Shown: piece by piece, positions 1-41,135 of the stretch
How the letters are laid out: every line of letters begins with the position of its first letter
How positions within the stretch are numbered: position 1 is the stretch's first letter
Source: a virus
Lineage: Duplodnaviria > Heunggongvirae > Uroviricota > Caudoviricetes
Direction: 5' to 3' (one strand)
Length of the DNA: 41,135 nt
IMG/VR virus record: IMGVR_UViG_2909246061_000001
Coordinates: 1-41,135 of that record
Translations under genes and position numbers: made by a program
The notes under the pieces: generated by a model
Told to the model about the DNA's origin: nothing
Database searches by the model: none
The model's input: the letters and a program-made list of their open reading frames with translations, nothing else

Positions 1-483
1 ATGTTAGTTAGTAAAAGCAACGGATTTAACGCTAGCGCAGTTTTGGGTAGTGGAAGTTATAATGAAAATAAATCTTCTAAACACATGGAGCTACTAGCTC
101 ATAGTATTTTAAAATTAATTTGTAAGGAAGCTGCATCAGAGACGTATCGCGGTGCTCTTGAAACTTTACAAAAAATGATGTCTGAATGTATATATCAAGA
201 AGGCAACGCCTTTGTCATTATGGGAGCTGGAGAACAATTAAAACGTATTAAATATGAAGTTGGTGAAAATAACTTAAAGGTATTCAACGTACACTTTAAT
301 AATAATCACGAGTTAGTTAGTTCTGGTGAGCCTGACGTAATATGTTTAAGCAAGCAGGTCTGGGAAAATCTTCTCATTAAACTAAAGCTGGAAAACAATG
401 AAAATGTGTTTTCTAAAACTAAAAAATTATCGAATAAAAATAATGCCGATCAGTTTTTTGAATGCGCTAAAAGAAATGAATAG
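1..483 (+). CDS. hypothetical AT-rich protein; start at window edge uncertain; in the same frame as 583..1374 and separated from it only by one TAG
   Basis: ORF track; low GC; frame 1 stays open from 484 to the ATG at 583, so this may be the 5' part of one disrupted gene. Confidence 0.3.
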   Translation: MLVSKSNGFNASAVLGSGSYNENKSSKHMELLAHSILKLICKEAASETYRGALETLQKMMSECIYQEGNAFVIMGAGEQLKRIKYEVGENNLKVFNVHFNNNHELVSSGEPDVICLSKQVWENLLIKLKLENNENVFSKTKKLSNKNNADQFFECAKRNE

Positions 484-582
484 AACCTTTTCGATAATAT
501 AAGAAAAAGTGATTTTCATGTTGGTTTACTTAAGCCAAGTAGTACGCGTAGTGTTATTTTAGAAACGCCGCCAAATGTCTGT

Positions 583-1374
583 ATGGAATCACGTAATTCA
601 TATGAAAACAAAATAGATGAGATTTCATCTTTGTCAGAGTCAAAGGAACACCCCATAGATATTCAAGAAAAAAAAGATGCGTTTGTGAATGAGTTCAAGG
701 GGGTATTATTTGATAAAAATACAAGGTCTTCAGAGCTTCTGTTTAATTTTTATGAGTGTTGCTATAAGTTTTTACCAAGAGCTCAGCCTCAAGATAAAAT
801 CGATAGCTATAATTCAGCACTGCAAGCTTTTTCCATTTTTTGTTCATCTACGTTGACACATAATAATATAGGCTTTGATTTCAAATTATTTCCTGAAGTC
901 AAGCTGTCTGGAGAACATCTTGAAACGGTATTCAAATACAAAAATGGCGATGATGTCCGGGAGATAGCCAAAATTAACATTACTCTCCAAAAAGAAGAGG
1001 GTGGTTTATATAATTTACGTGGATTGGATTTTAAGGGGTGCTTCTTTTCTGGACAGAACTTCAGTAACTATGATATTCAATATGTGAACTGGGGAACGTC
1101 ATTGTTTGATGTTGATACTCCGTGTATTTTTAATACGCCTGCTTACAACAAGAGTAATGAAAAATCATTAAAACCTGTGAGCGAAAACGGTTTAAGTGGA
1201 GTATTGACTGATCGTAATAATAAAATAAAACTCATCACGGGCGTGGCACCATTCGATGATATTTTATTTATGGATGATGACTTTGATGATAGTTCCTCTG
1301 AGGATGATCCCGTTGAGAATAGTCCTGTTGTGACTAGTCCCGTTGTATCAAGTTCTAAAAGCAGTTTTCAATGA
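583..1374 (+). CDS. hypothetical protein with pentapeptide-repeat-like segment (NLRGLDFKGCFFSGQNFSNYD) and acidic Ser/Pro-rich C-terminus; possibly effector-like
   Basis: ORF track; AT-rich composition; no recognisable RBS upstream, consistent with being a continuation of 1..483. Confidence 0.35.
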   Translation: MESRNSYENKIDEISSLSESKEHPIDIQEKKDAFVNEFKGVLFDKNTRSSELLFNFYECCYKFLPRAQPQDKIDSYNSALQAFSIFCSSTLTHNNIGFDFKLFPEVKLSGEHLETVFKYKNGDDVREIAKINITLQKEEGGLYNLRGLDFKGCFFSGQNFSNYDIQYVNWGTSLFDVDTPCIFNTPAYNKSNEKSLKPVSENGLSGVLTDRNNKIKLITGVAPFDDILFMDDDFDDSSSEDDPVENSPVVTSPVVSSSKSSFQ

Positions 1375-1468
1375 TTAATAAATGGCAATTTTTACAAAGA
1401 GATAATAACGTAGATTGAAACAATATGTATTATTGATTGAGTAAACGGGATTATTCTTCACACTACAT

Positions 1469-1543
1469 CCATTTTAGTGTCACTACCAAAGAAAAAGGGG
1501 CTACGTTTTCATGTAACCCCTTGATTTATTTGGTGGGCTGGCA
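1469..1543 (-). repeat. degenerate copy of the ssrA 3' flank: terminator hairpin plus about 13 nt resembling the tmRNA 3' end
   Basis: 1469..1543 aligns with 40013..40086 with a few mismatches (ccattttNNNNNcactaccaaagaaaaaggggctacgYtttcaYgtaaccccttgatttatttggtgg), then diverges. Confidence 0.6.
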
Positions 1544-1721
1544 GTGACTGAATTGGTGCTGTAATTGGTTGAAATATTTCATCTAATGTCTGGTTCAACT
1601 TTCCTTAGCTGCCTGAAAGTTTTTTGATCTTACCCAGCAATAACAGCGTTACGGTGCACCACGCCTGACTGAAGAACTGCGTGCTCAGGGTTACCACTTC
1701 AACGTAAAACCGTGGCAGGAG

Positions 1722-1900
1722 GTCCGGACTGAAAAAACTGGTCAGGACATCATCGGCAGGGAACGCACTGCTAGTCTGTAAACTGAACCGACTGGGGCGC
1801 AGTATGTGGCATCTTGTCGTGCTGTTGGAGGAGCTGTGCGAACGTGGTATTAACTTTCGTGCTCTGGCCCAATCTATATTTGCCCAACAATGGGGGGACG
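1722..1900 (+). pseudogene. internal fragment of a Pin/Hin-family DNA invertase gene, truncated at its 3' side by IS1
   Basis: translation [51 protein letters not shown] matches the intact invertase at 31610..32176 (LKKLLRTLSAGDTLVVWKLDRLGRSMRHLVTLIEELRQRGVNFRSLTDSI); N-terminal catalytic region absent; frame runs into the IS1 end at 1901. Confidence 0.55.
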
Positions 1901-1955
1901 GGTGATGCTGCCAACTTACTGATTTAGTGTATGATGGTGTTTTTGAGGTGCTCCA

Positions 1956-2231
1956 GTGGCTTCTGTTTATATCAGCTGTCCCTCCTGTTCAGCTACTGAC
2001 GGGGTGGTGCGTAACGGTAAAAGTACTGCCGGACATCAGCGCTATCTCTGCTCTCACTGCCGTAAAACATGGCAACTGCAGTTCACTTACACCGCTTCTC
2101 AACCCGGTACGCACCAGAAAATCATTGATATGGCCATGAATGGCGTTGGATGCCGGGCAACCGCCCGCATTATGGGCGTTGGCCTCAACACGATTTTCCG
2201 CCATTTAAAAAACTCAGGCCGCAGTCGGTAA
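1956..2231 (+). CDS. insA: IS1 transposition regulator InsA
   Basis: 91-aa zinc-finger protein [40 protein letters not shown] typical of IS1 InsA. Confidence 0.85.
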
Positions 2232-2653
2232 CCTCGCGCATACAGCCGGGCAGTGACGTCATCGTCTGCGCGGAAATGGACGAACAGTGGGGCTATGTCG
2301 GGGCTAAATCGCGCCAGCGCTGGCTGTTTTACGCGTATGACAGGCTCCGGAAGACGGTTGTTGCGCACGTATTCGGTGAACGCACTATGGCGACGCTGGG
2401 GCGTCTTATGAGCCTGCTGTCACCCTTTGACGTGGTGATATGGATGACGGATGGCTGGCCGCTGTATGAATCCCGCCTGAAGGGAAAGCTGCACGTAATC
2501 AGCAAGCGATATACGCAGCGAATTGAGCGGCATAACCTGAATCTGAGGCAGCACCTGGCACGGCTGGGACGGAAGTCGCTGTCGTTCTCAAAATCGGTGG
2601 AGCTGCATGACAAAGTCATCGGGCATTATCTGAACATAAAACACTATCAATAA
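2150..2653 (+). CDS. insB: IS1 InsB reading frame (expressed as InsAB' transposase by -1 frameshift at the tttaaaaaac motif near 2203..2212)
   Basis: ORF with canonical IS1 InsB sequence (…[29 protein letters not shown]…); A6C slippery run present. Confidence 0.8.
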
Positions 2654-3913
2654 GTTGGGACCATTACCCATTGGGGCATATTTATACTCGTCTATATGAC
2701 AGTTACTTTTTAAAATTTCACCCTTAAAATCCTCAATTATCTCTGAGTAAAATGATCTTAGTGCTTCATTTATTTTGAGATAGCTGTAATCATGTTCTGG
2801 CTTATAACCAATCAAAGTATATGCTCTTAAAAGACCACCAAATCGGGTTCTATAAACAGAAGATGAAGGGCCTGTATCATCTTCATCAATGATAAAGCCT
2901 GATAGTTTTCCATTAGATTCTAATTTTTGTTTTAGTTTTTCTAATAGATCTTCATTAGTCAAATGAATGGATCGGAGCTGAATTATTTCTTGAGCTTTAT
3001 TGTATTTTTTCTTTGAAATAATAGGTTTATATGCCTTGTCACATCTAACCCATTCATGTTTGGGGTTTTTTACAAGCCTACTTTTTAATTTAGATGAGGT
3101 TTTGTTATATATGTTGTTTCCAATATATTTTTCATTTGTCAAAATTTGATGTATTTTTGCACGAGTCCATAATGTTCCATTTTCTGCAGGTATGTTCTGT
3201 TCATTTAATCTCTCAGCAATAATGAATTCTGGGACGTTATTATCTATAAAGAGATCATATATTCTATTTACAATTTTTATTTCATTTTTTGGTCCCGGAA
3301 TTAATATTACCCTATCTGTTTGAATACTCTTTCTTTTGCGGAAACTCAATATTTCTTTAGCTATGCCATTTTCGTCTACTAAAAGACGTCTCAGCCCATA
3401 ACCAGCCATACCGCCTTGATGATAACCAAGCTTTATTAAATTTACTTGCCCTATAAATACCTTATCAGATAGATTCCTGCTGTGATATGCAGCACTAGAT
3501 CTTTTTATATTCAGTATAACAGAGGACTCTAAAGGGAAATCTTTAGTGGGTATAGGTTCGGAACAATATATAAGATCTACACCATTTCTCTCAAATAGAA
3601 AGGAATAATATGCCGCTTCATCACTATTTTGAAAACGACCAAAACGGCTCACATCATAAAATAATACAGCCTGTATATCTATTTTCTTTTGTTCTACATC
3701 GCTAAGTAACTGCTGCAAAGAATGCCTGCCTACGATACTGACTCCGCTCTTACCTGCATCATCGTAGGTATAAGCGATTTCCATATTGTTCTTTTCAGCA
3801 TAATCTTTGATATATTCGGACTGATTATGTAAAGAATATTGCTGATGGTCGGTAGACATCCTCAAGTACTGCGCGACCCTAACTCTATGATTTTTGTCAT
3901 TTTCGCTAGCCAT
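2588..3913 (-). CDS. large serine recombinase (resolvase-type catalytic domain plus recombinase domain); 3' end interrupted by IS1, so the last 27 codons are IS1-derived and the protein is probably non-functional
   Basis: N-terminal YLRMSTDHQ serine-recombinase motif; AT-rich; ORF crosses the IS1 right end at 2668. Confidence 0.6.
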
Positions 3914-4195
3914 GCACGAAACCTCATGGATGATTCAATACAATGTAGTGGATAAAATTGATCAAATTTCAACCGAATTCAACTGTTTTATCATTGATTA
4001 GAGCGAATTTGGTAGATCTTCGAGGTGTATGATAATCGAGAAGAGATGTGAATTATTTAGCTGATATGACCGACAGCTTTCGTTATGTGGACTCAATGTC
4101 CCCATTTGTAAATGGCTATGCTTAGTCCACATAGGTTAATGGTGTGATTATTAATTCTTTAACTAAATCAAGATAGTTAATCCATCATGGGAGAG

Positions 4196-5425
4196 TTATG
4201 CGGCAATAACTTTGCATTTTTGAGACGAAACATAGTCACTCCACCATTGCATGAGAACCACCCGTTCAGTGAGATACTCTGCACGATTGTAGGCTGCAAT
4301 TATTTCATCTTTCTTCGAGTGGGCAAGGGCGGCTTCTAAGACATCAGTCCTAAACTTGCCAGACTCCTCAGCAGCCGTTCTAGCAATGGATCGCATACCG
4401 TGAGCTACAAGCTCACCTCCGAAACCCATACGGATTATGGCCGCATTAGCTGTTTGTTCATGCATGTGATTGAGTGGAGCTTTGATACTGGGGAACACCC
4501 ACTCTCTATGCCCGCTGATGACTTTCATTAAATCCAAAACTCGCAAAGCTTCTTTGCTCAGTGGAACTTTGTGAGGCTTCTTCATTTTCATAAACTCCGC
4601 CGGGATGTTCCACATGCCAGTTTCAATATCAATATCTGACCATCTTGTGCGAACAGCTTCACCTGGGCGAACCCATGTGAGAAGTTGCCACTCAATCAGT
4701 AGCCTTGTTTCCAAACGGATAGAAGCATTGTTTAGAGCAACCAAGAAGCGAGGGAGTTCGGAAGGGGGTAATGCTGGCATATTCTGTTTTTTTGGCTTGC
4801 TGAACCGTTGCCCCAGGTTGTCTGCCGGGTTGAATTCTATGAGTTCTTCTGTTGCTGCATAGCGGAAAATTTCATTCAGGCGGGATATGATGCGGCGAAG
4901 TGTTTCAAGGACACCTCGTTTTTCTATGGGTTCTAAATGCTGTTTAAGCATTTTAGGGCGAATCTCCTTAATTGGGGTATCACCCAATGTGGAAAAGATA
5001 TTTCTCTCTAGGCTTCGCCAGATGTCGTTAGCATGATCTTGGGAGATGCCTGACGTTTTGACTTTCTCATCAAGCCACTTCTTGGCTACTGCTTGAAATG
5101 TATGTTCCGTGGCATCTTTCAGTGCATTGGCTTTTTGGTTGTTATGAACTTGGGGGTCTATACCATTTGTAAGCAACGACAAGTATTCATCACGTAAAGC
5201 TCGTGCCTTCGCAAGTGTAAGGTGAGGATAGGTTCCTAAGCTCACCTTAGTTCGCTTTTTGGTCACAGGCACTGCATATCTGAAATACCAATTTTTCTTC
5301 CCTCCCTTCGCCAGGGGAGCGATTCGCAACAGCAAACCATCGCCGTCAAAAAGGTTAACCTCTTTTTCGGCAGGTTTGGTGCTTTTGATTTCAGTGTCAG
5401 TGAGCTTCTTAGCGATTTTGGCCAT
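4196..5425 (-). CDS. tyrosine integrase, P4/CP4-57 IntA family
   Basis: N-terminus MAKIAKKLTDTEIKSTKP…DGDGLLLRI…WYFRY typical of P4-type integrases; C-terminal catalytic domain with …HGMRSIARTAAEESG… and YNRAEYLTER; probable ATG at 5425 (the track ORF extends to 5506); lies directly beside an ssrA 3'-end copy, as intA does beside ssrA in CP4-57. Confidence 0.85.
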   Translation of the reverse strand: MAKIAKKLTDTEIKSTKPAEKEVNLFDGDGLLLRIAPLAKGGKKNWYFRYAVPVTKKRTKVSLGTYPHLTLAKARALRDEYLSLLTNGIDPQVHNNQKANALKDATEHTFQAVAKKWLDEKVKTSGISQDHANDIWRSLERNIFSTLGDTPIKEIRPKMLKQHLEPIEKRGVLETLRRIISRLNEIFRYAATEELIEFNPADNLGQRFSKPKKQNMPALPPSELPRFLVALNNASIRLETRLLIEWQLLTWVRPGEAVRTRWSDIDIETGMWNIPAEFMKMKKPHKVPLSKEALRVLDLMKVISGHREWVFPSIKAPLNHMHEQTANAAIIRMGFGGELVAHGMRSIARTAAEESGKFRTDVLEAALAHSKKDEIIAAYNRAEYLTERVVLMQWWSDYVSSQKCKVIAA

Positions 5426-5522
5426 GTTTGGGACCCTCGATTTTAGGACCCATCTTCGTGGGTCCCATTCAGGGTGCCATAACTCGTAGTTCTCAGCAAT
5501 TCTCACTAGACTACAATAGACG

Positions 5523-5560
5523 TAAAAAAGCCCGCAGAGCTTGTGCTGTGCGGGCTTAGT
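5523..5560 (-). terminator. rho-independent terminator hairpin downstream (minus sense) of the ssrA 3'-end copy
   Basis: minus-strand gcccgcacagcacaagctctgcgggc followed by tttttt. Confidence 0.45.
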
Positions 5561-5587
5561 AGACTTTACTGAACTTCAGTACATCAA

Positions 5588-5636
5588 TATTTGGTGGAGC
5601 TGGCGGGAGTTGAACCCGCGTCCGAAATTCCTACAT
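5588..5636. repeat. 49-bp direct repeat identical to the ssrA 3' end; left att site of the P2-like prophage
   Basis: 5588..5636 is identical to 40072..40120 and the sequences diverge immediately outside both copies. Confidence 0.85.
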
Positions 5637-5768
5637 ACCATTTTTACTATAACAAAAACATGAACTTATGTTTAAAATCAGTGTGTTAGTATTATTTTGT
5701 GTTTGTCTGTTTTACGCATTTTTAATGCTCTGCCGCCAAAATGCCGCCACTGGTTTTGCTTGGGAGAC

Positions 5769-7289
5769 TTATTCAGGCTTTAATTTATTGATAATAGAAT
5801 CTACCATTTTAATGCCTGCCTCATTGACTATGACTGAATTGACTACTCTATCAAAATAGTCCTCTATATGGTGGGAAAATAGGAAAGCAGCACTTGATGG
5901 TTTTTTGTTCTTTTCAACTGCAGATTGCAAGACTTCATGAGGCGGAATTTTAAACCTTTTGCATGATGCAATGAGATATTCAAACTCTTCAAATGATAGA
6001 CAAAAAATATTCTCTGTAGGGATATGATAGTTATGTTTAAACTTGTCATATATCTTATTCATCTCATCTTTAGCATAAGTATTAGCTAGGATACTACCAT
6101 TGCCTAAGAAAAGGTTTTTATATGTAATGCAAATGATATATGAGTTAGCCCTGAATGGAGCTATTATTCGCTCATTAGAGTATATTTCTCGATTAACTTC
6201 GTGAGATTGTTCGATTGCTTTTAATACCGATTTCTTTATTTTTCCTGCAATATCCTCAGGGCGTAATGTTACCATGCCTTTTTGGTGTATCTCAACGCCT
6301 TTAGCATCAATGAAAATATTTGCCTCAGTATGTGGAATGAAATAATCAACTACTTTATTATCTTTAGGTAGTCGTTCTTTAAGGTATTTTTCGTTATGAA
6401 AATCAATTTCGCTTTCTTTTAGTATTAATTCCAGTGCATTTTCAAATACATTTCCAAAGCTATCCATGAACTTCTCGGCATCAGTTCTTCTTAAAAGATC
6501 ATATATGAACGTCTGTATGCTTGTTGAAGTCAGTTGTGTGTGTATCTGAAAATACTCTGAACCTTTTTTTATTAATGGTTTTTCAAGAAAAGGTGATGAT
6601 GAGTAGTATTCAAGCAAAGGTTTATCATAGGTTTTTGATTTGCAAAATGTAGATAGTTCATTGTAATTTATTGATATTGCATCAAGAAATTTCTCAATGG
6701 TATTTCTAGGAATGATGTCAAATAATATAGTAAATGTATCTACATTCATTTTTCTCACGGGATGCTCTTCTGTTATGTGAGTTATTAATATGTAAGATAG
6801 CTTAAGAAAGTCTTCGATAGATACATTCGTGATAGTAAAAAAACTTTTCTTTATTTTATGGTTTTTTTCAAGTTCTGAAAATAGAAAGACTTGTCTGCTA
6901 ATTGTGTTTAGAGCGTCAATTTTCTGGTAGATTCCTTGTTGGTATAGATTATTTCTAATGAAGAAATGCATGCCATTCTTCCTCTCAAGACCGATAGGAA
7001 TAATGTTCAAGGTTTCATAAGTTTTTTGGAAGAGTTTTATTGCTTGATTTTTATCGAGGATTTTGAATTTTTTATTCTTGCCAGTTACTGACGCAGACCA
7101 CTTTAGACATAAATTAACAATCCAAGGCATGTGTCGTAACATGTGGATATTATCTTCAAATTTTTGTAAGTTATATTGCATACAGAATTCGATAAATAAA
7201 TCAGGGGAATAACCTTGGATTTCTGAACGAATAGCATCCATTCTTAACTTTGCAACCGCATCAGATTGAATATCTAATTTTTGAATCAC
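5769..7289 (-). CDS. hypothetical 506-aa protein; AT-rich cargo gene between the prophage integrase and the left att
   Basis: long ORF with GTG start and GGAGA RBS 13 bp after the int stop; very low GC against the phage backbone; I recognise no fold; possible PD-(D/E)xK-like signature VVDYF…IFIDAKG. Confidence 0.6.
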   Translation of the reverse strand: MIQKLDIQSDAVAKLRMDAIRSEIQGYSPDLFIEFCMQYNLQKFEDNIHMLRHMPWIVNLCLKWSASVTGKNKKFKILDKNQAIKLFQKTYETLNIIPIGLERKNGMHFFIRNNLYQQGIYQKIDALNTISRQVFLFSELEKNHKIKKSFFTITNVSIEDFLKLSYILITHITEEHPVRKMNVDTFTILFDIIPRNTIEKFLDAISINYNELSTFCKSKTYDKPLLEYYSSSPFLEKPLIKKGSEYFQIHTQLTSTSIQTFIYDLLRRTDAEKFMDSFGNVFENALELILKESEIDFHNEKYLKERLPKDNKVVDYFIPHTEANIFIDAKGVEIHQKGMVTLRPEDIAGKIKKSVLKAIEQSHEVNREIYSNERIIAPFRANSYIICITYKNLFLGNGSILANTYAKDEMNKIYDKFKHNYHIPTENIFCLSFEEFEYLIASCKRFKIPPHEVLQSAVEKNKKPSSAAFLFSHHIEDYFDRVVNSVIVNEAGIKMVDSIINKLKPE

Positions 7290-7301
7290 AATAGGTCTCC
7301 A

Positions 7302-8315
7302 CTACAAATTATAAAGAGGATTTTTAGTCACCGCGTCTTCAAGGTGATCGGGCGAAAAGTGGGCGTAAATCATGGTCATTTTTATATCGGCATGACCCAA
7401 AATATCACGCAGTACCAGTATGTTTCCGCCGTTCATCATAAAGTGACTGGCGAATGTATGGCGAAGCACGTGGGTACATTGGCCCTCCGGTAGGTCAATA
7501 CCGGCCCGCTTTACTGCCCGCTCAAAGGCTTTTCTGCATGGCGTGAATAACTTTCCTCTGTTTTTGGGGAGTTCATCATACAGATCCTGAGATATCGGCA
7601 CAGTACGGTTTTTCTTGCCTTTTGTTTTTGTATAAGTAATTCGGTATTTCGATATTTGATGGCCCTGCAGATTTTCGGCTTCACTCCACCGTGCGCCAGT
7701 AGCCAGACATATTTTTGCAATCATTAGTAAGCTAGGGCTTTGAGATTCAGCACATGCCGCCAACAGGCGCTTGATTTCGTCCGTGGAAAGAAAAGCCAGC
7801 TCACCTTCGGCAATTTTGAAGGTCGGAAGTCCTGCCAGCGGGTTTGGTGCTGACCAGTGTCCTAGTTTTTTTAATGTACCGAACACAGATGATAGATTGC
7901 GCTGTTCAAGGTTTACCGTGCGGGGCTTAACGGGCGACATCAGCGTGCCATCTTCATTTCGCACTTCACCTTTTAGCCGTGCTTCGCGGTATTTCGTAAA
8001 GTCACCGGCAGTCAGCTCTGAAGCGATGGGATCGCCCAGACCATTACAGATAATTCCAAGTTTCGCCATGAGTCGCTTGGGGTCTGCGAGTGTTTGACCA
8101 TACAGGGAATACCACAGCTCAATTAATTCTGATAGGTGTCGCCGATCTTCCTTTTCTCCCAGCCAAGGTTTCTTGTTTACCTCGTCCATGGTGAAATTCT
8201 CAAACGCAATGGCTTCGCCTTTCGTCGCAAATTGTTTGCGTACGCGTTTGCCATCTCGCCCGTTTGGGTAGCATTCACATAACCACTTTCCGTTCGGCTG
8301 TTTTCTGATGGTCAT
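7302..8315 (-). CDS. int: P2/186-type tyrosine integrase
   Basis: 337 aa, same length as P2 Int; C-terminal motifs ARWSEA…HVLRHTFASHFMMNGGNILVLRDILGHADIKMTMIYAHF. Confidence 0.9.
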   Translation of the reverse strand: MTIRKQPNGKWLCECYPNGRDGKRVRKQFATKGEAIAFENFTMDEVNKKPWLGEKEDRRHLSELIELWYSLYGQTLADPKRLMAKLGIICNGLGDPIASELTAGDFTKYREARLKGEVRNEDGTLMSPVKPRTVNLEQRNLSSVFGTLKKLGHWSAPNPLAGLPTFKIAEGELAFLSTDEIKRLLAACAESQSPSLLMIAKICLATGARWSEAENLQGHQISKYRITYTKTKGKKNRTVPISQDLYDELPKNRGKLFTPCRKAFERAVKRAGIDLPEGQCTHVLRHTFASHFMMNGGNILVLRDILGHADIKMTMIYAHFSPDHLEDAVTKNPLYNL

Positions 8316-8316
8316 A

Positions 8317-8949
8317 TCAAAGGCTCTTAATGATTTTCAGTGCGCGGCCTATTACCTCAATGTCATCCAGTTCGCACTCAAACGATGAATCATCCTGATG
8401 CACTACTAATCTGTTTCCCGGGAGTCGTGTCAATTTTACAATGCTTTTTATCCCGTCGATGTCCACTAACCACGTACCATTTACTGGTGGTGTTTGGTTG
8501 CGATCTATTAAATAAGAATCACCAGAAGTAGTCACCAGCAGCAGGTTGCTTGAGTCTGAGGGGAGTATGCTGCTATCAATGATTGCTTTTCCAGCATCGA
8601 TCAGCAAACCTCCGTTGAGAGTTGCCTTGTCAATTTCAGGAGATACAAGCTCCGAAAGAGGTTTAACTTTGCTAGAGTTCACGGAATTGATATTTTTTTT
8701 AGGGTCAATGTTTGAACCTGGATCGCCCTGTCCGGTAGTTAGCCACAGTAAAGAAACTCCTGTTTCCAAAGCGCACTGAATCACCCATTCTGCAGGAAAA
8801 CTATCTCTTAAGTATCTGTTTGCCATAGTGCTTTTTGATGCGCCCAAGTGATCGCAAAGTTGCTGTCTGGACTTGAAATCATAGGCTGCCATTAGCCTAT
8901 GGATAGCCTCTCTTCCCCCTGTATTCTCGCCAGCTTTTACTTGTATCAT
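8317..8949 (-). CDS. cI: 186 CI-type immunity repressor
   Basis: N-terminal HTH plus C-terminal region with CALETGVSLLWLTTGQG and TWLVDIDGIKSIVKLTRLPGNRLVV resembling the 186 CI repressor; divergent from the early operon. Confidence 0.75.
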   Translation of the reverse strand: MIQVKAGENTGGREAIHRLMAAYDFKSRQQLCDHLGASKSTMANRYLRDSFPAEWVIQCALETGVSLLWLTTGQGDPGSNIDPKKNINSVNSSKVKPLSELVSPEIDKATLNGGLLIDAGKAIIDSSILPSDSSNLLLVTTSGDSYLIDRNQTPPVNGTWLVDIDGIKSIVKLTRLPGNRLVVHQDDSSFECELDDIEVIGRALKIIKSL

Positions 8950-8961
8950 TTTTTAATCCTG

Positions 8962-9013
8962 TTGACGTATCAAATATTGGATCGTAGTATCTTGGTGTAT
9001 CAAATATTGAATC
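8962..9013. promoter_or_regulatory. putative early promoter/operator region between cI and the rightward early operon
   Basis: two 17-bp direct repeats gtatcaaatattgRatc (8967..8983 and 8997..9013); TTGACG (8962..8967) 17 bp before TAGTAT (8985..8990) reads as a rightward promoter overlapping the first repeat. Confidence 0.35.
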
Positions 9014-9068
9014 AAATAAAACAAGATAAAACGACGTAAACCAAACCTTAATCGAGAGATACTGCACT

Positions 9069-9317
9069 ATGAGCAACGACATTTCAATTCGTGTACCAAA
9101 AGTGATGGCGACACCAGCTGAGTTCGCGGAATGGGAAGGCCGCTCTCGCGGTTCGGTATATCAAATGATTCATAATGGTAAACTCGCTAAATTCTTGGAA
9201 AGAAAAGAAAAATCGAAAGACAGAGTATGTATACGTTACCTTGAGTACAAAAAGGAACAAGTCAGGAAAAACATGGGCCAATCCAATTTCAACTTTAATG
9301 TCATCGTTGGTGACTAA
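9069..9317 (+). CDS. small HTH protein, Apl/Cox-like excisionase or regulator
   Basis: first gene of the rightward early operon opposite cI; basic 82-aa protein. Confidence 0.5.
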   Translation: MSNDISIRVPKVMATPAEFAEWEGRSRGSVYQMIHNGKLAKFLERKEKSKDRVCIRYLEYKKEQVRKNMGQSNFNFNVIVGD

Positions 9318-9349
9318 GTTCAATTATGAGAACTTTCTAAGGGGGCAGC

Positions 9350-9859
9350 ATGTTTGATTACAAGATTTCCAAACATCCGCATTTTGATGAAGCCTGTAGA
9401 GCTTTTGCACTACGTCACAATATGGCAAAGCTGGCAGAACGTGCAGGAATGAATGTTCAGACACTGCGAAACAAACTCAATCCAGATCAACCGCATCAGC
9501 TCACCGCACCAGAAATCTGGTTGCTTACCGATCTGACTGAAGATTCAACGTTGGTAGACGGTTTTCTGGCACAGATTCATTGTCTGCCATGTGTTCCGAT
9601 TAATGAGGTGGCAAAAGAGAAACTGCCGCATTACGTCATGAGTGCAACTGCAGAGATCGGGCGTGTTGCTGCAGGTGCGGTATCTGGCGATGTAAAAACC
9701 AGTGCAGGTCGTCGTGATGCTATCAGCAGCATTAACTCTGTAACACGACTGATGGCGCTGGCGGCTGTTTCATTGCAGGCCCGTTTACAGGCTAATCCTG
9801 CGATGGCAAGTGCAGTTGATACTGTAACTGGCCTCGGTGCGTCATTCGGTTTGCTGTGA
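9350..9859 (+). CDS. cII: phage regulatory protein CII (186 CII-like)
   Basis: MFDYKISKHPHFDEACRAFALRHNMAKLAERAGMNVQTLRNKLNPDQPHQ closely resembles 186 CII. Confidence 0.8.
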   Translation: MFDYKISKHPHFDEACRAFALRHNMAKLAERAGMNVQTLRNKLNPDQPHQLTAPEIWLLTDLTEDSTLVDGFLAQIHCLPCVPINEVAKEKLPHYVMSATAEIGRVAAGAVSGDVKTSAGRRDAISSINSVTRLMALAAVSLQARLQANPAMASAVDTVTGLGASFGLL

Positions 9860-9866
9860 GGTGCTT

Positions 9867-10067
9867 ATGCTGACGAAAGAACCATCATTTGCATCGCTGC
9901 TGGTAAAACAAAGCCCGGCAATGCACTACGGTCACGGCTGGATCATGGGGGAGGATGGTAAACGCTGGCATCCGTGCCGTTCACAAGATGAATTGCTGGC
10001 AGAACTATCTACGAAAAAACGGGGGAACAAATGGCTATTGAAGGCGCTGCGGCGACTGTTCCATTAA
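9867..10067 (+). CDS. hypothetical phage early protein (66 aa)
   Basis: ATG at 9867 with GAGGTG RBS; overlaps the next ORF by 37 nt, so one of the two may be mis-called. Confidence 0.4.
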   Translation: MLTKEPSFASLLVKQSPAMHYGHGWIMGEDGKRWHPCRSQDELLAELSTKKRGNKWLLKALRRLFH

Positions 10068-10372
10068 GCCCCGGTGAACGCCTGAATGGACTTAACCATA
10101 TTGCGGAGTTAAGGGCGAAAGTATTTGGCCTGAATATTGAGTCAGAGCTTGAGCGGTTTATTAAAGATATGCGTGATCCACGGGATATCAATAACGAACA
10201 AAATAAACGGGCACTGGCTGCTATATTCTTTATGGCAAAAATTCCAGCTGAACGTCATAGCATCAGCATTAATGAGCTGACCACTGACGAAAAGCGGGAG
10301 CTGATTAAAGCAATGAATCATTTTCGTGCAGTGGTGAGCTTATTTCCCAGACGGCTAACCATGCCGAATTAA
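10031..10372 (+). CDS. hypothetical phage early protein (113 aa)
   Basis: ORF with GGGGA RBS; position corresponds to the fil/dhr region of 186-like phages. Confidence 0.4.
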   Translation: MAIEGAAATVPLSPGERLNGLNHIAELRAKVFGLNIESELERFIKDMRDPRDINNEQNKRALAAIFFMAKIPAERHSISINELTTDEKRELIKAMNHFRAVVSLFPRRLTMPN

Positions 10373-10439
10373 CCAACTAATGAAATTAATGGCGTAAACC
10401 CGCCGGGTATCCCTTTATCTAAATTCAGGAGAATTGATT

Positions 10440-10673
10440 ATGCGTAATATTGAAACCCTCACGACTAAAACCGGACCGGATGATGCAGGGCTTAATATTT
10501 TACTGACAGAGGCTCGTCTGGAAGAACGCCGGGCAAGGGCTGAAGCAATGGCAGCTCGCCTTGATAGCCTGGCGTGTCATATCACATCCCGCCAGCTAAA
10601 CCACGTCGAAGCAGCAGAACTACTGCGTGTAACTGCTGAAGCAATCCAGAACGAAGCGCAGGAGATCCACTAA
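10440..10673 (+). CDS. hypothetical phage early protein (77 aa)
   Basis: ATG at 10440 preceded by AGGAGA; stop overlaps the next start. Confidence 0.45.
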   Translation: MRNIETLTTKTGPDDAGLNILLTEARLEERRARAEAMAARLDSLACHITSRQLNHVEAAELLRVTAEAIQNEAQEIH

Positions 10674-10900
10674 TGGCTGATGCAATGGATCTTGTACAGC
10701 AGCGCGTTGAAGAAGAACGCCAGCGCCATATTCGTGCTGCCCGTGCCAAAACGCCGGGCGTGTCCCGCGTGCTTTGCATTGAGTGTGAAGCGCCAATTCC
10801 GCCAGCACGCCGCCGCGCCATTCCAGGTGTGCAGCTTTGCATTACCTGTCAGGAAATCGCAGAGCTGAAAGGCAAACATTACAACGGAGGTGCTGTATGA
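10673..10900 (+). CDS. TraR/DksA-family C4 zinc-finger protein
   Basis: CIECEAPIPPARRRAIPGVQLCITCQ four-cysteine motif; translationally coupled to dam (ATGA overlap). Confidence 0.7.
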   Translation: MADAMDLVQQRVEEERQRHIRAARAKTPGVSRVLCIECEAPIPPARRRAIPGVQLCITCQEIAELKGKHYNGGAV

Positions 10901-11754
10901 GCACCATCCTGAAATGGGCGGGAAATAAAACCGCCATTATGTCCGAACTGAAAAAACACCTTCCTGCTGGCCCGCGACTGGTTGAACCTTTCGCGGGTTC
11001 CTGTGCTGTGATGATGGAGACGGATTACCCCAGCTATCTGGTTGCGGATATTAATCCTGATTTAATCAACCTCTATAAAAAGGTTGCCGCTGATTGTGAA
11101 TCGTTTATATCTCGCGCCAGAGTTTTATTTGAGATCGCAAACAGGGAGGTGGCTTATTACAACATAAGGCAGGAGTTTAATTACTCCACTGAAATTACTG
11201 ATTTCATGAAAGCGGTATATTTCCTGTATCTCAATCGTCACGGTTACCGTGGTTTATGTCGCTATAACAAGAGCGGGCATTTCAACATTCCCTACGGTAA
11301 TTATAAAAATCCGTATTTCCCTGAAAAAGAAATTCGCGCATTTGCAGAAAAAGCCCAGCGGGCAACGTTTATCTGCGCCAGCTTTGATGAAACGCTGGCG
11401 ATGTTGAAGGCGGGGGATGTGGTGTATTGCGATCCGCCGTATGACGGCACGTTTTCCGGTTATCACACTGACGGCTTCACTGAAGATGACCAGTATCACC
11501 TGGCATCCGTTCTTGAACATCGGTCATCAGAAGGACATCCGGTCATTGTTTCTAACAGTGACACATCCCTGATCCGTTCGCTGTATCGCAATTTTACTCA
11601 CCACTACATCAAGGCAAAACGCAACATCGGTGTGGCAGCTGGAGAGGGTAAATCAGCAACAGAAATCATTGCTGTTTCCGGGCCGCGCTGCTGGGTGGGA
11701 TTTGATTATTCGCGTGGCGTGGACAGTTCTGCCGTGTACGGAGTACGTGCATGA
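10897..11754 (+). CDS. dam: DNA adenine methyltransferase (Dam-like, orphan)
   Basis: N-terminal ILKWAGNK…EPFAGSCAV AdoMet-binding motif and DPPY catalytic motif; no partner endonuclease nearby. Confidence 0.85.
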
Positions 11755-14165
11755 GTCATGCCGATATGAACAACTGCTGCGGCTTTAACGAGGCTGCCGC
11801 AGCATTCTCATGGAACAGCCCGAAAAAGGCCATTAACCCTTATCTGGACCCGGCGGAAGTTGCGCCGGTTTCTGCGCTTTCAAACCTGATCACTCTGTAC
11901 GCTGCCGATAACGAGCAGGAACAACTGCGCCGCGAGGCACTGAGTGATCAGGTCTGGGAGCGTTATTTCTTTAATGAATCCCGTGATCCTGTCCAGCGCG
12001 AAATGGAGCAGGATAAGCTAATTAGCCGGGCAAAGCTGGCGCATGAGCAGCAGCGTTTTAATCCAGACATGGTCATTCTGGCGGATGTCAACGCCCAGCC
12101 TTCCCATATCAGCAAGCCGCTGATGCAACGTATTAAATACTTCAGCAACCTGGGCAGGCCAAAGGCTTATTCCCGCTATTTGCGTGAGACGATTAAGCCA
12201 TGCCTGGAACGACTGGAGCATGTACGCGACAGCCAGCTATCTGCATCTTTTCGTTTTATGGCAAGCCATGAAGGGCTGGACGGTCTGCTGATCCTGCCTG
12301 AAATGAGTCAGGATCAGGTGAAACGCCTGTCCACCCTTGTCGCTGCGCATATGAGCATGTGTCTTGATGCCGCTTGTGGTGATTTGTACGCCTCCGATGA
12401 TGTTAAGCCGGAAGAAATCCGCAAGACATGGGAAAAGGTGGCAGCAGAAACCCTGCGACTGGATGTCATACCGCCTGCGTTTGAGCAACTCCGCCGGAAA
12501 AGAAACCGCCGCAAACCTGTGCCCTATGAACTCATTCCGGGTTCGCTGGCGCGTATGCTGTGCGCCGACTGGTGGTATCGAAAATTATGGAAGATGCGTT
12601 GCGAATGGCGGGAAGAGCAGTTGCGTGCTGTCTGTCTGGTCAGCAAAAAAGCATCTCCCTATGTCAGCTATGAAGCCGTGATGCATAAACGTGAGCAGCG
12701 CCGTAAGTCGCTGGAGTTTTTCCGTTCTCATGAACTGGTGAACGAAGACGGCGACACGCTGGACATGGAGGATGTGGTAAACGCCAGCAGCAGCAACCCT
12801 GCGCATCGCCGCAATGAGATGATGGCCTGTGTTAAAGGCCTGGAGCTTATCGCGGAAATGCGCGGTGACTGCGCCGTTTTCTACACCATCACCTGTCCGT
12901 CACGTTTCCATTCCACGCTAAATAACGGCAGGCCCAACCCGACCTGGACAAATGCGACGGTAAGACAAAGCAGTGATTATCTGGTTGGCATGTTTGCTGC
13001 ATTTCGTAAGGCGATGCACAAAGCCGGATTGCGCTGGTATGGCGTGCGGGTGGCTGAGCCGCATCATGACGGTACAGTTCACTGGCACCTGTTGTGTTTT
13101 ATGCGCAAAAAAGATCGCCGCGCCATTACTGCTTTGTTGCGTAAGTTTGCCATTCGTGAAGACCGCGAGGAGCTGGGGAATAACACGGGACCACGCTTTA
13201 AGTCTGAGTTGATTAACCCGCGCAAAGGAACGCCGACAAGCTACATCGCGAAATATATCAGTAAGAACATTGACGGGCGTGGTCTGGCTGGCGAGATCAG
13301 CAAGGAAACGGGTAAATCCCTGCGTGATAACGCTGAATACGTGAATGCCTGGGCGTCTCTGCATCGTGTTCAGCAATTCCGCTTCTTTGGCATTCCGGGG
13401 CGTCAGGCTTACCGTGAACTGCGATTGCTGGCTGGTCAGGCGGCAAGGCAACAGGGTGACAAAAAAGCAGGTGCGCCGGTACTGGATAACCCGCGCCTTG
13501 ATGCAATCCTGGCTGCTGCTGATGCTGGTTGTTTTGCCACCTACATCATGAAGCAGGGCGGCGTACTGGTTCCCCGTAAATATCACCTCATCAGAACTGC
13601 TTATGAAATCAACGAAGAGCCGACCGCCTATGGCGATCACGGCATTCGTATTTATGGCATCTGGTCACCTATTGCAGAGGGCAAGATCTGCACTCATGCC
13701 GTGAAGTGGAAAATGGTTCGTAAGGCCGTTGACGTTCAGGAGGCGGCAGCCGACCAGGGCGCTTGCGCCCCTTGGACTCGTGGCAATAACTGTCCCCTTG
13801 CTGAAAATTTGAACCAACAAGGGAAAGACAAATCAGCTGATGGGGATACCAGAACGGACATTACCCGCATGGATGACAAGGAGTTGCACGAATACCTGCA
13901 CAGTATGAGCAAAAAAGAGCGCCGGGAACTGGCTGCAAGGTTACGCCTGGTGAAACCGAAACGGCGTAAAGACTACAAACAGCGAATTACAGACCATCAG
14001 CGACAGCAGCTCGTCTATGAACTGAAGTCCAGAGGATTTGATGGCAGCGAGAAAGAGGTCGATTTACTCCTTCGCGGCGGCAGTATTCCGTCAGGAGCAG
14101 GCCTGCGTATCTTCTATCGGAACCAGCGTTTGCAGGAAGATGATAAGTGGCGGAACCTGTATTAA
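11751..14165 (+). CDS. A: P2 gpA-type replication initiation endonuclease
   Basis: 804 aa; HUH-type motif VHWHLLCF and catalytic Tyr region [12 protein letters not shown]. Confidence 0.9.
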
Positions 14166-14259
14166 TTACGCGGGTTAACAATTCGTGCTCTTAATAATAC
14201 CAGGCATTTCAGGCTGATGAACGTAAAAAAACGTTTTACATCAGTAAGATTATTATATA

Positions 14260-14275
14260 CTGTAAATATAAACAG
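14260..14275. promoter_or_regulatory. LexA (SOS) box upstream of the small operon at 14318
   Basis: ctgtaaatataaacag is a perfect CTGT-N8-ACAG match, about 40 bp before the AGGAGG RBS and ATG at 14318. Confidence 0.55.
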
Positions 14276-14317
14276 TGGTTATATATACAGTATTACTTTG
14301 GTGTCATAGGAGGAAAG

Positions 14318-14506
14318 ATGCAGGACTATTTTTTGGAGTCTTTGAAGCTCCAGCGCATTGATTTTTTTCTTAAGCTTGTAGCGGCTAGTGAGTGTAGTGA
14401 TGAAGAGAAGGGGCTGGCTCTGCAGTGGGTTTCTGAATTGACTGATGAACTCATGGCAAAAATCAGAACCCACGAATACAACCGCTCAATGGATGTCATC
14501 AGCTGA
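14318..14506 (+). CDS. small SOS-regulated protein, possible Tum-like antirepressor
   Basis: 62-aa ORF directly downstream of the LexA box; functional assignment is by position only. Confidence 0.4.
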   Translation: MQDYFLESLKLQRIDFFLKLVAASECSDEEKGLALQWVSELTDELMAKIRTHEYNRSMDVIS

Positions 14507-14516
14507 GGTGACCTTT

Positions 14517-14750
14517 ATGCGCATTGAAATAATGATCGATAAAGAGCAGAAGATTAGCCAGTCTACCCTGGACGCCCTTGAATCCGAGCTTTACCGCAAT
14601 CTGCGCCCCCTGTATCCCAAAATGGTAATTCGCATCCGCAAAGGTAGCTCTAACGGTGTGGAACTGACCGGACTGCAACTGGACGAAGAAAGAAAACAAG
14701 TGATGAAGATTATGCAGAAGGTGTGGGAAGACGACAGCTGGCTGCATTAA
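14517..14750 (+). CDS. DinI-family protein
   Basis: MRIEIMIDKEQKISQSTLDALESEL…KVWEDDSWL resembles E. coli DinI (MRIEVTIAK…); track ORF 14445..14750 trimmed to the internal ATG at 14517. Confidence 0.7.
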   Translation: MRIEIMIDKEQKISQSTLDALESELYRNLRPLYPKMVIRIRKGSSNGVELTGLQLDEERKQVMKIMQKVWEDDSWLH

Positions 14751-14909
14751 GAAAAGTTGCTGGCGTCTGAACTTGGTTCTGGCGTCAGCAAGGTTGAACA
14801 ACGAGTACAGTGAGGCGTTAGGTGTGGCGTTTATTTGATGAGTGAACGCCCGTTCTGCGACAGGTTCGGAGATTAAGGTTGAAACTACGGGCAAAATACC
14901 ATCTTTTTC

Positions 14910-15335
14910 CTACTTAATTGAGTCCAGTAACAAGTTACAGTTACTCTCATTGTAGAGAGAACGAGCAATTAGTGTTACCTGCTTTCCATTCATTCCCGGC
15001 TTATCCCATAACACAGCTTCTTGCGACGCCACAAATTCAGCATAATCAATTATGCGTTGTTCGTGATCTGGTTCCTCATAGCCAAAGTATGAGAGCGCAT
15101 CGTTGTAAGCGTGGTAAGCTGCTTTCTGTAATATCTTGATATCGGCTGTAGGTACTTGCTCCGTGTAGCTAGGATCTAATTGTGTGCTACTGCCATAGAA
15201 TGCACATGAAAGGTAAGATATTGATTTCTGTTGAGCTTTAGTTCCTTTCTCATAGTTTTTAGCTGTTACCGCCTGAACTGGGACGCTAACAAAGCTTGCA
15301 ACCAGAATTAAAATTAATACGTAAAAGCTTTTCAT
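14910..15335 (-). CDS. small secreted protein of unknown function (141 aa, signal peptide)
   Basis: N-terminus MKSFYVLILILVASFVSVPVQA with probable cleavage after VQA; AT-rich; opposite strand to neighbours; on the A side of cos. Confidence 0.55.
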   Translation of the reverse strand: MKSFYVLILILVASFVSVPVQAVTAKNYEKGTKAQQKSISYLSCAFYGSSTQLDPSYTEQVPTADIKILQKAAYHAYNDALSYFGYEEPDHEQRIIDYAEFVASQEAVLWDKPGMNGKQVTLIARSLYNESNCNLLLDSIK

Positions 15336-15678
15336 TTTGACCTCAGCCGAAACGTTAGAGAGACTATCGAAATTTGTAAAACCCGTGGCGATTCAGTTTG
15401 AGATCCTCCCCCTTACATGATTTTTAATCAAATATATGCTTTTGTAAGCATACCTGTTAACCGAATTATTTATTTTTAGAGATCTTCCGACATACTGATT
15501 ATGCCCGCTGAGGAGTTCACCTTGCGTAAGGTCCGATTCGCTTTACTCGTCTGTGCATGTCTATGCTGCATGAGATTGCATGATCGTTTGAGGATCGTTT
15601 TTGCTAAGGCCCGCCAGAACTGGCGGGCTTTTGCGTAGATCATGCACCTGCATGAAAACCACTACATAAAGCGGGCAG

Positions 15679-15697
15679 GCGTGGCGGGGATACGAGC
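15679..15697. other. putative cos site (cohesive-end region) of the P2-like phage
   Basis: ggcgtggcggggatacgag matches the first 12 nt of the 186 cos (GGCGTGGCGGGG…) and resembles P2 cos GGCGAGGCGGGGAAAGCAC. Confidence 0.4.
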
Positions 15698-15763
15698 GCG
15701 CGCTTATTACTTTGATAGTACTCGGGTTATAATATGGATGACTATCTATCTCGGAGAATGTAC

Positions 15764-17416
15764 ATGTCATTAGACTATATTAAAGAACAGTTGTCAGACT
15801 TTATTTCATCTGCAGAACCTGAGGTAATGGCTATTCAGGGTGAGTGGGGGATTGGGAAAACCTATACTTGGAATGCTTTCTTAAAGGAAAATAAAAATAA
15901 GATTGCATTTAATAGATATAGTTACGTCTCTCTTTTTGGTGTTAATTCATTGGACGCATTAAAATACTCCATCTTTGAAAATACAATTACGAAAGATTTC
16001 ATTGGAAACAAACCTAATTTAAAAACAGCAACACAAAATGCAAAGGGGCTTCTTGAATCCTGCACTAGAAAGACCGCTCGTGTGTTAAAAGATACACCTT
16101 TTTTGAAAAATTTCACTACGACACTTGAGTCAATGTCATTTATGTCAATTACTAATGTTATTGTAGTCATAGATGACTTAGAAAGACGTGGTAAAAATTT
16201 AGAAGTGAAAGATGTCTTAGGGTTGGTTTCTTTATTGAAAGAACAAAAAAATTGTAAGGTGGTTCTTTTACTTAATAACGGGACAAGTGGTATGGATGAC
16301 TACTCCACTTATAAAGAAAAGGTTATTGATAGAGAGATTACCTATAATCCTACTCCAGAAGAATGTGCAGTTATAGCATATAAAAATAATTCTGATGTTC
16401 ATAAATTATTAAGCAAATACTCCATTTCCCTGGGTATTAAGAATATTAGGATACTGAAAAAAATAGAGCGGTTTTTGCTAGCCTTGTTACCTGGCATTAA
16501 CGTTAATTTTGAAAAAATTGCAAATGAAGTCGCACACTCCTTAACTTTGTATTGTTGGAGTCATTACGCATTTACTCCAGATGGAGATGTACCATCATTG
16601 GAGTATATTAGAAATATGAGAAATATCTATATGCGTGATGAAAAAGAGGATGGAAAAGAAAAAAAATGGCTTAATACTTTGCTTATATATGATTATAAAA
16701 AAACAAACGAACTTGATGAAGTCCTTATAGACATGGTAAAGCATGGATATATTGATATGAACAATTTCCAAAGGCAAGTAAGTCTAAGGAATGATGAACT
16801 TATCCGTGATAGTAAGCGAGGTTCACTGTTTGAAGCATGGAAGCTTTTCTATAATTCATTTGAAGATAACCGAAATCAGGTTATTGATAATCTATATCAA
16901 GCGGTGGTTGGTGGGATAGAGTATGTAACTCCAAGTGACTTGGATAGTGTTGTCGGACTGTATAGAGATTTAGGTGAAAATATTCAAGCAAGTGAATTAA
17001 TAAGTAAATTTATTAATTACGGCAATGATGCTCTTAAGGAATATGTTCAATCTATTTACATGAATGTTCATCCTATAAAAGATGCTGAGTTAAAGTCAAA
17101 AATCCAAGATTATTCTACTACTTTAAATCTGGATGGTTCTATAAAGGATGTTCTAATAAAATTATCAAGTCAGAATGGTTGGTCTGATAGGCACGAGGAA
17201 ATATTGGATGCTGCCTCAGAGGATGACTACTATGATTTATTTAAAAAAGTCATTCTTGATGGTGGTGATTCAATAATAGCTACTGCTCTTAAGTTTGGTG
17301 GGTATAGCAATGGTTCAGAAAGAATGAAACGCATCGGAGAAAAAGCGAGAAATGCTTTGATAAGAATTGGAAATGAGTCGAGCATTAATAAAATACGTGT
17401 TAGACGGTATTTGTAA
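15764..17416 (+). CDS. KAP-family P-loop NTPase-like protein (551 aa from the ATG at 15764); candidate anti-phage cargo
   Basis: Walker A GEWGIGKT (15839..15862) and Walker B VIVVIDDLER (about 16160..16186) in KAP-type spacing; GGAG RBS before ATG 15764; perfect TATAAT at 15728..15733; AT-rich; followed by a terminator hairpin. Confidence 0.7.
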   Translation: MSLDYIKEQLSDFISSAEPEVMAIQGEWGIGKTYTWNAFLKENKNKIAFNRYSYVSLFGVNSLDALKYSIFENTITKDFIGNKPNLKTATQNAKGLLESCTRKTARVLKDTPFLKNFTTTLESMSFMSITNVIVVIDDLERRGKNLEVKDVLGLVSLLKEQKNCKVVLLLNNGTSGMDDYSTYKEKVIDREITYNPTPEECAVIAYKNNSDVHKLLSKYSISLGIKNIRILKKIERFLLALLPGINVNFEKIANEVAHSLTLYCWSHYAFTPDGDVPSLEYIRNMRNIYMRDEKEDGKEKKWLNTLLIYDYKKTNELDEVLIDMVKHGYIDMNNFQRQVSLRNDELIRDSKRGSLFEAWKLFYNSFEDNRNQVIDNLYQAVVGGIEYVTPSDLDSVVGLYRDLGENIQASELISKFINYGNDALKEYVQSIYMNVHPIKDAELKSKIQDYSTTLNLDGSIKDVLIKLSSQNGWSDRHEEILDAASEDDYYDLFKKVILDGGDSIIATALKFGGYSNGSERMKRIGEKARNALIRIGNESSINKIRVRRYL

Positions 17417-17420
17417 TTTG

Positions 17421-17450
17421 GGAGGGGGATTTTCATCCCCCACACATTTT
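17421..17450 (+). terminator. rho-independent terminator between the NTPase gene and the portal gene end
   Basis: hairpin gggggat-tttc-atccccc followed by a T-rich stretch. Confidence 0.45.
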
Positions 17451-17452
17451 AT

Positions 17453-18481
17453 CTAATTCAATGAATAATCTTTGAAGGCTATTATTTTTTTCTTTAGCCA
17501 AATATTAATTTCTACAAGTCTTTTTTGTAAAGGAGTTAACTCATTTCGCACAAAAACGCAACTGGCTTTTTCTATATCCCCAACCCCCCCAACATTGTTT
17601 GGCATTATCCCCATCATCTGCGGCGGCACACGATGCGCCGCCATCATGTCATCCCGACTTACGTTCTTGATGTTAAGAAATTCATCCTTCGCCGCGACTT
17701 CTGACAATGGGATGATCTGAAGCCCGTCTTTTTTGCCGTTAGGCGAGTACATAAACAGGTTGCGGAAGTTGCCTGGACCTTTGGCACTTTTCATCGCGTT
17801 GCGGAGGTTGTTCACATCCTCCTGATTCTGCGCGGCGTCGGTCATGTACATGATGAAGCCTGCATGGCTGCCGTTGATGTAATACTTACGGCGGAACAGC
17901 GTGGCGGACTCGTTGAGCAGGGCGGATGGAATGGCAGAAAGATAGCCGGGCAGGCCGTAGATCTCCTGGTTGATGTCCGGTTCCATCAGATGAAAAATGC
18001 TGCCTTTCGTGAACTGATACGGCTGGGTTGTCATACCGTATTGCACAAACCAGTAGGTATCCAGGTCTAACCCACGTCGGGTGTATTTTGCCAGAGCAGG
18101 CTCAAGGGCGATAACTTCACCGAACCGGTTCGTGCGTTTCTCCAGGTAAGCGTTACCAAATACCAGATAGTCCTGCACAAAACGTGAAAAAGCCTGCTGG
18201 CTGAGAAGCGGGTGAGGGATGTAGGTACTGGTCAGAATGTTGCATTTCACCGCAATTGGTGAACTGTGATGCACGGCAGCGCGGAAGGTTCGCGCCAGTC
18301 CGTCAAAACTCACTGGCGGCTCATACCAGCGATCTGTCTGTACGCATTCTACATAGTCCAGCAGTTCGCGGCGGTCCAGAACAGGAACGGGATCGCCAAA
18401 GCTGAATGCTTCGGCTGAAGTCTGGCTTTTGTGCTGAATCTGGTTCGTCGACACAGCGCGGTTCTTCTTACTCTTTCCCAT
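17453..18481 (-). CDS. Q: portal protein (P2 gpQ)
   Basis: about 342 aa, same size and position as P2 Q; ATG at 18481 overlaps the P stop. Confidence 0.9.
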   Translation of the reverse strand: MGKSKKNRAVSTNQIQHKSQTSAEAFSFGDPVPVLDRRELLDYVECVQTDRWYEPPVSFDGLARTFRAAVHHSSPIAVKCNILTSTYIPHPLLSQQAFSRFVQDYLVFGNAYLEKRTNRFGEVIALEPALAKYTRRGLDLDTYWFVQYGMTTQPYQFTKGSIFHLMEPDINQEIYGLPGYLSAIPSALLNESATLFRRKYYINGSHAGFIMYMTDAAQNQEDVNNLRNAMKSAKGPGNFRNLFMYSPNGKKDGLQIIPLSEVAAKDEFLNIKNVSRDDMMAAHRVPPQMMGIMPNNVGGVGDIEKASCVFVRNELTPLQKRLVEINIWLKKKIIAFKDYSLN

Positions 18482-20247
18482 CAAAAAATCTCCACAATAT
18501 TGCTGGTATTGGCGGACTCGCCCTGCAGCGGTTCGTTAAACAGTGCGTGCATTGTTGCCCACGCCAGATCGGCATGGCTGGCTTCTTCGCTGCGGCTGGC
18601 TTCATAGGTCGGGCGGTTGCCGCTGGCGGTGGTGGCGCGACGGATTGCCATAAATGACTGCGCTATGTCGGTGTGTCCGGCGTCAAACTCCAGACGGCGG
18701 TGGCTGATAATGTCGTAGGCCTTGAGTACCAGGGCGTTTTTAACGTTGGGGTTGTAGACAAACTCCCGGACGGCAGGAAAGAACGCTTTTACGTTCTCAT
18801 AAACCCCGTGACCGACACCTGTCGAGTCGATACCGATATAGGTCACGTTGTACTGTTCAGTCAGTTTTTTGATGGCGTCCGCCTGGGCACGGAAGTCCAT
18901 CCCGCGCCACTGGTGACGCTCAAGAATGCGGAACTTACCGCCCGGCACGGCTGGCGGAGCCACCACCACGCACCCGGCGCTGTCGCCGTTTTGCGTACCT
19001 TTTGCCGGGTCATAACCGATCCACACTTCGCGCCAGCCAAACGGGCGCAGGGCCAGTGCATGAAAGTCGGTCCAGACTTCCCAGCTGTCCACCATGCAGG
19101 CCTGCAGCTCGCTGAGCGGGAACACGGACGCGAGATCGTCCACGAATTCACACATCAGCAGGTTCTGGTATTCGTCCGGGCTGTATTCCATGCGCAACTG
19201 GTCAAGGTCGAACAGGTTACAGCCGCCGCGAACCGCATCTTCCACGGTGACTATCTGGCGGTATTGCCCGTCTGCACACAGCAGGCCTGGAGCCAGATTG
19301 CTGTGGGACAGGTCTATGTCCACCTTGTCGGCTTTATTGCGCCCACGGTTGAATAGCGCACCGGACCAGAACGGATAAGCACTGTGTGTCAGGCTGGATG
19401 GCGTGGAAAAATAGGTTTGTCGCCATTTTTTGTGAATAGCCATACCGGAAGCCACTTTGCGCAGCTCCTGGAATTTCGGTATCCAGAAATATTCATCCAG
19501 ATACAGGTTGCCGTGGTAACTCTGGGCCGTGCGGGCATTGGTGCCGAGGAAATACAGTGTGGCCCCGTTGGGAAGCACCATCGGATCGCCTTTCAGCTCC
19601 ACTTCCACTTCTTTGGCGAAGTCGATGATGTACTGCTTAAAGACGTGGGCCTGTGCCTTGCTGGCGGAAAGGAAAATCTGGTTACGTCCGGTCAGCAGGG
19701 CGTCAATCAGGGCTTCACGGGCAAAGTAAAAGGTCGCGCCGATCTGGCGTGACTTCAGCAGGTTGCGGATGCGGTTGGTTTTTCCGGCTTCCCACCAGTG
19801 GCGCTGGTAGTTGAACATGGAGGAATGGAAGATTTCTTCCAGCTTCTCAATCTGTTCATCGGTGAAGACATTTTTTTCCGGCTGACGGCGCGGGCCTTTG
19901 TTGCGGTTGGCGACGTTAGGGTTTAAGTCGGCTTCGTTGCCGCCATTGTTAAACTTGCCGATCCGCGCGTGGCGCTCAGACTGGCGCGCCAGCAGGTCAA
20001 TCTCTTTGAAATCTTTCCCTTCTTTGTGCTCCTTCATAATGAGCTGGCAGTAGCGTGCGGCGGTGGTGAGCTGCATCTGATCCAGTGGCCCATAGTCACC
20101 CCACTTGTCGCGTTTTTTCCAGCTGTGAACGGTTGCAACTTTCTCGCCCAGCATTTCAGCAATGCGGGCTACGCGGTATCCCTGAAAGTACAGCAGCATG
20201 GCCTGCCGACGGGGATCGAGATCTGCGGGTGTCAGTGTGGTGTTCAT
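18481..20247 (-). CDS. P: terminase large (ATPase) subunit (P2 gpP)
   Basis: 588 aa; typical P2 P order directly upstream of Q. Confidence 0.9.
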   Translation of the reverse strand: MNTTLTPADLDPRRQAMLLYFQGYRVARIAEMLGEKVATVHSWKKRDKWGDYGPLDQMQLTTAARYCQLIMKEHKEGKDFKEIDLLARQSERHARIGKFNNGGNEADLNPNVANRNKGPRRQPEKNVFTDEQIEKLEEIFHSSMFNYQRHWWEAGKTNRIRNLLKSRQIGATFYFAREALIDALLTGRNQIFLSASKAQAHVFKQYIIDFAKEVEVELKGDPMVLPNGATLYFLGTNARTAQSYHGNLYLDEYFWIPKFQELRKVASGMAIHKKWRQTYFSTPSSLTHSAYPFWSGALFNRGRNKADKVDIDLSHSNLAPGLLCADGQYRQIVTVEDAVRGGCNLFDLDQLRMEYSPDEYQNLLMCEFVDDLASVFPLSELQACMVDSWEVWTDFHALALRPFGWREVWIGYDPAKGTQNGDSAGCVVVAPPAVPGGKFRILERHQWRGMDFRAQADAIKKLTEQYNVTYIGIDSTGVGHGVYENVKAFFPAVREFVYNPNVKNALVLKAYDIISHRRLEFDAGHTDIAQSFMAIRRATTASGNRPTYEASRSEEASHADLAWATMHALFNEPLQGESANTSNIVEIF

Positions 20248-20389
20248 GGCACAAACCTACAGTCTTGAATGAAGGCTTTCCCCGCCTGCGGTTTGTGTGG
20301 TTGTCGGTACAAATACCGTGCATTGTTTCACTGCCCTCATCACCGCAACCATAAGGCTCCAGTAAGTTTTTTCTAACGGAGCACGGCTC

Positions 20390-21223
20390 ATGACAGTGAA
20401 AGCAAAGCGTTTTCGCATCGGGGTGGAAGGTGCCACTACCGACGGACGTGAAATCCAGCGCGAATGGCTGGAACAGATGGCAGCCAGCTACAACCCGGCG
20501 GTGTATACCGCGCTGATTAACCTTGAGCACATCAAGTCTTATCTGCCGGACAGCACCTTTAACCGCTACGGCAAGGTGACGGCGCTGTTTGCTGAAGAAA
20601 TCACGGAAGGTCCGCTGGCGGGCAAGATGGCGCTGTATGCCGACGTTGAGCCAACGGAGTCCCTGGTGGAACTGGTGAAAAAAGGCCAGAAATTATTCAC
20701 CTCTATGGAAGTCAGCCCGAAGTTTGCTGATACGGGCAAAGCCTACCTGGTCGGCCTGGCTGCCACTGATGACCCTGCCAGTCTGGGCACTGAAATGCTG
20801 ACATTCAGCGCCAGTGCAGCCCATAACCCGCTGGCAAACCGCAAGCAGAATCCCGCCAATCTCTTTACCGCTGCAGAGGAAACGGTGATCGAACTGGAAG
20901 AAATCCAGGAGGACAAACCGTCCCTGTTTGCCCGTGTCACGGCGCTGTTCACCAAAAAAGAGCAGTCCGATGACGCCCGGTTCTCTGATGTGCATAAGGC
21001 CGTGGAACTGGTCGCCACTGAGCAGCAGAACCTGAGTGCGCGCACCGAAAAATCCCTGTCTGAGCAGGAAGAACGCCTGTCTGAGCTGGAGACTGCCCTG
21101 CAGGCACAGCTGACCGCCTTTAACGAACTGGTGGACAAGCTGAGCCATGAAGACAGCCGCCAGGACTACCGCCAGCGTGCAACAGGCGGTAACGCCCCCG
21201 CTGACACTCTGACCAATTGCTGA
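20390..21223 (+). CDS. O: capsid scaffolding protein (P2 gpO)
   Basis: sequence FRIGVEGATTDGREIQREW…YLVGLAATDDPASLGTE resembles P2 O. Confidence 0.85.
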   Translation: MTVKAKRFRIGVEGATTDGREIQREWLEQMAASYNPAVYTALINLEHIKSYLPDSTFNRYGKVTALFAEEITEGPLAGKMALYADVEPTESLVELVKKGQKLFTSMEVSPKFADTGKAYLVGLAATDDPASLGTEMLTFSASAAHNPLANRKQNPANLFTAAEETVIELEEIQEDKPSLFARVTALFTKKEQSDDARFSDVHKAVELVATEQQNLSARTEKSLSEQEERLSELETALQAQLTAFNELVDKLSHEDSRQDYRQRATGGNAPADTLTNC

Positions 21224-21239
21224 TGGAGCACAAAACCTG

Positions 21240-22298
21240 ATGAAGAAGAATACCCGCTTTGCTTTTAACGCTTACCTGCAGCAGCTGGCGCGTCTGAACG
21301 GTGTGGCAGTTGAAGAACTGTCCAGCAAGTTCACCGTGGAGCCGTCCGTGCAGCAGACGCTGGAAGACCAGATCCAGCAATCCGCCGCATTCCTGACGCT
21401 GATTAACGTCACGCCAGTGACTGAGCAGTCTGGTCAGTTGCTGGGGCTGGGTGTTGGCAGCACCATTGCCGGAACCACTGATACCACCGCAAAAGAGCGT
21501 GAGCCTGTCGATCCGACGCTGATGGTCGATGTGGAATACAAATGCGAGCAGACCAACTTTGACACGGTACTGACCTACGCGAAGCTGGACCTGTGGGCGA
21601 AGTTTCAGGATTTCCAGGTGCGCATCCGTGATGCCATCGTGAAACGTCAGGCACTGGACCGCATCATGATCGGTTTTAACGGCGTGAAGCGTGCGAAAAC
21701 CTCCAACCGTAGCGAAAACCCGCTACTGCAGGATGTGAATAAAGGCTGGCTGCAGAAAATCCGTGAGGATGCACCGGATCACGTCATGGGCAGCACCACC
21801 ACGGGCGGTGAAACCACACCGGGTGCGGTGAAAGTCGGGAAAGGGGGCGAATATGCCAACCTGGACGCTGTGGTGATAGATGCCGTCAATGAGCTTATCG
21901 ACGTTGTCTACCAGGACGATGACGATCTGGTGGTGATTTGCGGGCGTGAACTGCTGTCTGACAAGTATTTCCCGCTGGTCAACAAAGAGCAGGAAAACAG
22001 TGAAAAACTGGCTGCCGATATGATCATCAGTCAGAAACGCATGGGTGGCCTGCAGGCGGTGCGTGCGCCGTTCTTCCCGCCGAATGCGCTGCTGATCACC
22101 CGTCTGGATAACCTGTCCATCTACTGGCAGGAAGATACCCGCCGCCGTTCAGTTATCGACAACCCGAAACGTGACCGGATTGAAAACTTTGAATCCGTTA
22201 ACGAAGCCTATGTGGTTGAGGACTATCGCTGCGCTGCACTGGTGGAAAACATCCAGATTGGTGACTTCAGCGCCGCCGCAGCAGAAACCGGAGCGTAA
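21240..22298 (+). CDS. N: major capsid protein (P2 gpN)
   Basis: TRFAFNAYL…KGGEYANLDAVV…SIYWQEDTRRR closely matches P2 N. Confidence 0.9.
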   Translation: MKKNTRFAFNAYLQQLARLNGVAVEELSSKFTVEPSVQQTLEDQIQQSAAFLTLINVTPVTEQSGQLLGLGVGSTIAGTTDTTAKEREPVDPTLMVDVEYKCEQTNFDTVLTYAKLDLWAKFQDFQVRIRDAIVKRQALDRIMIGFNGVKRAKTSNRSENPLLQDVNKGWLQKIREDAPDHVMGSTTTGGETTPGAVKVGKGGEYANLDAVVIDAVNELIDVVYQDDDDLVVICGRELLSDKYFPLVNKEQENSEKLAADMIISQKRMGGLQAVRAPFFPPNALLITRLDNLSIYWQEDTRRRSVIDNPKRDRIENFESVNEAYVVEDYRCAALVENIQIGDFSAAAAETGA

Positions 22299-22301
22299 TT
22301 C

Positions 22302-22952
22302 ATGAGCCTGAGTCCCGCACGGCAGCATCGCCTGCGCGTTCAGGCTGAACAGGCCGCTCGCGAGGGTGGCAGTGTTCGCCACGCGTCGGGCTATGACCTG
22401 ATGCTGCTGCAACTGGCGGAAGACCGCCGCCGTCTCAAGGGCGTTCAGTCCACGGTCAAAAAAGCGGAAATCAAGGTGGAGCTGCTGCCGAAGTACGCCG
22501 CCTGGGCGGAGGGCGTCCTGGCTGCCGGAGGCGCTCAACAGGATGACGTGCTGATGTACGTGATGCTGTGGCGCATTGATGCCGGAGATTATGCCGGGGC
22601 GCTGGAGATCGGGCGTCATGCCCTGCGTCATGGCTGGGTGATGCCGCTGGGTAACCGCAACGTGCAGACCGTGCTGGCAGAGGAAATGGCAGATGCAGCG
22701 CAGAGCGCAATGCTTGCCGCCACCGACTTTGATGCCGATCTGTTGCTGCAGACGCTGGAGCTGACAGACGGTCTGGATATGCCGGACCAGTCACGGGCGC
22801 GTCTGCATAAAGCGATTGGCGCTGTCCTGAGTGAAAGCAATCCGGCTTCCGCCCTTAATCATCTCAACCATGCGTTACAGCTCGATCCCCGCTGTGGCGT
22901 GAAAAAAGACAAACAGCAGCTGGAGCGCAGACTGCGCAATGACAGCCGCTGA
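22302..22952 (+). CDS. M: terminase small (endonuclease) subunit (P2 gpM)
   Basis: position and sequence (…DDVLMYVMLWRIDAGDYAGALEIGRHAL…) match P2 M. Confidence 0.85.
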   Translation: MSLSPARQHRLRVQAEQAAREGGSVRHASGYDLMLLQLAEDRRRLKGVQSTVKKAEIKVELLPKYAAWAEGVLAAGGAQQDDVLMYVMLWRIDAGDYAGALEIGRHALRHGWVMPLGNRNVQTVLAEEMADAAQSAMLAATDFDADLLLQTLELTDGLDMPDQSRARLHKAIGAVLSESNPASALNHLNHALQLDPRCGVKKDKQQLERRLRNDSR

Positions 22953-23047
22953 CAGAACGTGCCCCCGCGCACGGGCGGCACGGGGTGGCGAAAGGCACTG
23001 CCACATCAAAATCCCGTCCACCGCCCTTTATTTCAGGAGAAAGCAGC

Positions 23048-23512
23048 ATGAAGTTTGTTGCGCCAGAACAGGCACCGGAACAGGCGGAAATCATCAGAAA
23101 TACGCCGTTCTGGCCTGATGTGGACCTGTCGGAGTTTCGCTGTGTCATGCGCACTGACGGCACGGTGACGCAGCCGCGTTTAAAGCAAGTTGCGCTGTCG
23201 GCAATTTCGGAGGTCAACGCAGAGCTGTATGAGTTTCGCAGACGCCAGCAGATGCTGGGATATGCCTCGCTGGCAGAGGTTCCGGCGGAGCAGCTGGACG
23301 GCAAAAGTGAGCGCATTCAGCACTATTTCAACGCGGTTTACTGCTGGGCACGCGCCATGCTCAACGAACGATACCAGGACTATGACGCCACGGCATCCGG
23401 TGTGAAGCGGGGCGAAGAACTGGCAGAAGCCAGCGGTGATTTGTGGCGTGACGCCCGCTGGGCCATCAGCCGGGTGCAGGATGCGCCGCACTGCACAGTG
23501 GAGCTTATCTGA
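23048..23512 (+). CDS. L: head completion/stabilisation protein (P2 gpL)
   Basis: ATG at 23048 with AGGAGA RBS; …ELWRDARWAISRVQ… resembles P2 L. Confidence 0.8.
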   Translation: MKFVAPEQAPEQAEIIRNTPFWPDVDLSEFRCVMRTDGTVTQPRLKQVALSAISEVNAELYEFRRRQQMLGYASLAEVPAEQLDGKSERIQHYFNAVYCWARAMLNERYQDYDATASGVKRGEELAEASGDLWRDARWAISRVQDAPHCTVELI

Positions 23513-23715
23513 TGAAAGTGCGTGCGCATCAGTATGACACGGTGGACGCGCTTTGCTGGCGTCATTACGGGCGCACGCAGGGTGTCACGGAGCAGGTGCT
23601 GAAGGCAAATCCGGGGCTTGCCGAATACGGCCCCTTTTTACCTCACGGGCTGCAGGTGGAGCTGCCGGACATTCCGACCACCACCACCGTGCAGACCGTC
23701 CAGCTATGGGACTGA
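23512..23715 (+). CDS. X: tail protein X (P2 gpX)
   Basis: 67 aa; DALCWRHYGRTQGVTEQVLKANPGLAE resembles P2 X. Confidence 0.8.
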   Translation: MKVRAHQYDTVDALCWRHYGRTQGVTEQVLKANPGLAEYGPFLPHGLQVELPDIPTTTTVQTVQLWD

Positions 23716-23718
23716 ATT

Positions 23719-23934
23719 ATGACGCTTGAGCGAATCAGCGCCTTTATCACGTATTGCATCGCCGTCGTGCTGGCCTGGCTGGGCGATTTGTCCATCAAGG
23801 ATGCCTCAACGCTGGGCGGCCTGATGATTGGTGTGCTGATGCTGGCTATCAACTGGTACTACAAACACAAAGCCTACCAGCTTCTGCGCGACGGGCAGAT
23901 CTCGCGGGAGGACTATCAATCCATCAATCGTTAA
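23719..23934 (+). CDS. Y: holin
   Basis: 71-aa membrane protein with charged C-terminus, at the holin position before the endolysin. Confidence 0.6.
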   Translation: MTLERISAFITYCIAVVLAWLGDLSIKDASTLGGLMIGVLMLAINWYYKHKAYQLLRDGQISREDYQSINR

Positions 23935-23953
23935 ACGCTGCCTTGTCGGGGCC

Positions 23954-24427
23954 GTGCTGGCTATTGCTGCCACGCTGCCGGGTTTTCAGCAGCTTCACAC
24001 CTCCGTGGAAGGGCTGAAACTGATTGCCGATTACGAAGGTTGTCGTCTGCAGCCGTATCAGTGCAGCGCGGGTGTCTGGACCGACGGCATTGGTAATACG
24101 TCGGGCGTCATTCCCGGCAAAACCATTACGGAGCGACAGGCAGCAGAAGGGCTGATCTCCAACGTGCTGCGTGTGGAGCGGGCGCTGGAAAGGTGTGTGA
24201 AGCAACAGCCGCCGCAGAAGGTGTATGACGCTGCGGTGTCGTTTGCCTTCAACGTGGGTACGGGCAATGCCTGCAGTTCCACGCTGGTGAAATTGCTCAA
24301 TCAGCGGCGCTGGGCGGATGCGTGCCGACAGTTGCCGCGCTGGGTGTATGTAAAAGGTGTGTTTAATCAGGGGCTGGATAACCGCCGTGCGCGGGAGATG
24401 GCCTGGTGTTTACAGGGAGCAAACTGA
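23954..24427 (+). CDS. K: endolysin, T4-lysozyme-like (P2 gpK position)
   Basis: GLKLIADYEGCRLQPYQCSAGVWTDGIGNT glycoside-hydrolase-24 signature; GTG start. Confidence 0.85.
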   Translation: MLAIAATLPGFQQLHTSVEGLKLIADYEGCRLQPYQCSAGVWTDGIGNTSGVIPGKTITERQAAEGLISNVLRVERALERCVKQQPPQKVYDAAVSFAFNVGTGNACSSTLVKLLNQRRWADACRQLPRWVYVKGVFNQGLDNRRAREMAWCLQGAN

Positions 24428-24428
24428 A

Positions 24429-24806
24429 ATGAAAAAGAAATTAATCAGCGGGCTGTTTCTGATGTTATGGATGGCGCTGTTAATCGCAGCAATGGTGTAT
24501 CCGCAGGGGATTTTTCCGGTACTGGCAGCGTCCGGCGTTTGGGTAGCCTGTTTGCTGACATGGGCGATAATTCCGGTAGCTCTGGCTGCGTTAATTAAGA
24601 ATGGCCCGCTCTGGCAGGAGTTGAGGGCATCTTTGCTGAAGACAATTACCCGAAAAGAAAACGTATTTATCAGCTGGGTGATGCGATTGCTGATTGTCGT
24701 AAGTCTCGCCTGGACGGGGTGGGCTATTACCATGGTCTTTTATCTACTGACCGTTATTGCCTTCTGGATGACCCGTAATCAGATGGCGCAACAGGTAGCA
24801 GCATGA
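24429..24806 (+). CDS. lysA: LysA-like membrane protein (lysis timing)
   Basis: multi-TM 125-aa protein between endolysin and spanin genes; track ORF 24357 trimmed to the ATG at 24429. Confidence 0.6.
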   Translation: MKKKLISGLFLMLWMALLIAAMVYPQGIFPVLAASGVWVACLLTWAIIPVALAALIKNGPLWQELRASLLKTITRKENVFISWVMRLLIVVSLAWTGWAITMVFYLLTVIAFWMTRNQMAQQVAA

Positions 24807-25231
24807 ACCGGTTGCTGCTGGTTGTGCTGGCGTTATTACTGGCGGCGCTGGGATGGCAGACGTGGCGGCTGGCTGATGCCAGCCAGACCATCAGCACGCA
24901 GGCAGACGAACTGCAGAGCAAAAGCCAGGCGCTGGCAAAGAGCAACAGCCAGCTTATCAGCCTGTCCATTCTGACTGAAACCAACAACCGGGAGCAGGCG
25001 CGGCTCTACGCCGAAGCAGAACAGACCAGCGCGCTGCTGAGGCAACGACAACACCGGATTGAGGAACTGAAACGTGAGAACGAGGATTTACGCCGCTGGG
25101 CTGATACTCCTTTGCCTGCTGACATTATCCGGCTGCGGGAACGTCCGGCACTCACCGGAGGTGCCGCTTACCGTCAGTGGTTGTCCGCGAGTGACGCCGT
25201 GTCGGCTGGATCAGACAGCGCCGCGCACTAA
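24803..25231 (+). CDS. lysB: inner-membrane spanin (LysB / Rz-like)
   Basis: N-terminal TM helix followed by a coiled-coil region. Confidence 0.7.
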   Translation: MNRLLLVVLALLLAALGWQTWRLADASQTISTQADELQSKSQALAKSNSQLISLSILTETNNREQARLYAEAEQTSALLRQRQHRIEELKRENEDLRRWADTPLPADIIRLRERPALTGGAAYRQWLSASDAVSAGSDSAAH

Positions 25232-25364
25232 CGGTGATCTGAACGCATTGCTGGATGAAACGGAGGCCGCCTGGGCGGTCTGTGCAGACAAAGTGGACAT
25301 GATTATTGCGTGTCAGGAGCGAAACAGTGAACAAACCACAATCCCTGCGCCACGCCCTCAATAA
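25074..25364 (+). CDS. lysC: outer-membrane lipoprotein spanin (LysC / Rz1-like), overlapping the lysB 3' end in another frame
   Basis: lipobox LTLSGC, Pro-rich, 96 aa as in P2 LysC. Confidence 0.7.
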   Translation: MRTRIYAAGLILLCLLTLSGCGNVRHSPEVPLTVSGCPRVTPCRLDQTAPRTNGDLNALLDETEAAWAVCADKVDMIIACQERNSEQTTIPAPRPQ

Positions 25365-25758
25365 AGCGGTGCCTTATGTCCGCAATAACCCGGACAAACT
25401 GCATCTGTTTGTGGATAACGGTTCGCTGGTTGCCACGGGGGCCAGCTCCATGTCATGGGAGTACCGCTACACCCTGAACGTGGTGATTGAGGATTTCAGC
25501 GGCGACCAGAATCTGCTGATGGCCCCGGTTTTGCTGTGGCTGCGGGATAACCAGCCCGATGCCATCAATAACCCGGCGTTACGGGAAAAGCTATTCACCT
25601 TTGAGGTGGATATTCTGCGCAACGATGTCTGTGATATCAGCCTTAACCTGCAACTGACGGAGCGTGTGCTGGTCAGCACTGACGGCAGTGTGTCGAACGT
25701 TGAAGCGGTAGCGGAACCCGATGAACCTGAAGAAATGTGGACGGTGAAACGTGGCTGA
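25327..25758 (+). CDS. R: tail completion protein R (P2 gpR)
   Basis: GTG at 25327 with AGGAG RBS; VNKPQSLRHALNKAV parallels the P2 R N-terminus; track ORF starts at a TTG at 25306. Confidence 0.75.
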   Translation: MNKPQSLRHALNKAVPYVRNNPDKLHLFVDNGSLVATGASSMSWEYRYTLNVVIEDFSGDQNLLMAPVLLWLRDNQPDAINNPALREKLFTFEVDILRNDVCDISLNLQLTERVLVSTDGSVSNVEAVAEPDEPEEMWTVKRG

Positions 25759-26197
25759 ACTGCAGAAGGTGGACGACTGGCTGAGTGCCTTACTGGCGAA
25801 TCTGGAACCAGCCGCAAGAAGCCGCATGATGCGTCAGCTGGCGCAGGAACTGCGCAGGACACAACAGAAGAACATCAGGATGCAGCGCAATCCAGATGGC
25901 AGTAGTTATGAACCGCGACGGGTAACAGCACGCAGTAAAAAGGGGCGTATCAAACGTCAGATGTTTGCAAAGCTACACACCACAAAATATCTGAAAACTG
26001 CCGCCAGCGCCGATTCTGCCAGCGTGCAGTTTGAAGGTAAGGTGCAGCGTATTGCCCGTGTTCACCATTACGGCCTGCGTGATCGCGTCAGTCGCAAAGG
26101 ACCGGAGGTCCGTTACGCAGAGCGCCGCCTGCTGGGTGTAAATGATGATGTTGAGGCAATGACCCGCGACATGATTCTGCAATGGCTGGCGGGGTGA
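25751..26197 (+). CDS. S: tail completion protein S (P2 gpS)
   Basis: 148 aa, P2 S size and position. Confidence 0.8.
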   Translation: MAELQKVDDWLSALLANLEPAARSRMMRQLAQELRRTQQKNIRMQRNPDGSSYEPRRVTARSKKGRIKRQMFAKLHTTKYLKTAASADSASVQFEGKVQRIARVHHYGLRDRVSRKGPEVRYAERRLLGVNDDVEAMTRDMILQWLAG

Positions 26198-26265
26198 TCT
26201 TTGTATCAGCACTGATACAAGTTGCAGCGCTGCCGCCTTTCTTCCCCTGATGGCAACCTTTCCCT

Positions 26266-26844
26266 ATGAACGCACAATTAACCGAAATCATGCGCCTTAT
26301 CACCAACCTGATCCGCACAGGGGTAGTCACCGAAGTGGACAGGGAAAACTGGCTTTGCCGGGTGAAAACGGGCGAGCTTGAAACCAACTGGATCAGCTGG
26401 CTGACGCTGCGTGCCGGGAATGCCCGCACATGGTGGCGACCATCGGAAGGTGAGCAGGTGGTGCTGCTGAGTCTGGGAGGAAATCTGGAAACCGCCTTTG
26501 CGCTGCCCGCTGTCTATTCGAATCAGTTCGCGCCACCGTCGACGTCGGCGGAAGCCTGCGTGACAGAACATCCTGACGGAGGCTGGTTTGAATACGAACC
26601 CGCCACCGGGCGCTGGTATGTCAGGGGCATCAAATCCATGGTCATTGAGGCTGCCGACAACATCACCCTGAAAACCAGTGAGTTTGTGCTGGAGGCTGAC
26701 CACACGCGTATTAACAGCGAAGTAGTGATCAATGGTGGCGTTACCCAGGGCGGCGGTGCAATGAGTTCTAACGGAATTGTGGTTGATGCACATCAGCATA
26801 CTGGCGTCCTGAAAGGCGGCGACACAACCGGAGGCCCGGTATGA
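26266..26844 (+). CDS. V: baseplate spike/assembly protein V (P2 gpV)
   Basis: NLIRTGVVTEVD…WISWLTLRAGNARTWW resembles P2 V. Confidence 0.85.
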   Translation: MNAQLTEIMRLITNLIRTGVVTEVDRENWLCRVKTGELETNWISWLTLRAGNARTWWRPSEGEQVVLLSLGGNLETAFALPAVYSNQFAPPSTSAEACVTEHPDGGWFEYEPATGRWYVRGIKSMVIEAADNITLKTSEFVLEADHTRINSEVVINGGVTQGGGAMSSNGIVVDAHQHTGVLKGGDTTGGPV

Positions 26845-27200
26845 CGCTTTATAGCGGGATGAACAATACCAGCGGCAAAGCTATTACTGATATTGACCAT
26901 CTGCGCCAGTCGGTGCGGGACATTCTGCTGACACCGCAGGGTAGCCGCATTGCCCGCCGGGAATATGGTTCCCTCCTGTCGGTTTTAATAGATCAGCCAC
27001 AAAATCCGGCATTACGCCTGCAGGTCATGTCGGCAGTGTATGTGGCGCTGAGTCGCTGGGAGCCACGGCTGACGCTGGATTCCATCACCATCAACAGCAA
27101 CTTTGACGGTTCTATGGTGGTGGAGCTGACCGGGCGGCGGAATAACGGTGTGCCTGTGTCCCTTTCCGTATCAACAGGAGCAGAGAATGGCAGTGATTGA
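26841..27200 (+). CDS. W: baseplate protein W (GPW/gp25 family)
   Basis: 119 aa, P2 W position. Confidence 0.85.
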   Translation: MTLYSGMNNTSGKAITDIDHLRQSVRDILLTPQGSRIARREYGSLLSVLIDQPQNPALRLQVMSAVYVALSRWEPRLTLDSITINSNFDGSMVVELTGRRNNGVPVSLSVSTGAENGSD

Positions 27201-28095
27201 CCTTTCGCAGTTGCCTGCACCGCAGATTGTGGATGTGCCGGACTTTGAGACGCTGCTTGCCGAACGCAAGGCAGAATTTGTGGCGCTTCATCCGAAAGAT
27301 GAGCAGGAAGCCGTGATCCGCACGCTGGAACTGGAATCTGAACCCGTCACCAAATTGTTGCAGGAGAACGCTTACCGTGAGTTGCTTCTGCGCCAGCGCA
27401 TTAACGAAGCCGCGCAGGCGGTGATGGTGGCTTACGCGATGGGCGGCGATCTTGACCAGCTCGCTGCCAACTACAACGTGACACGCTTGACGGTGACGCC
27501 TGCTGATAATGATGCTGTGCCGCCCGTTGCAGCTGTGATGGAAAGCGATGAAGCGTTACGCCTGCGTGTGCCTGCAGCCTTTGAAGGGCTTTCTGTTGCG
27601 GGGCCAACTGCAGCTTATGAATTTCATGCCCGAAGCGCCGACGGTCGGGTGGCGGATGCCAGTGCAACCAGCCCGGCACCTGCAGAGGTGGTGCTGACTG
27701 TCCTTAGCCGCGAAGGCGATGGAACTGCAGAAAAAGACCTGCTGGACGTGGTGGAAAAAGCTCTGAACAGTGAGAACGTCCGCCCGGTGGCTGACCGTCT
27801 GACGGTTCGCAGCGCAGAAATCATCCCGTATCGCGTGGAAGCCACCATTTTTCTCTATCCGGGACCGGAAGCAGAGCCGGTAATGGCAGCGGCAAAAGCC
27901 AGCCTGCAGAAGTACATCGCCAGTCAGACGCGTCTTGGTCGGGATATTCGCCGTAGCGCCATCTTTGCCGCCCTGCATGTTGAGGGTGTGCAGCGTGTGG
28001 AGCTGGCTTCTCCTCTGGCGGATGTGGTCCTGAACAAAACACAGGCGGCATCATGTACGCAGTGGAGCGTAACCAACGGAGGAACGGATGAATAG
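27187..28095 (+). CDS. J: baseplate assembly protein J (P2 gpJ)
   Basis: 302 aa from the ATG at 27187, same length as P2 J. Confidence 0.85.
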   Translation: MAVIDLSQLPAPQIVDVPDFETLLAERKAEFVALHPKDEQEAVIRTLELESEPVTKLLQENAYRELLLRQRINEAAQAVMVAYAMGGDLDQLAANYNVTRLTVTPADNDAVPPVAAVMESDEALRLRVPAAFEGLSVAGPTAAYEFHARSADGRVADASATSPAPAEVVLTVLSREGDGTAEKDLLDVVEKALNSENVRPVADRLTVRSAEIIPYRVEATIFLYPGPEAEPVMAAAKASLQKYIASQTRLGRDIRRSAIFAALHVEGVQRVELASPLADVVLNKTQAASCTQWSVTNGGTDE

Positions 28096-28693
28096 TCTGC
28101 TGCCACCGGGTTCAACTTCACTGGAGCGCCGACTGGCGCAAACCTGTAGCGGGATTTCTGATCTGCAGGTGCCGCTGCGTGACTTGTGGAATCCGGCTAC
28201 CTGTCCGGTCAGCTTCCTACCTTATCTCGCCTGGGCGTTCTCTGTGGATCGCTGGGACGAGGGCTGGACAGAAAGCGTCAAACGCCAGGTAGTGAAGGAT
28301 GCTTTTTATATTCATCAGCATAAAGGAACCACCAGTGCCGTGCGGCGGGTGGTGGAACCGTTCGGATTCCTGATCCGCATTATTGAGTGGTGGCAGACCG
28401 GAGAAACACCGGGCACGTTTCGCCTGGATATCGGCGTGCAGGACCAGGGCATCACTGAAGATACCTATCTGGAACTTGAGCGGCTGATAAGCGATGCCAA
28501 ACCATGTAGCCGTCACATGATCGGCATGTCCATCAATCTGCAGACCAGCGGTCCGCATTGGGTGGGGGCCGCCAGCTATCTTGGCGAAGAAATCACGATC
28601 TATCCGTATATCAACGAAACAATTATTTCTGGCGGCACCGCGCATGAAGGCGGGGCGGTCCATGTTATTGACACAATGAGAGTGAATCCATGA
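28088..28693 (+). CDS. I: baseplate/tail-fibre attachment protein I (P2 gpI)
   Basis: position and size. Confidence 0.8.
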   Translation: MNSLLPPGSTSLERRLAQTCSGISDLQVPLRDLWNPATCPVSFLPYLAWAFSVDRWDEGWTESVKRQVVKDAFYIHQHKGTTSAVRRVVEPFGFLIRIIEWWQTGETPGTFRLDIGVQDQGITEDTYLELERLISDAKPCSRHMIGMSINLQTSGPHWVGAASYLGEEITIYPYINETIISGGTAHEGGAVHVIDTMRVNP

Positions 28694-30093
28694 GCACAAA
28701 ATTTTATACCCTGCTGACGGATATTGGCGCGGCGAAACTTGCCAGCGCCGCCGCGCTCGGTGTGCCGCTAAAAATTACCCATATGGCGGTCGGCGATGGC
28801 GGCGGAGTATTGCCAACGCCAGACTCAAAGCAGACTGCACTGGTAAATGAGAAACGCCGGGCTGCGCTGAATATGCTCTATATCGACCCGCAGAACAGCA
28901 GCCAGATTATTGCCGAACAGGTGATCCCTGAAAACGAGGGCGGTTGGTGGATACGTGAAGTGGGCTTGTTTGATGAGTCCGGGGCATTGATTGCCGTGGG
29001 CAACTGCCCGGAAAGCTATAAGCCGCAACTGGCTGAAGGTAGCGGGCGCACTCAGACCGTGCGCATGGTGCTGATTACCAGCAGCACGGACAATATCACC
29101 CTGAAAATCGACCCTGCCGTAGTGCTGGCAACCCGCAAGTATGTGGATGACAAGGCACTGGAGCTGAAGGTGTACGCGGATGATCAGATGGCAAAACATC
29201 TTGCCGCACCGGACCCGCATTCACAGTATGCACCCAAAGAAAGTCCGACGTTTACCGGGGCACCCAAAGCGCCAACGCCAGCCGCAGGGAATAACACCAC
29301 GCAGATTGCGACCACCGCGTTTGTTCAGGCGGCTCTGACGGCTCTTATTAATGGTGCGCCAGCCACGCTGGACACGCTGAAAGAAATAGCCGCAGCCATT
29401 AACAATGATCCGAAATTCAGTACCACCATTAACAATGCGTTGGCACTGAAAGCGCCGCTGTCGAGTCCGGCACTCACCGGAACGCCAACCGCACCTACTG
29501 CGGCACAGTCGGTCAACAATACACAGATTGCCACCACGGCATTTGTGAAATCGGCGATTGCGGCAATGGTGGGTTCTGCACCTGCGGCACTGGATACACT
29601 GAATGAACTGGCTGCGGCGCTGGGGAATGACCCGAACTTTGCCACGACAATGCTTAATGCGCTGGCAGGTAAACAACCGCTGGACAATACGCTGACTAAT
29701 TTGAGTGGAAAGGATGTAGCTGGTCTTCTCGCATACCTTGGTTTGGGAGAAGGTTCGGCATTACCCGTTGGTGTGCCTGTTCCGTGGCCCTCAGCCACTC
29801 CGCCAACAGGCTGGCTGAAATGCAATGGTGCGGCTTTTTCTGCTGAAGAATACCCGGAACTGGCAAAGGCTTACCAGACCAATAAATTGCCTGATTTACG
29901 CGGTGAATTTATTCGTGGCTGGGATGACGGTCGCGGGATTGATACTGGTCGCGCTTTGCTTAATTGGCAGCCACACACAATTTTGGACCATGCACACTAT
30001 ATGGAATTATGGACAGGGGACGGACTCGCCGCAGGAAGTGCACGGGAAGGAGTAAACCCAGGAATACTGGCTACATACGGTGACGGGGAATAG
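28690..30093 (+). CDS. H: tail fibre protein H; variable C-terminal part lies in an invertible segment and is frame-disrupted in this orientation
   Basis: N-terminal P2 H-like region; stop at 30091..30093; the canonical tail-fibre C-terminus [16 protein letters not shown] is encoded in the -1 frame (30084..30245) and ends with an ATGA overlap on the tfa start. Confidence 0.8.
   Translation: MSTKFYTLLTDIGAAKLASAAALGVPLKITHMAVGDGGGVLPTPDSKQTALVNEKRRAALNMLYIDPQNSSQIIAEQVIPENEGGWWIREVGLFDESGALIAVGNCPESYKPQLAEGSGRTQTVRMVLITSSTDNITLKIDPAVVLATRKYVDDKALELKVYADDQMAKHLAAPDPHSQYAPKESPTFTGAPKAPTPAAGNNTTQIATTAFVQAALTALINGAPATLDTLKEIAAAINNDPKFSTTINNALALKAPLSSPALTGTPTAPTAAQSVNNTQIATTAFVKSAIAAMVGSAPAALDTLNELAAALGNDPNFATTMLNALAGKQPLDNTLTNLSGKDVAGLLAYLGLGEGSALPVGVPVPWPSATPPTGWLKCNGAAFSAEEYPELAKAYQTNKLPDLRGEFIRGWDDGRGIDTGRALLNWQPHTILDHAHYMELWTGDGLAAGSAREGVNPGILATYGDGE
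29726..29751. repeat. left crossover site of the tail-fibre inversion system (hix/gix-like, 26 bp)
   Basis: ttctcgcataccttggtttgggagaa; its right half matches the reverse complement of the site at 31529..31554 (ttggtttgggagaa against ttggttttggagaa); inside H at codons LAYLGLGEG. Confidence 0.5.
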
Positions 30094-30241
30094 TTAAAAC
30101 GGACGAACCCGGTCTTAAGGTGCCTTCCTCACTACGAGCTCTTAGCTCTCGTAGTGTTAAACGTTATGGTGAAATTAGTGGAAATGTAGGTACAGAAACT
30201 CGTCCTCGTAACATCGCTTTTAATTATATTGTGAGGGCCGC

Positions 30242-30847
30242 ATGATGAATAAAGCTGTATTAAATAGCGAACTCATTGCCATAAAAGCGGGAGACATTAT
30301 CATTTATAATTATGATGGTGAAACGCGGGAATATATTTCTACATCAACTGAATATCTCGCTGTCGGCGTCGGTATCCCGGCATGTTCCTGTTTGGATGCA
30401 CCAGGTATACATAAAGCTGGTTATGCAATCTGTCGCTCTGTAGATTTAAATTCATGGGAATATGTGCCAGACCATCGCGGTGAAGTTGTCTATAGTACCG
30501 AAACGGGAGATACCAGAGAAATCACAGTTCCGGGTGATTACCCTGAAAATACAACCACTATCGCCCCATTAACGCCATACGATAAATGGGATGGTGAGAA
30601 ATGGGTGACCGATACTGAGGCACAGCATAGCGCCGCAGTAGAAGCGGCAGAAGCACAGCGCCAGTCACTGATTGATGCAGCAATGGCTTCCATTAGTCTG
30701 ATTCAGCTGAAATTACAGGCCGGGCGGAAACTGACGCAGGCAGAAACAACCCGGCTTAACGCTGTGCTGGATTACATTGACGCGGTGACGGCAACAGATC
30801 CCAGCACCGCGCCGGATGTCATCTGGCCTGAACTGCCGGAGGCGTAG
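30242..30847 (+). CDS. tail fibre assembly protein (Tfa, P2 gpG-like)
   Basis: C-terminal …[14 protein letters not shown] typical of Tfa; start overlaps the restored end of H. Confidence 0.8.
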
Positions 30848-31247
30848 GCCATTCAATATCGGGTGCTGTTGAAGTATCAACACGCATCAGCAGCACTCGG
30901 TATTTCTTCCATTCGGTGAGAGTTGAAGTTTCTTCATCAGTTGCGATATCAGCATCAACAGCATCCTGACGCCAGGATATTTCACTGTCAGCTTTTTCCC
31001 GTAATTGGGATTTTTTAACTTCAGCAATAGCTATTAATTCCTTTTGGGTCGGCTGAGGAATATCTATCAGTGCTGGTTTTCCATTCAGTGTTCCAATCTG
31101 TTTTCCTGGTGGAATATCCATAAATAACTTTTTATGTTCTTCCTCACTGACTATTACACCATCATCAGGCCACAGACCTGATGCCTCAAATTTTTCTTTC
31201 TCCGATATGGGGAAAAAGCCATTTGCTTTAGCGCTCCATACGTACAT
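30819..31247 (-). CDS. alternative tail fibre assembly protein (Tfa') in the invertible segment
   Basis: opposite strand; C-terminal …[14 protein letters not shown] typical of Tfa. Confidence 0.75.
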
Positions 31248-31372
31248 ATCAATACCCCACCGCTATAATGTCCACATTAAATCCCCGGGACCTGCCTGCC
31301 AGATGCTGGCCCCTGTTAATGATTTTGTTTGATGAACAACCGCCACATTTGCTGGCGATTGTGTTTCAGTTG

Positions 31373-31541
31373 TTACAGTACCGATATCATTCCAGTTAAT
31401 TGAGATGGAATAGTTCGTTGTTGTAAACGACCGGGGAAAGTTATGTGTCTTACATTGGTGCCAACAGGAAATCCAAGATAAACACGCTGAATTATCATTC
31501 CTCCAGGTAACATAACCCAGTTAGCACCTTCTCCAAAACCA
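31373..31541 (-). other. alternative tail-fibre C-terminal segment (Hv'), fused to H after inversion; short and possibly degenerate
   Basis: minus-strand frame encodes …INVGFGEGANW…, sharing the G(L/F)GEG junction with H at the crossover site. Confidence 0.45.
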
Positions 31542-31554
31542 ACGTTTATAAAAA
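31529..31554. repeat. right crossover site of the tail-fibre inversion system (hix/gix-like, 26 bp)
   Basis: ttctccaaaaccaacgtttataaaaa resembles hixL TTCTTGAAAACCAAGGTTTTTGATAA; inverted relative to the 29726 site; just upstream of the invertase gene. Confidence 0.5.
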
Positions 31555-31609
31555 TGCAGAGATAACGGCTAACTGGCATCATCCCCGGTTTTTATTCAGG
31601 GGATTGATC

Positions 31610-32176
31610 ATGCTTATTGGCTATGTACGCGTGTCAACAAATGACCAGAACACCGATTTGCAACGTAATGCACTGAACTGCGCGGGATGTGAGCGGATTT
31701 TTGAGGACAAAATCAGTGGCACTAAGTCCGACAGACCGGGACTGAAAAAACTGCTCAGGACATTATCGGCAGGTGACACTCTGGTTGTCTGGAAGCTGGA
31801 CAGGTTGGGGCGCAGTATGCGGCATCTCGTTACGCTGATAGAAGAGCTGCGCCAGCGTGGCGTGAATTTCCGAAGCCTGACTGACAGTATTGATACCAGT
31901 ACCCCAATGGGCCGTTTCTTTTTTCATGTCATGGGTGCCTTGGCTGAAATGGAACGCGAACTGATAGTTGAACGTACCAGGGCGGGGATTGCTGCAGCTC
32001 GCGACAAAGGCAGAGTAGGTGGACGCCGTCCTAAGTTGACCACCGAACAGTGGGCACAGATTGGACGTTTACTAGAGGCCGGAGAATCAAGACAGCGTAT
32101 TGCACTGATTTTTGATGTGGGCGTTTCTACCATTTATAGAAAATTTCCGGCAAATAAGAGCAGTGAATCCCCCTGA
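31610..32176 (+). CDS. site-specific DNA invertase, Hin/Gin/Cin/Pin family serine recombinase
   Basis: MLIGYVRVSTNDQNTDLQRNAL…VVWKLDRLGRSMRHL…C-terminal HTH; nearly identical N-terminus to e14 Pin. Confidence 0.9.
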   Translation: MLIGYVRVSTNDQNTDLQRNALNCAGCERIFEDKISGTKSDRPGLKKLLRTLSAGDTLVVWKLDRLGRSMRHLVTLIEELRQRGVNFRSLTDSIDTSTPMGRFFFHVMGALAEMERELIVERTRAGIAAARDKGRVGGRRPKLTTEQWAQIGRLLEAGESRQRIALIFDVGVSTIYRKFPANKSSESP

Positions 32177-32318
32177 ATCAGCATAATTTTGATTATCCCT
32201 GCAAGTAGACAAATACCGTCATTTTGTGTGAATAACGGTACAACTATACTTAGCTGTTTGTCGGGCACAATCACTTCAACATAGGGCGAAGCCTAATCCA
32301 ATCAGGAGGTTCGCCGCT

Positions 32319-33491
32319 ATGGCTCAGGATTACCACCACGGGGTGCGCGTTGTTGAAATCAACGAAGGCACCCGATCCATTACCACGGTGAGCACCGCCA
32401 TCGTGGGTATGGTTTGCACAGGCGATGATGCCGATGCAAAAATGTTTCCTCTTAATAAACCCGTGCTGATCACTGATGTGCTGACTGCCAGCGGTAAAGC
32501 GGGTGAGTCAGGCACGCTGGCTCGTTCGCTGGATGCCATCGCTGACCAGGCAAAACCCGTGACCGTTGTTGTGCGTGTGCCGCAGGGTGAAACGGAAGAA
32601 GAAACCACGACCAATATCATCGGAGCAGTGACCGCTGAAGGTAAAAAAACAGGCATGAAAGCCCTGTTATCTGCCCAGTCACAGCTCGGCGTTAAACCGC
32701 GCATTCTCGGCGTGCCAGGTCACGACACGAAGGCGGTAGCTACTGAGTTGCTGAGCGTGGCGCAAAGCCTGCGTGGATTTGCTTACCTGTCAGCGTATGG
32801 TTGCAAGACGGTGCAGGAAGCAATCACTTACCGTGAAAACTTCAGTCAGCGTGAAGGAATGCTGATCTGGCCCGACTTTACTGGCTGGGACACGGTGCTG
32901 AATGCCGAAGCAACGGCTTATGCCACCGCCCGTGCGCTTGGTCTGCGCGCCAAAATTGACGAGCAGACCGGATGGCACAAAAGCCTGTCCAACGTGGGCG
33001 TTAACGGTGTCACCGGAATTTCTGCTGATGTGTTCTGGGATCTGCAGGACCCGGCAACCGATGCGGGACTGCTGAACCAGAACGACGTCACCACCCTTAT
33101 CCGCAAAGACGGTTTTCGCTTCTGGGGTTCCCGCTGCCTGAGTGATGACCCGCTCTTTGCCTTCGAAAACTACACCCGCACGGCGCAGGTGCTGACGGAC
33201 ACGATGGCAGAAGCGCACATGTGGGCGGTGGATAAACCGCTGAATCCGTCGCTGGCCCGCGACATTATCGAGGGTATCCGCGCCAAAATGCGCAGCCTGG
33301 TCAGTCAGGGCTATCTCATTGGTGGTGATTGCTGGCTGGATGAGTCGGTGAACGACAAAGACACGCTGAAAGCCGGAAAACTCACCATCGACTACGACTA
33401 CACGCCAGTGCCGCCACTTGAAAACCTGATGCTGCGTCAGCGCATCACCGATCAGTACCTGGTGAATTTCTCCAGCCAGGTCAGCGCGTAA
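32319..33491 (+). CDS. FI: tail sheath protein (P2 gpFI)
   Basis: 390 aa, P2 FI size and position. Confidence 0.9.
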
Positions 33492-33500
33492 GGGGACAAC

Positions 33501-34016
33501 ATGGCTTTACCACGCAAATTAAAACACCTGAACCTGTTTAATGACGGGAACAACTGGCAGGGGATCGTTGAGTCGCTGACGCTGCCGAAATTTACCCGCA
33601 AATATGAGAAGTATCGCGGCGGCGGAATGCCGGGTGCAGTGGATGTGGATCTGGGGCTGGATGACGGCGCACTGGATACGGAATTTTCCATTGGTGGTAC
33701 TGAACTGCTGCTGTTTAAGCAGATGGGCAAAGCCACGGTGGATGGTATCCAGTTGCGCTTTACCGGCTCTATCCAGCGTGACGATACCGGGGAAGTGCAG
33801 GCCGTGGAGCTTGTGGTGCGTGGACGTCACAAAGAAGTGGATTCCGGCGAGTGGAAGACGGGCGAAAGCAACACCACCAAAGTGACCAGTACCAACAGCT
33901 ACGCGAAGCTGACTATAAATGGTGAGGTGCTCTATGAAGTGGACCTTATCAACATGGTGGAAATTGTGGACGGTGTGGACCTGATGGAAGCGCACCGCAA
34001 CGCCCTCGGCCTCTGA
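33501..34016 (+). CDS. FII: tail tube protein (P2 gpFII)
   Basis: 171 aa, P2 FII size and position. Confidence 0.9.
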   Translation: MALPRKLKHLNLFNDGNNWQGIVESLTLPKFTRKYEKYRGGGMPGAVDVDLGLDDGALDTEFSIGGTELLLFKQMGKATVDGIQLRFTGSIQRDDTGEVQAVELVVRGRHKEVDSGEWKTGESNTTKVTSTNSYAKLTINGEVLYEVDLINMVEIVDGVDLMEAHRNALGL

Positions 34017-34070
34017 TGTATCTGAACGGCGCGGGATACCGCGCCAGAACCCAATTTACAGGACAGCAAA

Positions 34071-34373
34071 ATGAGCGATAAGCAGACTGAAAAGACTATT
34101 CAACTGGATACCCCCATCAAGCGCGGTAAAACAGAAATCACCGAAATTGTGCTGCGTAAACCGCAGTCCGGTGCGCTGCGCGGTACACGCCTGCAGGCCA
34201 TTATGGATATGGATGTGAACGCGATGATGACCGTGATCCCCCGCATCTCCAGTCCGGCACTGACTGCACAGGAAATTGCAGAGATGGACCCGGCAGATCT
34301 CACTGCCATGTCGGTTGAGGTTGTCACTTTTTTGTTGAAGAAGTCGGTGCTTGCCGGTTTACCGACAGCCTGA
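34071..34373 (+). CDS. E: tail assembly chaperone E; an E+E' product would extend to about 34507 by -1 frameshift at TTTTTTG (34328..34334)
   Basis: slippery heptamer TTTTTTG near the 3' end of E; the -1 frame stays open until it overlaps the T start. Confidence 0.75.
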   Translation: MSDKQTEKTIQLDTPIKRGKTEITEIVLRKPQSGALRGTRLQAIMDMDVNAMMTVIPRISSPALTAQEIAEMDPADLTAMSVEVVTFLLKKSVLAGLPTA

Positions 34374-34499
34374 CGGTTGACGATCTGGTGGCTGATATCG
34401 CCACCATCTTTCACTGGCCGCCATCCGTTACTGACGTTATGCCGCTGACCGAAGTGCTGGAATGGCGGTATAAAGCGATTCAGAGAAGCGGGGCCAACG

Positions 34500-37400
34500 A
34501 TGAGTGATAATAACCTGCGCCTGCAGGTCATTCTTAATGCGGTTGACAAACTCACCCGCCCATTCCGTGCTGCACAGGCCAGTTCGAAAGAGCTGGCTGG
34601 CGCAATCAGAAACTCCCGTGACGCATTAAAGCAACTCAATCAGGCGGGTAACAGCCTGGAAAAATTTCGCAAGCTGCAGGCCGATAACAAGAAGTTAGGC
34701 GACAGGCTGAACTATGCCAGACAGAAGGCTAATTTGCTTAGCTCTGAGCTGGAGTCGATGGAACAACCATCACAACGGCACCTTGTGGCTTTAGGTCGGC
34801 AAACGCTGGCAGTCCAACGCCTGGAAGAACAACAAAAATATTTGCAGAAGCAAACGGCGCTTGTGCGTGCAGAACTGTACCGGGCGGGAATTTCTGCGAA
34901 AGATGATGCGGGAGCAACTGCCCGTTTAGCCCGTGAAACATCACGTTATAACCAGGAATTGTCGAAACAGGAGGCGCGGCTGAAGCGACTGGGTGAAGCT
35001 CAGCGCAGGATGAATGCGGCGCGTGCCAGTTATGCCCGTTCGCTGGAGGTGCGCGATCGTATTGCAGGAGCCGGAGCCACTACCACGGCTGCAGGGCTGG
35101 CAATGGGGACGCCAGTGATGGCGGCAGTAAAAAGCTATACCAGCATGGAAGATGCCATGAAAGGTGTGGCAAAGCAGGTCAATGGTCTGCGTGACGATAA
35201 TGGAAACCGTACTGCACGTTTTTATGAAATGCAGGATGCCATCAAGGCTGCCAGCGAACAGTTGCCGATGGAAAACGGTGCGGTGGACTTCGCTGCACTG
35301 GTTGAAGGTGGTGCGCGCATGAACGTCGCAGACCCTGACGACAGCTGGGAAGACCAGAAACGTGACCTGCTGGCCTTCGCCAGTACGGCAGCAAAGGCGG
35401 CAACAGCCTTTGAGCTGCCAGCGGATGAACTGTCAGAAAGTCTGGGGAAAATCGCCCAGCTCTACAAAATACCTACCCGCAATATTGAACAGCTCGGCGA
35501 TGCGCTGAACTATCTGGATGATAACGCCATGTCGAAAGGGGCGGACATCATTGATGTGATGCAACGTCTGGGCGGTGTGGCTGACCGTCTGGATTATCGT
35601 AAAGCGGCGGCACTGGGTTCCACCTTTCTGACACTGGGCGCTGCGCCGGAGGTTGCAGCCAGTGCAGCAAACGCGATGGTGCGTGAATTGTCCATTGCCA
35701 CCATGCAAAGCAAGAGTTTCTTTGAAGGGATGAATCTGCTGAAACTCAATCCTGAAGTGATTGAAAAGCAGATGACGAAGGATGCGATGGGAACCATCCA
35801 GCGCGTACTGGAGAAGGTGAACGCACTGCCGCAGGATAAGCGCCTGTCTGCCATGACCATGTTGTTTGGTAAAGAGTTTGGCGATGACGCGGCGAAACTG
35901 GCAAACAACCTGCCGGAACTGCAGCGCCAGCTAAAACTGACAGCGGGCAATGATGCGCTCGGCTCCATGCAGAAAGAATCCGACATTAACAAGGACTCAC
36001 TTTCTGCGCAGTGGTTGCTGGTCAAAACCGGAGCACAGAACACCTTCAGCAGCCTGGGTGAAACGCTGCGCCAGCCGCTGATGGATATTCTTTACACGGT
36101 GAAAAGCGTCACGGGGGCGTTGCGTCGCTGGGTGGAAGCTAACCCGGAACTGACAGGCACACTGATGAAAGTAGCGGCTGTTGTGGCTGCGGTTACCGTA
36201 GGCCTAGGCACCTTAGCGGTGGCGCTGGCTGCAGTGCTGGGGCCGCTGGCAGTGATCCGTCTGGGATTCTCTGTGCTGGGTATCAAAACGTTACCTTCCG
36301 TTACGGCAGCAGTAACTCGAACCAGCAACGCATTGTCCTGGTTGGCTGGCGCTCCACTGGCACTGCTGCGACGCGGGCTTGCTTCATCGGGCAACGCCGC
36401 AGGTTTACTTACTGCGCCGTTGTCGTCTTTGCGCCGCACGGCATCACTGACGGGAAATGTCCTGAAAACTGTAGCAGGTGCGCCAGTTGCACTTTTGCGG
36501 TCTGGATTATCCGGTTTACGTGCTGTTGCTGTGATGTTTATGAATCCTCTGGCGGTACTGCGCGGTGGACTGGCAGCCGCAGGCGCGGTGCTGCGAGTGC
36601 TTGCATCTGGTCCGCTGGCGATGCTGCGCGTTGCCCTATATGCCATATCTGGTCTGTTAGGTGCTCTGCTCAGTCCGATAGGTCTTGTGGTTACTGCACT
36701 GGCGGGCGTGGCGCTGGTTGTCTGGAAATACTGGCAACCCATCACCGCATTTCTCGCTGGTGTGGTGGAAGGATTCAAAGCGGCGGCAGGTCCCATCAGT
36801 GCAGCATTCGAACCACTTAAGCCTGTGTTTCAGTGGATTGGCGACAAAGTGCAGGCGTTGTGGGGCTGGTTTACTGATCTGCTGACTCCCGTTAAGTCGA
36901 CCTCTGCCGAACTGCAGAGCGCAGCGGCAATGGGGCGACGATTCGGGGAGGCACTGGCGGAAGGGCTGAATATGGTCATGCATCCGCTGGACTCCCTGAA
37001 ATCCGGCGTTTCCTGGTTGCTGGAGAAACTCGGCATTGTCAGTAAAGAGGCTGCAAAGGCGAAACTGCCGGAAAGAGTGACGCGTCAGCAATCTGCGACG
37101 GTGAATGCAGACGGTAAAGTGATGATGCCATCGGGTGGTTTTCCGTCATGGGGATATGGCTTTGCGGGGATGTATGACAGCGGCGGCTATATCCCGCGCG
37201 GGCAGTTTGGCATCGTCGGTGAAAACGGGCCGGAAATTGTTAACGGCCCGGCAAATGTGACCAGCCGGAGAAATACAGCTGCACTGGCTGCCGTTGTTGC
37301 CGGAATGATGGGCGTTGCTGCCGCGCCTGCAGAGCTTCCACCGTTGCATCCTTTGGCACTTCCCGCGAAAGGCGGCGAAGCGATGGTGAGTCGTGCAGCC

Positions 37401-37577
37401 ACTGTGCCGCCCGTTCACCGGATTGAGGCACCGACGCAGATCATCATTCAGACGCAGCCAGGACAAAGTGCGCAGGATATTGCGCGGGAGGTGGCACGCC
37501 AGCTTGATGAACGTGAACGCAGGCTGAAGGCAAAAGCCAGGAGTAACTACAGCGATCAGGGGGGATACGACGCATGA
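34500..37577 (+). CDS. T: tail tape measure protein (P2 gpT)
   Basis: 1025 aa; coiled-coil N-terminal half; internal repeats; position between E/E' and U. Confidence 0.85.
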   Translation: MSDNNLRLQVILNAVDKLTRPFRAAQASSKELAGAIRNSRDALKQLNQAGNSLEKFRKLQADNKKLGDRLNYARQKANLLSSELESMEQPSQRHLVALGRQTLAVQRLEEQQKYLQKQTALVRAELYRAGISAKDDAGATARLARETSRYNQELSKQEARLKRLGEAQRRMNAARASYARSLEVRDRIAGAGATTTAAGLAMGTPVMAAVKSYTSMEDAMKGVAKQVNGLRDDNGNRTARFYEMQDAIKAASEQLPMENGAVDFAALVEGGARMNVADPDDSWEDQKRDLLAFASTAAKAATAFELPADELSESLGKIAQLYKIPTRNIEQLGDALNYLDDNAMSKGADIIDVMQRLGGVADRLDYRKAAALGSTFLTLGAAPEVAASAANAMVRELSIATMQSKSFFEGMNLLKLNPEVIEKQMTKDAMGTIQRVLEKVNALPQDKRLSAMTMLFGKEFGDDAAKLANNLPELQRQLKLTAGNDALGSMQKESDINKDSLSAQWLLVKTGAQNTFSSLGETLRQPLMDILYTVKSVTGALRRWVEANPELTGTLMKVAAVVAAVTVGLGTLAVALAAVLGPLAVIRLGFSVLGIKTLPSVTAAVTRTSNALSWLAGAPLALLRRGLASSGNAAGLLTAPLSSLRRTASLTGNVLKTVAGAPVALLRSGLSGLRAVAVMFMNPLAVLRGGLAAAGAVLRVLASGPLAMLRVALYAISGLLGALLSPIGLVVTALAGVALVVWKYWQPITAFLAGVVEGFKAAAGPISAAFEPLKPVFQWIGDKVQALWGWFTDLLTPVKSTSAELQSAAAMGRRFGEALAEGLNMVMHPLDSLKSGVSWLLEKLGIVSKEAAKAKLPERVTRQQSATVNADGKVMMPSGGFPSWGYGFAGMYDSGGYIPRGQFGIVGENGPEIVNGPANVTSRRNTAALAAVVAGMMGVAAAPAELPPLHPLALPAKGGEAMVSRAATVPPVHRIEAPTQIIIQTQPGQSAQDIAREVARQLDERERRLKAKARSNYSDQGGYDA

Positions 37578-38059
37578 TGATGGTGCTGGGATTGTACGTG
37601 TTTATGCTGCGCACCGTTCCGTATCAGGAACTGCAGTATCAACGCAGCTGGCGACATGCGTCAAACAGCCGGGTAAACCGTCGTCCGTCCACGCAGTTTC
37701 TGGGACCGGACAACGACATGCTGACGCTTTCCGGTGTTCTTATGCCGGAGATAACAGGCGGCAGGCTGTCGTTGCTGGCACTGGAGCAGATGGCAGAACA
37801 GGGGAAAGCATGGCCCCTGATTGAAGGTAGCGGCACGATTTACGGCATGTATGTGATTGAGGGACTGAATCAGACTAAAACGGAGTTTTTCCGCGACGGT
37901 ATGCCGCGCAGGATTGAGTTCACCCTGTCGCTAAAACGGGTGGATGAATCCCTGTCCGATATGTTCGGTGATCTCAGTACTCAACTGAATAATCTGCAGG
38001 ACACGGCAACGTCTGCCTTAAGCGATATCAGTAAAACGGTGGGAGGGCTGGTGTCGTGA
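37574..38059 (+). CDS. U: tail protein U (P2 gpU)
   Basis: 161 aa, P2 U size and position. Confidence 0.85.
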   Translation: MMMVLGLYVFMLRTVPYQELQYQRSWRHASNSRVNRRPSTQFLGPDNDMLTLSGVLMPEITGGRLSLLALEQMAEQGKAWPLIEGSGTIYGMYVIEGLNQTKTEFFRDGMPRRIEFTLSLKRVDESLSDMFGDLSTQLNNLQDTATSALSDISKTVGGLVS

Positions 38060-39156
38060 ATTTCAGCTCTGAACTGCTTAACAAAGGCAACAAAACTCCG
38101 GCATTCAGCATCAGTATTGAAGGCAGGGATATAACCACTGTGCTGGACAACCGCCTGATGGGGCTTACGCTGACGGATAACCGGGGCTTTGAAGCGGACC
38201 AGCTTGATCTGGAGCTGGACGACGCCGACGGAAAAATCGTGCTGCCGCGCCGTGGTGCGGTCATCACGCTGGCGCTGGGCTGGAAGGGGCAGCCACTTTT
38301 CCCGAAAGGGGCATTCACGGTGGACGAGATTGAACACACTGGCGCACCGGATCGCCTGACTATCCGGGCGCGAAGTGCTGATTTTCGTGAAACTCTGAAT
38401 ACCCGCCGTGAAAAGTCGTGGCACAAGACCACCGTCGGGGAAGTGGTGAAGGAAATAGCCGTACGTCACAAGCTGAAGATGGCACTGGGTAAAGACATGT
38501 CGGATAAGCCCGTGGAGCATATAGACCAGACTAATGAGAGTGACGGCAGTTTTCTGATGCGGCTGGCGCGCCAGTACGGTGCTATTGCGTCGGTGAAAAA
38601 TGGCAATCTGTTATTCATCCGGCAGGGACAGGGTAAAAGTGCCAGCGGTAAACCACTGCCGGTGATCACTATCACACGTAAGGACGGCGACAGTCACCGC
38701 TTTACCCTGGCAGATCGCGGAGCCTATACGGGCGTAATTGCCAGTTGGTTGCATACCCGCGAACCCGCGAAGAAAGAAAGCACAACGGTGAAGCGTAAGC
38801 GCAGGACTAAGAAGCAGAAGAAAGAGCCGGAAGCGAAGCAGGGCGATTACCTGGTGGGTACGGATGAAAACGTGCTGGTACTTAATCGCACTTATGCCAA
38901 CCGGAGCAACGCTGAACGGGCAGCGAAAATGCAGTGGGAACGCCTGCAACGCGGCGTTGCGTCGTTCTCGCTACAACTGGCGGAAGGTCGGGCAGATCTC
39001 TACACGGAAATGCCAGTGAAAGTCAGTGGTTTTAAACAGCCGATAGATGATGCGGAATGGACCATTACGACTCTGACACATACCGTCAGCCCGGATAACG
39101 GTTTTACAACCAGTATTGAACTCGAAGTGAAGATTGATGATCTTGAAATGGAATAA
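38056..39156 (+). CDS. D: tail protein D (P2 gpD, late control gene D family)
   Basis: 366 aa, P2 D position. Confidence 0.85.
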   Translation: MNFSSELLNKGNKTPAFSISIEGRDITTVLDNRLMGLTLTDNRGFEADQLDLELDDADGKIVLPRRGAVITLALGWKGQPLFPKGAFTVDEIEHTGAPDRLTIRARSADFRETLNTRREKSWHKTTVGEVVKEIAVRHKLKMALGKDMSDKPVEHIDQTNESDGSFLMRLARQYGAIASVKNGNLLFIRQGQGKSASGKPLPVITITRKDGDSHRFTLADRGAYTGVIASWLHTREPAKKESTTVKRKRRTKKQKKEPEAKQGDYLVGTDENVLVLNRTYANRSNAERAAKMQWERLQRGVASFSLQLAEGRADLYTEMPVKVSGFKQPIDDAEWTITTLTHTVSPDNGFTTSIELEVKIDDLEME

Positions 39157-39224
39157 GGTGTTCTCAATATTGATATTTTGTGTATCATTACAATGATTCT
39201 GATAGCAAAGGTAGGGATCTGGAT

Positions 39225-39443
39225 ATGATGAATTGTCCAAAGTGTGGTCATGCGGCACACACAAGGAGCAGTTTTCAAGTAACTGAAAGCACCAAAGAGC
39301 GTTACTGCCAGTGCCAAAATATTAACTGCGGGAGCACTTTTGTTACCCATGAAACAGTGGTCCGGTTTATTGTGACACCCGCACTGATTGCTACTGCTCC
39401 TCCACATCCATTGCCAGGTGGTCAGGGGCATATGAATTTTTGA
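39225..39443 (+). CDS. ogr: late gene transcriptional activator Ogr (zinc finger)
   Basis: 72 aa from the ATG at 39225; CPKCGH…CQCQNINC four-Cys motif and HPLP motif as in P2 Ogr. Confidence 0.85.
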   Translation: MMNCPKCGHAAHTRSSFQVTESTKERYCQCQNINCGSTFVTHETVVRFIVTPALIATAPPHPLPGGQGHMNF

Positions 39444-39451
39444 GAAAGAGA

Positions 39452-39475
39452 ACCTGCTACGGCAGGTTTTTATTC
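39452..39475 (+). terminator. terminator hairpin after ogr (bidirectional; overlaps the stop of the convergent 160-aa gene)
   Basis: acctgc-tacg-gcaggt followed by ttttatt. Confidence 0.45.
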
Positions 39476-39952
39476 ATCTGGGATCTCACCCGTTTCAAGA
39501 AAATGTATAAAGCCAGGCTCATCTATGATGATTGTGCCTTTCATCCTGGCTGCCGATACTTTTGATGGGCCTGCATTGTAACCGCAACAGAGCATCTGAA
39601 GGCTTTGGGTTACAGAGGTTCTTACCGTTAATCCTTGTTCATTCGCCTTATCAACCAATCTTTCTTTATCTGCTTTCTTAAATCCGGTAAAACACACATC
39701 GAATGTATTTTTTTTCGGACCTGACTGCTTAGTGAGATGTGAGTAGTTTTCGGGGAGGAATGACGCGCATTCCTGAATGGCTTGTTCTGGTGAATCGTAC
39801 TGTTTAAGAATGCGGTCTTTTCGGAAGGTTTTTATTCGAACGGTGTTCTTACAAATGCCCTGTATATGATTTTCGCTATAACTGATGCTCTGTATAGAGT
39901 GAACACCGATACGACCATTTGCATTGATGTAAACAAAGTGAAGTTCTTCCAT
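39470..39952 (-). CDS. hypothetical 160-aa protein with C-terminal BRCT-like domain and N-terminal WYL-like segment; AT-rich cargo between ogr and the right att
   Basis: ATG at 39952 with AAGAGG RBS; C-terminal CFTGF…GLTV…GYNAGPSKVSAARMKGTIIIDE resembles BRCT domains; N-terminal VRIKTFRKDRI resembles WYL motifs; low GC. Confidence 0.55.
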   Translation of the reverse strand: MEELHFVYINANGRIGVHSIQSISYSENHIQGICKNTVRIKTFRKDRILKQYDSPEQAIQECASFLPENYSHLTKQSGPKKNTFDVCFTGFKKADKERLVDKANEQGLTVRTSVTQSLQMLCCGYNAGPSKVSAARMKGTIIIDEPGFIHFLETGEIPDE

Positions 39953-40032
39953 GTGAAACCTCTTTGCATGATTTCAAGATGGCGACAGGCAAGATGGACG
40001 CAAAAGTCTGTCGCCATTTTGCCGCCACTACC

Positions 40033-40065
40033 AAAGAAAAAGGGGCTACGCTTTCACGTAACCCC
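40033..40065 (-). terminator. ssrA rho-independent terminator (phage-supplied copy inside the prophage right arm)
   Basis: minus-strand hairpin ggggttacg-tgaaag-cgtagcccc followed by tttttcttt, directly after the tmRNA 3' end. Confidence 0.6.
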
Positions 40066-40071
40066 TTGATT

Positions 40072-40120
40072 TATTTGGTGGAGCTGGCGGGAGTTGAACC
40101 CGCGTCCGAAATTCCTACAT
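40072..40120. repeat. 49-bp direct repeat at the prophage right junction, overlapping the ssrA 3' end
   Basis: identical to 5588..5636. Confidence 0.85.
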
Positions 40121-40438
40121 CCTCGGTACTACATGCTTAGTCAGTCTTTACATTCGCTTGCCAGCTGCGGACGGACACGCCACTAACAAACTAGCCTGAT
40201 TAAGTTTTAACGCTTCAACCCCAGGCAGGGCTTCCACGCGATCTCTTTTGGGTTTGACCTCTCTTGATCCCCGTCCTAAGAGCGGAGGCTAGGGAGAGAG
40301 GGCTCTAAGCAGGTTATTAAGCTGCTAAAGCGTAGTTTTCGTCGTTTGCGACTATTTTTTGCGGCTTTTTACGAGGCCAACCGCCCCTCGGCATGCACCT
40401 TGGGTTTCGCAAATCCCGTCGAATCCAGAATCAGCCCC
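40076..40438 (-). ncRNA. ssrA: tmRNA (SsrA), 363 nt, intact
   Basis: reverse complement reads GGGGCTGATTCTGGATTCGACGGGATTTGCGAAACCCAAGGTGCATGCC…GGACGCGGGTTCAACTCCCGCCAGCTCCACCA, matching E. coli tmRNA end to end. Confidence 0.95.
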
Positions 40439-40652
40439 AATGTGTAAAGGTAAGTATACCAGATTTATGAGCGCCATGACCAGCCTCAATGGCGTTATCG
40501 TTAAAGATTTAGCACCCATGTAGCCTGATTTTTATTCGATTAAGCAATGGGATGGCAACATTTGTGTCGGATGTGATAGCCAATAAGATGTTCATTCGCG
40601 CCGCCGGAGAGGGAGGCGCGGTGAGGAACTGGTCAATAATTGGAGTGCAGGT

Positions 40653-41135
40653 TTAACGGTGGGCGTTTTTCATGATACGCGCTTTATCCACCTGCCATTC
40701 GCGCTCTTTGATATCTGAACGTTTATCGTGCTGTTTCTTACCTTTGGCGACGCCGATTTTCACTTTGCACCAGGCATTTTTCCAGTACAGGGAGAGCGCC
40801 ACTACGGTATAGCCTTCTCGATTGACGCGACCGTACAATGAGTCCAGTTCGCGCTGGTTGAGAAGTAACTTGCGGGTACGGGTAGGATCGCACACCACAT
40901 GCGTGGAGGCCACTGCCATTGGCGTGATGTTTGCGCCAAACAGGAACGCTTCTCCGTCACGCAGAAGGACATAGCTGTCGCTGATATTGGCTTTTCCTGC
41001 GCGCAGGGATTTAACTTCCCAGCCTTGCAGGGCAAGTCCCGCTTCGAACTCTTCTTCGATAAAGTATTCGTGACGGGCGCGCTTGTTAAGCGCGATGGTC
41101 GCTGAACCAGGTTTATGTGCTTTTTTCTTCGTCAT
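40653..41135 (-). CDS. smpB: SsrA-binding protein SmpB
   Basis: 160-aa protein [48 protein letters not shown]… essentially identical to E. coli SmpB; upstream of ssrA on the same strand. Confidence 0.95.

Follow-up and report, generated by a model that had tools for sequence, protein, structure and literature searches.

The window analysed here is the whole 41,135-nt stretch of a Caudoviricetes record (IMG/VR virus record IMGVR_UViG_2909246061_000001, positions 1 to 41,135), and its left end carries an interrupted gene, ypjCB, followed by a series of elements integrated at the tmRNA gene ssrA (Table 1). Translation of the first 1374 nt yields a single plus-strand frame of 457 codons that ends with TGA at 1372..1374 and contains one internal stop, the TAG at 481..483. 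The two open reading frames on either side, of 160 codons plus TAG and of 263 codons plus TGA, are in frame with each other, and the 99 nt between them contain neither a stop nor a start codon, confirming the preliminary description of this DNA, which had taken them for one frame with the TAG as its sole interruption. With the 34% G+C of positions 1..1374, a run of 457 codons would by chance contain about 37 stops, the probability of at most one being about 1e-15, and the remaining five frames contain 16–81 stops apiece. One stop against some 37 expected, and against 16–81 in the other frames, shows that the 457-codon frame is a genuine coding sequence.

The start of this frame is the ATG at window position 1. 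In an identical locus, that of strain 2017.11.01CC (L001 among the comparison loci, which are denoted here by L numbers), whose sequence is 100% identical to window positions 1..1900, an AGGA stands upstream of this ATG at a spacing of 7 nt, and an in-frame TAG lies two codons before it; the NCBIfam model NF050179, described below, likewise begins at residue 1 of the window protein. Because the AGGA motif and the in-frame TAG precede position 1 and the model starts at residue 1, the earlier suggestion that the true start may lie upstream of the window is wrong, and leftward extension along the identical locus shows that the gene does not reach beyond the left edge of the window. At the second ATG, position 583, the preliminary description had seen no convincing ribosome-binding site, and indeed none of the Shine-Dalgarno-like motifs AGGA, GGAG, GAGG, AAGG and GGA is present in the 20 nt upstream.

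Table 1. Features of the window, with coordinates in window numbering.
Feature	Position	Strand	Description and basis
ypjCB pseudogene, K-12-type allele	1..1374	+	457-codon frame with one premature stop; NF050179 match, RefSeq annotation
ypjC ORF	1..483	+	160-codon N-terminal fragment, still translatable; DUF5507, ribosome-binding site, conservation profile
Premature amber codon	481..483	+	Ancestral CAG (Gln161); C-to-T transition at nt 481
Inter-domain linker	484..582	+	33 in-frame codons, variable, probably untranslated in the window allele; aligns with intact alleles
ypjB ORF	583..1374	+	263-codon C-terminal remainder without Shine-Dalgarno motif; DUF5508
Seven pentapeptide-like units	1009..1113	+	YNLRG LDFKG CFFSG QNFSN YDIQY VNWGT SLFDV; predicted short beta-solenoid
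Acidic Ser/Pro-rich C-terminal tail	1267..1371	+	Predicted disordered; composition
ssrA 3' end copy and terminator hairpin	1481..1536	-	56-nt match, at 96% identity, to the 3' end of the real ssrA
IS1 copy	1901..2668		768 bp
Large serine recombinase ORF	2588..3913		441 aa
Exact 49-nt ssrA copy	5588..5636		
P2-like prophage, apparently complete	5637..40075		At ssrA
506-aa ORF	5769..7289		No Pfam match; possible cargo of the prophage
Integrase	7302..8315		P2-like prophage
CI repressor	8317..8949		P2-like prophage
KAP-family P-loop NTPase	15734..17416		Possible cargo of the prophage
Real ssrA (tmRNA gene)	40076..40438		
smpB	40653..41135		

The 1374-nt frame is a pair long known from E. coli K-12, ypjC and ypjB, which together are one broken gene, ypjCB; RefSeq/PGAP, NCBIfam and the K-12 literature already record the locus, the way it is split and its status as a pseudogene. 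With the TAG read as X, the product matches NF050179 (“Ecoli_YpjCB, YpjCB family protein”), an NCBIfam “exception” model made for exactly such a case, with 942.7 bits against a cut-off of 650, residues 1–449 aligning to model positions 1–465 of 465. Read in the same way, residues 1–160 match Pfam DUF5507 (model 1–160 of 160, E = 3.6e-109, 362 bits) and residues 195–457 match DUF5508 (model 1–263 of 263, E = 3.2e-186, 617 bits), both exceeding a gathering threshold of 27 bits each. Since the model lengths, 160 and 263, equal the lengths of the split K-12 ORFs, the Pfam boundaries reflect the K-12 annotation: DUF5507 and DUF5508 each stand for half of a single protein, delimited by the K-12 nonsense allele and not by structural domains. 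K-12 ypjC (b2650) and ypjB (b2649), which NCBI has joined into ypjCB, share with the window the locus, the frame and the TAG at codon 161. Compared with the K-12 derivative MFDpir, the window is 99.9% identical over 1500 nt, has the same ileY-side neighbours and differs by one amino acid in each half (K138 against E; T against A). The same 1374 nt are annotated by RefSeq as an “internal stop” pseudogene in both 2017.11.01CC and MFDpir, and ypjC is given as “Pseudogene” in PMC5811629. In place of an uninterrupted frame for a full-length product, the window allele has one broken by the TAG at codon 161, so the window holds a pseudogene allele of the YpjCB family.

Intact alleles are numerous. 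The O157:H7 gene encodes 449 aa (WP_000906744.1), the genes of L006, L007, L008 and L009 encode 449, 484, 479 and 484 aa, respectively, and 120 full-length or nearly full-length members of 442–492 aa, from E. coli and Shigella sonnei, are listed in the protein database. The O157:H7 allele and the 479–492-aa alleles of E. coli and S. sonnei are colinear with the window and have the same start and the same position beside ileY, yet they carry Gln161 and are annotated as functional; many contain a 35-aa linker insertion that the window allele lacks, and the O157:H7 protein ends 8 aa earlier (…SPLV). Aligning 17 diverse intact alleles shows Gln161 to be invariant and, at the nucleotide level, codon 161 is CAG or CAA in L003–L009, L015 and L016. 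As intact alleles all read Gln (CAG or CAA) at this codon, the TAG is explained by a C-to-T transition at nt 481. The homologues do not end at the position of the TAG with a separate gene following from position 583; the intact ones read through it with Gln, which supports the earlier proposal of a gene inactivated by one nonsense mutation.

The amber allele is widespread. Megablast located the gene on the chromosome in 3079 of 5426 complete E. coli genomes, with no copy of the locus on the plasmid replicons of these genomes. The exact 57-mer centred on the TAG is found in 1237 complete genomes, K-12 laboratory strains included, and its CAG version in 340; the TAG also occurs in two more E. 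coli genomes and one Shigella flexneri genome among the GTDB species representatives. The preliminary description had offered a sequencing error as its alternative, and an error of sequencing or assembly at 481..483 in an otherwise intact gene would indeed have to change only one base of the intact codon CAG. However, the same TAG 57-mer in 1237 independently sequenced complete genomes, its presence in the two E. coli and one S. flexneri representatives and the identical internal stop flagged by RefSeq leave such an error with practically no probability.

Programmed readthrough or recoding, in which the UAG would be decoded to supply full-length protein at a regulated level, might account for a frame that stays open for 296 codons past the TAG. 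Gln-inserting amber suppressors (supE/glnV), which many laboratory K-12 strains carry, would moreover restore the ancestral residue. However, the frame past the TAG is still open for the plain reason that the mutation is recent, a near-identical allele (L015) differing from the window at only 6 nt. No recoding signal was found, and Rfam returned no RNA family match in positions 1..2000. Furthermore, other lineages break the gene by frameshifts and IS elements, and an MG1655 derivative from Boston (L017, NZ_CP025268.1) has TAA and not TAG at codon 161, presumably what a strain recoded genome-wide from UAG to UAA would show. Regulated decoding of the UAG is thus very improbable.

The amber codon falls between two conserved parts of the protein. 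Column conservation suggests that the real conserved blocks are aa 41–140 and aa 281–460 in the numbering of the 484-aa alleles; the linker between them (aa 141–280) is the most variable part and holds both codon 161 and the indel, and variability also marks the first 40 residues and the C-terminal tail. Because the TAG sits in this variable linker, the 160-aa YpjC keeps the whole N-terminal block. Such a position would suit a functional split, with ypjC and ypjB being separate genes, as in the old K-12 annotation, or with a stand-alone N-terminal domain released adaptively. The separate Pfam families for the two halves and the very common occurrence of the allele, in 1237 genomes, would agree with this reading, as would data on ypjC in K-12: a ypjC deletion in MG1655 F' modestly increased biofilm colonisation by enteroaggregative E. 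coli 55989, in a study that also saw an approximately 2-fold induction of ypjC transcription (PMC3646849), and the ypjC region of K-12 is bound by Hha, which regulates its expression (PMC2408971). The retained N-terminal block may explain the deletion phenotype and the Hha binding and regulation, but none of this demonstrates an adaptive split. The Pfam models, being exactly as long as the K-12 ORFs, mirror the annotation and do not define independent domains, and NCBI models one protein. In addition, ypjB lacks a ribosome-binding site, and diverse alleles outside the TAG lineage are all single ORFs with Gln161. The lesions found in other lineages, at codon 41, codon 153, nt 609 and IS insertion sites, ignore domain boundaries, and S. 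flexneri has an extra frameshift in the ypjB part. On this balance we regard a functional split as quite unlikely and the window allele as one inactivated gene.

These lesions emerged from about 17 loci inspected by hand, out of 3079. The EC14 allele (L015), 6 nt from the window and with CAG at codon 161, has TGA at codon 41. A common 1-nt deletion at nt 609 is found in L004, L005 and L016, with a further stop at codon 153 in L004. W2-5 (L014) carries an IS5 insertion, H117 has an IS1 annotated within ypjCB, and S. flexneri (L013) combines the TAG at codon 161 with a 1-nt deletion at nt 699, in the ypjB part. The alleles hit by these other lesions are nearly identical or related to that of the window, and it is the more divergent ones, of 449–492 aa, that stay intact in O157:H7, S. 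sonnei and others. Pairwise comparisons among intact alleles give dN of 0.04–0.14 and dN/dS of 0.44–0.87. Within the species, alleles share 76–93% amino-acid identity in a mosaic pattern, with the 35-aa linker indel and two alternative C-terminal ends, …SPLV and …SSSKSSFQ; this high diversity could reflect either diversifying selection or near-neutral drift with recombination. ypjCB would thus appear to be a dispensable accessory gene, weakly constrained and repeatedly lost, yet open in many lineages.

Two tRNA-type integration hot spots flank ypjCB, the tRNA gene ileY on one side and ssrA on the other. Positions 1..1900 of the window are colinear with L001–L009, the tRNA-Ile gene lying about 750 nt before the start codon and a recombinase remnant following the gene, and the window allele thereby occupies the conserved position of the family, between ileY and the pinH remnant or ypjA. 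The horizontally acquired look remarked on earlier is borne out by composition, the gene being AT-rich and foreign-looking at 32–35% G+C compared with 54–59% in the neighbouring core genes; the low-G+C block that holds ypjCB, ygaQ and ileY varies between 29 and 44% G+C in 500-nt windows, with a mean of about 36%. The AT-rich neighbour ygaQ, encoding an alpha-amylase C-terminal domain protein, lies beyond ileY and outside the window (approximately 2363..4615 in L001–L003). It is an “internal stop” pseudogene in the K-12 derivative, 2017.11.01CC and O157:H7 and intact in several other strains, being a second decaying gene of the same block.

On the other side of ypjCB, a copy of the ssrA 3' end with a terminator-like hairpin (1522..1495) begins 107 nt past the stop codon. 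This copy is the outermost att-type repeat of an ssrA island array, and ypjCB lies just outside the array, towards ileY. As three copies of the ssrA 3' end delimit it, 1537..40075 is a tandem array of ssrA-integrated elements, made up of an island remnant disrupted by IS1 and an apparently complete P2-like prophage. In comparison with K-12, the window has the IS1 and different ssrA-integrated elements replacing ypjA and CP4-57. The IS1 copy directly adjoins the large serine recombinase ORF, whose product is shorter in the window than in strain 2017.11.01CC (518 aa), and relative to that strain the IS1 junctions have removed a ypjA stub and two ParB genes. Besides its integrase and CI repressor, the prophage encodes a Dam-type methylase, a gpA replication protein, portal, terminase, scaffold, P2 capsid, sheath, tape measure and gpD.

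The intact protein belongs to a family that is a fast-evolving Escherichia/Shigella orphan. A phmmer search with an intact allele against 1.84 billion representatives returned one full-length cluster and fragments of the family, and nothing more distant. GTDB species representatives yielded only E. coli, S. flexneri and one MAG contig that is probably a contaminant. Sequence and profile searches of the PDB and the PADLOC defence-system models gave no match, a fold search detected no similar fold, and in PHROGs the only hit was a function-unknown family that is the same protein. No signal peptide or hydrophobic segment was detected in YpjCB, the maximum KD19 score being 0.62; ypjB is placed among membrane-protein genes in Table 1 of PMC7414163, while its sequence has neither a signal peptide nor a hydrophobic segment. 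The first 27 aa are rich in Ser and Asn (7 S, 4 N and 1 acidic residue). We tentatively infer that intact YpjCB is soluble and has two domains, no signal peptide or membrane segment, and a variable, Ser/Asn-rich N-terminus.

The full-length AF2 model (mean pLDDT 39) is unusable and its Foldseek matches are meaningless. The ypjB part modelled better (pLDDT 62). Its core, residues 24–186, mostly reaches 62–92 per 10-residue block and combines a solenoid-like coil with three helices and a sheet of three strands; the tail that begins at YpjB residue 187 is disordered in the model, with pLDDT below 50 throughout. The pentapeptide-repeat-like segment pointed out in the preliminary description is real as a pattern. 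Seven consecutive units of the form x-[D/N]-[hydrophobic]-x-x span aa 337–371, and none of 20,000 shuffles reached their score, for a pattern that was chosen post hoc. Against the Pfam Pentapeptide family (PF00805), the isolated segment scored 15.4 bits (E = 0.014) and a longer segment 13.4 bits, both short of the cut-off of 20.2, and the Pfam search with the whole protein gave no PF00805 match. AF2 predicts a periodic single-residue strand pattern here, with pLDDT 67–87. YpjCB shares with pentapeptide-repeat proteins seven 5-residue units with a central hydrophobic residue preceded by D or N, and predicted solenoid-like strands. The acidic Ser/Pro-rich tail is also present, with 7 D, 2 E, 10 S and 3 P in the last 35 aa. 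At low confidence, the C-terminal core may be pictured as a short pentapeptide-type beta-solenoid together with the three helices and the three-stranded sheet, and the acidic tail as disordered.

These features had earlier been likened to those of some secreted effector families, a suggestion that is a compositional hunch and unlikely to hold. In its explicit form, intact ypjCB would encode a type III effector of the pentapeptide-repeat kind, similar to PipB2 of Salmonella or EspX of E. coli, and the window would carry a dead copy, lost alongside the decay of a cryptic secretion system in commensal lineages. PipB2 and EspX are pentapeptide-repeat effectors, and YpjCB is likened to them here in general terms. 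This reading would accommodate a protein with no Sec signal or membrane segment, with a variable Ser/Asn-rich N-terminal stretch of 27 aa and with seven pentapeptide-like units. It would also fit fast evolution, AT-rich DNA bound by Hha, and a gene that is intact in O157:H7 and S. sonnei, both of which have type III systems. However, comparison of the read-through translation with effector and pentapeptide families, a check proposed with the original suggestion, uncovered no effector relative, and PF00805 matched only segments of it, below threshold. No similarity to an effector family emerged from phmmer, Pfam, NCBIfam, PDB profiles, the fold search or PADLOC, no chaperone gene is annotated next to ypjCB in L001–L003, and the literature searched contained no secretion data, with nothing relevant under DUF5507/DUF5508 or guessed O157 locus tags. 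An effector identity for intact YpjCB is accordingly rather doubtful, and any part played in contacts with hosts or competitors is guesswork.

Taken together, window positions 1..1374 are, with high confidence, a ypjCB allele of the K-12 type. The gene is AT-rich, present in single copy and specific to Escherichia/Shigella, and in this allele it is inactivated by an inherited C-to-T amber mutation at codon 161. The transition converted the CAG of Gln161 into TAG in the variable linker between two conserved blocks, and the TAG has been inherited: a large E. coli lineage, with K-12 among its members, is fixed for it, and it is present also in the S. flexneri genome examined. Ribosomes that start at the good ribosome-binding site of position 1 would terminate after 160 residues, releasing the YpjC fragment. 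The remaining 296 codons would be essentially untranslated, because ATG 583, the first possible restart, lacks a Shine-Dalgarno motif; exceptions would be rare readthrough or strains with Gln-inserting amber suppressors, which would restore the ancestral residue. Given that the MG1655 F' ypjC deletion had a phenotype and that ypjC transcription is induced, the N-terminal fragment may keep some activity, and “dead gene” may be too strong a term.

What the intact protein does can be phrased as a conjecture that we consider improbable as a whole: YpjCB could be an E. coli/Shigella-restricted, rapidly diversifying two-domain protein whose fold is novel and which joins a mini pentapeptide solenoid to an acidic tail; it might leave the cell by a non-Sec route and target host cells or competitors. 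That commensal lineages of the K-12 kind have lost it repeatedly would then reflect a lost interaction, and the 160-aa YpjC might have a residual role in resistance to biofilm colonisation. Regardless of function, ypjCB is a clear case of parallel pseudogenisation of an orphan accessory gene within one species. Experiments on “ypjC” or “ypjB” in K-12 address pieces of a broken gene; the protein is better studied through its intact alleles, that of O157:H7 or those of 484 aa.

Follow-up and report, generated by a model that had tools for sequence, protein, structure and literature searches.

The window, the whole 41,135-nt stretch of DNA, is E. coli chromosome and runs from the ileY side through ypjCB, a relic of the ssrA 3' region, an IS1-truncated island and a 34-kb P2-family prophage to ssrA and smpB (Table 1). 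The ypjCB genes are of low GC content and are the neighbours of the relic toward ileY, with ypjB at a distance of 95 nt from the relic block at 1469-1543, across the spacer 1375-1468. We rejected ypjB as phage cargo, as tblastn of phage records returned no ypjB homologue, and PHROG matches to ypjB and ypjC, which probably reflect overshoot of prophage prediction, were given no weight as evidence. On the other side of the relic, there is a possible solo IS3 end, and an IS3 end is also seen in L102; the pinH fragment matches 31739-31872 of the prophage invertase with 78% identity in DNA (68% amino-acid identity over 53 aa).

Table 1. Coordinates, strands and supporting evidence for features of the window.
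Feature	Position	Strand	Evidence or remark
ypjC / ypjB (YpjCB)	1..1374	+	Pfam DUF5507 and DUF5508, both ORFs; RefSeq annotation of relatives
Probable phage P' arm remnant	1469..1485	-	Alignment with phage arm and E. coli variants L116/L117
Fels-2-type trailer and terminator	1486..1530	-	Hairpin 1495-1522; U-run 1490-1494
tmRNA 3'-end relic, one base deleted (CGCCAGC-CCACCA type); CP4-57-family attR core	1531..1542	-	Matches K-12 psaA
Right end (P arm) of CP4-57-family island	1543..1612	.	Homology to CAVP773 island end and psaA flank
IS3 terminal inverted repeat, possibly a solo end	1625..1642	+	Exact 18-nt match; 0 expected by chance
pinH pseudogene fragment (DNA invertase remnant)	1711..1878	+	RefSeq annotation in relatives
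IS1	1901..2668	+	Deletions on both sides relative to AP025220
Serine recombinase gene, cut short by IS1	2669..3913	-	Pfam Resolvase and Recombinase
P4/CP4-57-type tyrosine integrase, younger island	4196..5425	-	Pfam Arm-DNA-bind_3, Phage_int_M, Phage_integrase
Island-borne ssrA trailer hairpin and terminator	5522..5587	-	Hairpin 5528-5557
attR of present P2-family prophage	5588..5636	-	Exact repeat of 40072-40120
Felsduovirus-like P2-family prophage	5637..40075	.	Direct repeats, Pfam, arm repeats, phage relatives
P-arm arm-repeat dimer	5731-5749		Prophage
Cargo ORF	5769-7289		Prophage
int	7302-8315		Prophage; P2/186-type integrase
Invertase	31610-32176		Prophage
BRCT-like gene	39470-39952		Prophage
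P'-arm dimer	40009-40027		Prophage
Terminator	40040-40067		Prophage
Intact ssrA (tmRNA)	40076..40438	-	ARAGORN, sole tmRNA gene in window; tag ANDENYALAA

ssrA is a well-known integration hotspot, and layered integration there is a known phenomenon. The first-pass annotation had reported three ssrA 3'-related sequences in the window, and all three were recovered. Besides the intact gene called by ARAGORN, the repeat finder returned an exact 49-nt direct repeat (5588-5636 and 40072-40120), made up of the 45 nt of the ssrA 3' end that form the attL core and 4 nt of flank (TATT), and a 68-nt repeat with 91% identity between 1469-1536 and 40014-40081. Hairpins that fold as terminators were found at 40040-40067 (-19.8 kcal/mol, z = -4.6), at 1495-1522 (-15.6 kcal/mol, z = -3.1) and at 5528-5557 (inside a -27 kcal/mol fold, z = -4.7). 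The degenerate copy had been credited with its terminator and about 13 nt of the tmRNA end; both elements are present, but the tmRNA-like end, TGGTGG-GCTGGC at 1531-1542, is 12 nt long and equals the last 13 nt of ssrA minus one base, a deletion and not a substitution. Since phage records, and E. coli genomes in their thousands, contain the same repeat blocks, these are not chance matches. The three ssrA-related sequences are junction scars of repeated mobile-element integration at E. coli ssrA.

The prophage itself has ssrA 3' direct repeats, a P2/186-type integrase and repeats on both arms. The window has exactly two copies of the dimer TGYCGCCA-N3-TGYCGCCA, one on each prophage arm (0 expected by chance); the dimer fits the published 186-type arm-binding repeat consensus, tgccGCCActt (PMC3448106). 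Integrase binding to TGCCGCCA in the Fels-2-like group is taken from that comparative analysis (PMC3448106), and the sites in the window are predicted ones. In the free phage Cartapus, P' arm, terminator, core and P arm form a contiguous attP; the earlier proposal that the P2-like attP carries the ssrA end together with a terminator stands, with a length of about 107 nt in place of the estimated ~125. This organisation is that of Fels-2, SopEPhi and RE-2010 (Felsduovirus), in whose attP sites the ssrA 3' core is combined with this same trailer and terminator and with 186-type direct repeats on both arms, int being at the end far from ssrA; the present prophage differs from this group in that its closest matches are prophage records of Klebsiella, at 97% identity across 86% of a stretch of 24.7 kb. 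That a P2-like phage integrated later and displaced older elements leftwards agrees with our analysis; 5588-5636 is the attR of this prophage, and the integrase island beyond it is older.

Also in agreement with the first reading, the copy at 5588-5636 is adjoined by a P4/CP4-57-type integrase, here 48% identical to K-12 IntA, and the island supplies its own terminator (claimed at 5523-5560, here 5528-5557); 5522-5587 is homologous to the K-12 CP4-57 trailer and terminator as well as to blocks in many Enterobacterales. An identical integrase lies beside ssrA in strains without the prophage. Relative to AP025220, the window is missing 548 bp (a hypothetical gene and ypjA') and 2333 bp (two ParB genes and the 3' end of the recombinase, which is a 1557-nt CDS in relatives). 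By comparison with K-12, AP025220, CP081324, CP150994 and CAVP773, at least two layers were distinguished between 1544 and 5587: a pinH'/ypjA remnant whose attR is 1469-1543, and an integrase/recombinase/ParB island reduced by IS1. The K-12 CP4-57/psaA system is similar in its P4-type integrase beside ssrA, its own trailer and terminator and its homologous island right end. The window island differs from it in the divergent integrase, the serine recombinase, the ParB genes (in relatives) and the deletion of its own attR, and the relic at 1531-1612 comes from an older member of the CP4-57 family without a remaining integrase.

The outermost block is unannotated; about 56% of the complete E. coli genomes carry it, and it is identical in K-12, where it lies between pinH and ypjB. 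Its 12-nt tmRNA relic has the same orientation as ssrA and lies downstream of the intact gene, and the one-base deletion is common to the window, the K-12 relic block and psaA. In its CGCCAGC-CCACCA form, this deletion is the signature of the CP4-57 attR (PMC10107115, Table 1) and inactivates tmRNA upon excision (PMC10107115). To the right of the relic, 1543-1612 is recognisably homologous to the psaA flank in K-12, and an intact CP4-57-type island of E. coli CAVP773 has a right end that is identical to it at 62 of 69 positions. To its left, 1486-1530 has only two differences from 40031-40075, 1475-1485 is a decayed proximal 186-type arm-binding repeat (TAGTGTCACTA), and 1469-1474 correspond to the CCA and TTT spacer of a cut-off distal arm repeat, with the homology to the phage arm breaking at 1468/1469. 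We consider it likely that 1469-1543 is a composite junction scar, in which the attR end of a CP4-57-family element is fused to a truncated Fels-2-like P' arm, and not native flank. Judged from these alignments, the left part is most likely the first ~63 nt of the P' arm (trailer, terminator, one 186-type repeat and 3 nt of the second), all that the relic keeps of an arm found complete in the Fels-2 group.

The junction in CAVP773 (NZ_CM176349.1, 2813590-2813775) likewise joins a P2-family P' arm, TGGTGG-GCTGGC and the right end of a CP4-57-type island. Its order is CP4-57-type island, TGGTGG-GCTGGCGG, P' arm, BRCT gene, ogr, D and so on to int of a half-deleted P2-like prophage. It differs from the window in that the P' arm is intact, with both repeats, and has kept its connection to ogr, D, cI and int of that prophage; the same decay is seen here at an earlier stage.

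Within 34 Fels-2-like phage records the relic block recurs, forming the P' arm of attP and always spanning 1469-1542. In the window and K-12 the proximal arm repeat is heavily decayed, matching the consensus at 6 of 11 positions, and the distal repeat is reduced to CCA, while the terminator carries only two changes, so the case for a phage arm rests on the less-decayed alleles. Two divergent E. coli relic variants, CP150994 and CP028772, read TGCTGCCACTA, have a phage-identical terminator and match the consensus of the proximal repeat at 9 of 11 positions. CP028772 is identical to the phage arm at 62 of 63 positions from CCATTTT to the ssrA end, and leftward of there identity falls to 5 of 28, which places the break inside the distal arm repeat; the left breakpoint is the same in all relic alleles. 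Uniform neutral decay of the phage arm was rejected for the window allele, which has mismatches at 8 of 19 positions in the arm versus 2 of 56 in the terminator. The less-decayed alleles show that the apparent divergence of the arm results from lineage-specific decay together with the breakpoint. A scan of viral contigs for the decayed arm sequence of the window returned the same E. coli chromosomal context and nothing else.

The first-pass annotation had instead read 1469-1537 as the terminator and flank native to ssrA, which a first CP4-57-like integration pushed aside; the Fels-2-like copy would then be host-captured. Several observations are consistent with this: the block is the outermost ssrA-related sequence, with only chance 9-11-mers of ssrA or ileY to its left; neither phage genes (ogr, D) nor other phage similarity was found left of 1469; and the hairpin could also terminate the converging ypjCB genes (plus-strand fold). 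Host-derived gene ends are, moreover, common in phage attP sites, and the phage terminator may descend from an ancient host flank. However, the block lies inside phage records, an occurrence which that annotation had itself set against its reading, and it includes the whole of one 186-type arm-binding repeat and breaks off within a second, so that a native flank would need a phage-protein binding site to have arisen by chance and at the right spacing. We therefore consider a native terminator at this position unlikely. Comparison with empty sites, proposed as the way to define the native flank, gave no instance of a contiguous ypjB-block-ssrA arrangement among 5426 E. coli genomes (synthetic ypjB-terminator-ssrA-smpB query) and no unoccupied ssrA with the relic flank among the loci of 55 other species. 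Nearly every locus examined carries some element, so that truly empty sites were scarce in the sample. These outgroup loci were sampled via SmpB, and ssrA in Enterobacterales is nearly always occupied; a large cluster of genes intervenes between smpB and ssrA in Salmonella and several others, so that SmpB-anchored loci stop short of ssrA, and the Salmonella flank was reached by a DNA pattern scan of viral contigs. Wherever a relic-type terminator follows ssrA among the 55 species' loci, it does so only together with phage-type arm repeats.

Alternatively, short-tract gene conversion could have imposed the phage-like sequence on a flank, native or otherwise, that already had a homologous terminator; the donors would be Fels-2-like prophages that repeatedly took up residence at a distance of 30-40 kb, in direct orientation. 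Both copies do stand in the window as 68-nt direct repeats, and E. coli relic alleles vary in phage-likeness, but the phage-like allele of CP150994 occurs without a P2-like prophage at ssrA, one left breakpoint is common to all alleles, and an extra process with no direct evidence is required, which makes this explanation quite improbable. Least credible is the single decayed CP4-57-like island of the first reading, spanning 1544-5587 and uniting the 4196-5425 integrase and the 1469-1543 attR in one element. Within the window there is indeed one P4-type integrase on the ssrA-proximal side and, at the opposite extreme, a single attR-like scar. K-12 and CAVP773, however, both carry a complete CP4-57-type island of another kind, which has an attR of its own, with the same relic and pinH'/ypjA lying behind it; CP150994 has ssrA, ypjA, pinH' and the relic without any integrase island; and in the lineage of the window IS1 removed the junction region, so that the two or more layers distinguished above replace this claim.

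Under the composite-scar reading, a Fels-2-like phage is the most likely candidate for the oldest layer still detectable, and not the CP4-57-like element that had been placed first. Such a phage would have entered ssrA and restored the 3' end of the gene, followed by the terminator that it brought along. A CP4-57-family element would then have entered the phage-regenerated ssrA, which would explain why its attR abuts the P' arm, an arrangement of which CAVP773 offers a living example. Subsequently, the old phage would have been lost by a deletion ending inside the distal arm repeat, and the CP4-57-family element would have decayed to ypjA/pinH', a layer in which no P4-type integrase was found in any strain examined. 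The integrase/serine-recombinase/ParB island would have integrated next, with IS1 later trimming it and removing its attR in the window lineage, before integration of the present 34-kb P2-family phage produced the exact 49-bp repeat. The anatomy of the junctions, the homologies and the CAVP773 example of the second step are direct observations; we infer the order of events from them, and likewise the deletion of the old phage, as phage genes are absent left of 1469 and ypjB is without a phage homologue.

The locus shows no essential difference from the ssrA hotspot in general, where several integrase families are at work, the gene end is regenerated by each newcomer and older elements are bounded by partial ssrA copies; what the window adds is an outermost scar in which a P4-type attR is probably fused to a P' arm of the P2 family, itself truncated. 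This scar reveals no new mechanism and is ordinary biology. It does allow the unannotated pinH-ypjB block to be labelled a composite att scar and, on the favoured reading, places a P2-family phage at ssrA before the CP4-57-type layers. It also cautions that at tRNA and tmRNA hotspots the outermost terminator-like copy is not automatically the native flank.

Related arms were found beyond E. coli. In Salmonella, the flank at the attR of RE2010-type prophages consists of the terminator and an arm-repeat dimer of the P2 (GTCCAC) type, and the Salmonella relic flank is 96% identical to Cronobacter phage ESSI-2. In Sodalis and Xenorhabdus such arms adjoin ssrA without phage late genes. We tentatively raise the possibility, which we hold to be less than even, that one module of ssrA core and terminator is paired with two classes of arm repeat, 186-type (TGCCGCCA) and P2-type (GTCCAC). 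If true, the attP of ssrA-integrating P2-family phages would evolve by swaps of arm modules around a fixed core, and relics in the chromosome, 1469-1543 among them, would preserve a fossil record of arm exchange. Relics might also persist through co-option of the phage terminator, for example for ypjCB. As observed here, 186-type arms occur in the window, Fels-2 and RE-2010, and P2-type arms in Cronobacter ESSI-2, the Salmonella relic, Photorhabdus and Xenorhabdus.

The three ssrA-related blocks that the first-pass annotation had described are present in this E. coli chromosomal stretch (assigned by megablast), namely the intact gene, an exact 49-nt copy of its end and a degenerate 68-nt block. 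Joining the two ends of the P2-family prophage gave an attP that is contiguous in Escherichia phage Cartapus (95% over 534 nt); the 49-bp repeat thus represents attL/attR of the present prophage, and the proposal of a P2-like attP carrying the ssrA end plus terminator was borne out.

Coordinates of features at the ssrA locus
Feature	Position	Description
68-nt block	1469-1536	91% identity to 40014-40081
Relic tmRNA end	1531-1542	TGGTGG-GCTGGC; last 13 nt minus one base; ssrA similarity stops beyond
CP4-57-type island end	1543-1612	62/69 identical to right end of intact island in CAVP773
IS3 end	1625-1642	exact 18-nt match to terminal inverted repeat
pinH fragment	1711-1878	chromosomal pseudogene
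IS1	1901-2668	deletions on both sides relative to AP025220
Integrase island	2669-5587	
49-nt copy	5588-5636	exact copy of 40072-40120; 45 nt tmRNA end + TATT
Prophage	5637-40075	P2 family
Int-side end	5637-7289	506-aa cargo ORF
Arm-repeat dimers	5731-5749, 40009-40027	one per prophage arm
Integrase	7302-8315	Int_N + Phage_integrase domains
DNA invertase	31610-32176	prophage gene
BRCT-like gene	39470-39952	160 aa; adjoins attL
Hairpin	40040-40067	strong; after the trailer, left of intact ssrA; -19.8 kcal/mol, z = -4.6
ssrA	40076-40438	sole tmRNA gene; minus strand; enterobacterial tag ANDENYALAA
smpB	40653-41135	beyond ssrA

The 68-nt block belongs to a degenerate ssrA-flank copy at 1469-1543 (the relic), which E. 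coli K-12 has base for base, unannotated, between pinH and ypjB. In K-12, psaA, annotated as the CP4-57 attR, shares this shortened tmRNA end, and its island-side flank is homologous to 1543-1612. Published work gives this one-base deletion as the signature of the CP4-57 attR, a copy that inactivates tmRNA upon prophage excision (PMC10107115, Table 1). The right half of the relic is the attR of a CP4-57-family element. Small 3'-end deletions are common in displaced ssrA copies at attR and would inactivate tmRNA after excision; examples are 1 nt in the window and psaA and 5 nt (CGCCAGC-----CA) in E. coli CAVP773 (L102 13850-13905) and a Salmonella genome (L093 10120-10160), comparable to those in PMC10107115, Table 1.

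For the left half, the first-pass annotation had proposed the native ssrA terminator (1469-1537). We found instead that the block lies inside 34 phage records (among them Fels-2, SopEPhi, RE-2010, SEN8, Cartapus and Klebsiella, Yersinia and Cronobacter phages), a result that the annotation itself had named as refuting, and always aligns over 1469-1542 as the arm adjoining the attP core. In P2-like phages, 186-type integrases are reported to bind the arms at direct repeats with the consensus tgccGCCActt (PMC3448106). The dimer TGYCGCCA-N3-TGYCGCCA, which fits this consensus, occurs exactly twice in the window, in the two prophage arms (0 expected by chance), and the corresponding positions in the relic allele of the window and K-12 look decayed (TAGTGTCACTA). 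The relic was found in 3041 of 5426 complete E. coli genomes, with alleles as low as 88% identity; in the divergent alleles of CP028772 and CP150994 the arm reads TGCTGCCACTA and the terminator is phage-identical. CP028772 and the phage arm agree at 62 of 63 positions from CCATTTT through the tmRNA end, and at only 5 of 28 directly to the left, placing the breakpoint inside the distal arm repeat, between TGTCG and CCA. A phage arm cut by deletion would explain this breakpoint simply. A native host flank is unlikely, since it would have to contain one complete predicted integrase-binding repeat and, correctly spaced from it, three bases of a second. The left half of the relic is most likely a truncated phage arm rather than native flank, the truncation being attributed to deletion.

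Contiguous ypjB-terminator-ssrA was found in 0 of 5426 E. coli genomes. Among 55 further Enterobacterales species whose ssrA was in reach, three kinds of sequence follow the gene. Usually it is a CP4-57-type trailer hairpin and GCCCGC terminator, whether an integrase is present or not; others have a GGAC-rich arm from a different type of element; and 5 of the 55 have the Fels-2-type terminator together with phage arm repeats. In Cronobacter/Mixta, Dickeya, Erwinia, Yersinia and Salmonella, Fels-2-like prophages have an attR that adjoins CP4-57-type blocks. The native flank is therefore hardly observable, and for this reason some probability stays on a native terminator at 1469-1537. In Cedecea colo, a ~3-kb ssrA insert lies between two CP4-57-type trailer/terminator blocks with a short core (L058 10925, 14066-14078), which shows that this block, too, can occupy the outer side of attR.

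The truncated-arm reading has a close parallel in CAVP773, where the same three-part junction still has its phage attached. There, a CP4-57-type island with its integrase adjoining ssrA is followed by TGGTGG-GCTGGCGG, the terminator and both arm repeats, and then by a half-deleted P2-like prophage (BRCT gene, ogr, D, cII', cI and int). RE-2010-type prophages of Salmonella have an 84-bp flanking repeat, and six viral contigs show their outer flank to be the same terminator and then GTCCAC-type arm repeats, with at least four different incoming phages beside it. This flank shares 96% identity with the ESSI-2 arm (Cronobacter phage). Such arms adjoin ssrA without late genes in Sodalis and Xenorhabdus. 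Relic P' arms (attL-side arms of phage attP) thus recur as a product of ssrA traffic. One ssrA core-plus-terminator module occurs with two arm-repeat classes, 186-type TGCCGCCA and P2-type GTCCAC (L109-L114, L019, L023, L025, L048; ESSI-2), a pattern suggesting that attP arms may be exchanged as modules.

Strains AP025220 and CP081324, which lack the large insert, gave the gene order of the locus: glaH, ygaQ', ileY, ypjCB, the relic, pinH fragment, small ORF, ypjA fragment, IS1, two ParB genes, serine recombinase, P4-type integrase, ssrA and smpB. Relative to AP025220, the window is missing 548 bp left of IS1 (small ORF and ypjA fragment) and 2333 bp right of it (the ParB gene pair and the recombinase gene's 3' end). 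In K-12 and CAVP773, the relic and pinH'/ypjA lie behind other, complete CP4-57-type islands having their own attR, and the CP150994 array consists of ssrA, ypjA, pinH', relic and ypjCB, with nothing more. Therefore 1544-5587 contains what is left of two or more elements, and not the single decayed island first proposed; the layer bounded by the relic attR is not the integrase island, whose own attR was lost together with the IS1 deletions. The 18-nt IS3 match (TGATCTTACCCAGCAATA) has the CP4-57-type island end on its left and the pinH fragment on its right; with a full IS3 close by in CAVP773, it may be a solo end from IS-mediated deletion.

With junction anatomy and homologies observed directly, we infer the following order as most likely. 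A Fels-2-like phage would have entered ssrA, and then a CP4-57-family element the regenerated gene, so that its attR abutted the phage arm. The old phage would then have been lost by deletion up to the distal arm repeat and the element have decayed to ypjA/pinH'. Integration of the integrase/recombinase/ParB island, later trimmed by IS1, and finally of the present prophage would complete the array. The interpretation first proposed is partly supported: its layering, blocks and attP are kept, and a phage arm is preferred to its native terminator.

CP4-57 with psaA and Fels-2/SopEPhi are textbook cases of integration at ssrA, and enterobacterial tandem arrays there, in which several integrase families are represented and partial ssrA copies separate the elements, were reportedly described by Williams in 2003 (as cited by PMC10107115). 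The window is another instance of these arrays, its relic shared with K-12. The sole novelty may be that this unannotated relic is read as a P4-type attR fused to a truncated 186-type P' arm, which, if true, would make a P2-family phage the earliest detectable ssrA tenant.

The late genes of the present prophage share 84-95% protein identity with Salmonella phage RE-2010. A 24.7-kb stretch (7300-32000 area) is closest to prophage records from Klebsiella pneumoniae, with 97% identity across 86% of its length, and the int-side end is 99.7% identical, which suggests recent sharing between Escherichia and Klebsiella. The cargo ORF in this end belongs to phrog_14259, of unknown function, and has no Pfam family. 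At the ogr end, the BRCT-like gene is probably cargo as well; it matches a phage family of DNA ligase/BRCT domain (phrog_2561), and RefSeq names its homologue BRCT domain protein. The prophage invertase gene is 78% identical in DNA to the pinH fragment, and pinH itself may be a phage remnant.

Follow-up and report, generated by a model that had tools for sequence, protein, structure and literature searches.

Simple insertion of IS1 leaves a target-site duplication of 8-9 bp. The copy considered here has none, and it sits between the remnants of two recombinase genes in a viral record of the Caudoviricetes (IMGVR_UViG_2909246061_000001, analysed as one stretch of 41,135 nucleotides and referred to below as the window). 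How did an intact insertion sequence come to lie between these two pieces of DNA? The original prediction, made from the sequence alone, favoured an IS1-mediated adjacent deletion or recombination between two IS1 copies over simple insertion, and this is supported by comparison with related genomes, in which the flanks are not contiguous and a series of similar alleles exists. With a probability of about 80%, the window IS1 marks a deletion joint in a variable Escherichia coli genomic island beside the tmRNA gene ssrA, and descends from a copy of the type found in strain ECCWS199 by two one-sided losses of DNA. Coordinates of the features discussed are collected in Table 1.

Table 1. Features of the window on either side of the IS1 element, with the sequences diagnostic of its two joints
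Feature	Position	Strand	Remarks
ypjC/ypjB	1..1374	+	chromosomal context left of the joint; ORFs at 1..483 and 583..1374; in RefSeq a 'YpjCB family protein, internal stop'
Putative IS3-family transposase scrap	1647..1715	+	adjoins 5' side of invertase scrap; from translation
pinH, internal fragment of a small serine invertase gene	1711..1899	+	old pseudogene; by homology
IS1, complete	1901..2668 (768 bp)	+	IRL 1901-1923, IRR 2646-2668
insA	1956..2231 (91 aa)	+	open frame
insB frame	2150..2653 (167 aa)	+	open frame
IS1-encoded tail of fusion ORF	2588..2668	-	26 codons + stop
Large serine recombinase, truncated	2669..3913	-	codons 1-415 of 518; last 103 codons deleted
Imperfect palindrome, 50 bp	4084..4133		24-nt arms, 18/24 complementary; GT centre
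P4/CP4-57-type tyrosine integrase of ssrA island	4196..5425	-	Arm-DNA-bind_3, Phage_int_M, Phage_integrase (Pfam)
Duplicate of ssrA 3' end, 45 bp	5592..5636	-	identical to 40076-40120
tmRNA gene ssrA	40076..40438		3' end = 40076-40120
Joint k-mers, one per joint			CAACAATGGGGGGACGGGTGATGCTGCC and CATTACCCATTGGGGCATATTTATACTCG

A complete IS1 with an uncommon right end

The element had been described as an IS1 with intact inverted repeats, and its length, left end and open insA and insB frames all agree with that description. Its left inverted repeat, GGTGATGCTGCCAACTTACTGAT, has no other copy in the window. It matches exactly what we take to be the usual left end of IS1 (imperfect repeats of about 23 bp bounding an element of about 768 bp), and the same 23 bases are found in all 15 of the other IS1 copies compared. 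The right end, ...ATCAATAAGTTGGGACCATTACC, is a minority end-variant (...GGGACCATTACC), and its repeat is complementary to the left one at 19 of 23 positions by hand count on the sequences. Aligned over its full length, the element is 92.7-99.9% identical to 14 copies annotated by RefSeq as IS1-family transposases and 84.8% identical to a fifteenth, in the low-quality assembly L023. In the IS1 family a -1 frameshift at an A-run joins the insA and insB' frames; here a frameshift motif, TTAAAAAAC, lies at about position 2205, and RefSeq annotates a copy with 2 differences in 768 positions as an IS1B-family transposase with a programmed frameshift. As judged from its sequence, the window IS1 is apparently complete and functional.

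Copies at the same locus differ from it at a single position in strain E3, at two in ECCWS199 and at 12-56 in other lineages. The 3' end variant of the window was found, at an identity of at least 99%, in 323 of 9,382 IS1-bearing records. It also occurs in a different island, close to mutS, where its neighbour is a type I restriction system. Because the variant occurs elsewhere, its presence in two genomes points to a related pool of IS1 elements and not strictly to identity by descent of the window copy. The occurrence near mutS emerged from a test of whether the variant is a fixed resident of the ssrA island. Another IS1 lies beside the type I restriction system of a fuller ssrA island; it is only 735 bp long owing to an internal deletion, and this deletion, together with the occurrence near mutS, led to the claim of direct ancestry from that copy being dropped as one that cannot be shown.

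Joints without a target-site duplication

The 9-mers that abut the element, GGGGGGACG on the left (1892-1900) and CATTGGGGC on the right (2669-2677), do not form a duplication. Since alignment to relatives fixes the breakpoints unambiguously between 1900 and 1901 and between 2668 and 2669, no shift of coordinates rescues one, and the earlier statement that the flanks are not a direct repeat holds. The same script, applied as a positive control to three simple IS1 insertions within the locus, returned perfect 9-bp duplications for each: AGATTCCTG in L008, where IS1 lies inside the serine recombinase gene, and GATATCTGC and CTGCCTTGA in L021 and L022, respectively, where it lies in ypjA. At a deletion joint the absence of a duplication is expected and so does not count against the identity of the element as IS1. 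An 8-bp match between the left flank of the window and the flank of an IS1 in strain MDK6L1 contains mismatches and was discarded as a chance resemblance. The flanks have a G+C content of 33-37%, compared with 53% for the IS1.

Neither joint was recovered from 5,426 complete E. coli genomes with 100-bp joint queries, the exact joint patterns are absent from species-representative genomes and from JGI metagenome contigs, and an exact look-up of the 441-aa protein encoded across the right joint returned no record. The window is a single assembly, and an assembler could in principle have collapsed two or more IS1 copies, situated at the two joints with other DNA between them, into one. The absence of both joints from the collections searched would fit such an artefact, as would the multi-copy nature of this 768-bp repeat, for which the median is 10-11 places among E. 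coli genomes having any. It is nevertheless very unlikely, given that alleles with a deletion and a single IS1 occur at this locus in many independently finished genomes. Even if it were true, both joints would still be real junctions between IS1 and flank without duplications, and an IS1-associated rearrangement would remain.

Flanks that lie apart in relatives

In E. coli relatives with which the window was compared, the two flanks are not contiguous. The left part, 1..1900, is 99.9% identical to positions 2,785,011..2,783,112 of K-12 MG1655. In the closest relative, ECCWS199 (L001), it corresponds to 452..2351 at 99.95% identity, and window 2669..5636 corresponds to 6001..8968 at 100%. Between these segments ECCWS199 has 548 bp, an IS1 and a further 2,333 bp, in the last of which lie a pair of ParB-like genes and the recombinase 3' end. 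Its IS1 agrees with that of the window in orientation and in the rare right-end variant, with 2 differences in 768 positions. Wherever a relative retains both flanks, these are at least 2.9 kb apart. One fuller island, L018, has more than 10 kb of extra cargo beyond the ParB genes, and a right side without IS1 exists in L005.

This spacing bears directly on the notion that IS1 inserted simply and that point mutations later erased its 9-bp duplication, which is a general possibility in the literature (PMC11708052). For the window its probability is close to nil: the distance between the flanks already refutes it, the two 9-mers are alike in no register, and a flank identity of 99.9-100% leaves no room for nine substitutions.

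The window is one of a series of comparable alleles. IS1 stands at other joints of the locus in at least 10 other strains, none with a duplication. One left joint, AACGAGGTA followed directly by IS1, is common to L001 and L003, and the right joint of L003 lies deeper in the recombinase gene. Another left joint, CGGGAGCCG followed directly by IS1, is common to L002 and L013, the right joints of which differ. More duplication-free deletions bounded by IS1 were found in L006, L007, L009, L010, L011 and L012. Because the locus hits were collected by a query joining pieces on one strand only, the uniform plus orientation of IS1 among these relatives is partly a selection effect and not evidence of common descent.

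Two proposed one-sided losses around a resident IS1

The proposed history would begin with an arrangement like that of ECCWS199, in which ypjCB, the pinH scrap, 386 bp and the first 162 bp of ypjA lead up to IS1, and 242 bp, the two ParB-like genes, the large serine recombinase gene, the integrase gene and ssrA follow it. The resident IS1 would have kept its place and orientation while DNA was lost on either side in two separate one-sided events; two are needed because the presumed resident copy has lost DNA to its left as well as to its right. The left loss would have removed 548 bp and stopped where the pinH scrap ends, and the right loss would have removed 2,333 bp and stopped at recombinase codon 415. 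Each may have been an adjacent deletion, in which one end of IS1 transposes replicatively into a nearby target on the same molecule and the DNA in between is lost. Alternatively, a new IS1 copy may each time have hopped over a short range and then recombined homologously with the resident one. Both pathways would leave a single IS1 without a target-site duplication; they are indistinguishable on present data. Both ParB-like genes would have been lost in the process, and the recombinase gene truncated and fused to 26 IS1 codons. No genome in the collections searched has an intermediate with just one of the two joints of the window, and neither joint was found elsewhere in them; for this reason the two-step history and its order are what we infer from the alleles at hand. 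Descent from an ECCWS199-type copy and the molecular pathway are inferred as well, whereas the lack of a duplication, the separation of the flanks in relatives and the series of alleles are directly shown. A search for a simple-insertion precursor of the ECCWS199-type IS1, in which IS1 would carry its 9-bp duplication and ypjA would continue beyond it, gave no full-length single-piece match of high identity.

Deletions adjacent to IS1 in the gal region were reportedly described by Reif and Saedler in 1975. In clinical E. coli, IS1-adjacent deletions of 11-66 kb, including nfsB, have been reported with reference to that study (PMC10569738). IS1 hops locally, and IS1-IS1 recombination frequently gives rise to deletions, mostly of 1-3 kb intervals (PMC5009759). 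Missing duplications have been put down to recombination between insertion sequences or to adjacent deletions (PMC11708052). The window resembles these known cases of adjacent deletion, or of local hopping with recombination, in that an intact IS1 lies exactly at the joint with its orientation retained and without a 9-bp duplication, in that relatives hold nested alleles with one joint fixed and the other variable, and in that the setting is AT-rich acquired DNA. It differs from them, though not in kind, in having a pair of joints that occurs in no collection searched.

A similar product could also come from two independent simple IS1 insertions in the same orientation, one at 1900/1901 immediately beyond the pinH scrap and the other at recombinase codon 415, each with its own 9-bp duplication, if RecA-dependent recombination then removed all the DNA between them and merged them into one hybrid IS1 and the ECCWS199-type copy played no part. 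In its favour, simple insertions occur in the locus (L008, L021 and L022), counts of places per record put the number of IS1 copies in strains of these lineages in the tens, and deletions by IS1-IS1 recombination are frequent (PMC5009759). Such a history is unlikely all the same: the collections searched yielded neither of the precursor insertions, and the window IS1 is no mosaic of two isoforms. Moreover, a nearly identical IS1 already lies between the breakpoints in the closest relatives, so that descent from that copy is the more economical account.

The phenomenon itself is a textbook one. Gene loss driven by insertion sequences is well known, and it is this exact allele that is absent from the collections searched; the import of the finding beyond annotation is small. 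Because the joint pair was not found in the complete E. coli genomes or the other collections, the allele could be used to mark its lineage. More broadly, the locus illustrates clearly how, in nature, IS1 repeatedly erodes acquired DNA that is rich in AT.

Two recombinase remnants of different origin

The right-hand gene runs into IS1, as originally described; the 27 codons that IS1 was said to supply correspond to 26 codons and a stop. The resulting fusion ORF extends from 3913 to 2588 on the minus strand and encodes 441 aa. The intact gene of relatives encodes 518 aa (WP_000135613.1), and window 2669..3913 is 100% identical to L001 6001..7245, which belongs to a gene of full length; residues 416-518 are the part missing from the window copy. 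Within the fusion ORF, a Resolvase domain (PF00239) covers residues 14-152 (1.9e-21), and a Recombinase domain (PF07508) follows this catalytic domain at residues 210-312 (5e-22). The catalytic domain aligns with those of TP901-1 integrase and TnpX, and the PF07508 region aligns with residues 189-310 of SPbeta YokA. A conserved R-x-S-T at residues 18-21 (YLRMSTDHQ), recognized by eye, looks like the nucleophile motif.

An N-terminal resolvase-type catalytic domain followed by a Recombinase domain is likewise the layout of TP901-1 integrase, TnpX, SPbeta SprA/YokA and CcrB. The window gene differs from these known large serine recombinases in that its scores fall far below any family-specific cut-off (for CcrB, 62 bits versus 900) and in that the gene of relatives lies inside the island and not at an element boundary. 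There it is co-oriented with the first of the two ParB/RepB-like genes, which it overlaps by about 10 bases. Large serine recombinases need a C-terminal DNA-binding part (zinc ribbon, coiled coil), and the truncated, IS1-fused protein, which has lost its C-terminal part, is presumably inactive for that reason; Pfam detected no zinc-ribbon profile in the full-length 518-aa protein. The 441-aa ORF is a fusion pseudogene for which annotation as a recombinase is unwarranted.

The left-hand remnant has a different history. The region 1711 to about 1899 is homologous to residues 41-95 of the Gin DNA-invertase (E = 6e-12) and to positions 48-102 of the Pfam Resolvase profile (2.2e-9). Its 63 codons include neither the catalytic N-terminus (Ser near residue 9-10) nor the C-terminal helix-turn-helix. 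The scrap is annotated in K-12 as the pseudogene pinH (b2648), and wherever a fetched relative retains it, the RefSeq label is 'recombinase family protein, missing N- and C-terminus'. The transposase scrap on its 5' side (1647..1715) is presumably from the OrfB of an IS600-like member of the IS3 family. The invertase frame does run into the IS1 end, as had been noticed, to a TGA at 1903-1905. Truncation by IS1 does not stand, because in genomes without IS1 at this spot the homology already stops at the equivalent of window positions 1881-1899. It follows that only the serine recombinase gene was truncated in the IS1 event. The invertase scrap is, on these alignments, an uninvolved bystander, an old pseudogene unrelated to that event, and as such an annotation point. 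Two recombinase remnants do flank the IS1, but the pairing is a coincidence of neighbourhood and not a functional pattern.

The ssrA island and its tandem prophage

The longest ORF of the tyrosine integrase reaches a GTG at 5506; the RefSeq start is an ATG, for a gene of 1,230 bp. The protein belongs to NCBIfam PRK09692 (444 bits) and is WP_001062342.1 in relatives. The island remnant and a tandem P2-like prophage are separated by an att repeat, namely the 45-bp duplicate of the 3' end of ssrA. As in CP4-57, the intA region of K-12, the chromosomal site is the 3' end of ssrA and the integrase is of the PRK09692 family, and the neighbours from right to left are, as in K-12, ypjA, pinH, ypjB, ypjC and ileY. 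Unlike CP4-57, the fuller islands of relatives carry as cargo the large serine recombinase, two ParB-like genes and a type I restriction system. The island of the window differs again from the K-12 one in that only the integrase gene and 80% of the recombinase gene survive and a P2-like prophage lies in tandem at ssrA. Since the far end of the island has been lost, including any distal att repeat, integrase-driven excision of the remnant is probably impossible, and the remnant, composed of the integrase and the truncated recombinase, is probably immobile.

A palindrome and a possible three-gene cassette

A 9-bp inverted repeat had also been noted between the serine recombinase and integrase genes, ATGTGGACT at 4085-4093 and AGTCCACAT at 4124-4132. 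It is real, and constitutes the outer part of a 50-bp imperfect palindrome. Bare 9-bp inverted repeats are at chance level, with 21 seeds in the window versus about 9 in shuffles; the 50-bp palindrome is the only match of its class in the window, and shuffles have a mean of 0.1. A divergent allele in L002, L005 and L013 has three changes, in the left arm, and the L005 allele is still complementary at 18 of 24 positions by hand count. A candidate second copy beyond the ParB genes agrees at 27 of 50 positions, which is background, and the palindrome was rejected as a terminator. In Agrobacterium and Piscinibacter, the stretches upstream of the homologous genes yielded no comparable palindrome.

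The palindrome, together with the proximity of recombinase genes, could be taken to mean that a neighbouring site-specific recombinase (the serine recombinase, the invertase or the integrase) made the rearrangement and that IS1 is incidental. Hardly any credence can be given to this, as each breakpoint falls, to the base, on an IS1 terminus and other IS1 copies show the same pattern at many further positions. Besides, the invertase is an internal scrap without its catalytic N-terminus, and no second copy of the palindrome was found in the fuller island.

More tentatively, the truncated gene may be the first of a widely dispersed, uncharacterized three-gene cassette, made up of a large serine recombinase and two ParB/RepB-like proteins, that travels as cargo of unrelated mobile elements and is perhaps a self-contained system with the 50-bp palindrome, which lies upstream of the recombinase gene, as its DNA site. 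This is a doubtful reading. PADLOC gave no match for the recombinase or the first ParB-like protein, and a literature search on the three-gene cassette turned up nothing relevant. Were it correct, the cassette could be a defence or stabilization module or a small self-mobile unit, its repeated IS1-bounded loss in E. coli lineages would amount to the loss of a dispensable or costly system, and the window would hold a dead remnant only. Examples of the cassette are found in the ssrA island of E. coli, in a Tn7-like transposon on a Piscinibacter plasmid and on the Agrobacterium plasmid pAtC58, where it adjoins AbiE and Fic genes.

An IS1 element without a target-site duplication

The window is made up of chromosome of the E. 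coli type, in which a regular IS1 sits between a leftover piece of a small serine invertase gene and a truncated large serine recombinase gene. The left inverted repeat of the element exactly matches the usual IS1 left-end sequence, and the same 23 bases are found in all other IS1 copies compared. The right repeat is a variant (...GGGACCATTACC), which is shared at ≥99% identity by just 323 of the 9,382 records that carry IS1. The insA and insB frames are open and the A-run frameshift motif is present.

The 9-mers adjoining the element, GGGGGGACG (1892-1900) and CATTGGGGC (2669-2677), differ, and no target-site duplication is found on comparing them, as the original prediction had claimed. Since alignment to relatives fixes the breakpoints exactly at 1900|1901 and 2668|2669, the missing duplication is not a coordinate error, and none appears on correcting the coordinates. 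As a control, the same script was run on simple IS1 insertions at the same locus in other strains, where it found three perfect 9-bp duplications, namely AGATTCCTG for an insertion inside the recombinase gene and GATATCTGC and CTGCCTTGA for two that lie within ypjA, an autotransporter gene, at its 5' end. Similar octamers, CAATGGGG (1888-1895) and CATTGGGG (2669-2676), lie near the two breakpoints; their registers relative to the joints differ and the likeness is probably due to chance.

Features of the window and recombinase-ParB cassettes of related loci
Feature	Coordinates	Remarks
ypjC/ypjB	1..1374	internal stop present
Scrap of IS3-family transposase gene, 23 codons	1647-1715	abuts 5' end of pinH scrap
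Small serine invertase gene, internal scrap (pinH)	1711..~1899	
IS1	1901..2668	768 bp
Large serine recombinase gene	start codon at 3913	minus strand
Spacer, recombinase to integrase		282 bp
Tyrosine integrase gene, P4/CP4-57-type	4196..5425	minus strand
ssrA 3' end duplicate, 45 bp	5592-5636	
P2-like prophage	between 45-bp ssrA duplicate and ssrA	
tmRNA gene ssrA	40076..40438	smpB next
Cassette	L001:3910-7245	E. coli ECCWS199, ssrA island
Cassette	L024:5001-8340	Agrobacterium fabrum C58, pAtC58; beside AbiE and Fic genes
Cassette	L025:4899-8304	Piscinibacter plasmid; cargo of Tn7-like transposon

DNA missing on both sides of the element

The closest relative, E. coli ECCWS199, matches the window on either side of IS1, with 99.95% identity between window 1..1900 and positions 452..2351 of its locus (L001) and 100% identity between window 2669..5636 and L001 6001..8968. 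The flanks are not adjacent in this relative. Between them lie 548 bp made up of a spacer plus 162 bp from the start of ypjA, an IS1 of the same orientation and right-end variant that differs from the window copy at 2 of 768 positions, and 2,333 bp made up of a 242-bp stretch, a pair of ParB/RepB-like genes and the final 103 codons of the recombinase gene. Because the extra segments flank its IS1, the window is without DNA on both sides of that site. There is no duplication at the ECCWS199 element either. In K-12 the left flank corresponds to 2,785,011..2,783,112, and the CP4-57 element does not include ypjA, pinH, ypjB and ypjC, which are found past its ssrA repeat; what is missing thus takes in the far end of the ssrA island together with chromosome next to it. 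Locus L005 of another relative lacks IS1 and has the integrase, the recombinase and the two ParB-like genes, and a fuller island (L018) contains ssrA, integrase, recombinase, two ParB-like genes, an IS scrap, hsdM, hsdS, hsdR, IS1 and an ankyrin gene.

On the right, the open reading frame 3913..2588 encodes 441 aa, has both large serine recombinase domains, Resolvase and Recombinase, and shows homology to TP901-1 integrase, TnpX and SPbeta YokA. Of its codons, 1-415 are native; the IS1 end supplies the other 26 and the stop, which accounts for the 27 codons originally attributed to IS1. The intact recombinase is 518 aa long. The gene is a regular member of its family, now truncated.

On the left, the scrap aligns with Gin invertase residues 41-95 and is the K-12 pseudogene pinH (b2648). 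Its frame does enter IS1, as first reported, and stops at a TGA at 1903-1905, but IS1 is not what truncated it: in K-12 and every fetched relative that is IS1-free there, invertase homology stops at the window equivalent of 1881-1899 and gives way to unrelated AT-rich DNA towards ypjA. Through IS1, the open frame annotated in K-12 has lost its final 47 bp and none of its invertase-like codons. Of the two flanking genes, only the recombinase gene was cut short by the IS1 event. Since pinH is an old scrap that IS1 did not truncate, the recombinase remnants on both sides of the element are a coincidence of neighbourhood. The IS3-family scrap is present in all relatives, K-12 included, and its position against the 5' end of pinH indicates that an older IS event cut pinH on that side. 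Somewhat surprisingly, the left breakpoint falls at most about 20 bp from the end of homology (1881-1900), a closeness with a chance of roughly 20 in 548 for an endpoint uniform over the deleted stretch. A sharp switch from GC-rich to AT-rich DNA also occurs at this breakpoint, and its position may reflect coincidence or a target preference at the AT-rich change.

A series of IS1-bounded deletions

Nine further loci carry IS1 with curtailed flanks, and duplications are absent at the element in all of them (L002, L003, L006, L007, L009-L013).

IS1-bounded alleles of the locus in other strains
Strain or locus	Left of IS1	Right of IS1
E3 (L003)	ECCWS199 joint	recombinase cut to about 690 bp
MDK6L1 (L002)	1,242 bp of ypjA	ParB fragment
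AH21 (L013)	MDK6L1 joint	recombinase cut to 93 bp
L006	IS3	recombinase, 1,407 bp
L007	glaH side	ParB fragment
L009	ypjCB, 285 bp	ParB fragment
L010	ygaQ	recombinase, 1,101 bp
L011	ygaQ	recombinase, 1,041 bp
L012	ypjA, 1,494 bp	recombinase, 819 bp

Pairs of alleles with one joint in common and the other different are what deletions spreading from a resident IS classically leave behind. The IS1 copies at the locus comprise several isoforms, 12-56 positions off that of the window, so that several independent arrivals are involved; those of the window, ECCWS199 and E3 form a group only 1-3 differences apart. That a repeat was collapsed in assembly is unlikely, as many finished genomes show alleles of this type.

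On the best-supported reading, the window arose from an arrangement like that of ECCWS199 through two one-sided losses beside the resident IS1, one of 548 bp to its left and one of 2,333 bp to its right. Each loss could have proceeded by intramolecular replicative transposition ("adjacent deletion"), or a new copy could have hopped a short distance and then recombined with the resident one; either route would leave a single IS1 and no duplication. The data do not distinguish the two, and the literature supports each. Missing duplications have been put down to IS-IS recombination or adjacent deletion (PMC11708052). IS1 prefers nearby sites for its hops, and intervals deleted by IS-IS recombination are mostly 1-3 kb (PMC5009759), while IS1-adjacent deletions are seen in clinical isolates (PMC10569738, citing Reif and Saedler 1975). 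Two fresh IS1 insertions followed by recombination between them are an improbable origin, one that stays in consideration because no intermediate with one window joint was found in any collection searched. The non-adjacent flanks and the allele series bear out the proposal of adjacent deletion or IS1-IS1 recombination over simple insertion. As the exact pair of joints is absent from every collection searched, the allele is private, yet there is nothing new in kind: the event is a textbook case of IS-bounded deletion.

Within about the first 170 bp of ypjA lie four or more distinct left joints of IS1 (L020, L021, L022 and L001), at about 60, 64, 118 and 162 bp into the gene as reckoned from coordinates, two of them with intact 9-bp duplications. 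The pattern suggests a local hot spot for IS1 in the AT-rich 5' end of ypjA. Another copy, 735 bp long with an internal deletion and the right-end variant of the window (L018:14346-15080; L014:5366-6100; L016:5366-6100), lies 45 bp away from where hsdR of a type I restriction system ends. This arrangement is found in the ssrA island and again in another island, near mutS, suggesting that the IS1-hsd block travels between islands as a unit.

The recombinase cassette and a palindrome upstream of it

The only thread with some novelty lies outside the IS1 finding. Together, the recombinase gene and the two ParB/RepB-like genes make up a conserved cassette of three co-oriented, overlapping genes, whose proteins share 44-46% identity across Alpha-, Beta- and Gammaproteobacteria; positions 2669-3913 are all that is left of it in the window. 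No description of the cassette was found in the literature searched. In PADLOC, the recombinase and the first ParB-like protein have no match and the second matches only a Type II methyltransferase model.

The 9-bp inverted repeat noted earlier between the recombinase genes is present as ATGTGGACT (4085-4093) and AGTCCACAT (4124-4132). Alone it is at chance level, the window having 21 seeds of this kind and shuffles about 9. It makes up the outer portion of a 50-bp imperfect palindrome (4084-4133) with 24-nt arms, 18/24 complementary, around a GT centre, the sole one of its class in the 41-kb window (shuffles mean 0.1). Measured from the recombinase start codon the palindrome is 171-220 bp upstream, and from the integrase stop it is 63 bp downstream; it is not a terminator. 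No second copy was found in the fuller island, nor a counterpart upstream of the homologous genes in Agrobacterium and Piscinibacter. In a 96%-identical allele, three changes fall in one arm and complementarity remains 18/24 (hand count, L005 sequence). Its shape is like that of large serine recombinase sites or an operator, which is only a resemblance.

Tandem integration at ssrA

The tmRNA gene ssrA is a well-known integration hot spot, and here a P2-like prophage and the island remnant are integrated in tandem (5592-40438). The 45-bp repeats of the ssrA 3' end at 5592-5636 and 40076-40120 bound the prophage. Beside its integrase gene (7302-8315) lies a 506-aa gene (5769-7289) which RefSeq names gapS1, or GapS1 family protein, in relatives.

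Follow-up and report, generated by a model that had tools for sequence, protein, structure and literature searches.

The window analyzed here, the 41,135-nucleotide viral record IMGVR_UViG_2909246061_000001, carries an open reading frame for a 506-aa protein on the minus strand at positions 5769–7289 (GTG start, TAA stop), referred to below as gapS1. Directly upstream of it on the same strand lies the gene for a prophage tyrosine integrase (int, 7302–8315), preceded by the gene for a CI repressor (8317–8949), which is the first gene of the leftward (lysogenic) operon. Read directly from the minus strand, the int stop codon TAG (7304–7302) is followed by a GGAGA ribosome-binding site (7300–7296), a 6-nt spacer, and the gapS1 GTG (7289–7287), leaving a gap of 12 nt between int and gapS1. 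The initial annotation, made from the sequence without database searches, had described a 506-aa ORF coupled to int on the same strand and provided with its own GGAGA ribosome-binding site, and these points were borne out. The gene model draws on the ORF list, NCBIfam, and RefSeq, and the RefSeq model of this gene in E. coli E308 has the same boundaries. A shorter gapS1 starting at M17, where the tested WP_152927281.1 construct begins, was considered and dropped: residues 1–16 are conserved among homologs, the first helix of the predicted structure (residues 10–24) spans M17, and the GTG has a good ribosome-binding site.

An exact 49-bp direct repeat is present at 5588–5636 and 40072–40120. 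The int-proximal copy is a displaced copy of the ssrA 3′-end, and the second copy lies within intact ssrA, where it is the 3′-end of the tmRNA gene (40076–40438). Because this att repeat pair marks the prophage ends and the second copy belongs to an intact tmRNA gene, the element is a 34.5-kb 186/P2-like prophage inserted in ssrA, with gapS1 inside it. The gene is 132 nt from the int-proximal att copy, in agreement with its earlier placement next to attL. The elements at ssrA are arranged in tandem, with the 186-like prophage followed by a CP4-57-like island (window positions 1–5587). This island contains a P4-type integrase gene beyond the att copy (4196–5506, minus strand), a serine recombinase gene (2588–3913, minus strand) that is truncated by IS1 (about 1956–2653), and AT-rich ypjC-type genes. 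Assignment of gapS1 to the island was rejected because the att repeat at 5588–5636 lies beyond the gene.

Database searches placed the 506-aa protein in a known family. It matched the NCBIfam model NF047931 (antiphage_GapS1) at E = 3e-128, scoring 428.5 bits where the curated cutoff is 320, through ORF residues 20–474 and over the full profile (positions 1–455 of 455). In addition, a 2.9-kb region of the window has an exact counterpart (100% identity) in E. coli E308 (NZ_CP030281.1), and RefSeq already names the identical gene there gapS1 (WP_118393788.1). The protein also matched phrog_14259, a PHROGs family without an assigned function. A Pfam search returned no domain, with just a sub-threshold TPD match, and a search of PADLOC-DB v2 (2023) returned no match; these two resources are uninformative for the GapS1 family. 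Judged by its sequence, the 506-aa protein is a full-length member of the GapS1 family. The gene had previously been called an orphan of no recognized family, which is incorrect in light of the NF047931 match above cutoff and the RefSeq name.

GAPS1 was named from the Gamma-Mobile-Trio island of V. parahaemolyticus, with WP_005477165.1 as its prototype (Mahata et al., bioRxiv 10.1101/2023.03.28.534373). The prototype consists of one protein whose C-terminal region is of the PD-(D/E)xK type, and the substitutions D313A and K328A abolish its defense against T7. T7 mutants that escape the prototype have mutations in the capsid protein Gp10, and production of Gp10 alone causes cells containing the Vibrio prototype, the one protein for which this was reported, to stop growing without being killed. 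The outcome of activation was reversible dormancy, as measured on the Vibrio prototype and other homologs. The E. coli homologs tested were EJP5250929.1, WP_152927281.1, EGQ2075554.1, and WP_194242909.1; three E. coli homologs were cloned, expressed, and found to protect against coliphages in assays of plating efficiency. When the endogenous homolog of E. coli ZH142-A, WP_194242909.1 (GY639_RS21140), was deleted, protection against phage Bas21 was lost, and this natural homolog caused growth arrest at high multiplicity of infection (all from bioRxiv 10.1101/2023.03.28.534373).

Several of these tested proteins can be tied closely to the gene in the window. The 506-aa protein is 58% identical over 504 residues to the tested EJP5250929.1 (P0210). 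From Table S3 of the paper, the N-terminal 126 residues of the tested WP_152927281.1 were translated; they are identical at 126 of 126 positions to P0004, a cluster that is 77% identical overall to the present protein and occupies the same prophage slot; the same fragment matches the present ORF at 107 of 125 positions, beginning at M17 of the ORF. The allele studied here is thus 58–77% identical to the comparable tested E. coli proteins. Moreover, the 50-nt homology arm of TM644F, a primer for deletion of gaps1 from ZH142-A, is exactly identical to window positions 5719–5768. This match directly abuts the gapS1 stop codon, and 19 of its bases (5750–5768) are specific to the cassette that contains gapS1. 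The 50-mer was absent from the eight other related slot loci compared, and its only match was to L001, the E308 copy of the same region. The comparison with ZH142-A is based on the downstream arm, since Table S5 prints the same sequence for TM644F and TM644R. Because the arm is identical, including the cassette-specific bases, the gene that was knocked out in ZH142-A very probably sits in the same cassette as the present gapS1, with which it shares a 3′-flank.

The initial annotation had pointed to a segment of the protein with the spacing of a PD-(D/E)xK nuclease as a resemblance at the level of the motif. In an alignment of 24 homologs with 28–78% identity, E283, E300, D315, D328, K330, and E333 are invariant, and three of these (D315, D328, and K330) are held by the peptide VVDYFIPHTEANIFIDAKG, residues 313–331. 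The active-site stretch itself, D315...D328-A-K330, is encoded by positions 6300–6347 (minus strand). The corresponding segment of the prototype was rebuilt from the published mutagenesis primers and aligned to the ORF. The two segments, KVV-D313-FLHQRNGTSIFIDA-K328-GVE in the prototype and KVV-D315-YFIPHTEANIFIDA-K330-GVE in the present protein, align residue for residue; the distance from Asp to Lys is 15 residues in both, and they have the core KVVD...IFIDAKGVE in common. By this alignment, the motif picked out from the raw sequence is the GapS1 catalytic site that was validated in the prototype.

An AlphaFold2 model built from the alignment (pLDDT 88.7, pTM 0.88) consists of a helical N-terminal part and a C-terminal α/β core, with a β-sheet core at residues 298–432. 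From its secondary structure, the protein was divided into a mostly helical N-terminal region (about residues 1–270; 6480–7289, minus strand), the presumed sensor, and a C-terminal PD-(D/E)xK nuclease-like region (about residues 271–506; 5772–6479, minus strand). In the model, D315 is directly before one strand and D328 and K330 are on the next, so that a core resembling that of restriction endonucleases is predicted to carry the D...(D/E)xK residues. The structures that matched the model were restriction-endonuclease folds, with the anti-phage nuclease Upx (PDB 9wuf) as the best match; the closest folds include type II restriction enzymes and nickases, and Holliday-junction resolvases were matched weakly (Foldseek). 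No relative of the 506-aa protein came up when PDB sequences were searched with a profile, so the evidence for the fold rests on the predicted model. Structure and profile searches, which had been suggested earlier as a check on the protein, returned the GapS1 anti-phage family and a restriction-endonuclease fold.

The position of gapS1 within the prophage was analyzed by comparison with related phages. The GC content of gapS1 is 31.4% (GC3, 27.8%), compared with 47.7% for int, 43.9% for cI, and 51.4% for the remaining prophage; at the scan size used, only two stretches of the prophage fall below 40% GC, gapS1 and a region at about 14.7–18.1 kb. Homology to phages Cartapus, RE2010, and SEN8 extends over 5588–5749 (86–88% identity), breaks at 5749, and picks up at 7300–7315, at the int stop codon. 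From these breaks and a comparison of the junctions in ten loci, a variable cargo cassette was defined at 5750–7299, between the int stop codon and a conserved att-proximal arm (5637–5749; 86–88% identical to other 186-like phages). The flanks of this slot are 83–88% identical across loci, and the cargo is varied and unrelated. It is empty in SEN8 and contains a gene for a 401-aa protein in Cartapus, RE2010, and E. coli LF82, a GapS1 homolog (48.6% identical) in Klebsiella phage ST437-OXA245phi4.1, a 418-aa protein in E. coli Ecol_316, an HNH endonuclease in E. coli MARGA_3, a 327-aa protein in E. coli 442/2, and a 229-aa protein in E. coli CUPF12. Within the loci compared, these cargo genes lie at L002:2669–3874 (401 aa), L006:712–1968 (418 aa), L009:714–1697 (327 aa), and L010:683–1372 (229 aa). 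At all loci compared, the GC content of the cargo genes is 0.31–0.35 versus 0.44–0.49 for int. These results agree with the earlier proposal that gapS1 is AT-rich relative to the phage backbone and was acquired later, as one occupant of a swappable AT-rich cassette.

The cargo starts −4 to +40 nt from the int stop codon in every locus compared except CUPF12, where the gene for the 229-aa protein begins 539 nt after it. At the other edge, every one of these cargo genes stops immediately ahead of two conserved TGGCGRCA repeats spaced by 11 nt; in the window these are the two TGGCGGCA repeats of the att-proximal arm, at 5731–5738 and 5742–5749, directly after the cassette, and they are conserved in all loci compared. 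The TGGCGGCA pair marks the fixed downstream edge of the att-int slot. Judging from the attP layout of phage 186, these repeats probably act in attP as Int arm-type or Apl sites. The att-int slot was described in 2026 as a minor P2 defense hotspot (PMC13586616).

The arrangement of these genes also bears on how gapS1 might be expressed. A terminator scan of the minus strand from cI to past the att copy found none before a terminator-like hairpin at 5542–5528, the first one past gapS1, which lies beyond the att copy. Since the copied ssrA 3′-end immediately precedes it, this hairpin would appear to be the old ssrA terminator. A promoter scan gave 14 matches compared with 10.1 ± 3.4 expected, which is no excess over chance. 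In sister phages, cargo genes overlap int by 4 nt, and in phage 186 int is on a leftward transcript downstream of cI, with an int-lacZ fusion reporting leftward transcription (PMC7708051). Given the 12-nt spacing, the lack of an intervening terminator, the overlaps in sister phages, and the phage 186 layout, cotranscription of gapS1 with cI and int in the lysogen is the most economical reading, and we consider it plausible by analogy.

The GapS1 family is large. In a library clustered at 50% identity, a profile built from the 24 homologs retrieved 1549 cluster representatives with E ≤ 0.001, of which 632 had E ≤ 1e-30. The present protein falls into a 90%-identity cluster of 285 member sequences, and a variant that differs at one residue is found on at least 1000 contigs of Enterobacteriaceae. 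Fifteen E. coli genomes carry the intact ORF with a DNA identity of at least 99.7%, and a near-identical gene is present in Klebsiella phages (99.9% at the DNA and 99.4% at the protein level); a Klebsiella prophage copy was flagged as GAPS1-like earlier, in the Phold preprint. Among 5426 complete E. coli genomes, a related integrase was found in 250 and the present cassette in 15–17 of these. Homologs with 77 and 50% identity have the same gene order, cI-int-gapS1, at different host sites, and the homologs confirmed in the att-int slot are 49–77% identical to the present protein (28–78% for all aligned homologs). A Photobacterium homolog with 31% identity is located in a non-phage island, where it adjoins AAA_15/AAA_21 ATPase genes.

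Based on the above results, together with those published on relatives, we consider it highly likely that this locus encodes a GapS1 defense protein that the lysogen produces and that, on recognizing a protein of an incoming phage, arrests growth through its PD-(D/E)xK site. In this proposal, gapS1, whose family, genomic position, and cassette nature are documented here, would be single-gene cargo of the att-int slot, produced in the lysogen from the leftward cI-int transcript. The single GapS1 polypeptide would sense a protein of the infecting phage, which in the prototype is the T7 major capsid protein. Sensing would switch on the C-terminal PD-(D/E)xK phosphodiesterase, for which the intact active site and predicted nuclease fold speak and in which D315, D328, and K330 would be catalytic. 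The resulting growth arrest would leave the cycle of the infecting phage incomplete, and the lysogen population and its prophage would be protected. Anti-phage activity, the capsid trigger, and dormancy are carried over from published work on relatives. For the present protein, we infer its expression from the cI-int transcript, its substrate, and the sensor role of the N-terminal region, the last of these taken from the discussion in Mahata et al. A superinfection-exclusion or abortive-infection role had been suggested in the initial annotation; a phage-exclusion role fits the GapS1 anti-phage family, with the qualification that the published outcome on relatives is reversible dormancy rather than cell death.

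GapS1 might instead cut the DNA of the invader directly, as a restriction enzyme does, and clear the phage without arresting growth of the host. The type II restriction enzymes and nickases among the closest folds of the model would fit such an activity, and Mahata et al. allow for possible phage elimination by GAPS1 (bioRxiv 10.1101/2023.03.28.534373). We regard direct cutting as unlikely, however, because in the prototype the capsid protein by itself, in the absence of any phage DNA, arrests growth, high multiplicity of infection leads to growth arrest with the natural E. coli homolog as well, and the slot contains no methyltransferase or other partner for self-protection. Even less probable is a function in the phage life cycle, as a nuclease that partners the integrase in recombination or excision. 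The tight coupling of gapS1 to int, its location adjoining att, and the use of a PD-(D/E)xK fold by Holliday-junction resolvases, to which the model has its weak matches, are compatible with such a partnership, but the empty slot of SEN8, the unrelated genes found there in other relatives, and the restriction of the cassette to a small minority of the E. coli genomes with a related integrase all argue against it, as do the 31%-identical homolog in a non-phage island and the prototype in a Vibrio Gamma-Mobile-Trio island. A selfish role for gapS1 as an addiction toxin, or its decay as a passenger without current function, is equally improbable. Its foreign, AT-rich composition and lack of a Pfam domain might suggest as much, but Klebsiella phages and 15 E. 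coli genomes have the ORF intact and near-identical, its catalytic residues do not vary among homologs down to 28% identity, and three E. coli homologs could be cloned and assayed, with toxicity that blocked testing reported only for GAPS3, GAPS5, and GAPS8.

The present protein can be compared with several known defense systems. Within GAPS1, the present protein shares with the prototype its single chain of ∼500 residues, its C-terminal PD-(D/E)xK region, and its active-site spacing, and it differs in that the prototype is in a Vibrio island, whereas the present gene is the sole gene of a cassette in a 186-like prophage. CapRel(SJ46), a fused toxin-antitoxin encoded by a prophage, reportedly senses the major capsid protein (Zhang et al., Nature, 2022). 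It would resemble GapS1 in that a prophage encodes one polypeptide which the capsid protein of an invading phage activates; its effector is a tRNA pyrophosphokinase rather than a nuclease, and it is not known to be homologous to GapS1. In Upx, one anti-phage protein of 1212 residues combines two PD-(D/E)xK nuclease domains and responds to phage terminase (PMC13099982, PMC13601566). Its sequence identity to the present protein is 10–12%, no sequence-level relationship between the two was detected in the profile search of PDB sequences, and its trigger is terminase or gp16 versus capsid for GAPS1.

The locus also resembles P2 old/tin and the P2-like hotspots, where the cargo is likewise borne by a prophage, AT-rich, and exchangeable and protects the lysogen against phages (PMC9122126; PMC13586616). 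The classical hotspot of this kind is between gpA and gpQ, a position that a gene for a KAP NTPase would occupy in the present prophage, whereas the att-int slot carries single genes coupled to int. This second AT-rich cargo region (GC about 0.32–0.40; 15734–17416, plus strand, and 14910–15335, minus strand) sits between a replication gene (11751–14165) and an ORF at 17453–18484 (minus strand). Besides a 141-aa ORF without a family, it contains the gene for a 560-aa KAP-family P-loop NTPase with a match to the PADLOC candidate PDC-S49 (E = 2e-25). If the ORF at 17453–18484 is taken as a putative gpQ, this region would be the classical P2 gpA-gpQ hotspot.

The present locus was already known at three levels, namely the family, the gene annotation, and the hotspot. 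Its value as a discovery is small, since earlier publications cover the GapS1 family with its role against phages and its active site, as well as prophage locations of this type; the locus is of use for calibration, as a motif guessed from raw sequence proved by alignment to be the true active site of a validated defense family. In 186-like prophages, the slot that immediately follows the int stop codon houses single-gene cargo, and several uncharacterized proteins encoded there would be suitable candidates for defense screens. Unlike the HNH endonuclease, the slot proteins of 401, 418, 327, and 229 aa had no match in NCBIfam, PADLOC, or Pfam, and their genes are candidates for undescribed defense genes. 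The 401-aa protein is labeled "RES protein" in phage Cartapus, without support from Pfam. It is conceivable, though we would tend to doubt it, that enterobacterial GapS1 proteins have diversified in this slot so as to spare the capsid of the carrier while sensing those of its competitors, and that the other slot genes are likewise undescribed single-protein defense systems.

Three further features of the prophage were noted. A 160-aa ORF (39470–39952, minus strand) just inside the ssrA-proximal att repeat is weakly similar to the C-terminal part of the DEDDh exonuclease model and to the PADLOC candidate PDC-S48, and its counterpart in Cartapus is labeled "putative exonuclease." At 31604–32176 (plus strand), a gene for a Hin/Gin-type serine invertase (Resolvase and HTH_7) adjoins a tail-fiber assembly gene on the opposite strand (30819–31247, minus strand), which suggests that the prophage has an invertible tail-fiber switch for host range. 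Finally, between cI and a rightward apl-like gene there are two direct repeats of 22 nt at 8962–9013 (TTGACGTATCAAATATTGGATC and TTGGTGTATCAAATATTGAATC, 30 nt apart), which are probably CI operators over the lytic promoter.

Follow-up and report, generated by a model that had tools for sequence, protein, structure and literature searches.

The stretch from 14258 to 14750 on the plus strand of the window (the whole 41,135-nt length of DNA that was analysed) was identified as the SOS operon of a P2-like prophage of the Fels-2/186 type that is inserted at ssrA in E. coli, a reading to which we assign a probability of about 90%. It comprises a LexA-type operator, a gene of 62 codons, here called tumA, and a DinI-family gene of 77 codons, here called tumB, and every element listed for this region by the first-pass annotation was found in its place or at most 1 base away. 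The wording 'Tum-like plus DinI-like' used there is better put as the two halves of 186 Tum carried as separate genes. Both the class (186 Tum) and the gene itself (tum of the E. coli HS prophage DuoHS, and the split tum of Fels-2 and PSP3) have been described before, and the finding is correct but ordinary, since a gene identical to tumA at 61 of 62 residues has already been shown to be needed for induction of the E. coli HS prophage. The residual interest lies in a colicin-type double operator and in a near-invariant TumA that faces diverged CI repressors.

Prophage and gene setting

The window contains a complete P2/186-like prophage of ~34.4 kb (about 5637–40071), flanked by a perfect 49-nt direct repeat (5588–5636 and 40072–40120) that represents the 3′ end of ssrA. 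The tmRNA gene (ssrA) was located at 40076–40438 on the minus strand and is followed by smpB at 40653–41135. Within the prophage, the integrase gene (7302–8315) and cI (8317–8949), which encodes a 186-type immunity repressor and presumed target of TumA, are both on the minus strand, and an apl/cox-like gene (9069–9317), cII (9350–9859; Phage_CP76) and replication gene A (gpA; 11751–14165; Pfam Phage_GPA, 1.6e-127) are on the plus strand. The operator (14258–14292) falls within a 152-nt gap 3′ of gene A, and the operon has the location of a 186-type tum, downstream of the replication gene and behind a putative LexA-repressed promoter.

At the distal end of the operon, a GC-rich hairpin (14757–14791, plus strand; a stem of 11 + 4 bp by RNA folding, without a U tract) lies 3′ of tumB and is possibly a partial terminator or a transcript-end structure; no canonical intrinsic terminator was called at the tum operon by the generic promoter and terminator scan. 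Homology to the relatives stops at 14748 or at 14821, which marks the point where the variable cargo, situated between tumB and the portal gene, begins.

LexA operator and promoter

LexA (SOS) box 1, TACTGTAAATATAAACAGTG, occupies 14258–14277 on the plus strand, and the sequence reported by the first-pass annotation, CTGTAAATATAAACAG at 14260–14275, carries the exact CTGT-N8-ACAG core and is the sole occurrence of that pattern in the window. The bare core is not significant alone (1 observed against 0.58 expected, with one or more in 46 of 100 shuffles); the full 20-mer agrees with the LexA consensus TACTGTATATATATACAGTA at 17 of 20 positions, and a match of this quality was obtained in 0 of 100 shuffles. 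The palindromic core, the AT-rich spacer and the good consensus match are those of an E. coli-type LexA operator. The term 'perfect LexA box' is accurate for this core but understates the operator, which is double. LexA-like box 2, CAGTGGTTATATATACAGTA at 14273–14292 on the plus strand, was absent from the first-pass annotation; its core GTGGTTATATATACAG (GTGG-N8-ACAG) lies at 14275–14290, and its left half is degenerate, with GTGG in place of CTGT. The two cores share one base, in keeping with the overlap of one to two bases that defines colicin-type double SOS boxes.

Related loci were compared as a set of 33, made up of 32 genome loci with sufficient upstream sequence and the window itself, and drawn from Escherichia, Citrobacter, Enterobacter, Klebsiella, Raoultella, Kluyvera, Serratia, Pantoea, Erwinia, Tatumella and other genera of the Enterobacterales. 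Box 1, written as CTGT-N8-[AC]CAG upstream of tumA, was kept in 31 of them, with variation in the N8 spacer and in the surrounding bases; box 2 was present in 21, and in 28 TT[TC]ACA preceded CTGT by exactly 19 nt. Over the 60 nt directly 5′ of the tumA start, mean ungapped identity to the window was only 40% across the related loci. Fixed motifs amid varying spacers are the pattern expected from selection on a promoter-overlapping LexA operator.

The predicted tum promoter, equivalent to p95 of 186, was read from the sequence with a –35 hexamer TTTACA at 14235–14240 and, after a 17-nt spacer, a probable –10 hexamer TACTGT at 14258–14263, placed inside box 1 by analogy with p95. This layout matches that of the annotated p95 (TTCACA-18 nt-TACTGT), in which the –10 TACTGT likewise lies inside the LexA box. 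Another –10 candidate, TATACT, can be read at 14256–14261 with a spacer of 15 nt. On the p95 analogy and the conservation described above, box 1 would overlap the promoter of tumA. The promoter was not reported by the generic promoter scan, because TACTGT is a weak –10 hexamer that shares only 3 of its 6 bases with TATAAT. Promoter and box 1 are the same base for base in the window, DuoHS, Fels-2 and phage 813R9.

The 40-nt block that holds both boxes was 84–88% identical over 42–49 nt to ~1000 small plasmid records, and in the three plasmids that were checked the match lay ~40–85 nt 5′ of colicin E1-like or cloacin-like genes. Colicin and cloacin operators likewise consist of two boxes with a one-base overlap (compare TATACTGTAAATATAAACAGTGGTTATATATACAGTAT in the window with TATACTGTATATAAAACCAGTGGTTATATGTACAGTAT in a cloacin-like plasmid), and colicin operators are stated in a 2010 article (PMC2994835, citing Lu and Chak 1996) to bind two LexA dimers. 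The operator of the window differs in controlling a prophage antirepressor rather than a bacteriocin, and in lying closer to the start codon (~28 nt from box 2, compared with ~45 nt in the colicin and cloacin genes); it differs also from the operators of 186 and PSP3, each of which has a single LexA box. By analogy with the colicin operators, both boxes would be occupied by LexA, and tumA is probably very tightly repressed and derepressed late in the SOS response, which would suit a gene that commits the cell to lysis. Such tight or late control of tumA was not found stated in the literature searched, which did not extend to the original work on lexA and tum in Fels-2 (Bunny, Liu and Roth 2002).

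The tumA and tumB genes

The tumA gene (14318–14506, plus strand) encodes a predicted 62-aa antirepressor homologous to the N-terminal part of 186 Tum. It was found as first described, behind the Shine–Dalgarno sequence AGGAGG at 14308–14313 on the plus strand, 4 nt 5′ of the ATG at 14318, and (T)AGGAGG is kept in most of the 33 related loci. The 62-codon frame is intact in 29 of the 33, and differences from the window are distributed over codon positions 1, 2 and 3 as 236, 113 and 649, with 536 synonymous against 274 non-synonymous codon changes. These comparisons argue strongly for a real coding gene under clear purifying selection at the protein level; the possibility that the ORF is non-coding was rejected on the intact frames and the codon-position bias. 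The product is identical at 61 of 62 residues to Fels-2 STM2728 and to E. coli HS ECHS_RS04495. It matches phrog_698 (PHROGs, function unknown) at 3.6e-38, and no TumA family was found in Pfam or PADLOC. The AlphaFold2 model of TumA is a helical hairpin with helices at 2–22 and 28–61 and a mean pLDDT of 88.9.

The tumB gene (14517–14750, plus strand) starts 10 nt 3′ of tumA, and a Shine–Dalgarno-like GAGGTGA (14505–14511, plus strand) overlaps the tumA stop codon; in those related loci that have tumB, 8–13 nt separate its start from the tumA stop. The 77-aa product is homologous to the C-terminal half of 186 Tum, with 40% identity to Tum residues 71–145 (E 2e-23). Its earlier assignment to the DinI family was confirmed by a match to Pfam DinI (PF06183; E 5.4e-23, 81.5 bits against a cut-off of 24.2) that covers profile positions 1–63 of 63. 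TumB also matches phrog_189 at positions 71–148 of 151 and carries the acidic C-terminal motif VWEDDSW. A modulation of RecA activity by TumB, as suggested in the first-pass annotation, would be plausible.

Relation to 186 Tum

No BLASTP alignment was obtained between the 62-aa ORF and 186 Tum, and the label 'Tum-like' was borne out at the level of profiles. A TumA family profile, built from a 29-sequence alignment of diverse members, was matched by hhalign to 186 Tum with a probability of 94.3% and an E of 1.1e-7, over residues 5–44 of both, and the two share the pattern (L/I)xR(I/V)xLxxRLxA-xxxC-x5-(L/I)ALxx(W/L)xxE(L/I). The same profile gave a weak match to PSP3 TumA (E 0.004, probability 8%). 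As in PSP3 and Fels-2, the DinI moiety directly follows the antirepressor part and is split from it rather than fused; according to Lemire et al. (2011), a stop codon divides tum in both of those phages, and the upstream gene of PSP3 encodes the antirepressor. In 186 itself, an internal GTG start behind a strong Shine–Dalgarno sequence yields the DinI-like part alone, which is annotated as modulating SOS induction. The split pair of PSP3, the TumA profile and the identity of TumB to 186 Tum together lead us to describe the operon of the window as the 186 tum split into two genes.

A phmmer search of 1.84 billion representatives gave 66 matches to TumA, nearly all shorter than ~130 aa and with the match N-terminal or filling the protein, and there was no TumA–DinI fusion among them. 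The fused form is therefore apparently confined to the 186-type lineage.

Comparison with known systems

The closest known system is that of DuoHS in E. coli HS, where tum (ECHS_RS04495) and the DinI-like ECHS_RS04500 stand in the same order of gene A, tumA, tumB, cargo and portal, and where the promoter and both boxes are those of the window except for one spacer base in box 2. DuoHS differs in its CI, which is of 189 aa and 77% identical to the window CI in the N-terminal domain (NTD) and 35% in the C-terminal domain (CTD), in the cargo 3′ of tumB and in its site of integration, which is next to rcdA rather than at ssrA.

Fels-2 integrates at ssrA. Its operator, too, departs from that of the window at one spacer base of box 2 only, and 10 nt downstream of STM2728 lies a DinI-like gene (STM2726.1) whose annotation notes a similarity to PSP3 TumB; STM2728 itself still bears the name 'hypothetical protein', and the cargo genes differ from those of the window. 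The CI of Felsduovirus RE2010, taken as a stand-in for that of Fels-2, is only 52% identical overall to the window CI. Fels-2 has been described as analogous to 186 (Lemire et al. 2011).

PSP3 carries the same split SOS operon 3′ of gene A, and its –10 region is overlapped by a LexA box. Its tumA is annotated as 'similar to 5′ end 186 tum; UV induction of prophage' and its tumB as 'similar to dinI and 3′ end of 186 tum'. By direct comparison of the translations, PSP3 TumB differs from the TumB of the window at only 15 of 77 positions, whereas PSP3 TumA, of 60 aa, is of another sequence type and PSP3 CI is a 286-aa double-HTH protein.

Coliphage 186 (p95-tum-orf97) has a LexA-repressed promoter likewise downstream of gene A and a non-cleavable, 186-type CI. 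It differs from the window in that Tum is a fused 146-aa protein with an internal start rather than the product of two genes, and in having orf97 downstream where the window has cargo. The Gifsy dinI-gfoA and dinI-gftA systems resemble the operon in having a LexA box, a small antirepressor (~60–80 aa), a DinI homologue and repressors that remain uncleaved (Lemire et al. 2011), and differ in their reversed order with dinI first, in their unrelated antirepressor and repressor families and in their lambdoid backbone.

The CI repressor as presumed target

The earlier call of a 186-type CI was upheld: the product of 8317–8949 (minus strand) bears Pfam Phage_CI_repr (6e-31) and Phage_CI_C (4.8e-28), and no match to a Peptidase_S24 domain was found in it (Pfam, E up to 0.01). 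It is 32% identical to 186 CI. According to Shearwin et al. [quoted passage not shown]

Phages whose TumA is 98–100% identical to that of the window have CI proteins that are only 40–58% identical to the window CI overall and include double-HTH forms of 311–313 aa. By domain, these repressors are 65–78% identical to the window CI in the N-terminal HTH domain and 32–52% in the CTD, compared with 38–42% and 33–37%, respectively, for 186 and PSP3, which have other TumA types; the CTDs of DuoHS, 813R9, 4LV2017 and phi8.4 are no closer to that of the window than are those of 186 and PSP3. TumA type thus tracks the DNA-binding domain of CI and not its oligomerization domain, a co-variation drawn from about a dozen related phages, uncorrected for shared ancestry and to be read as a lead only. 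It suggests that TumA targets the CI NTD.

A broader proposal, which we put forward tentatively and consider rather more doubtful than probable, is that the near-invariant TumA acts as a 'generalist' antirepressor of the conserved N-terminal HTH of CI across heteroimmune 186-type repressors (40–100% identical overall, double-HTH forms included), with the colicin-type double LexA operator gating induction to late or high SOS. Neither a generalist TumA nor gating by a double operator was found stated in the literature searched.

Mode of induction

In the lysogen, host LexA bound to the double operator (14258–14277 and 14273–14292), which overlaps the –10 region and the start of the promoter just 3′ of gene A, would silence tumA-tumB. 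Upon DNA damage, activated RecA would promote self-cleavage of LexA and the two genes would be transcribed. The two-helix TumA would then bind the 186-type CI, which is without a self-cleavage domain, and stop its binding to the operator, so that the lytic promoter beside cI would be derepressed (apl, cII and the replication genes) and the prophage induced. TumB, expressed together with TumA, would probably modulate RecA filaments or the strength of induction in an accessory role.

SOS induction through an antirepressor, as proposed in the first-pass annotation, is supported by work on DuoHS by Ortiz de Ora et al. 2025 (PMC12055606), whose supplementary methods list their tum under the locus tag ECHS_RS04495. 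An in-frame Δtum abolished mitomycin-C-induced lysis and virion formation, and lexA(Ind–) separately abolished both (PMC12055606); the deletion removed the 62-aa gene only, with the start codon fused to the stop codon. The requirement for tumA and for a cleavable LexA has thereby been established by others in near-identical phages. Transfer of the DuoHS result to the window assumes that the same TumA acts on a diverged CI, given the 35–77% identity by domain between the two repressors.

The DuoHS deletion also bears on the very unlikely alternative that the DinI-like TumB is the real inducer, through RecA or CI, and that the upstream ORF is a leader or accessory peptide. The DinI-like part does lie within the Tum polypeptide in 186, conservation between PSP3 and the window is greater for TumB than for TumA, and the two genes, 10 nt apart, are almost certainly co-transcribed; yet the non-inducible DuoHS mutant lacks the 62-aa gene alone, the antirepressor activity of PSP3 maps to the upstream gene and dinI deletions left the induction of Gifsy prophages unchanged (Lemire et al. 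2011). The DinI gene is, moreover, missing downstream of tumA in 13 of the 33 related loci, and the upstream ORF is under the protein-level purifying selection described above. We regard TumB as an accessory modulator that is not essential for induction, and TumA as the antirepressor. Slightly less improbable, though still very unlikely, is that TumA is the inducer by a route other than direct action on CI, such as targeting of LexA or RecA or switching mediated by Apl/Cox. The occurrence of an identical TumA with CI proteins of 40–58% overall identity would be unusual for a specific repressor–antirepressor pair and speaks for such a route; against it stand the homology of TumA to the N-terminal part of the CI-binding 186 Tum and the 65–78% identity of the CI NTD among phages that share TumA, compared with ~40% in 186 and PSP3, which marks this domain as a conserved target surface.

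That the LexA box is fortuitous, and that tumA and tumB are morons expressed constitutively or under CI control which benefit the host (by damping SOS, for instance) rather than act in prophage induction, is very improbable. In its favour, DinI proteins modulate SOS in the host, the generic scan called neither a canonical sigma-70 promoter nor a terminator, and a CTGT-N8-ACAG core is expected by chance at a frequency of 0.58 per window. However, the match of the 20-mer to the consensus is far above chance, the –35 hexamer and the two boxes recur at fixed spacing in 21–31 of the 33 loci across genera while their neighbours drift, and the operator is nearly identical to colicin operators known to bind LexA. 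The block imposed by lexA(Ind–) on the sister phage DuoHS, in which box 1 and the promoter are identical, likewise points to LexA control of the antirepressor operon.

Prevalence and significance

Of 5426 complete E. coli genomes, 1082 (~20%) contain the tum module over no less than 80% of its length. In the RefSeq entries inspected (E. coli HS and the matches listed), the 62-aa gene is named 'hypothetical protein' by PGAP, and across the wider protein collection TumA-family entries carry that same name, with 'levan regulatory protein' used for a few of them. The finding contributes little to biology beyond the established LexA-controlled antirepressor induction of 186, Fels-2, PSP3 and DuoHS-type prophages; its practical value is one of annotation, in that naming TumA would mark the prophages that carry it as SOS-inducible by antirepression. 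The double operator, together with an invariant TumA set against diverging CI proteins, may aid the modelling or engineering of induction thresholds in P2-like prophages, and, if TumA is indeed a generalist, all such prophages in one cell could be cross-induced.

SOS operator, tumB and the 3' end of the operon

Upstream of tumA, the gene of the 62-aa putative antirepressor (14318..14506, +), a second LexA-like box was located at 14273-14292, with a one-base overlap with the first (14258-14277). Phages 186 and PSP3 carry a single LexA box each, in contrast to the two of the window, and single boxes were also found in the tumA loci of Pantoea, Erwinia and Tatumella (L039-L046). The two-box block resembled the double SOS operators of colicin and cloacin plasmids, with 84-88% identity to sequences upstream of bacteriocin genes in approximately 1000 plasmids (gene context checked in three). 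The DinI-like gene tumB (14517..14750, +) is not an obligatory partner of tumA, since it was missing downstream of the latter in 13 of the 33 compared loci (L022, L026, L032, L036, L040-L047 and L049); L039 retained it despite its single LexA box. Directly 3' of tumB, a strong GC-rich hairpin of 11 + 4 bp without a U tract was present at 14757-14791, and homology to relatives stopped close around it. This structure may act as a partial terminator like t95a of phage 186, or may stabilize the transcript.

Divergence of CI among phages sharing TumA

The 186-type repressor CI of the window (8317-8949, −), the presumed target of TumA, was compared with those of related phages (L006-L016). Among phages with 98-100% identical TumA, overall CI identity was just 40-58%, and double-HTH CI forms of 311-313 aa were included. 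Identity of 65-78% was kept in the CI N-terminal domain and fell to 32-52% in the C-terminal domain.

Variable cargo downstream of tumB

The variable cargo slot extending from tumB to the portal gene is occupied by a gene for a 560-aa KAP-family P-loop NTPase (15734-17416, +; Pfam KAP_NTPase, 1.3e-8), which also matched the PADLOC candidate defence family PDC-S49 (1.8e-25). At 80% or more of its length, this cargo was found in only 4 of 5426 complete E. coli genomes. It shares the slot with a 141-aa ORF (14910-15335, −) assigned to phrog_7437 (function unknown, 4e-99), which has a hydrophobic N-terminus resembling a signal peptide and gave no match in Pfam, NCBIfam or PADLOC.

Integration site and further cargo

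Islands were arranged in tandem at ssrA (1469-5636 and 40014-40120). The P2-like prophage is flanked by a 49-nt att repeat (5588-5636 and 40072-40120). Another repeat, of 68 nt and 91% identity (1469-1536 and 40014-40081), flanks a small remnant island, in which an IS1 fragment (2150-2653), a serine recombinase (2588-3913) and a CP4-57-type integrase (4196-5506) were identified. Immediately outside the left boundary of this island are split ypjC-family ORFs (1-483 and 583-1374). A separate 134-nt direct repeat (78% identity) was present in the IS1-adjacent part of the left island (1726-1859) and directly upstream of the prophage tail sheath gene (31739-31872).

A 506-aa protein encoded in the interval from the prophage att site to the integrase gene (5769-7289, −) matched NCBIfam antiphage_GapS1 over the family cut-off (3.1e-128); from this position and family assignment, the gene is predicted to be the second defence cargo that the prophage carries.

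Follow-up and report, generated by a model that had tools for sequence, protein, structure and literature searches.

ORF141, a predicted exported single-gene cargo protein encoded beside cos in a P2-like prophage and a candidate for envelope-stage phage exclusion

Results

ORF141 lies between a DinI-like gene and cos

The window, by which we mean the whole 41,135-nucleotide stretch of DNA analyzed here (IMG/VR record IMGVR_UViG_2909246061_000001), carries a P2-like prophage with an integrase, gene A, portal gene Q, terminase, and capsid and tail genes (Table 1). Between its DinI-like gene and cos lies ORF141, encoded on the strand opposite the early operon and transcribed away from cos. To the left of the P2-type integrase, we observed a 506-aa ORF (5769-7289, minus strand) with no Pfam hit and, further left, a second tyrosine integrase (4196-5506), a large serine recombinase (2588-3913), and an IS1 transposase fragment; region 2150-7289 may represent extra cargo or a second integrated element. 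Elsewhere in the window, a serine invertase (31604-32176; Resolvase and HTH_7) adjoins opposed tail-fiber-assembly genes (30242-30847, plus strand, and 30819-31247, minus strand), which suggests that region 30242-32176 is an invertible tail-fiber, host-range segment.

Table 1. Position and description of the features at and around the ORF141 locus
Feature	Position	Strand	Description
P2-type integrase	7302-8315
Replication gene A	11751-14165
DinI-like gene	14517..14750	+	PF06183, E 1e-22; convergent with ORF141, 160 bp apart
Weak imperfect hairpin, then CUUUUCUU	14757..14791	-	Candidate ORF141 terminator
ORF141 CDS	14910..15335	-	141-aa precursor plus stop, ATG start
ORF141 mature protein	14913..15269	-	Predicted; 119 aa, 13.4 kDa, pI about 5.1, five helices
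ORF141 signal peptide, residues 1-22, MKSFYVLILILVASFVSVPVQA	15270..15335	-	Predicted SPase I cleavage after VQA22
Shine-Dalgarno GAGG	15341..15344	-	5 nt before ORF141 ATG; direct sequence reading
Sigma-70-like promoter candidate	15431..15460	-	TTAACA, 18-nt spacer, TATATT; 10/12 consensus matches
16-nt palindrome ATGCTTacaaAAGCAT	15436-15451	-	In promoter spacer
Strong GC hairpin GCCCGCCAG aact CUGGCGGGC, then UUUUG	15606-15630	+	-27.6 kcal/mol, z -4.1
cos-like 19-mer GGCGTGGCGGGGATACGAG	15678..15696	+	Sole match in window; bounds ORF141 slot
KAP-family P-loop NTPase	15764..17416	+	PF07693; PADLOC PDC-S49, E 2e-25
Portal gene Q	17453-18484	-

The minus-strand ORF at 14910-15335 is exactly the 141-aa, ATG-initiated ORF given in a preliminary description of this DNA. 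Its Shine-Dalgarno sequence is kept in two orthologous loci, L040 and L041, and pairwise comparison of the copy in the window with three orthologs (77-91% protein identity) gave dN/dS values of 0.14-0.27. ORF141 is a real gene under purifying selection. The GC content of the gene is 40.4%, compared with 49.2% for the whole window and 52-54% for the flanking phage backbone, in agreement with the preliminary view of ORF141 as AT-rich cargo. The product is identical to RefSeq WP_000834899.1, a 'hypothetical protein' found at the same locus in RefSeq genomes, and is covered from end to end by the profile phrog_7437 (residues 1-141 on positions 1-141 of 141, E 4.3e-99), which is annotated as being of unknown function.

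To place the gene relative to P2, we compared the cos-like site of the window with the P2 cosL/cosR sequence, GGCGAGGCGGGGAAAGCAC, and found that ~130 bp to the left of the site align with the P2 cos-adjacent region. In the P2 record, leftward transcription of the old-tin mRNA begins about 150 bp from cosR. Because cos could be located and both slot and orientation are the same in the P2 record, the earlier assignment of ORF141, between the DinI-like gene and cos, to a position equivalent to tin/old is correct. ORF141 and old-tin share a slot between the early/replication operon and cos, leftward transcription from cos, a low GC content, and dispensability for the phage, but old-tin extends over ~2.7 kb, whereas ORF141 is one 426-bp gene. 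The proteins themselves appear unrelated: blastp of ORF141 against Tin and Old returned only chance matches of at most 9 residues, and homology to either was rejected. Judged from their sequence starts, Old and Tin lack an N-terminal signal peptide, whereas ORF141 carries an export signal; Old and Tin target intracellular stages of infection.

The 160-bp spacing between ORF141 and the DinI-like gene is constant in the E. coli P2-like loci that reach that far (3 genomes and about 30 IMG/VR contigs). The DinI-like gene is absent from the orthologous loci L040 (91% identity) and L041 (89%). From this layout, we regard the DinI-like gene as a fixed left neighbor with no apparent functional tie to ORF141.

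The sigma-70-like promoter candidate sits about 95 nt upstream of the ORF141 ATG and is largely kept in the P2-type loci L040 and L041, though not in the non-P2 locus L043; the region contains four sigma-70-like sites where 2.5 are expected, i.e., there is no enrichment. The palindrome within the promoter spacer is kept in L041 and degenerate in L040, and its loss there leaves an operator role unsupported. Downstream of the gene no significant terminator was seen, the one candidate hairpin (-12.3 kcal/mol, z -1.1) not being significant. The strong plus-strand hairpin that stands between the ORF141 promoter region and cos may terminate read-through out of the early operon. Because ORF141 has its own candidate promoter and is oriented away from cos like P2 old-tin, the P2-like prophage copy is probably made in the lysogen.

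Two cargo slots evolve separately on either side of cos

Across cos from ORF141, the window carries a KAP-family NTPase gene of ~31-35% GC. In P2, the interval between cos and Q comprises just 168 bp and the tQ terminator, whereas in ORF141-carrying prophages it measures about 0.5-3.4 kb and falls into at least 10 size classes, with occupants that include the KAP NTPase (window), a PIN-domain protein (L002), a hypothetical protein (L003), and nothing (L041). Since the cos-Q interval varies and the spacing between ORF141 and the DinI-like gene is constant, the hypervariable slot lies on the Q side of cos. The preliminary placement of ORF141 in the tin/old position holds, with the refinement that the hypervariable slot is across cos, towards Q. 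By this comparison, the gpA-gpQ hotspot is made up of two slots that evolve separately and flank cos, and the ORF141 unit appears to be independent of the cos-Q occupant.

This arrangement bears on the idea that ORF141 is half of a two-gene defense system, together with the KAP NTPase or another gene across cos. ORF141 does adjoin a candidate defense NTPase (PADLOC PDC-S49), and the exact arrangement recurs in several genomes. However, the cos-side neighbor differs among genomes with the same ORF141 allele (at least 99% identity), and ORF141 and the KAP NTPase are divergent and parted by cos and the strong hairpin, so that we consider such a system highly improbable.

The hotspot has been surveyed before. 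In the available portion of Rousset et al. 2022 (PMC9122126), WP_000834899 occurs at least 32 times among P2 hotspot loci as 'hypothetical'. One entry there consists of a hypothetical protein, a KAP_NTPase, a second hypothetical protein, and DinI, as in the window, and the accession also appears in arrangements with HIRAN or DUF262/DUF1524 proteins (PMC9122126). Within that same portion, ORF141 falls outside the systems described as cloned and tested, its sequence was not found in Table S5B, and the hotspot cargo includes non-defense partition systems and a cytolethal distending toxin (PMC9122126). Because the hotspot also holds such non-defense cargo, position in the slot is by itself weak evidence for defense. 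ORF141 was likewise not found in the Vassallo 2022 supplements, and accession WP_000834899 is not mentioned in the literature searched. ORF141 is thus already catalogued, in databases and in a hotspot list, yet uncharacterized.

ORF141 is predicted to be a soluble helical protein of the periplasm

To evaluate the signal peptide claimed in the preliminary description, we applied a rule-based script that considers the n-, h-, and c-regions, the -3/-1 rule, and the lipobox. The n-region of the leader has a single Lys near the start of the precursor, the h-region reaches a mean Kyte-Doolittle value of 3.26 across 10 residues, and V-Q-A precedes the predicted cleavage site, in keeping with the -3/-1 rule at residue 22; the same check found no lipobox at the ORF141 N-terminus. 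These features fit a typical cleavable type I Sec signal peptide. Rule-based calls gave the same architecture in 21 of 21 family members, and because it is shared by all of them despite differing sequences, the call is strengthened. One of the 21 has a lipobox in addition to the signal-peptide architecture. In a 125-aa homolog from Enterobacter roggenkampii (P0005), a lipobox (LSAC) replaces the SPase I site and the C-terminus is altered; this protein could have decayed or could represent a lipoprotein form of the family.

Two cysteines, C44 and C133 of the precursor (22 and 111 in mature numbering), are invariant. Among full-length family members, W110 is also invariant and N132 nearly so. 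By structural element, helix 3 and the C-terminal helix are the most conserved, the loop that follows helix 3 ranks next, and mid-helix 1 around C44 is likewise well conserved. The most conserved stretch of the family, IIDYAEFVASQEAVLWDKPGMN, spans helix 3 and the next loop, and homologs at 24-40% identity retain this long motif together with the signal peptide and both cysteines.

AlphaFold2 (AF2) modeling of mature ORF141 with 21 sequences yielded a pLDDT of 95.5 and a pTM of 0.88, with all five models above 95, whereas a run with 7 sequences and the signal peptide left on gave a mediocre model (pLDDT 76). The predicted helices comprise residues 3-31, 41-62, 69-88, 98-108, and 111-118 in mature numbering. 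In the model, mature ORF141 is a compact five-helix domain, predicted with confidence, and contains no transmembrane helix. Taken together, it is very probable that ORF141 is exported by Sec, is cleaved after VQA22, and yields a soluble, acidic, 13.4-kDa periplasmic product with a C44-C133 disulfide; the disulfide is proposed because the cysteines are invariant and the predicted location is periplasmic.

Among solved structures, the fold matches ranked highest cover 55-75 of the 119 residues and consist of coiled coils, helical hairpins, and designed bundles; a few alignments are longer, reaching up to 103 residues, and these involve membrane proteins. We read these matches as indicating that the modeled fold has no specific homolog among solved structures. 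A Foldseek search of the model against BFVD, which holds predicted viral structures, gave a best E-value of 0.35, and PDB sequence profiles yielded one chance match (E 1.3) in one search and none in a second. We detected neither a catalytic motif nor a cofactor site nor a membrane segment in mature ORF141, and for this reason its action is most likely stoichiometric, through binding of another protein, rather than catalytic.

ORF141 belongs to a small family found in Enterobacterales

Among 5426 complete E. coli genomes, 100 carry ORF141, in every case on the chromosome and at no less than 99% DNA identity, and the carriers include human, animal, and food isolates. By comparison, 1277 genomes match some part of a 1.1-kb query that runs from the end of the DinI-like gene through ORF141 into the cos region. 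Because most P2-like prophages are without the gene (100 of 5426 genomes compared with 1277 that match the query), ORF141 is evidently dispensable.

The wider family is small. A word-indexed search of 5.8 billion proteins recovered 7 clusters, and an exhaustive HMMER search over 1.84 billion cluster representatives gave 14 credible hits, along with three further weak ones to long repetitive proteins. With a few extra relatives contributed by profile search, the total is about 20 clusters among billions of proteins. Family members are 126-145 aa long, truncated fragments and three apparently N-terminally extended members aside. All named source organisms are Enterobacterales, with Escherichia, Klebsiella, Hafnia, Enterobacter, Salmonella, Citrobacter, Siccibacter, and Rahnella represented.

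Searches of annotated collections gave little. At E<=1, ORF141 had no match in Pfam-A, and 15 family members yielded just four unrelated singleton hits; none of the defense families in PADLOC-DB 2.0 matched ORF141 at the same threshold, and tblastn against GenBank phages gave no match. NCBIfam produced sub-threshold noise only, namely LolA, whose score of 11 bits compares with a cut-off of 157. P0036, which shares a 90% cluster with the window protein, is named 'outer membrane lipoprotein-sorting protein' in one source; this is likely a misannotation that probably goes back to the sub-threshold LolA similarity.

Homologs recur as single genes in six genomic contexts

Outside the P2-type loci, an ortholog (L043, 77% identity) lies downstream of tail-tip and tail-spike genes in a non-P2 phage, where homology to the ORF141 locus extends from about 25 nt before the ATG to the stop codon. 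In L041, ORF141 is the sole cargo between A and Q. The members found elsewhere are distant (23-36% identity). Homologs in L046 and L050 lie in a lambdoid early-left operon between recombination genes and MT-A70/int, while those in L004, L047, L049, and L051 are beside the integrase of prophages integrated at mqo-eco, where start and stop codons often overlap. A further homolog (L009) is at a prophage end, near umuDC, DinI, and a tail spike, and another (L012) is found on IncFIB plasmids of about 110 kb with phage genes. Most contexts read are thus prophages or phage-like plasmids, the exception being L006-L008, in which the homolog is on an IS/mer-flanked Salmonella plasmid; every non-plasmid copy inspected falls within a prophage or an integrase-linked element or at its border.

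Within the mqo-eco group, L004, L049, and L051 (Klebsiella and Siccibacter) are three different prophages or integrated elements at the same site by mqo-eco, with tqsA between the element and mqo-eco in both Klebsiella loci. The integrases of L004 and L051 are related, and L049 has a short integrase-like ORF only.

We grouped these settings into six context classes: the P2 tin/old slot, mqo-eco prophages, lambdoid early-left operons, post-tail-spike positions, phage-like plasmids, and an IS-flanked plasmid. An all-against-all comparison of neighbors across the six classes revealed no conserved partner gene, the ORF141 homolog itself being all that is shared. Judged by its surroundings, ORF141 is an autonomous single-gene cargo module, or 'moron', of temperate phages, and it is horizontally mobile on its own, among temperate phages as well as phage-like plasmids.

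In three other phage types, the homolog is co-oriented with early genes and its start and stop codons overlap with theirs, which points to expression in lytic growth. Such placement raises the possibility that ORF141 acts in the periplasm to aid the lytic cycle of its own phage, either in lysis timing, as an antiholin or an RI-like lysis-inhibition sensor, or in protection of progeny or the infected cell. Translational coupling within the early operons of lambdoid and mqo-eco prophages is consistent with this role, and T4 RI is likewise small, exported, and helical. A lysis cassette, however, never adjoins the gene in the loci read, most P2-like prophages do without it, and the P2-like copy runs antisense to the early operon, in a lysogenic-conversion slot and with its own candidate promoter. 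A lytic-cycle role is accordingly quite improbable in our estimation.

The same contexts weigh on a possible function as a host-fitness or virulence factor of the lysogen, in which ORF141 would be a periplasmic stress chaperone or envelope-signaling modulator in the format of HdeA/HdeB, Spy, or CpxP. Prophage morons often encode fitness factors, and an acidic, helical protein that is predicted to be periplasmic and is probably disulfide-bonded would suit such a task, as would carriage by isolates from humans, animals, and food. Pfam-A includes the HdeA, LTXXQ/CpxP-like, and Spy families, but no relevant match at E<=1 was obtained for any of the 15 members searched. The prophage or integrase linkage of every non-plasmid copy inspected also tells against this function, and the narrow, patchy distribution speaks against a general stress role. 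We rate a host-fitness function about as improbable as one in the lytic cycle.

ORF141 falls outside known inhibitor and exclusion families

The predicted properties of ORF141 are also those expected of an orphan inhibitor or immunity protein that shields the lysogen from competitors or the host by neutralizing an antibacterial enzyme acting in the periplasm. Its target might be a peptidoglycan amidase or glycosidase delivered by a T6SS, a bacteriocin of the colicin M or pesticin type, or the lysozyme of the host. Several T6SS immunity proteins (Tai4 and the Rap proteins) share the format predicted for ORF141, i.e., a small, Sec-exported, all-helical protein with one probable disulfide. In addition, a conserved loop such as the one after helix 3 is frequent in inhibitor proteins, and the family rides on mobile elements. 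On the other hand, no effector, Rhs, VgrG, or bacteriocin gene adjoins ORF141 in the contexts read in detail, and the fold searches returned no match to a solved T6SS immunity protein such as Tai4. Pfam-A holds models for lysozyme inhibitors (Ivy, MliC/PliC, PliG, and LprI/DUF1311), yet ORF141 matches no Pfam-A family. Against the pesticin immunity protein Pim of Yersinia pestis plasmid pPCP1, hhalign gave a probability of 0.2%, and homology was rejected even though both precursors are ~141 aa long and periplasmic. Placement in an early lytic operon in three phage types would also be odd for a gene that protects the lysogen, and we therefore hold an orphan immunity function to be unlikely.

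The preliminary description raised superinfection exclusion or the inhibition of an incoming lysozyme as examples of an envelope function. A functional analog in this sense is Spackle (Sp, gp61.3), the periplasmic inhibitor of the gp5 tail lysozyme of phage T4 and the textbook soluble periplasmic exclusion factor. Like ORF141, it is small and phage-encoded and has a signal peptide and cysteines, but Spackle is a 97-aa protein of a virulent phage, whereas ORF141 is a 141-aa precursor of a temperate one. When the two were compared with hhalign, the probability was 3% and just the first six residues (MKKFIF) were aligned; with the alignment limited to these residues, homology to Spackle was rejected.

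Other envelope-level systems, single proteins encoded by a phage or its host, differ from ORF141 in their format. According to the available portions of the respective papers, T5 Llp (PMC9586334) and P22 SieA (PMC10883804) block infection when the receptor is bound or the DNA enters, and the periplasmic HXS system (PMC13128918) acts at these same stages. HXS requires a radical-SAM maturase and His-x-Ser repeats, and ORF141 has neither. ORF141 is predicted to be soluble and helical, unlike the lipoproteins Llp and Cor and the membrane protein SieA. Cor, from phi80/N15/T1-like phages, is a further envelope-level exclusion protein; SieA resides in the inner membrane. By these comparisons, ORF141 lies outside every exclusion, immunity, and inhibitor family considered here.

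Discussion

The analysis describes ORF141 as a prophage-borne cargo gene for a single protein that is predicted to be exported. We propose that its most likely role is envelope-stage interference with an incoming phage, to which we assign a probability of roughly 40%. Superinfection exclusion or receptor masking fits best because the function must suit both the lysogen and the infected cell and because the gene is mostly phage-carried. The genomic context is compatible with an envelope function that serves the phage; T4 sp and imm and T5 llp are early genes. The finding of the family only in Enterobacterales would also fit a target peculiar to the envelopes or the phages of these bacteria.

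In the mechanism that we envisage for such interference, ORF141 would bind a tail-tip, ejection, or peptidoglycan-hydrolase component of the incoming phage in the periplasm. Alternatively, its partner might be a receptor or entry route, bound from the periplasmic side. In either case, ORF141 would work as a superinfection-exclusion or receptor-masking protein in the manner of Spackle, Llp, and Cor, without kinship to them. The predicted C44-C133 disulfide would staple the C-terminal helices to helix 1, and the best candidate for the binding surface is the best-conserved patch, made up of helix 3 with the LWDKPGMN loop, the surroundings of C133, and SYLSCAFYG in helix 1.

In E. coli, few factors that exclude phages at the envelope stage are, to our knowledge, understood, and very rarely is such a factor a soluble periplasmic protein. 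More tentatively, and with some doubt, we suggest that ORF141 might found a new family of superinfection-exclusion proteins, soluble in the periplasm and encoded by temperate enterobacterial phages, with helix 3 and the LWDKPGMN loop as the capture surface and with use both in the lysogen and early in the lytic cycle.

At present, ORF141 is one of many uncharacterized hotspot genes, and no specific mechanism is indicated yet. If it excludes phages, ORF141 would offer a 119-residue, single-gene handle on how phage DNA and tail components cross the periplasm; if instead it neutralizes a toxin or lysozyme, it would represent a new inhibitor fold.

Follow-up and report, generated by a model that had tools for sequence, protein, structure and literature searches.

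A KAP-family P-loop NTPase gene in the cos-to-portal cargo slot of a Fels-2/186-like prophage as a candidate single-gene anti-phage defense

The window analyzed here, a 41,135-nt stretch of Caudoviricetes DNA (IMG/VR record IMGVR_UViG_2909246061_000001), carries a Fels-2/186-like P2-family prophage of E. coli E308 in which one AT-rich gene lies between cos and the portal gene. Given that the gene had been taken, from its sequence, for a KAP-type P-loop NTPase and possible single-gene anti-phage system (the original prediction), the locus raises the question of whether this is interchangeable cargo with a defensive role and, if so, how such a protein might act on its own.

The cos-to-portal slot and its cargo

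The KAP gene (15764..17416, + strand, stop codon included) spans 1653 nt and encodes a protein of 550 a.a.; the original prediction had the coordinates right but gave 551 a.a. by counting in the stop codon. The same CDS is labeled 'P-loop NTPase fold protein' in RefSeq (WP_118393794). An additional in-frame ATG at 15734 is unlikely, judged by its position, to be the true start, as it overlaps the −10 hexamer described below. The predicted contrast between an AT-rich gene and a GC-rich backbone was readily apparent, with a GC fraction of 0.32–0.33 (16001–17500) vs. 0.50–0.59 in the flanking prophage genes (~33% in the KAP gene vs. ~55% in the prophage overall).

On its left, the variable cassette is bounded by a conserved cos region (15553..15706, + strand), where a blastn search with 15340–15800 returned Fels-2, RE2010, and Klebsiella/Yersinia P2-like phages covering query positions 214–367. 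Within it lies the anticipated cos-like sequence, a 19-nt cohesive-end equivalent (GGCGTGGCGGGGATACGAG, 15678..15696, + strand) that can be aligned to cosL as annotated in P2 (GGCGAGGCGGGGAAAGCAC) and 186 (GGCGTGGCGGGGAAAGCAT) and would be the site of cos cleavage. The homology to sister phages stops about 7 bp past the cohesive-end sequence, with the alignment diverging directly after ...GCGCGCGC. On the right, the cassette is flanked by the portal gene (gpQ homologue; 17453..18484, − strand), and homology to related phages picks up again at window positions ~17481–17517. This boundary is diffuse (~17480–17520) because the last ~20–35 portal codons have diverged among sister loci. The KAP gene, which is convergent with the portal gene, thus sits beside cos and between gpA (11751..14165) and gpQ, in the interval from cos at 15678 to the portal stop at 17453. 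In P2 and 186, only ~170 bp including a terminator separate cosL from the portal stop, in keeping with the prediction that P2 is nearly empty here.

With respect to expression, a putative promoter of the KAP gene was read from the sequence, consisting of a −10 hexamer (TATAAT, 15728..15733, + strand) and, with an 18-nt spacer, a weak −35 hexamer matching at three of six positions (TTATTA, 15704..15709, + strand). A GGAG ribosome-binding site (15753..15756, + strand) lies 7 nt 5′ of the ATG and, like the −10, had been predicted and is kept in an allele of 77% identity. A two-hexamer promoter/terminator consensus scan, the counts of which were no higher than in shuffled sequence, called neither the putative promoter nor the downstream hairpin. 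The weak −35 and the promoter being uncalled by the scan both count against the reading of a self-contained defense gene that we favor below.

Between the converging KAP and portal genes, folding placed a G/C-rich hairpin (17424..17441, unstranded) at a position equivalent to tQ/tW of P2/186. The corresponding place in sister cassettes is also occupied by a hairpin, in some cases together with a proper T-run, so a terminator shared by the two convergent genes is plausible. The terminator hairpin of the original prediction accordingly stands as regards its 7-bp G/C stem (ΔG −15.3 kcal/mol) and its sister hairpins, but not as regards its stability relative to shuffles (z = −1.08) or a U-run, none of which adjoins 17424..17441. 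An Rfam search of 14000..18000 found no RNA family.

The original prediction had proposed comparing the cos-to-Q interval across related prophages, and this comparison was informative: the slot held other cargo in every one of the 15 sister prophage loci that were sampled, including retrons Ec67 and St85, TIR, OLD-like, AbiU, SieB, PIN, DUF262, Hypoth_Ymh, and PRTase+DprA, the last a system type validated in Rousset et al. 2022. The gpA-to-portal location is therefore, as predicted, a hotspot in which sister prophages hold known defense genes. The insertion on the portal side of cos, which had been regarded as unusual, is so relative to P2 and 186 but not within the Fels-2-like lineage, for which this is the normal cargo position given that all 15 sampled loci use it. 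P2 old and tin, by contrast, lie on the gpA side of cos. P2 old/tin, Fels-2 AbiU, retrons Ec67/St85, and PRTase+DprA thus share with the KAP gene a hotspot and the logic of interchangeable lysogenic-conversion defense, but their proteins are unrelated to it. The gene was found in 128 of ~1,325 E. coli genomes having this prophage backbone. Its AT-richness and patchy occupancy together establish it as horizontally acquired cargo. The exact locus has been catalogued previously (Rousset et al. [quoted passage not shown]

An NTPase module and a helical C-terminal domain

KAP family P-loop NTPases (Pfam PF07693) were reportedly described by Aravind and colleagues in 2004. Their Walker A motif follows the pattern GxWGxGK[ST] and their Walker B motif hhhhDDL[DE]R, and TM helices attached to or inside the NTPase domain are typical of the family without being universal. 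The profile search that the original prediction had suggested returned matches to both Pfam KAP_NTPase and a PADLOC family discussed below, the former at 34.8 bits (a.a. 8–200) against a curated gathering cutoff of 20, which places the protein in the KAP family. The predicted Walker A (GEWGIGKT, a.a. 26–33; 15839..15862, + strand) and Walker B (VIVVIDDLER, a.a. 132–141; 16157..16186, + strand) both fit the KAP pattern, and their key residues (G26, W28, G29, G31, K32, and T33; I136, D137, D138, E140, and R141) show no variation among 65 homologues. Searching NCBIfam with the protein returned no family.

The N-terminal NTPase module (a.a. 1–248; 15764..16507, + strand) comprises an ORC/Cdc6-like AAA+ core of five strands followed by a helical lid. 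As the NTPase and lid extend to about residue 245, the stretch that had been described as some 400 unassignable residues shrinks to about 300. The top fold matches of the NTPase were ORC/Cdc6 and TnsC, with STAND proteins (Apaf-1, Avs4, SAMD9, and NLRP9) also among the matches. Both ORC/Cdc6 initiators and STAND NTPases differ from the KAP protein, in which a winged-helix DNA-binding domain was not identified and an effector domain is absent. Membership of the STAND/Avs/NLR-like proteins was rejected, with NB-ARC scoring 14.9 bits vs. a cutoff of 23.5, no effector fold, and no Avs/NLR PADLOC match.

In classical KAP proteins, the region between Walker A and Walker B contains TM helices; in the 550-a.a. 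protein, this region is occupied by a 60-a.a. helical insert (a.a. ~73–130) that is soluble and partly disordered. No TM segment was found across the protein, with a maximum Kyte–Doolittle 19-residue mean of 1.28, which bears out the prediction. Among aligned homologues, the median of this value is 1.23 and the maximum 2.13, so that not all of them stay below a TM-like value. The lack of TM segments does set the protein apart from membrane-anchored KAP proteins, as had been proposed, but not from all KAP defense proteins, since PifA is reportedly also TM-free (PMC13001434); for the same reason, it does not bar KAP membership. We also considered a DNA-binding role for the insert (a.a. 76–130) in view of its basic character and dropped it, given that the family consensus is non-basic there by inspection and that no other segment is under less constraint (dN/dS 0.29 in the insert).

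The remainder of the protein is a conserved all-alpha domain (a.a. 249–550; 16508..17413, + strand). This C-terminal ~300 a.a. showed fold likeness to helical-repeat scaffolds only, and a fold search for an enzymatic or effector fold in the domain found none. By analogy, such helical repeats would resemble those of sensor domains, and we propose a sensor/output role for this region. A family-profile search of PDB chain sequences gave nothing meaningful (best E 0.19).

Family, mobility, and relation to named defense systems

End to end, the KAP protein matches phrog_4740 (E=6e-145), a family annotated as 'unknown function'. It further matches the PADLOC profile PDC-S49 (PDLC05031; a.a. 6–435 to model positions 9–443 of 624) at E=1.7e-25, an HMM E-value taken without PADLOC's per-model coverage and E-value thresholds and hence not a formal PADLOC call. 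PDC-S49 and PDC-S20 were the only PADLOC profiles matched at E≤1, and distant family members match PDC-S49 as well. By its derivation from defense islands, PDC-S49 is a candidate defense family, and the profile match relates the KAP protein to it; a literature search for PDC-S49 found no paper mentioning it. The NTPase family comprises about 1,700 clusters (50% identity) at E≤1e-30, with conserved length, and is spread through Gammaproteobacteria and their prophages; its relatives number roughly 5,400. With more than 900 full-length homologues and a dN/dS of 0.13 between two E. coli alleles, indicative of purifying selection, comparison of the sequences rules out an ORF arising by chance.

Of the 129 matching records, 109 represent the 77%-identical allele, and in the one such locus examined fully, it is intact in a prophage remnant devoid of capsid, tail, and lysis genes. 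A 614-a.a. RefSeq version of this allele was set aside, as its start was judged over-extended, with the frame running through cos. A member of 44% identity occupies the same slot in a Salmonella prophage, and others are found in a lambdoid prophage beside an AbiJ-like gene, in Pseudomonas beside an integrase, and, in Serratia and Vibrio, inserted alone in the chromosome. Family members thus travel alone in unrelated contexts, in agreement with the predicted single-gene unit.

Among named systems, the closest comparison is with Reve, a single-gene KAP P-loop system from a P4-satellite hotspot with strong protection vs. Drexlerviridae, at an EOP of 1e-2 to 2.5e-6 on lytic members (bioRxiv 10.64898/2026.02.27.708500). 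Judging by the order in which the main text and File S3 present the systems, UnknownSys7 (pFD425) would correspond to Reve. Both are single AT-rich genes (586 a.a. in Reve vs. 550 a.a.) adjoining a P2/P4-type cos, both encode GEWGxGKT and IIDDLER motifs, both match PDC-S49, and both have an ORC ATPase as top fold match. The relationship is distant, however, with alignable homology covering only the NTPase and lid (a.a. 5–249; 26% identity, blastp E=2e-12, hhalign probability 97.8%) and the C-terminal ~300 a.a. not aligning at the sequence level. The two genes also differ in carrier and orientation, with Reve pointing towards the cos of a P4-like satellite and the KAP gene pointing away from that of a helper-type prophage. 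Of the two, Reve is the one with a measured phenotype, and the limitation of its homology to NTPase and lid counts against our favored reading.

By description, EF_KAP is similarly organized, being a single gene in whose product a KAP P-loop domain precedes ~300 a.a. with no known domain, but differs in its two N-terminal TM helices and its Firmicutes origin; EF_KAP and its metagenomic relatives defend E. faecalis in a Walker B-dependent manner (PMC12632615). PifA of plasmid F is likewise a KAP protein (GAWGSGKT and VVMDDLDR motifs) borne by a mobile element and involved in phage (T7) exclusion, but is 741 a.a. long and operonic with pifC. We rejected membership of the Pif family given an hhalign probability of 19.5% (E=1e-3) and no pifC-like gene nearby. 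Tmn, said to be the YobI-family transmembrane NTPase described by Gao and colleagues in 2020, is also a single-gene P-loop NTPase but functions in Mg2+ export and has its P-loop domain interrupted by two TM helices. In this system, the sensing of a phage protein modulates ATP turnover (PMC13001434). The KAP protein, being TM-free and matching only PDC-S49 and PDC-S20 in PADLOC, was not assigned to it.

Proposed function and its alternatives

We consider it probable that the KAP gene, acquired horizontally and residing in the standard cargo slot of its lineage, is a candidate for anti-phage defense that is complete in itself and for which a mechanism can be proposed only conditionally. This candidate status is supported by KAP membership and the intact catalytic motifs, the PDC-S49 match, the NTPase homology to Reve, the precedent of KAP defense in E. 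faecalis, the hotspot context, patchy occupancy, single-gene mobility, purifying selection, the retention of the 77%-identical allele in a prophage remnant, and the fold matches of the NTPase and the C-terminal domain. In the mechanism that we envisage, the gene would be driven in the lysogen by its own putative promoter, and the helical C-terminal domain, possibly along with the soluble NTPase insert, would recognize a product of the infecting phage. Recognition may then switch the ATPase to an ATP-dependent oligomeric or engaged state, and this assembly would itself halt the infection, with the target being sequestered or remodeled, or with phage DNA replication being engaged. The scheme makes no use of a nuclease, NADase, or pore domain as a separate element because none is present in the protein and, as an effector domain is not recognizable, the output step is speculation.

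Hotspot cargo is partly non-defensive, which counts against this reading; in P2-like hotspots, about a quarter hold partition systems and some hold toxins, and only three of eight newly cloned P2-hotspot systems were positive, leaving most of the cloned candidates with no phenotype (Rousset et al. 2022). The KAP protein could then be an ATPase that maintains the element itself, controls its replication, or acts in addiction, or else a moron affecting host physiology; an ORC/Cdc6-like fold agrees with a role in replication or maintenance. We regard this as unlikely, given that searches of Pfam, NCBIfam, and PADLOC turned up no signature of ParA/ParB, a toxin, or an antitoxin, that the protein matches a candidate family derived from defense islands, that the lone chromosomal inserts have no element to maintain, and that the gene is kept in a defective remnant incapable of phage replication.

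Competition between elements is a slightly less likely role, in which the gene would act against other P2-like phages or capsid-hijacking P4-like satellites, e.g., by blocking the cos-dependent packaging or the replication of the competitor. The gene does adjoin cos, the sole region common to P2 and P4, and a P2-hotspot system of phage AC1 protects against P2 itself (Rousset 2022); an ORC/Cdc6/TnsC-like fold is also typical of DNA-engaging ATPases. However, cos adjacency is common to every cargo type of the lineage and is thus uninformative on the KAP gene, its relatives also occur outside P2-like elements (i.e., in the lambdoid prophage and the lone inserts of Serratia and Vibrio), and Reve acts on lytic Drexlerviridae.

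It is more doubtful still that the protein, for which no TM helix is predicted, nevertheless works as a classical abortive-infection KAP protein at the membrane, where phage-protein sensing would lead to depolarization and nucleotide leakage. The precedent is PifA, which shares the KAP motifs and, though reportedly TM-free, acts via membrane depolarization (PMC13001434). Set against this are the very weak relation to PifA, the absence of a pifC-like partner and of any notable hydrophobic or amphipathic segment, and the Enterococcus KAP system reportedly being non-abortive (PMC12632615). Lastly, a two-gene system formed across cos with a 141-a.a. signal-peptide protein (WP_000834899; 14910..15335, − strand), which is AT-rich and absent from P2 and 186 like the KAP gene, is effectively refuted by the independent assortment of the two, with WP_000834899 co-occurring with unrelated cargo (PRTase+DprA, PIN, HIRAN, and DUF262/DUF1524) and missing beside the KAP allele of locus L015, the Salmonella member, and the non-prophage members.

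Taking the KAP gene as a defense candidate opens no new category, as the hotspot, the presence of the gene there, and the concept of KAP defense are all in the literature. If validated, it would provide a phenotype for the large candidate family PDC-S49/phrog_4740 and a second, soluble representative of the emerging single-gene KAP-NTPase defenses (Reve, EF_KAP, and PifA). Given that no effector domain is recognizable in it, the KAP protein lends itself to the question of how an ATPase and a helical sensor could stop a phage alone. An improbable but specific answer is that of an effector-less immune ATPase, in which phage sensing would lead the ORC/Cdc6-like KAP module, together with a helical domain of its own, to form an ATP-locked assembly. 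This assembly would itself neutralize the phage, either by tying up a protein essential to the phage or by being loaded onto phage DNA during replication, with no nuclease, NADase, pore, or cell-suicide output. Were this to hold true, the PDC-S49/Reve-type clade, with its one conserved NTPase and swapped helical C-termini, would represent a bacterial repertoire of direct-binding restriction factors.

The KAP gene and its predicted protein

The P2-family prophage comprises an integrase (7302..8315), CI (8317..8949), the gpA replication endonuclease (11751..14165), a DinI/Tum-like gene (14445..14750), the portal (17453..18484, minus strand) and terminase (18481..20247, minus strand) genes, and then capsid and tail genes; ssrA lies at 40076..40438. 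The window derives from an E. coli chromosome, and its segment 14200..17700, which was the part compared, is 100% identical to strain E308 (NZ_CP030281). The KAP ORF (15764..17416, plus strand) encodes 550 a.a., identical to the RefSeq annotation (WP_118393794), and, as first read from the sequence, is AT-rich in a GC-rich backbone (GC 0.32–0.33 vs. 0.50–0.59 in the adjoining phage genes).

The original prediction of a KAP-type NTPase was borne out by the Pfam KAP_NTPase profile (34.8 bits; cutoff 20), and the Walker motifs it had quoted are present and invariant in 65 homologues; the site for ATP binding and hydrolysis is intact and conserved. PADLOC placed the protein in the candidate family PDC-S49 (E = 1.7e-25, a.a. 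6–435) and matched it to no named defence system, PHROGs returned an end-to-end match to phrog_4740 (annotated as unknown function), and no NCBIfam family was matched. An AlphaFold model built with the 65 homologues (pLDDT 83.8) predicts an ORC/Cdc6-like fold, in which a five-stranded P-loop core and helical lid extend to about residue 245, with a helical, partly disordered insert between the Walker motifs (a.a. 94–121 at low confidence), and an all-helical domain continues from the lid to the C-terminus. No transmembrane segment was found, as had been anticipated.

The proposed expression signals held in part. TATAAT (15728..15733) and GGAG (15753..15756) are as described, and both are kept in an allele with 20% coding-sequence divergence, but the −35 is poor and a generic scan calls no promoter. 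Likewise, the hairpin at 17424..17441, put forward as a terminator, exists but has no U-run, and its stability does not exceed that of shuffled sequence. Given that sister cassettes have hairpins at the matching position, it probably acts as a terminator where the cargo and portal genes converge, a role whose counterpart in P2 and 186 is filled by tQ and tW.

Elsewhere in the window, 30242..32176 appears to be an invertible tail-fibre module, in which two tail-fibre assembly genes (Caudo_TAP; 30242..30847, plus; 30819..31247, minus) converge and overlap, followed by a Hin/Cin-type invertase (Resolvase and HTH_7; 31604..32176). A 160-a.a. ORF (39470..39952, minus), between a gpD-like gene and ssrA, weakly matched the PADLOC candidate PDC-S48 at its C-terminus (E = 1.7e-7) and matched nothing in Pfam. 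Just outside the prophage integrase, a 506-a.a. ORF (5769..7289, minus) occupies a very AT-rich stretch (GC ~0.30–0.32) and matched neither Pfam nor PADLOC; on its far side lie a second tyrosine integrase (4196..5506), a large serine recombinase (2588..3913), and an IS1 transposase (2150..2653). This ORF could be further cargo, located in the integrase-att slot that a 2026 preprint mentions (bioRxiv 10.64898/2026.02.27.708500), or could belong to a separate islet.

Cargo slots on either side of cos

Alignment of the upstream region to the circularised ends of P2 and 186 and to Fels-2-type phages located a 19-nt cohesive-end sequence at 15678..15696, and similarity among relatives ends ~7 bp beyond it. 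P2 had been described as near-empty between cos and the Q stop, which is correct, since only ~170 bp separate cosL from the portal stop in P2 and 186. We compared 15 loci. From E. coli these were E308, nine more prophages sharing its backbone, and two additional KAP-bearing loci; the others were a Salmonella prophage, the Fels-2 record, and phage vB_EcoM-813R9. The cos-to-portal interval spans 0.68–2.14 kb with cargo read away from cos in all 15, and the portal-side position of the KAP gene is thus not unusual for its prophage lineage. Occupants include retrons Ec67 and St85 (the latter in BL21(DE3)), a PRTase+DprA system of a type validated by Rousset et al., TIR, PIN, DUF262, and SieB proteins, an OLD-like ATP-dependent endonuclease, AbiU/AIPR in Fels-2 (PADLOC E = 3e-112), and a Hypoth_Ymh/HEPN protein.

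The outcome named beforehand as refuting the cargo reading, the same gene as a conserved core gene in all related prophages, does not hold: the backbone occurs in ~1,325 of 5,426 complete E. coli genomes and the KAP gene in 128, and the gene is therefore accessory cargo. Between sister prophages, the last ~20–35 portal codons (~17453..17520 in the window) are far more diverged than the rest of the gene, which places the right recombination boundary of the cassette within the portal 3′ end; portal C-termini thus move together with the cargo.

The gpA side of cos also has a variable slot, smaller than the portal-side one and occupied in the window by a 141-a.a. protein (WP_000834899; 14910..15335, minus) with an N-terminal signal-peptide-like sequence, a phrog_7437 assignment, and no Pfam match. 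It assorts independently of the KAP gene and is found with many different portal-side cargos, and is therefore an independent module. In sister prophages, this side carries a 630-a.a. P-loop/KAP protein (NC101, locus L016 2074..3966) or a 706-a.a. "KAP family" protein (locus L017 2197..4317). These are unrelated or barely related to the window protein (23% identity, E = 1e-7, NTPase only, for the NC101 protein), and KAP-type ATPases have thus entered the gpA–gpQ hotspot on several independent occasions.

A mobile family and an allele in a prophage remnant

A word-indexed search returned 923 homologues. Almost all of the best 120 are full-length (550–586 a.a.; a few ~524–533, one 615) with ~43% identity, and their sources include Vibrio, Shewanella, Pseudomonas, Aeromonas, Salmonella, and Serratia. 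When 1.84 billion representatives were searched exhaustively with the profile, 5,444 proteins reached E ≤ 1e-3, 1,742 of them E ≤ 1e-30, with nearly all of the best 150 aligned end to end. The gene moves alone, as the varied contexts of its members attest: the cos-to-portal slot of a Salmonella prophage holds a member with 44% identity, a Cronobacter member adjoins an AbiJ-like gene in a lambdoid prophage, a Pseudomonas member adjoins an integrase and AlpA, and in Serratia and Vibrio the gene is inserted by itself between housekeeping genes. Comparison of the two E. coli alleles gives an overall dN/dS of 0.13 (NTPase 0.10, C-terminal domain 0.16, insert 0.29).

A 77%-identical allele (WP_023147874) accounts for 109 of 129 matching records. 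RefSeq annotates it as 614 a.a. (L015, an NZ_CP033401 locus, 4752..6596), starting upstream of the cos sequence (core at 4860). It aligns to the window protein only from residue 65 onward, and we therefore rejected the annotated start as over-extended through cos. In the one locus examined in full (NZ_CP033401 1851849–1878960, between rcdA and ybjL), the allele is intact in a defective P2-like remnant that lacks every gene from mid-terminase to gpD. Besides the KAP gene, the remnant retains int, CI, early genes, gpA, the portal gene, and, to the gpA side of cos, the gene for an 883-a.a. S1/HsdR_N-domain protein. Terminase is likewise annotated as truncated in four further sampled records. An intact allele in a gutted prophage is the pattern expected of cargo kept for the host's benefit.

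Related defence systems and a possible mechanism

The cargo finding is real and its earlier interpretation correct, yet it is not new in kind, as the hotspot (2022), the listing of this very KAP gene within it (2022 supplement), the candidate-family model (PADLOC 2023), and the concept of single-gene KAP defence (2025–2026) already exist. Rousset et al. (2022; PMC9122126) described the gpA–gpQ interval as a defence hotspot and list the 77% allele at least 25 times in their supplement as "S1/HSDR_N + KAP_NTPase"; their main text reports no test of a P2 KAP protein. KAP NTPases fused to uncharacterised ~300-a.a. regions protect E. faecalis, with Walker B needed and behaviour that is not abortive (2025 preprint, PMC12632615). 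In the 2026 preprint, plasmid pFD425, which we infer to be the single-gene KAP system Reve from how File S3 orders the systems, lowered plating by 1e-2 to 2.5e-6 for seven Drexlerviridae and left lambda unaffected.

Reve (586 a.a.; motifs GEWGVGKT and IIDDLER), taken as the synthesized UnknownSys7 from the preprint supplement, shares 26% identity with the window protein over a.a. 21–243 (E = 2e-12) and matches the family profile (97.8% probability) across a.a. 5–249 only. It also matches PDC-S49, and its reported top fold match is the ORC ATPase module, as for the window protein. PifA of plasmid F has KAP motifs in common and is only marginally related (hhalign 19.5%), and Tmn is a YobI-family protein whose P-loop domain contains TM helices; on these grounds, and with no named-system PADLOC match, membership of PifA, Tmn, or STAND/Avs was rejected. 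By these comparisons and the Pfam and PADLOC results, the window protein belongs to the KAP superfamily and the PDC-S49 candidate clade and is a distant cousin of Reve, with a common ATPase and a different C-terminal domain.

The helical C-terminal domain is conserved and private to the family, and may be a specificity or sensor element, which would fit the way Reve and the window family combine a conserved NTPase with C-termini that are not homologous. Recognition of a phage product would switch the ATPase to an ATP-dependent assembled state, and, as no effector domain exists, the assembly itself would stop infection. Any particular output is doubtful, and a Walker-motif-dependent sensor-switch with specificity set by the C-terminal domain has roughly even prospects. 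The KAP gene combines single-gene mobility with a defence-hotspot location, and this candidate quite likely confers protection against some phages.

Follow-up and report, generated by a model that had tools for sequence, protein, structure and literature searches.

The tail-fibre gene H of this viral genome runs into a block of opposed genes bounded by two inverted repeats, with a recombinase gene directly beyond, and the question this locus raises is whether H is under the control of a DNA inversion switch and, if so, whether either state of that switch can still deliver a complete fibre. Positions below refer to the window, that is, the whole stretch of 41,135 nucleotides that was analysed. 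On the evidence set out here, the locus is very probably a site-specific inversion switch of the Pin type, by which a P2/Fels-2-like prophage, integrated at ssrA, can set its tail-fibre gene to either of two states. Its features are the following:

28690..29739, plus strand: codons 1-350 of tail-fibre gene H (last residues ...GLLAYL), the constant part, which is not included in the invertible segment
29726-29751, no strand assigned: left pix-like site, 26 bp, TTCTCGCATACC-TT-GGTTTGGGAGAA, core dinucleotide at 29738-29739
29740..30245, plus strand: variable C-terminal exon 1 of H, Collar domain, StfE-like, presently joined to H
30242..30847, plus strand: exon 1 tail-fibre assembly chaperone, TfaE-like, 201 aa (Pfam Caudo_TAP, 4.4e-31)
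30819..31247, minus strand: exon 2 tail-fibre assembly chaperone, TfaP/Mu U-like, 142 aa (Pfam Caudo_TAP, 1.7e-33)
31250..31540, minus strand: exon 2, the alternative C-terminal exon of H, silent, with a gp53-like C-terminal domain
31529-31554, no strand assigned: right pix-like site, 26 bp, TTCTCCAAAACC-AA-CGTTTATAAAAA, core at 31541-31542
31610..32176, plus strand: serine DNA invertase of the Pin/Gin/Hin subfamily, 188 aa (Resolvase and HTH_7 domains), just outside the segment
31650..31760, no strand assigned: candidate recombinational enhancer for Fis binding, within the 5' portion of the invertase gene, proposed by homology with gin and hin only

A first-pass annotation of this DNA had described about 1.8 kb between the two sites, containing the variable end of H, two opposed assembly genes and an alternative C-terminal segment, and all of these elements lie as it had placed them. 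The bracketed segment measures 1803 bp (29739-31541) and holds two alternative H exons, each followed by its own assembly-chaperone gene. The constant part of H, which carries the Pfam Phage_tail_fib N-terminal domain (E=7.5e-65), is 97% identical to the H of related prophages, whichever orientation state they are in. Exon 1 matches Pfam Collar (4.9e-15); exon 2 was aligned to an intact 111-aa ORF of E. coli 52F4, and its intact homologue matches Pfam Gp53-like_C (2.2e-6). The chaperone that belongs to exon 1 is 89.5% identical to TfaE of e14, and the one that belongs to exon 2 is 33% identical to TfaP and, in its C-terminal 63 aa, 43% identical to Mu U; the two tfa genes are convergent, and their 3' ends overlap by 29 nt. 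Translation across the left site gives ...AYLGLGEGSALP for H, and the minus-strand segment across the right site reads ...NVGFGEGANW, in agreement with the annotated G(L/F)GEG motif that H and the alternative segment both encode at the crossover. When 29739-31541 was flipped in silico, H stayed in frame and read ...GLLAYLGFGEGANW..., and the predicted flipped junctions are ...CATACCTTGGTTTTGGAGAAGGTGCT... and ...CTTCTCCCAAACCAACGTTTATAAAAA.... Intact fused versions of H are found in relatives, with 518 aa in L003 and 447 aa in L007.

The two inverted 26-bp sites at 29726..29751 and 31529..31554, the half-site they have in common and their resemblance to hix/gix had likewise been proposed from the letters of the sequence; the sites and their half-sites are confirmed, and the resemblance is borne out by pix and gix. 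The repeat finder also pairs the sites, as a 20-nt inverted repeat that is 90% complementary (29735-29754 and 31526-31545). The string TTCTCCMAAACCAA, which comprises the inner half and the core, occurs in exactly two copies in the 41-kb window, one per strand and with 0 mismatches, where about 6e-4 exact matches would be expected by chance according to our own arithmetic; no third copy was found in the 41-kb window with up to 2 mismatches allowed. Both sites have a 12-2-12 build, lie in inverted orientation and carry the same core dinucleotide (AA, each read from the inner half). When the sites were aligned with authentic pix and gix sequences from reference records, the reverse complement of the left site agrees with the e14 site TTCTCCCAAACCAAGGTTTTCGAGAG at 22 of 26 positions, and the right site is identical to the e14 site beside pinE at 24 of 26 (both from the MG1655 record); similarity to gix, taken from the Mu record, is seen as well. 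The outer half of the right site bears one private G-to-A change relative to all relatives compared. A shufflon or multiple-inversion system with at least three sites, of the type of p15B Min or the three-repeat P2-like locus of EPEC, was considered and rejected, as only two sites exist in the 41 kb.

By its sequence, the product of 31610..32176 belongs to the Hin/Gin/Cin/Pin small serine recombinases. It combines a Resolvase domain (7e-53, residues 3-135) with HTH_7 (1.2e-15, residues 138-181), places the catalytic Ser9 in a YVRVS motif (start MLIGYVRVS), and, compared over 181-184 aa, shows 85.6% identity to PinE and 74.5% to Gin. Residues that are specific to invertases and serve activation by Fis and the enhancer have been defined in Hin as K47, K/R48 and K/R51, together with Q151, R154 and L155 (PMC3798978); their counterparts here, with a numbering offset of -1, are K46/K47/R50 (KKLLR from residue 46) and Q150/R153/L154 (QIGRL from 150). 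To judge from the references given in PMC3798978, the enhancers of gin and hin are located within the invertase gene itself. We scanned synonymous-site identity in 20-codon windows among the invertase gene, pinE, gin and one phage homologue; among this gene and its pinE and gin counterparts, codons 11-50 showed no excess synonymous conservation. The scan for G-N13-C Fis-like sites likewise revealed no conserved pair, although an enhancer may still be present, as Fis sites are degenerate. A consensus scan upstream of 31610 found no sigma-70-like invertase promoter. By eye, the only -10-like TATAAA upstream of 31610 lies inside the outer half-site.

The genomic position of the invertase gene also follows a known plan. 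In phage P2, the V-operon terminator and the FI promoter flank fun(Z); here the invertase takes that place, and domain matches together with the P2 gene order bear out the earlier placement of the gene immediately outside the segment in the Z/fun position. Ogr-type dyads (TGT-N12-ACA) are not above chance in total, with 13 against 11 by chance; three of them stand at expected late-promoter positions (20294, 26202 and 32225), which fits the operon logic of P2 without proving it.

At least 80% of the late region is present in 365 complete E. coli genomes; among phage records none reaches 80% coverage of it, and in the phage collection exons of the Collar type are rare. The comparison with related prophages that the first-pass annotation had suggested revealed near-identical E. 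coli prophages in opposite orientations, with clean breakpoints at the 26-bp sites. Between L007 and L006, the flanks are 99.8-99.9% collinear and a segment of 1814 bp is 99.8% identical on the opposite strand, the breakpoints falling at 29738-29754 on the left and 31527-31545 on the right (window coordinates). The prophages that show inversion at these breakpoints are 96-98% identical to the window, and both orientations, with breakpoints at the sites, occur in prophages whose invertases are 97.9% identical to that of the window (the figure for L001 and L007). The inner half-sites differ at position 7 (C or A), and this marker swaps its outer partners between the two states, which places the crossover inside AAACCAA, core included; a natural marker thus locates the exchange in the core region without experiment. 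In complete E. coli genomes, the gp53-like cassette adjoins the invertase, and is hence silent, in 80 cases and is fused to H in 18. The clonal isolate CUVET23-RF4 equals its sister isolate outside the segment; inside, its assembly is a chimeric consensus of both orientations.

These comparisons bear directly on a reading in which the inverted repeats are merely the G(L/F)GEG coding motif of two recombined fibre modules and the segment never inverts. Although the repeats do sit in the coding sequence of a conserved motif, and tail-fibre genes are notoriously mosaic, the match to pix extends over the full 26-bp sites, the non-coding outer half beside the invertase included, and an intact invertase gene adjoins the segment. 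Near-identical prophages that differ by a clean inversion with half-site exchange already contradict this reading, and we regard its probability as negligible. The matches of sites, enzyme and layout, taken together with near-identical prophages in both orientations and breakpoints at the 26-bp sites, instead support an invertible segment, and the switch may be active in this very copy as well. The private change in the right site, the frameshifts described below and the negative enhancer and promoter scans count against the switch reading.

In such a switch, dimers of the 188-aa serine invertase would bind the two inverted 26-bp sites and, if they behave as in the Hin, Gin and Cin systems, the site-bound dimers would assemble on supercoiled DNA with an enhancer that lies in the 5' part of the invertase gene and is bound by Fis. 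Ser9 would cut the central TT/AA with a 2-bp stagger, a half-tetramer would turn by 180 degrees, and religation of the ends would leave the 1803 bp (29739-31541) flipped. The constant 350 codons of H would be transcribed from the late V-operon promoter and would continue, in the present orientation, into the 168-codon Collar/StfE-like end followed by the TfaE-like chaperone gene or, in the other orientation, into the 97-codon gp53-like end followed by the TfaP-like chaperone gene. Whichever cassette points away from H would be silent because it has neither a promoter nor an N-terminus, and with two alternative fibre ends a lysogen population would release virions of two receptor specificities. 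The dependence on Fis and the enhancer, this expression logic and the host-range consequence presumably apply to the present locus.

As assembled, however, both alternative exons are frameshifted and neither encodes a complete product. In exon 1, a G5-to-G4 contraction at 30085-30088 (a 1-nt deletion, placed by comparison with L003 and L011) makes the H ORF stop at 30093, 51 codons short of the conserved C-terminal end; once repaired, H is 97.7% identical to that of L003, which is intact at 518 aa. Exon 2 carries two 1-nt run contractions, at GGGG 31433-31436 and CCCC 31283-31286 on the plus strand. All three are 5-to-4 contractions of G/C runs. The exon 1 deletion was not found in complete E. 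coli genomes (the best matches span 322 nt against a 321-nt query), nor were the exon 2 deletions found in E. coli, where the best matches span 323 nt against a 321-nt query, so that they are private to the window; relatives carry intact exons. The first-pass annotation had overlooked the frameshifts in both exons. With both exons interrupted, the fibre would be truncated in either state, barring sequence errors at the three indels.

If the frameshifts are real, the segment may still flip, but no complete fibre would be made in either orientation and the host-range function would have been lost in this lineage. The early end of H at 30093, the two 1-nt deletions in the alternative exon, the absence of all three frameshifts from every complete E. 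coli genome and the private substitution in the right site are in line with such decay. Decay should nevertheless extend beyond the segment, and no further uncompensated indel was found in 23 kb, nor in the about 21 kb of late genes compared with L011. The three events are all of one kind, a 5-to-4 G/C contraction, while the 11 G/C runs of at least 5 outside the segment are unaffected; the cassette was already silent, and two lesions there were unneeded for its inactivation; and the sister-clone assembly shows this region to be prone to consensus errors. We consider loss of function in this lineage possible but doubtful, and the three private contractions are probably an artefact of assembly or polishing. 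A general homopolymer error in the assembly was rejected as a sufficient explanation: the 11 G/C runs of at least 5 that lie outside the segment in the window contain no uncompensated indel, and none of that length is left inside.

Another reading is that inversion benefits the bacterium rather than the phage, for example through a chimeric or truncated fibre protein that blocks adsorption of other phages. Such an effect is on record for e14, where StfE2, the product of PinQ-driven inversion of the 1797-bp P segment, blocks adsorption (PMC12529663); the present module is of the e14 type (PinE 85.6%, TfaE 89.5%), and the same cassette was found beside pinE in an e14-like element. The P2-type late region looks otherwise intact, however, with all tail and baseplate genes, which makes a host-range role for the phage the simpler explanation, and the constant part is P2 gpH-like rather than StfP. 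A service to the host is, in our judgement, quite unlikely. Very unlikely, too, is that genuine frameshifts have produced a domesticated phase-variable module, yielding truncated or chimeric fibre fragments like StfE2, or reflect selection against a functional fibre in both phases; were that so, the element would no longer be a phage host-range switch.

A phage tail-fibre switch of the Pin type, which remains the preferred reading, has little importance as a discovery, the system being ordinary and well documented: such segments in P2-like prophages are already known, annotated, widespread and experimentally documented. For annotators, it means that either orientation, as well as consensus errors, should be expected inside such segments, and that frameshifted tail-fibre genes found there should be compared with the reads before they are labelled pseudogenes.

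Among known systems, the gene layout follows the plan of Mu G and e14 P: the constant N-terminal part and the invertase flank a segment that holds two alternative C-terminal exons, each with its cognate chaperone. The original proposal of a host-range switch in the style of Mu G or e14 P therefore stands with regard to layout, sites, enzyme and the occurrence of both orientations in relatives, but the module is of the e14 type (TfaE 89.5%, PinE 85.6%) and not of the Mu type. The e14 P segment with PinE of E. coli K-12 is the closest relative, rather than Mu G. Besides these protein identities, it shares sites that agree at 24/26 and 22/26 positions, a similar length (1797 bp, PMC12529663, against 1803 bp in the window) and an identical layout, including the 29-nt 3' overlap of the tfa genes and an invertase just outside. 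It differs in that its constant part is StfP of a lambdoid remnant, whereas the window combines a P2 gpH-like constant part, bearing the Phage_tail_fib N-terminal domain, with a complete P2-type late region. The second cassette of the window differs too, being gp53-like and having a chaperone that shares just 33% identity with TfaP.

P2-like invertible segments (EPEC, Fels-2, Peduoviridae) come from the same phage family and share the slot between the H cluster and FI and the kind of invertase, although their cassette contents differ between phages. In the P2-like prophages of EPEC E2348/69, phase variation by inversion has been measured and shown by sequencing (PMC4272514), and for the tail-fibre gene of Fels-2 inversion has been inferred, with STM2702 as the pin homologue (PMC7953296). 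One EPEC locus has three repeats and four variants, whereas the window has two sites only. Escherichia phage 500465-1, with an annotated 'DNA invertase' and the same layout, matches 74% of the region at 93% identity.

Mu G (Gin) and P1 C (Cin) work by the same mechanism, with a constant Sc, alternative Sv/Sv' exons, U/U' chaperones and the invertase outside; Mu Gin is 74.5% identical, and gix, TTATCCAAAACC-TC-GGTTTACAGGAA, shares the 12-2-12 build. The Mu segment is longer, however, at about 3 kb, its core is TC as opposed to AA in the window, and its fibre modules are unrelated except for the chaperone C-terminus. The Hin/hix flagellar switch of Salmonella has an invertase of the same subfamily, with conserved contact residues for Fis and the enhancer (PMC3798978), but Hin acts on a promoter and is encoded within the segment it inverts, whereas in the window the exchange is between coding exons and the invertase gene is external to the segment.

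Two E. coli prophages, those of CUVET23-CCU12 and WP8-S17-ESBL-05, encode identical invertase and chaperone proteins and have collinear flanks (99.8–99.9% identical), between which a 1814-bp segment, itself 99.8% identical, lies on opposite strands. The breakpoints, on window coordinates, are 29738-29754 and 31527-31545. The comparison with related prophages suggested by the first-pass annotation thus found both orientations, with breakpoints at the two 26-bp sites which that annotation had recognized and whose coordinates proved correct when the sequence was inspected.

Recombination sites and contents of the segment
29726-29751, left 26-bp site, TTCTCGCATACC-TT-GGTTTGGGAGAA
31529-31554, right 26-bp site, TTCTCCAAAACC-AA-CGTTTATAAAAA
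Between the sites, 3' end of H with Collar domain
Between the sites, plus strand, TfaE-like chaperone gene
Between the sites, minus strand, second chaperone gene
Between the sites, minus strand, alternative exon, starting ...NVGFGEGANW

Using junction-specific 200-nt queries against complete E. coli genomes, we found the gp53-like cassette abutting the invertase gene in 80 and fused to H in 18. A natural marker at position 7 of the inner half-site reads C in the half next to the Collar cassette and A in the half next to the gp53-like one, and the inner halves swap outer partners between the two orientation states; exchange is therefore confined to AAACCAA, which includes the core dinucleotide. 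In CUVET23-RF4, a clone of CCU12 that differs by one base in ~6.7 kb of flanks, the segment shows hundreds of differences from CCU12, matches one orientation in part and the other in part, and looks like a chimeric consensus of mixed-orientation reads, indirect evidence that the culture contained both orientations. RefSeq calls the segment genes of this genome (NZ_CM172035.1, positions 3250-5075 of the extracted locus L005) frameshifted or incomplete.

The site pair was recovered by a repeat finder as a 20-nt inverted repeat of 90% complementarity. The sequence TTCTCCMAAACCAA, made up of the inner half-site and the core, has exactly two copies in the 41 kb, one per strand, where about 6e-4 exact matches would be expected by chance (our own arithmetic), and no third site appeared in the 41 kb when up to 2 mismatches were allowed. 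With only two sites in the window, a shufflon is ruled out in favor of a simple two-site switch. For the proposed alignment to known invertase sites, reference sites were extracted from the MG1655 e14 and Mu records: the right site matches the e14 site by pinE (TTCTCCCAAACCAACGTTTATGAAAA) at 24/26 positions, and the reverse complement of the left site matches the one within stfP (TTCTCCCAAACCAAGGTTTTCGAGAG) at 22/26. In the Mu G segment, TTATCCAAAACCTCGGTTTACAGGAA is present at both boundaries. The outer half of the right site (31543-31554, CGTTTATAAAAA) carries a private G->A change, its eighth base being G in the nine related loci compared, e14 included (CGTTTATGAAAA or CGTTTAAGAAAA).

Directly outside the segment lies the gene for a 188-aa protein with Resolvase and HTH_7 domains and Ser9 in YVRVS, 85.6% identical to PinE and 74.5% to Gin. 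As the first-pass annotation had stated, it occupies the position of Z/fun in phage P2, where fun(Z) is flanked by the terminator of the V operon and the promoter of FI. Certain Hin residues are conserved only in Fis/enhancer-dependent invertases (McLean et al., PMC3798978); Hin K47, K/R48 and K/R51 correspond here to K46, K47 and R50, and Q151, R154 and L155 to Q150, R153 and L154. A consensus scan found no consensus promoter for the gene, whose promoter is presumed.

When 29739-31541 is inverted in silico, codon 350 of H reads on in frame into the alternative exon. Both fusion products have intact H homologues, of 518 aa in E. coli 2022CK-00450 (Collar type) and 447 aa in WP8-S17-ESBL-05 (gp53-like type). 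TfaE and the plus-strand chaperone share 89.5% identity. The two convergent chaperone genes have a 29-nt overlap at their 3' ends (30819-30847), as in e14 (tfaP/tfaE) and every P2-like relative inspected. In E. coli EC1515 (NZ_CP021844.1, L004 2188-4904), the cassette of Collar-type exon and TfaE is found by pinE in an e14-like element and also near ssrA, with 99.7% identity across the last ~320 nt of the exon and the tfaE start; such cassettes are therefore exchanged among lambdoid remnants and P2-like prophages.

In the window copy, both alternative H exons are frameshifted by three private G/C-run contractions, all within the segment. A G5 run contracted to G4 at 30085-30088 ends the H reading frame at 30093, and the silent exon has two more five-to-four contractions (31433-31436 and 31283-31286). 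None of the three occurs in any complete E. coli genome searched, and ~21 kb of late genes compared held no other uncompensated indel. G/C runs of at least 5 number 0 inside the segment and 11 outside, the latter all free of indels; three random events would all fall in the segment with a probability of about 5e-4. The contractions could be real decay of the exons, which we consider rather unlikely. An assembly, consensus or polishing artefact seems the most likely cause; the region is invertible, and E. coli genomes contain its cassettes in multiple copies.

We propose that the invertase would bind both 26-bp sites. As for Hin, Gin and Cin, its activation would depend on an enhancer occupied by Fis, which by this analogy should lie within the 5' portion of the invertase gene, although tests there gave no distinct enhancer signal. 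Cleavage at the 2-bp core, rotation of half the tetramer and religation would then invert 1803 bp. The late V-operon promoter would transcribe H with whichever exon and chaperone face it, leaving the cassette that faces away silent and probably altering host range. Ogr-type dyads at 26202 (upstream of V) and 32225 (upstream of FI), although statistically not distinctive, fit P2 operon logic.

The P2/Fels-2-like prophage adjoins ssrA (tmRNA 40076-40438, minus strand), and its late genes follow the usual order (portal, terminase, capsid, lysis, V, W, J, I, H, FI, FII, E, T, U, D), identical in an annotated E. coli relative. E. coli genomes match both prophage and flanking host genes, and 365 complete ones contain 80% or more of the 25-kb late region at ~96–97% identity. 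The ssrA 3' end (40072-40120) is repeated exactly, over 49 bp, at 5588-5636, which puts the prophage ends at roughly 5.6 and 40.1 kb. A further 56-bp copy (1481-1536 versus 40026-40081, 96% identical) suggests a second island in tandem beside the prophage.

Putative second island and cargo genes
2150-2653, IS1 of the putative island
2588-3913, large serine recombinase of the putative island
4196-5506, P4-type integrase of the putative island
5769-7289, minus strand, 506-aa cargo ORF, ~31% GC, between prophage integrase and att repeat
15734-17416, plus strand, cargo gene with KAP-family P-loop NTPase domain (PADLOC PDC-S49, 1.8e-25)
39470-39952, minus strand, 160-aa ORF between ogr and ssrA, weak PADLOC PDC-S48 match (1.7e-7)

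The KAP-family gene, of low GC (about 33–40%), has the replication genes on one side and the portal gene on the other, and PDC-S49 is a PADLOC candidate defence family. Relatives carry DUF262, dCTP deaminase or AAA ATPase genes there instead, and the spot looks like a defence hotspot. The 506-aa ORF had no Pfam or PADLOC match and the 160-aa ORF no Pfam match.

The module is the e14 P segment placed in a P2-type fibre gene. Since an e14 inversion product is reported to block T2 adsorption (PMC12529663), it is possible, with low probability, that modules of this kind benefit the host as well. Inversion phase variation has been measured in two EPEC P2-like prophages and e14 (Goldberg et al., PMC4272514), and a pin homologue is described as inverting the Fels-2 tail-fibre gene (Zaworski et al., PMC7953296), in agreement with the present data. 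Annotations of Peduoviridae phages already show this arrangement, among them that of Escherichia phage 500465-1, which lists a 'DNA invertase' within a matching layout, and this type of switch is already known.
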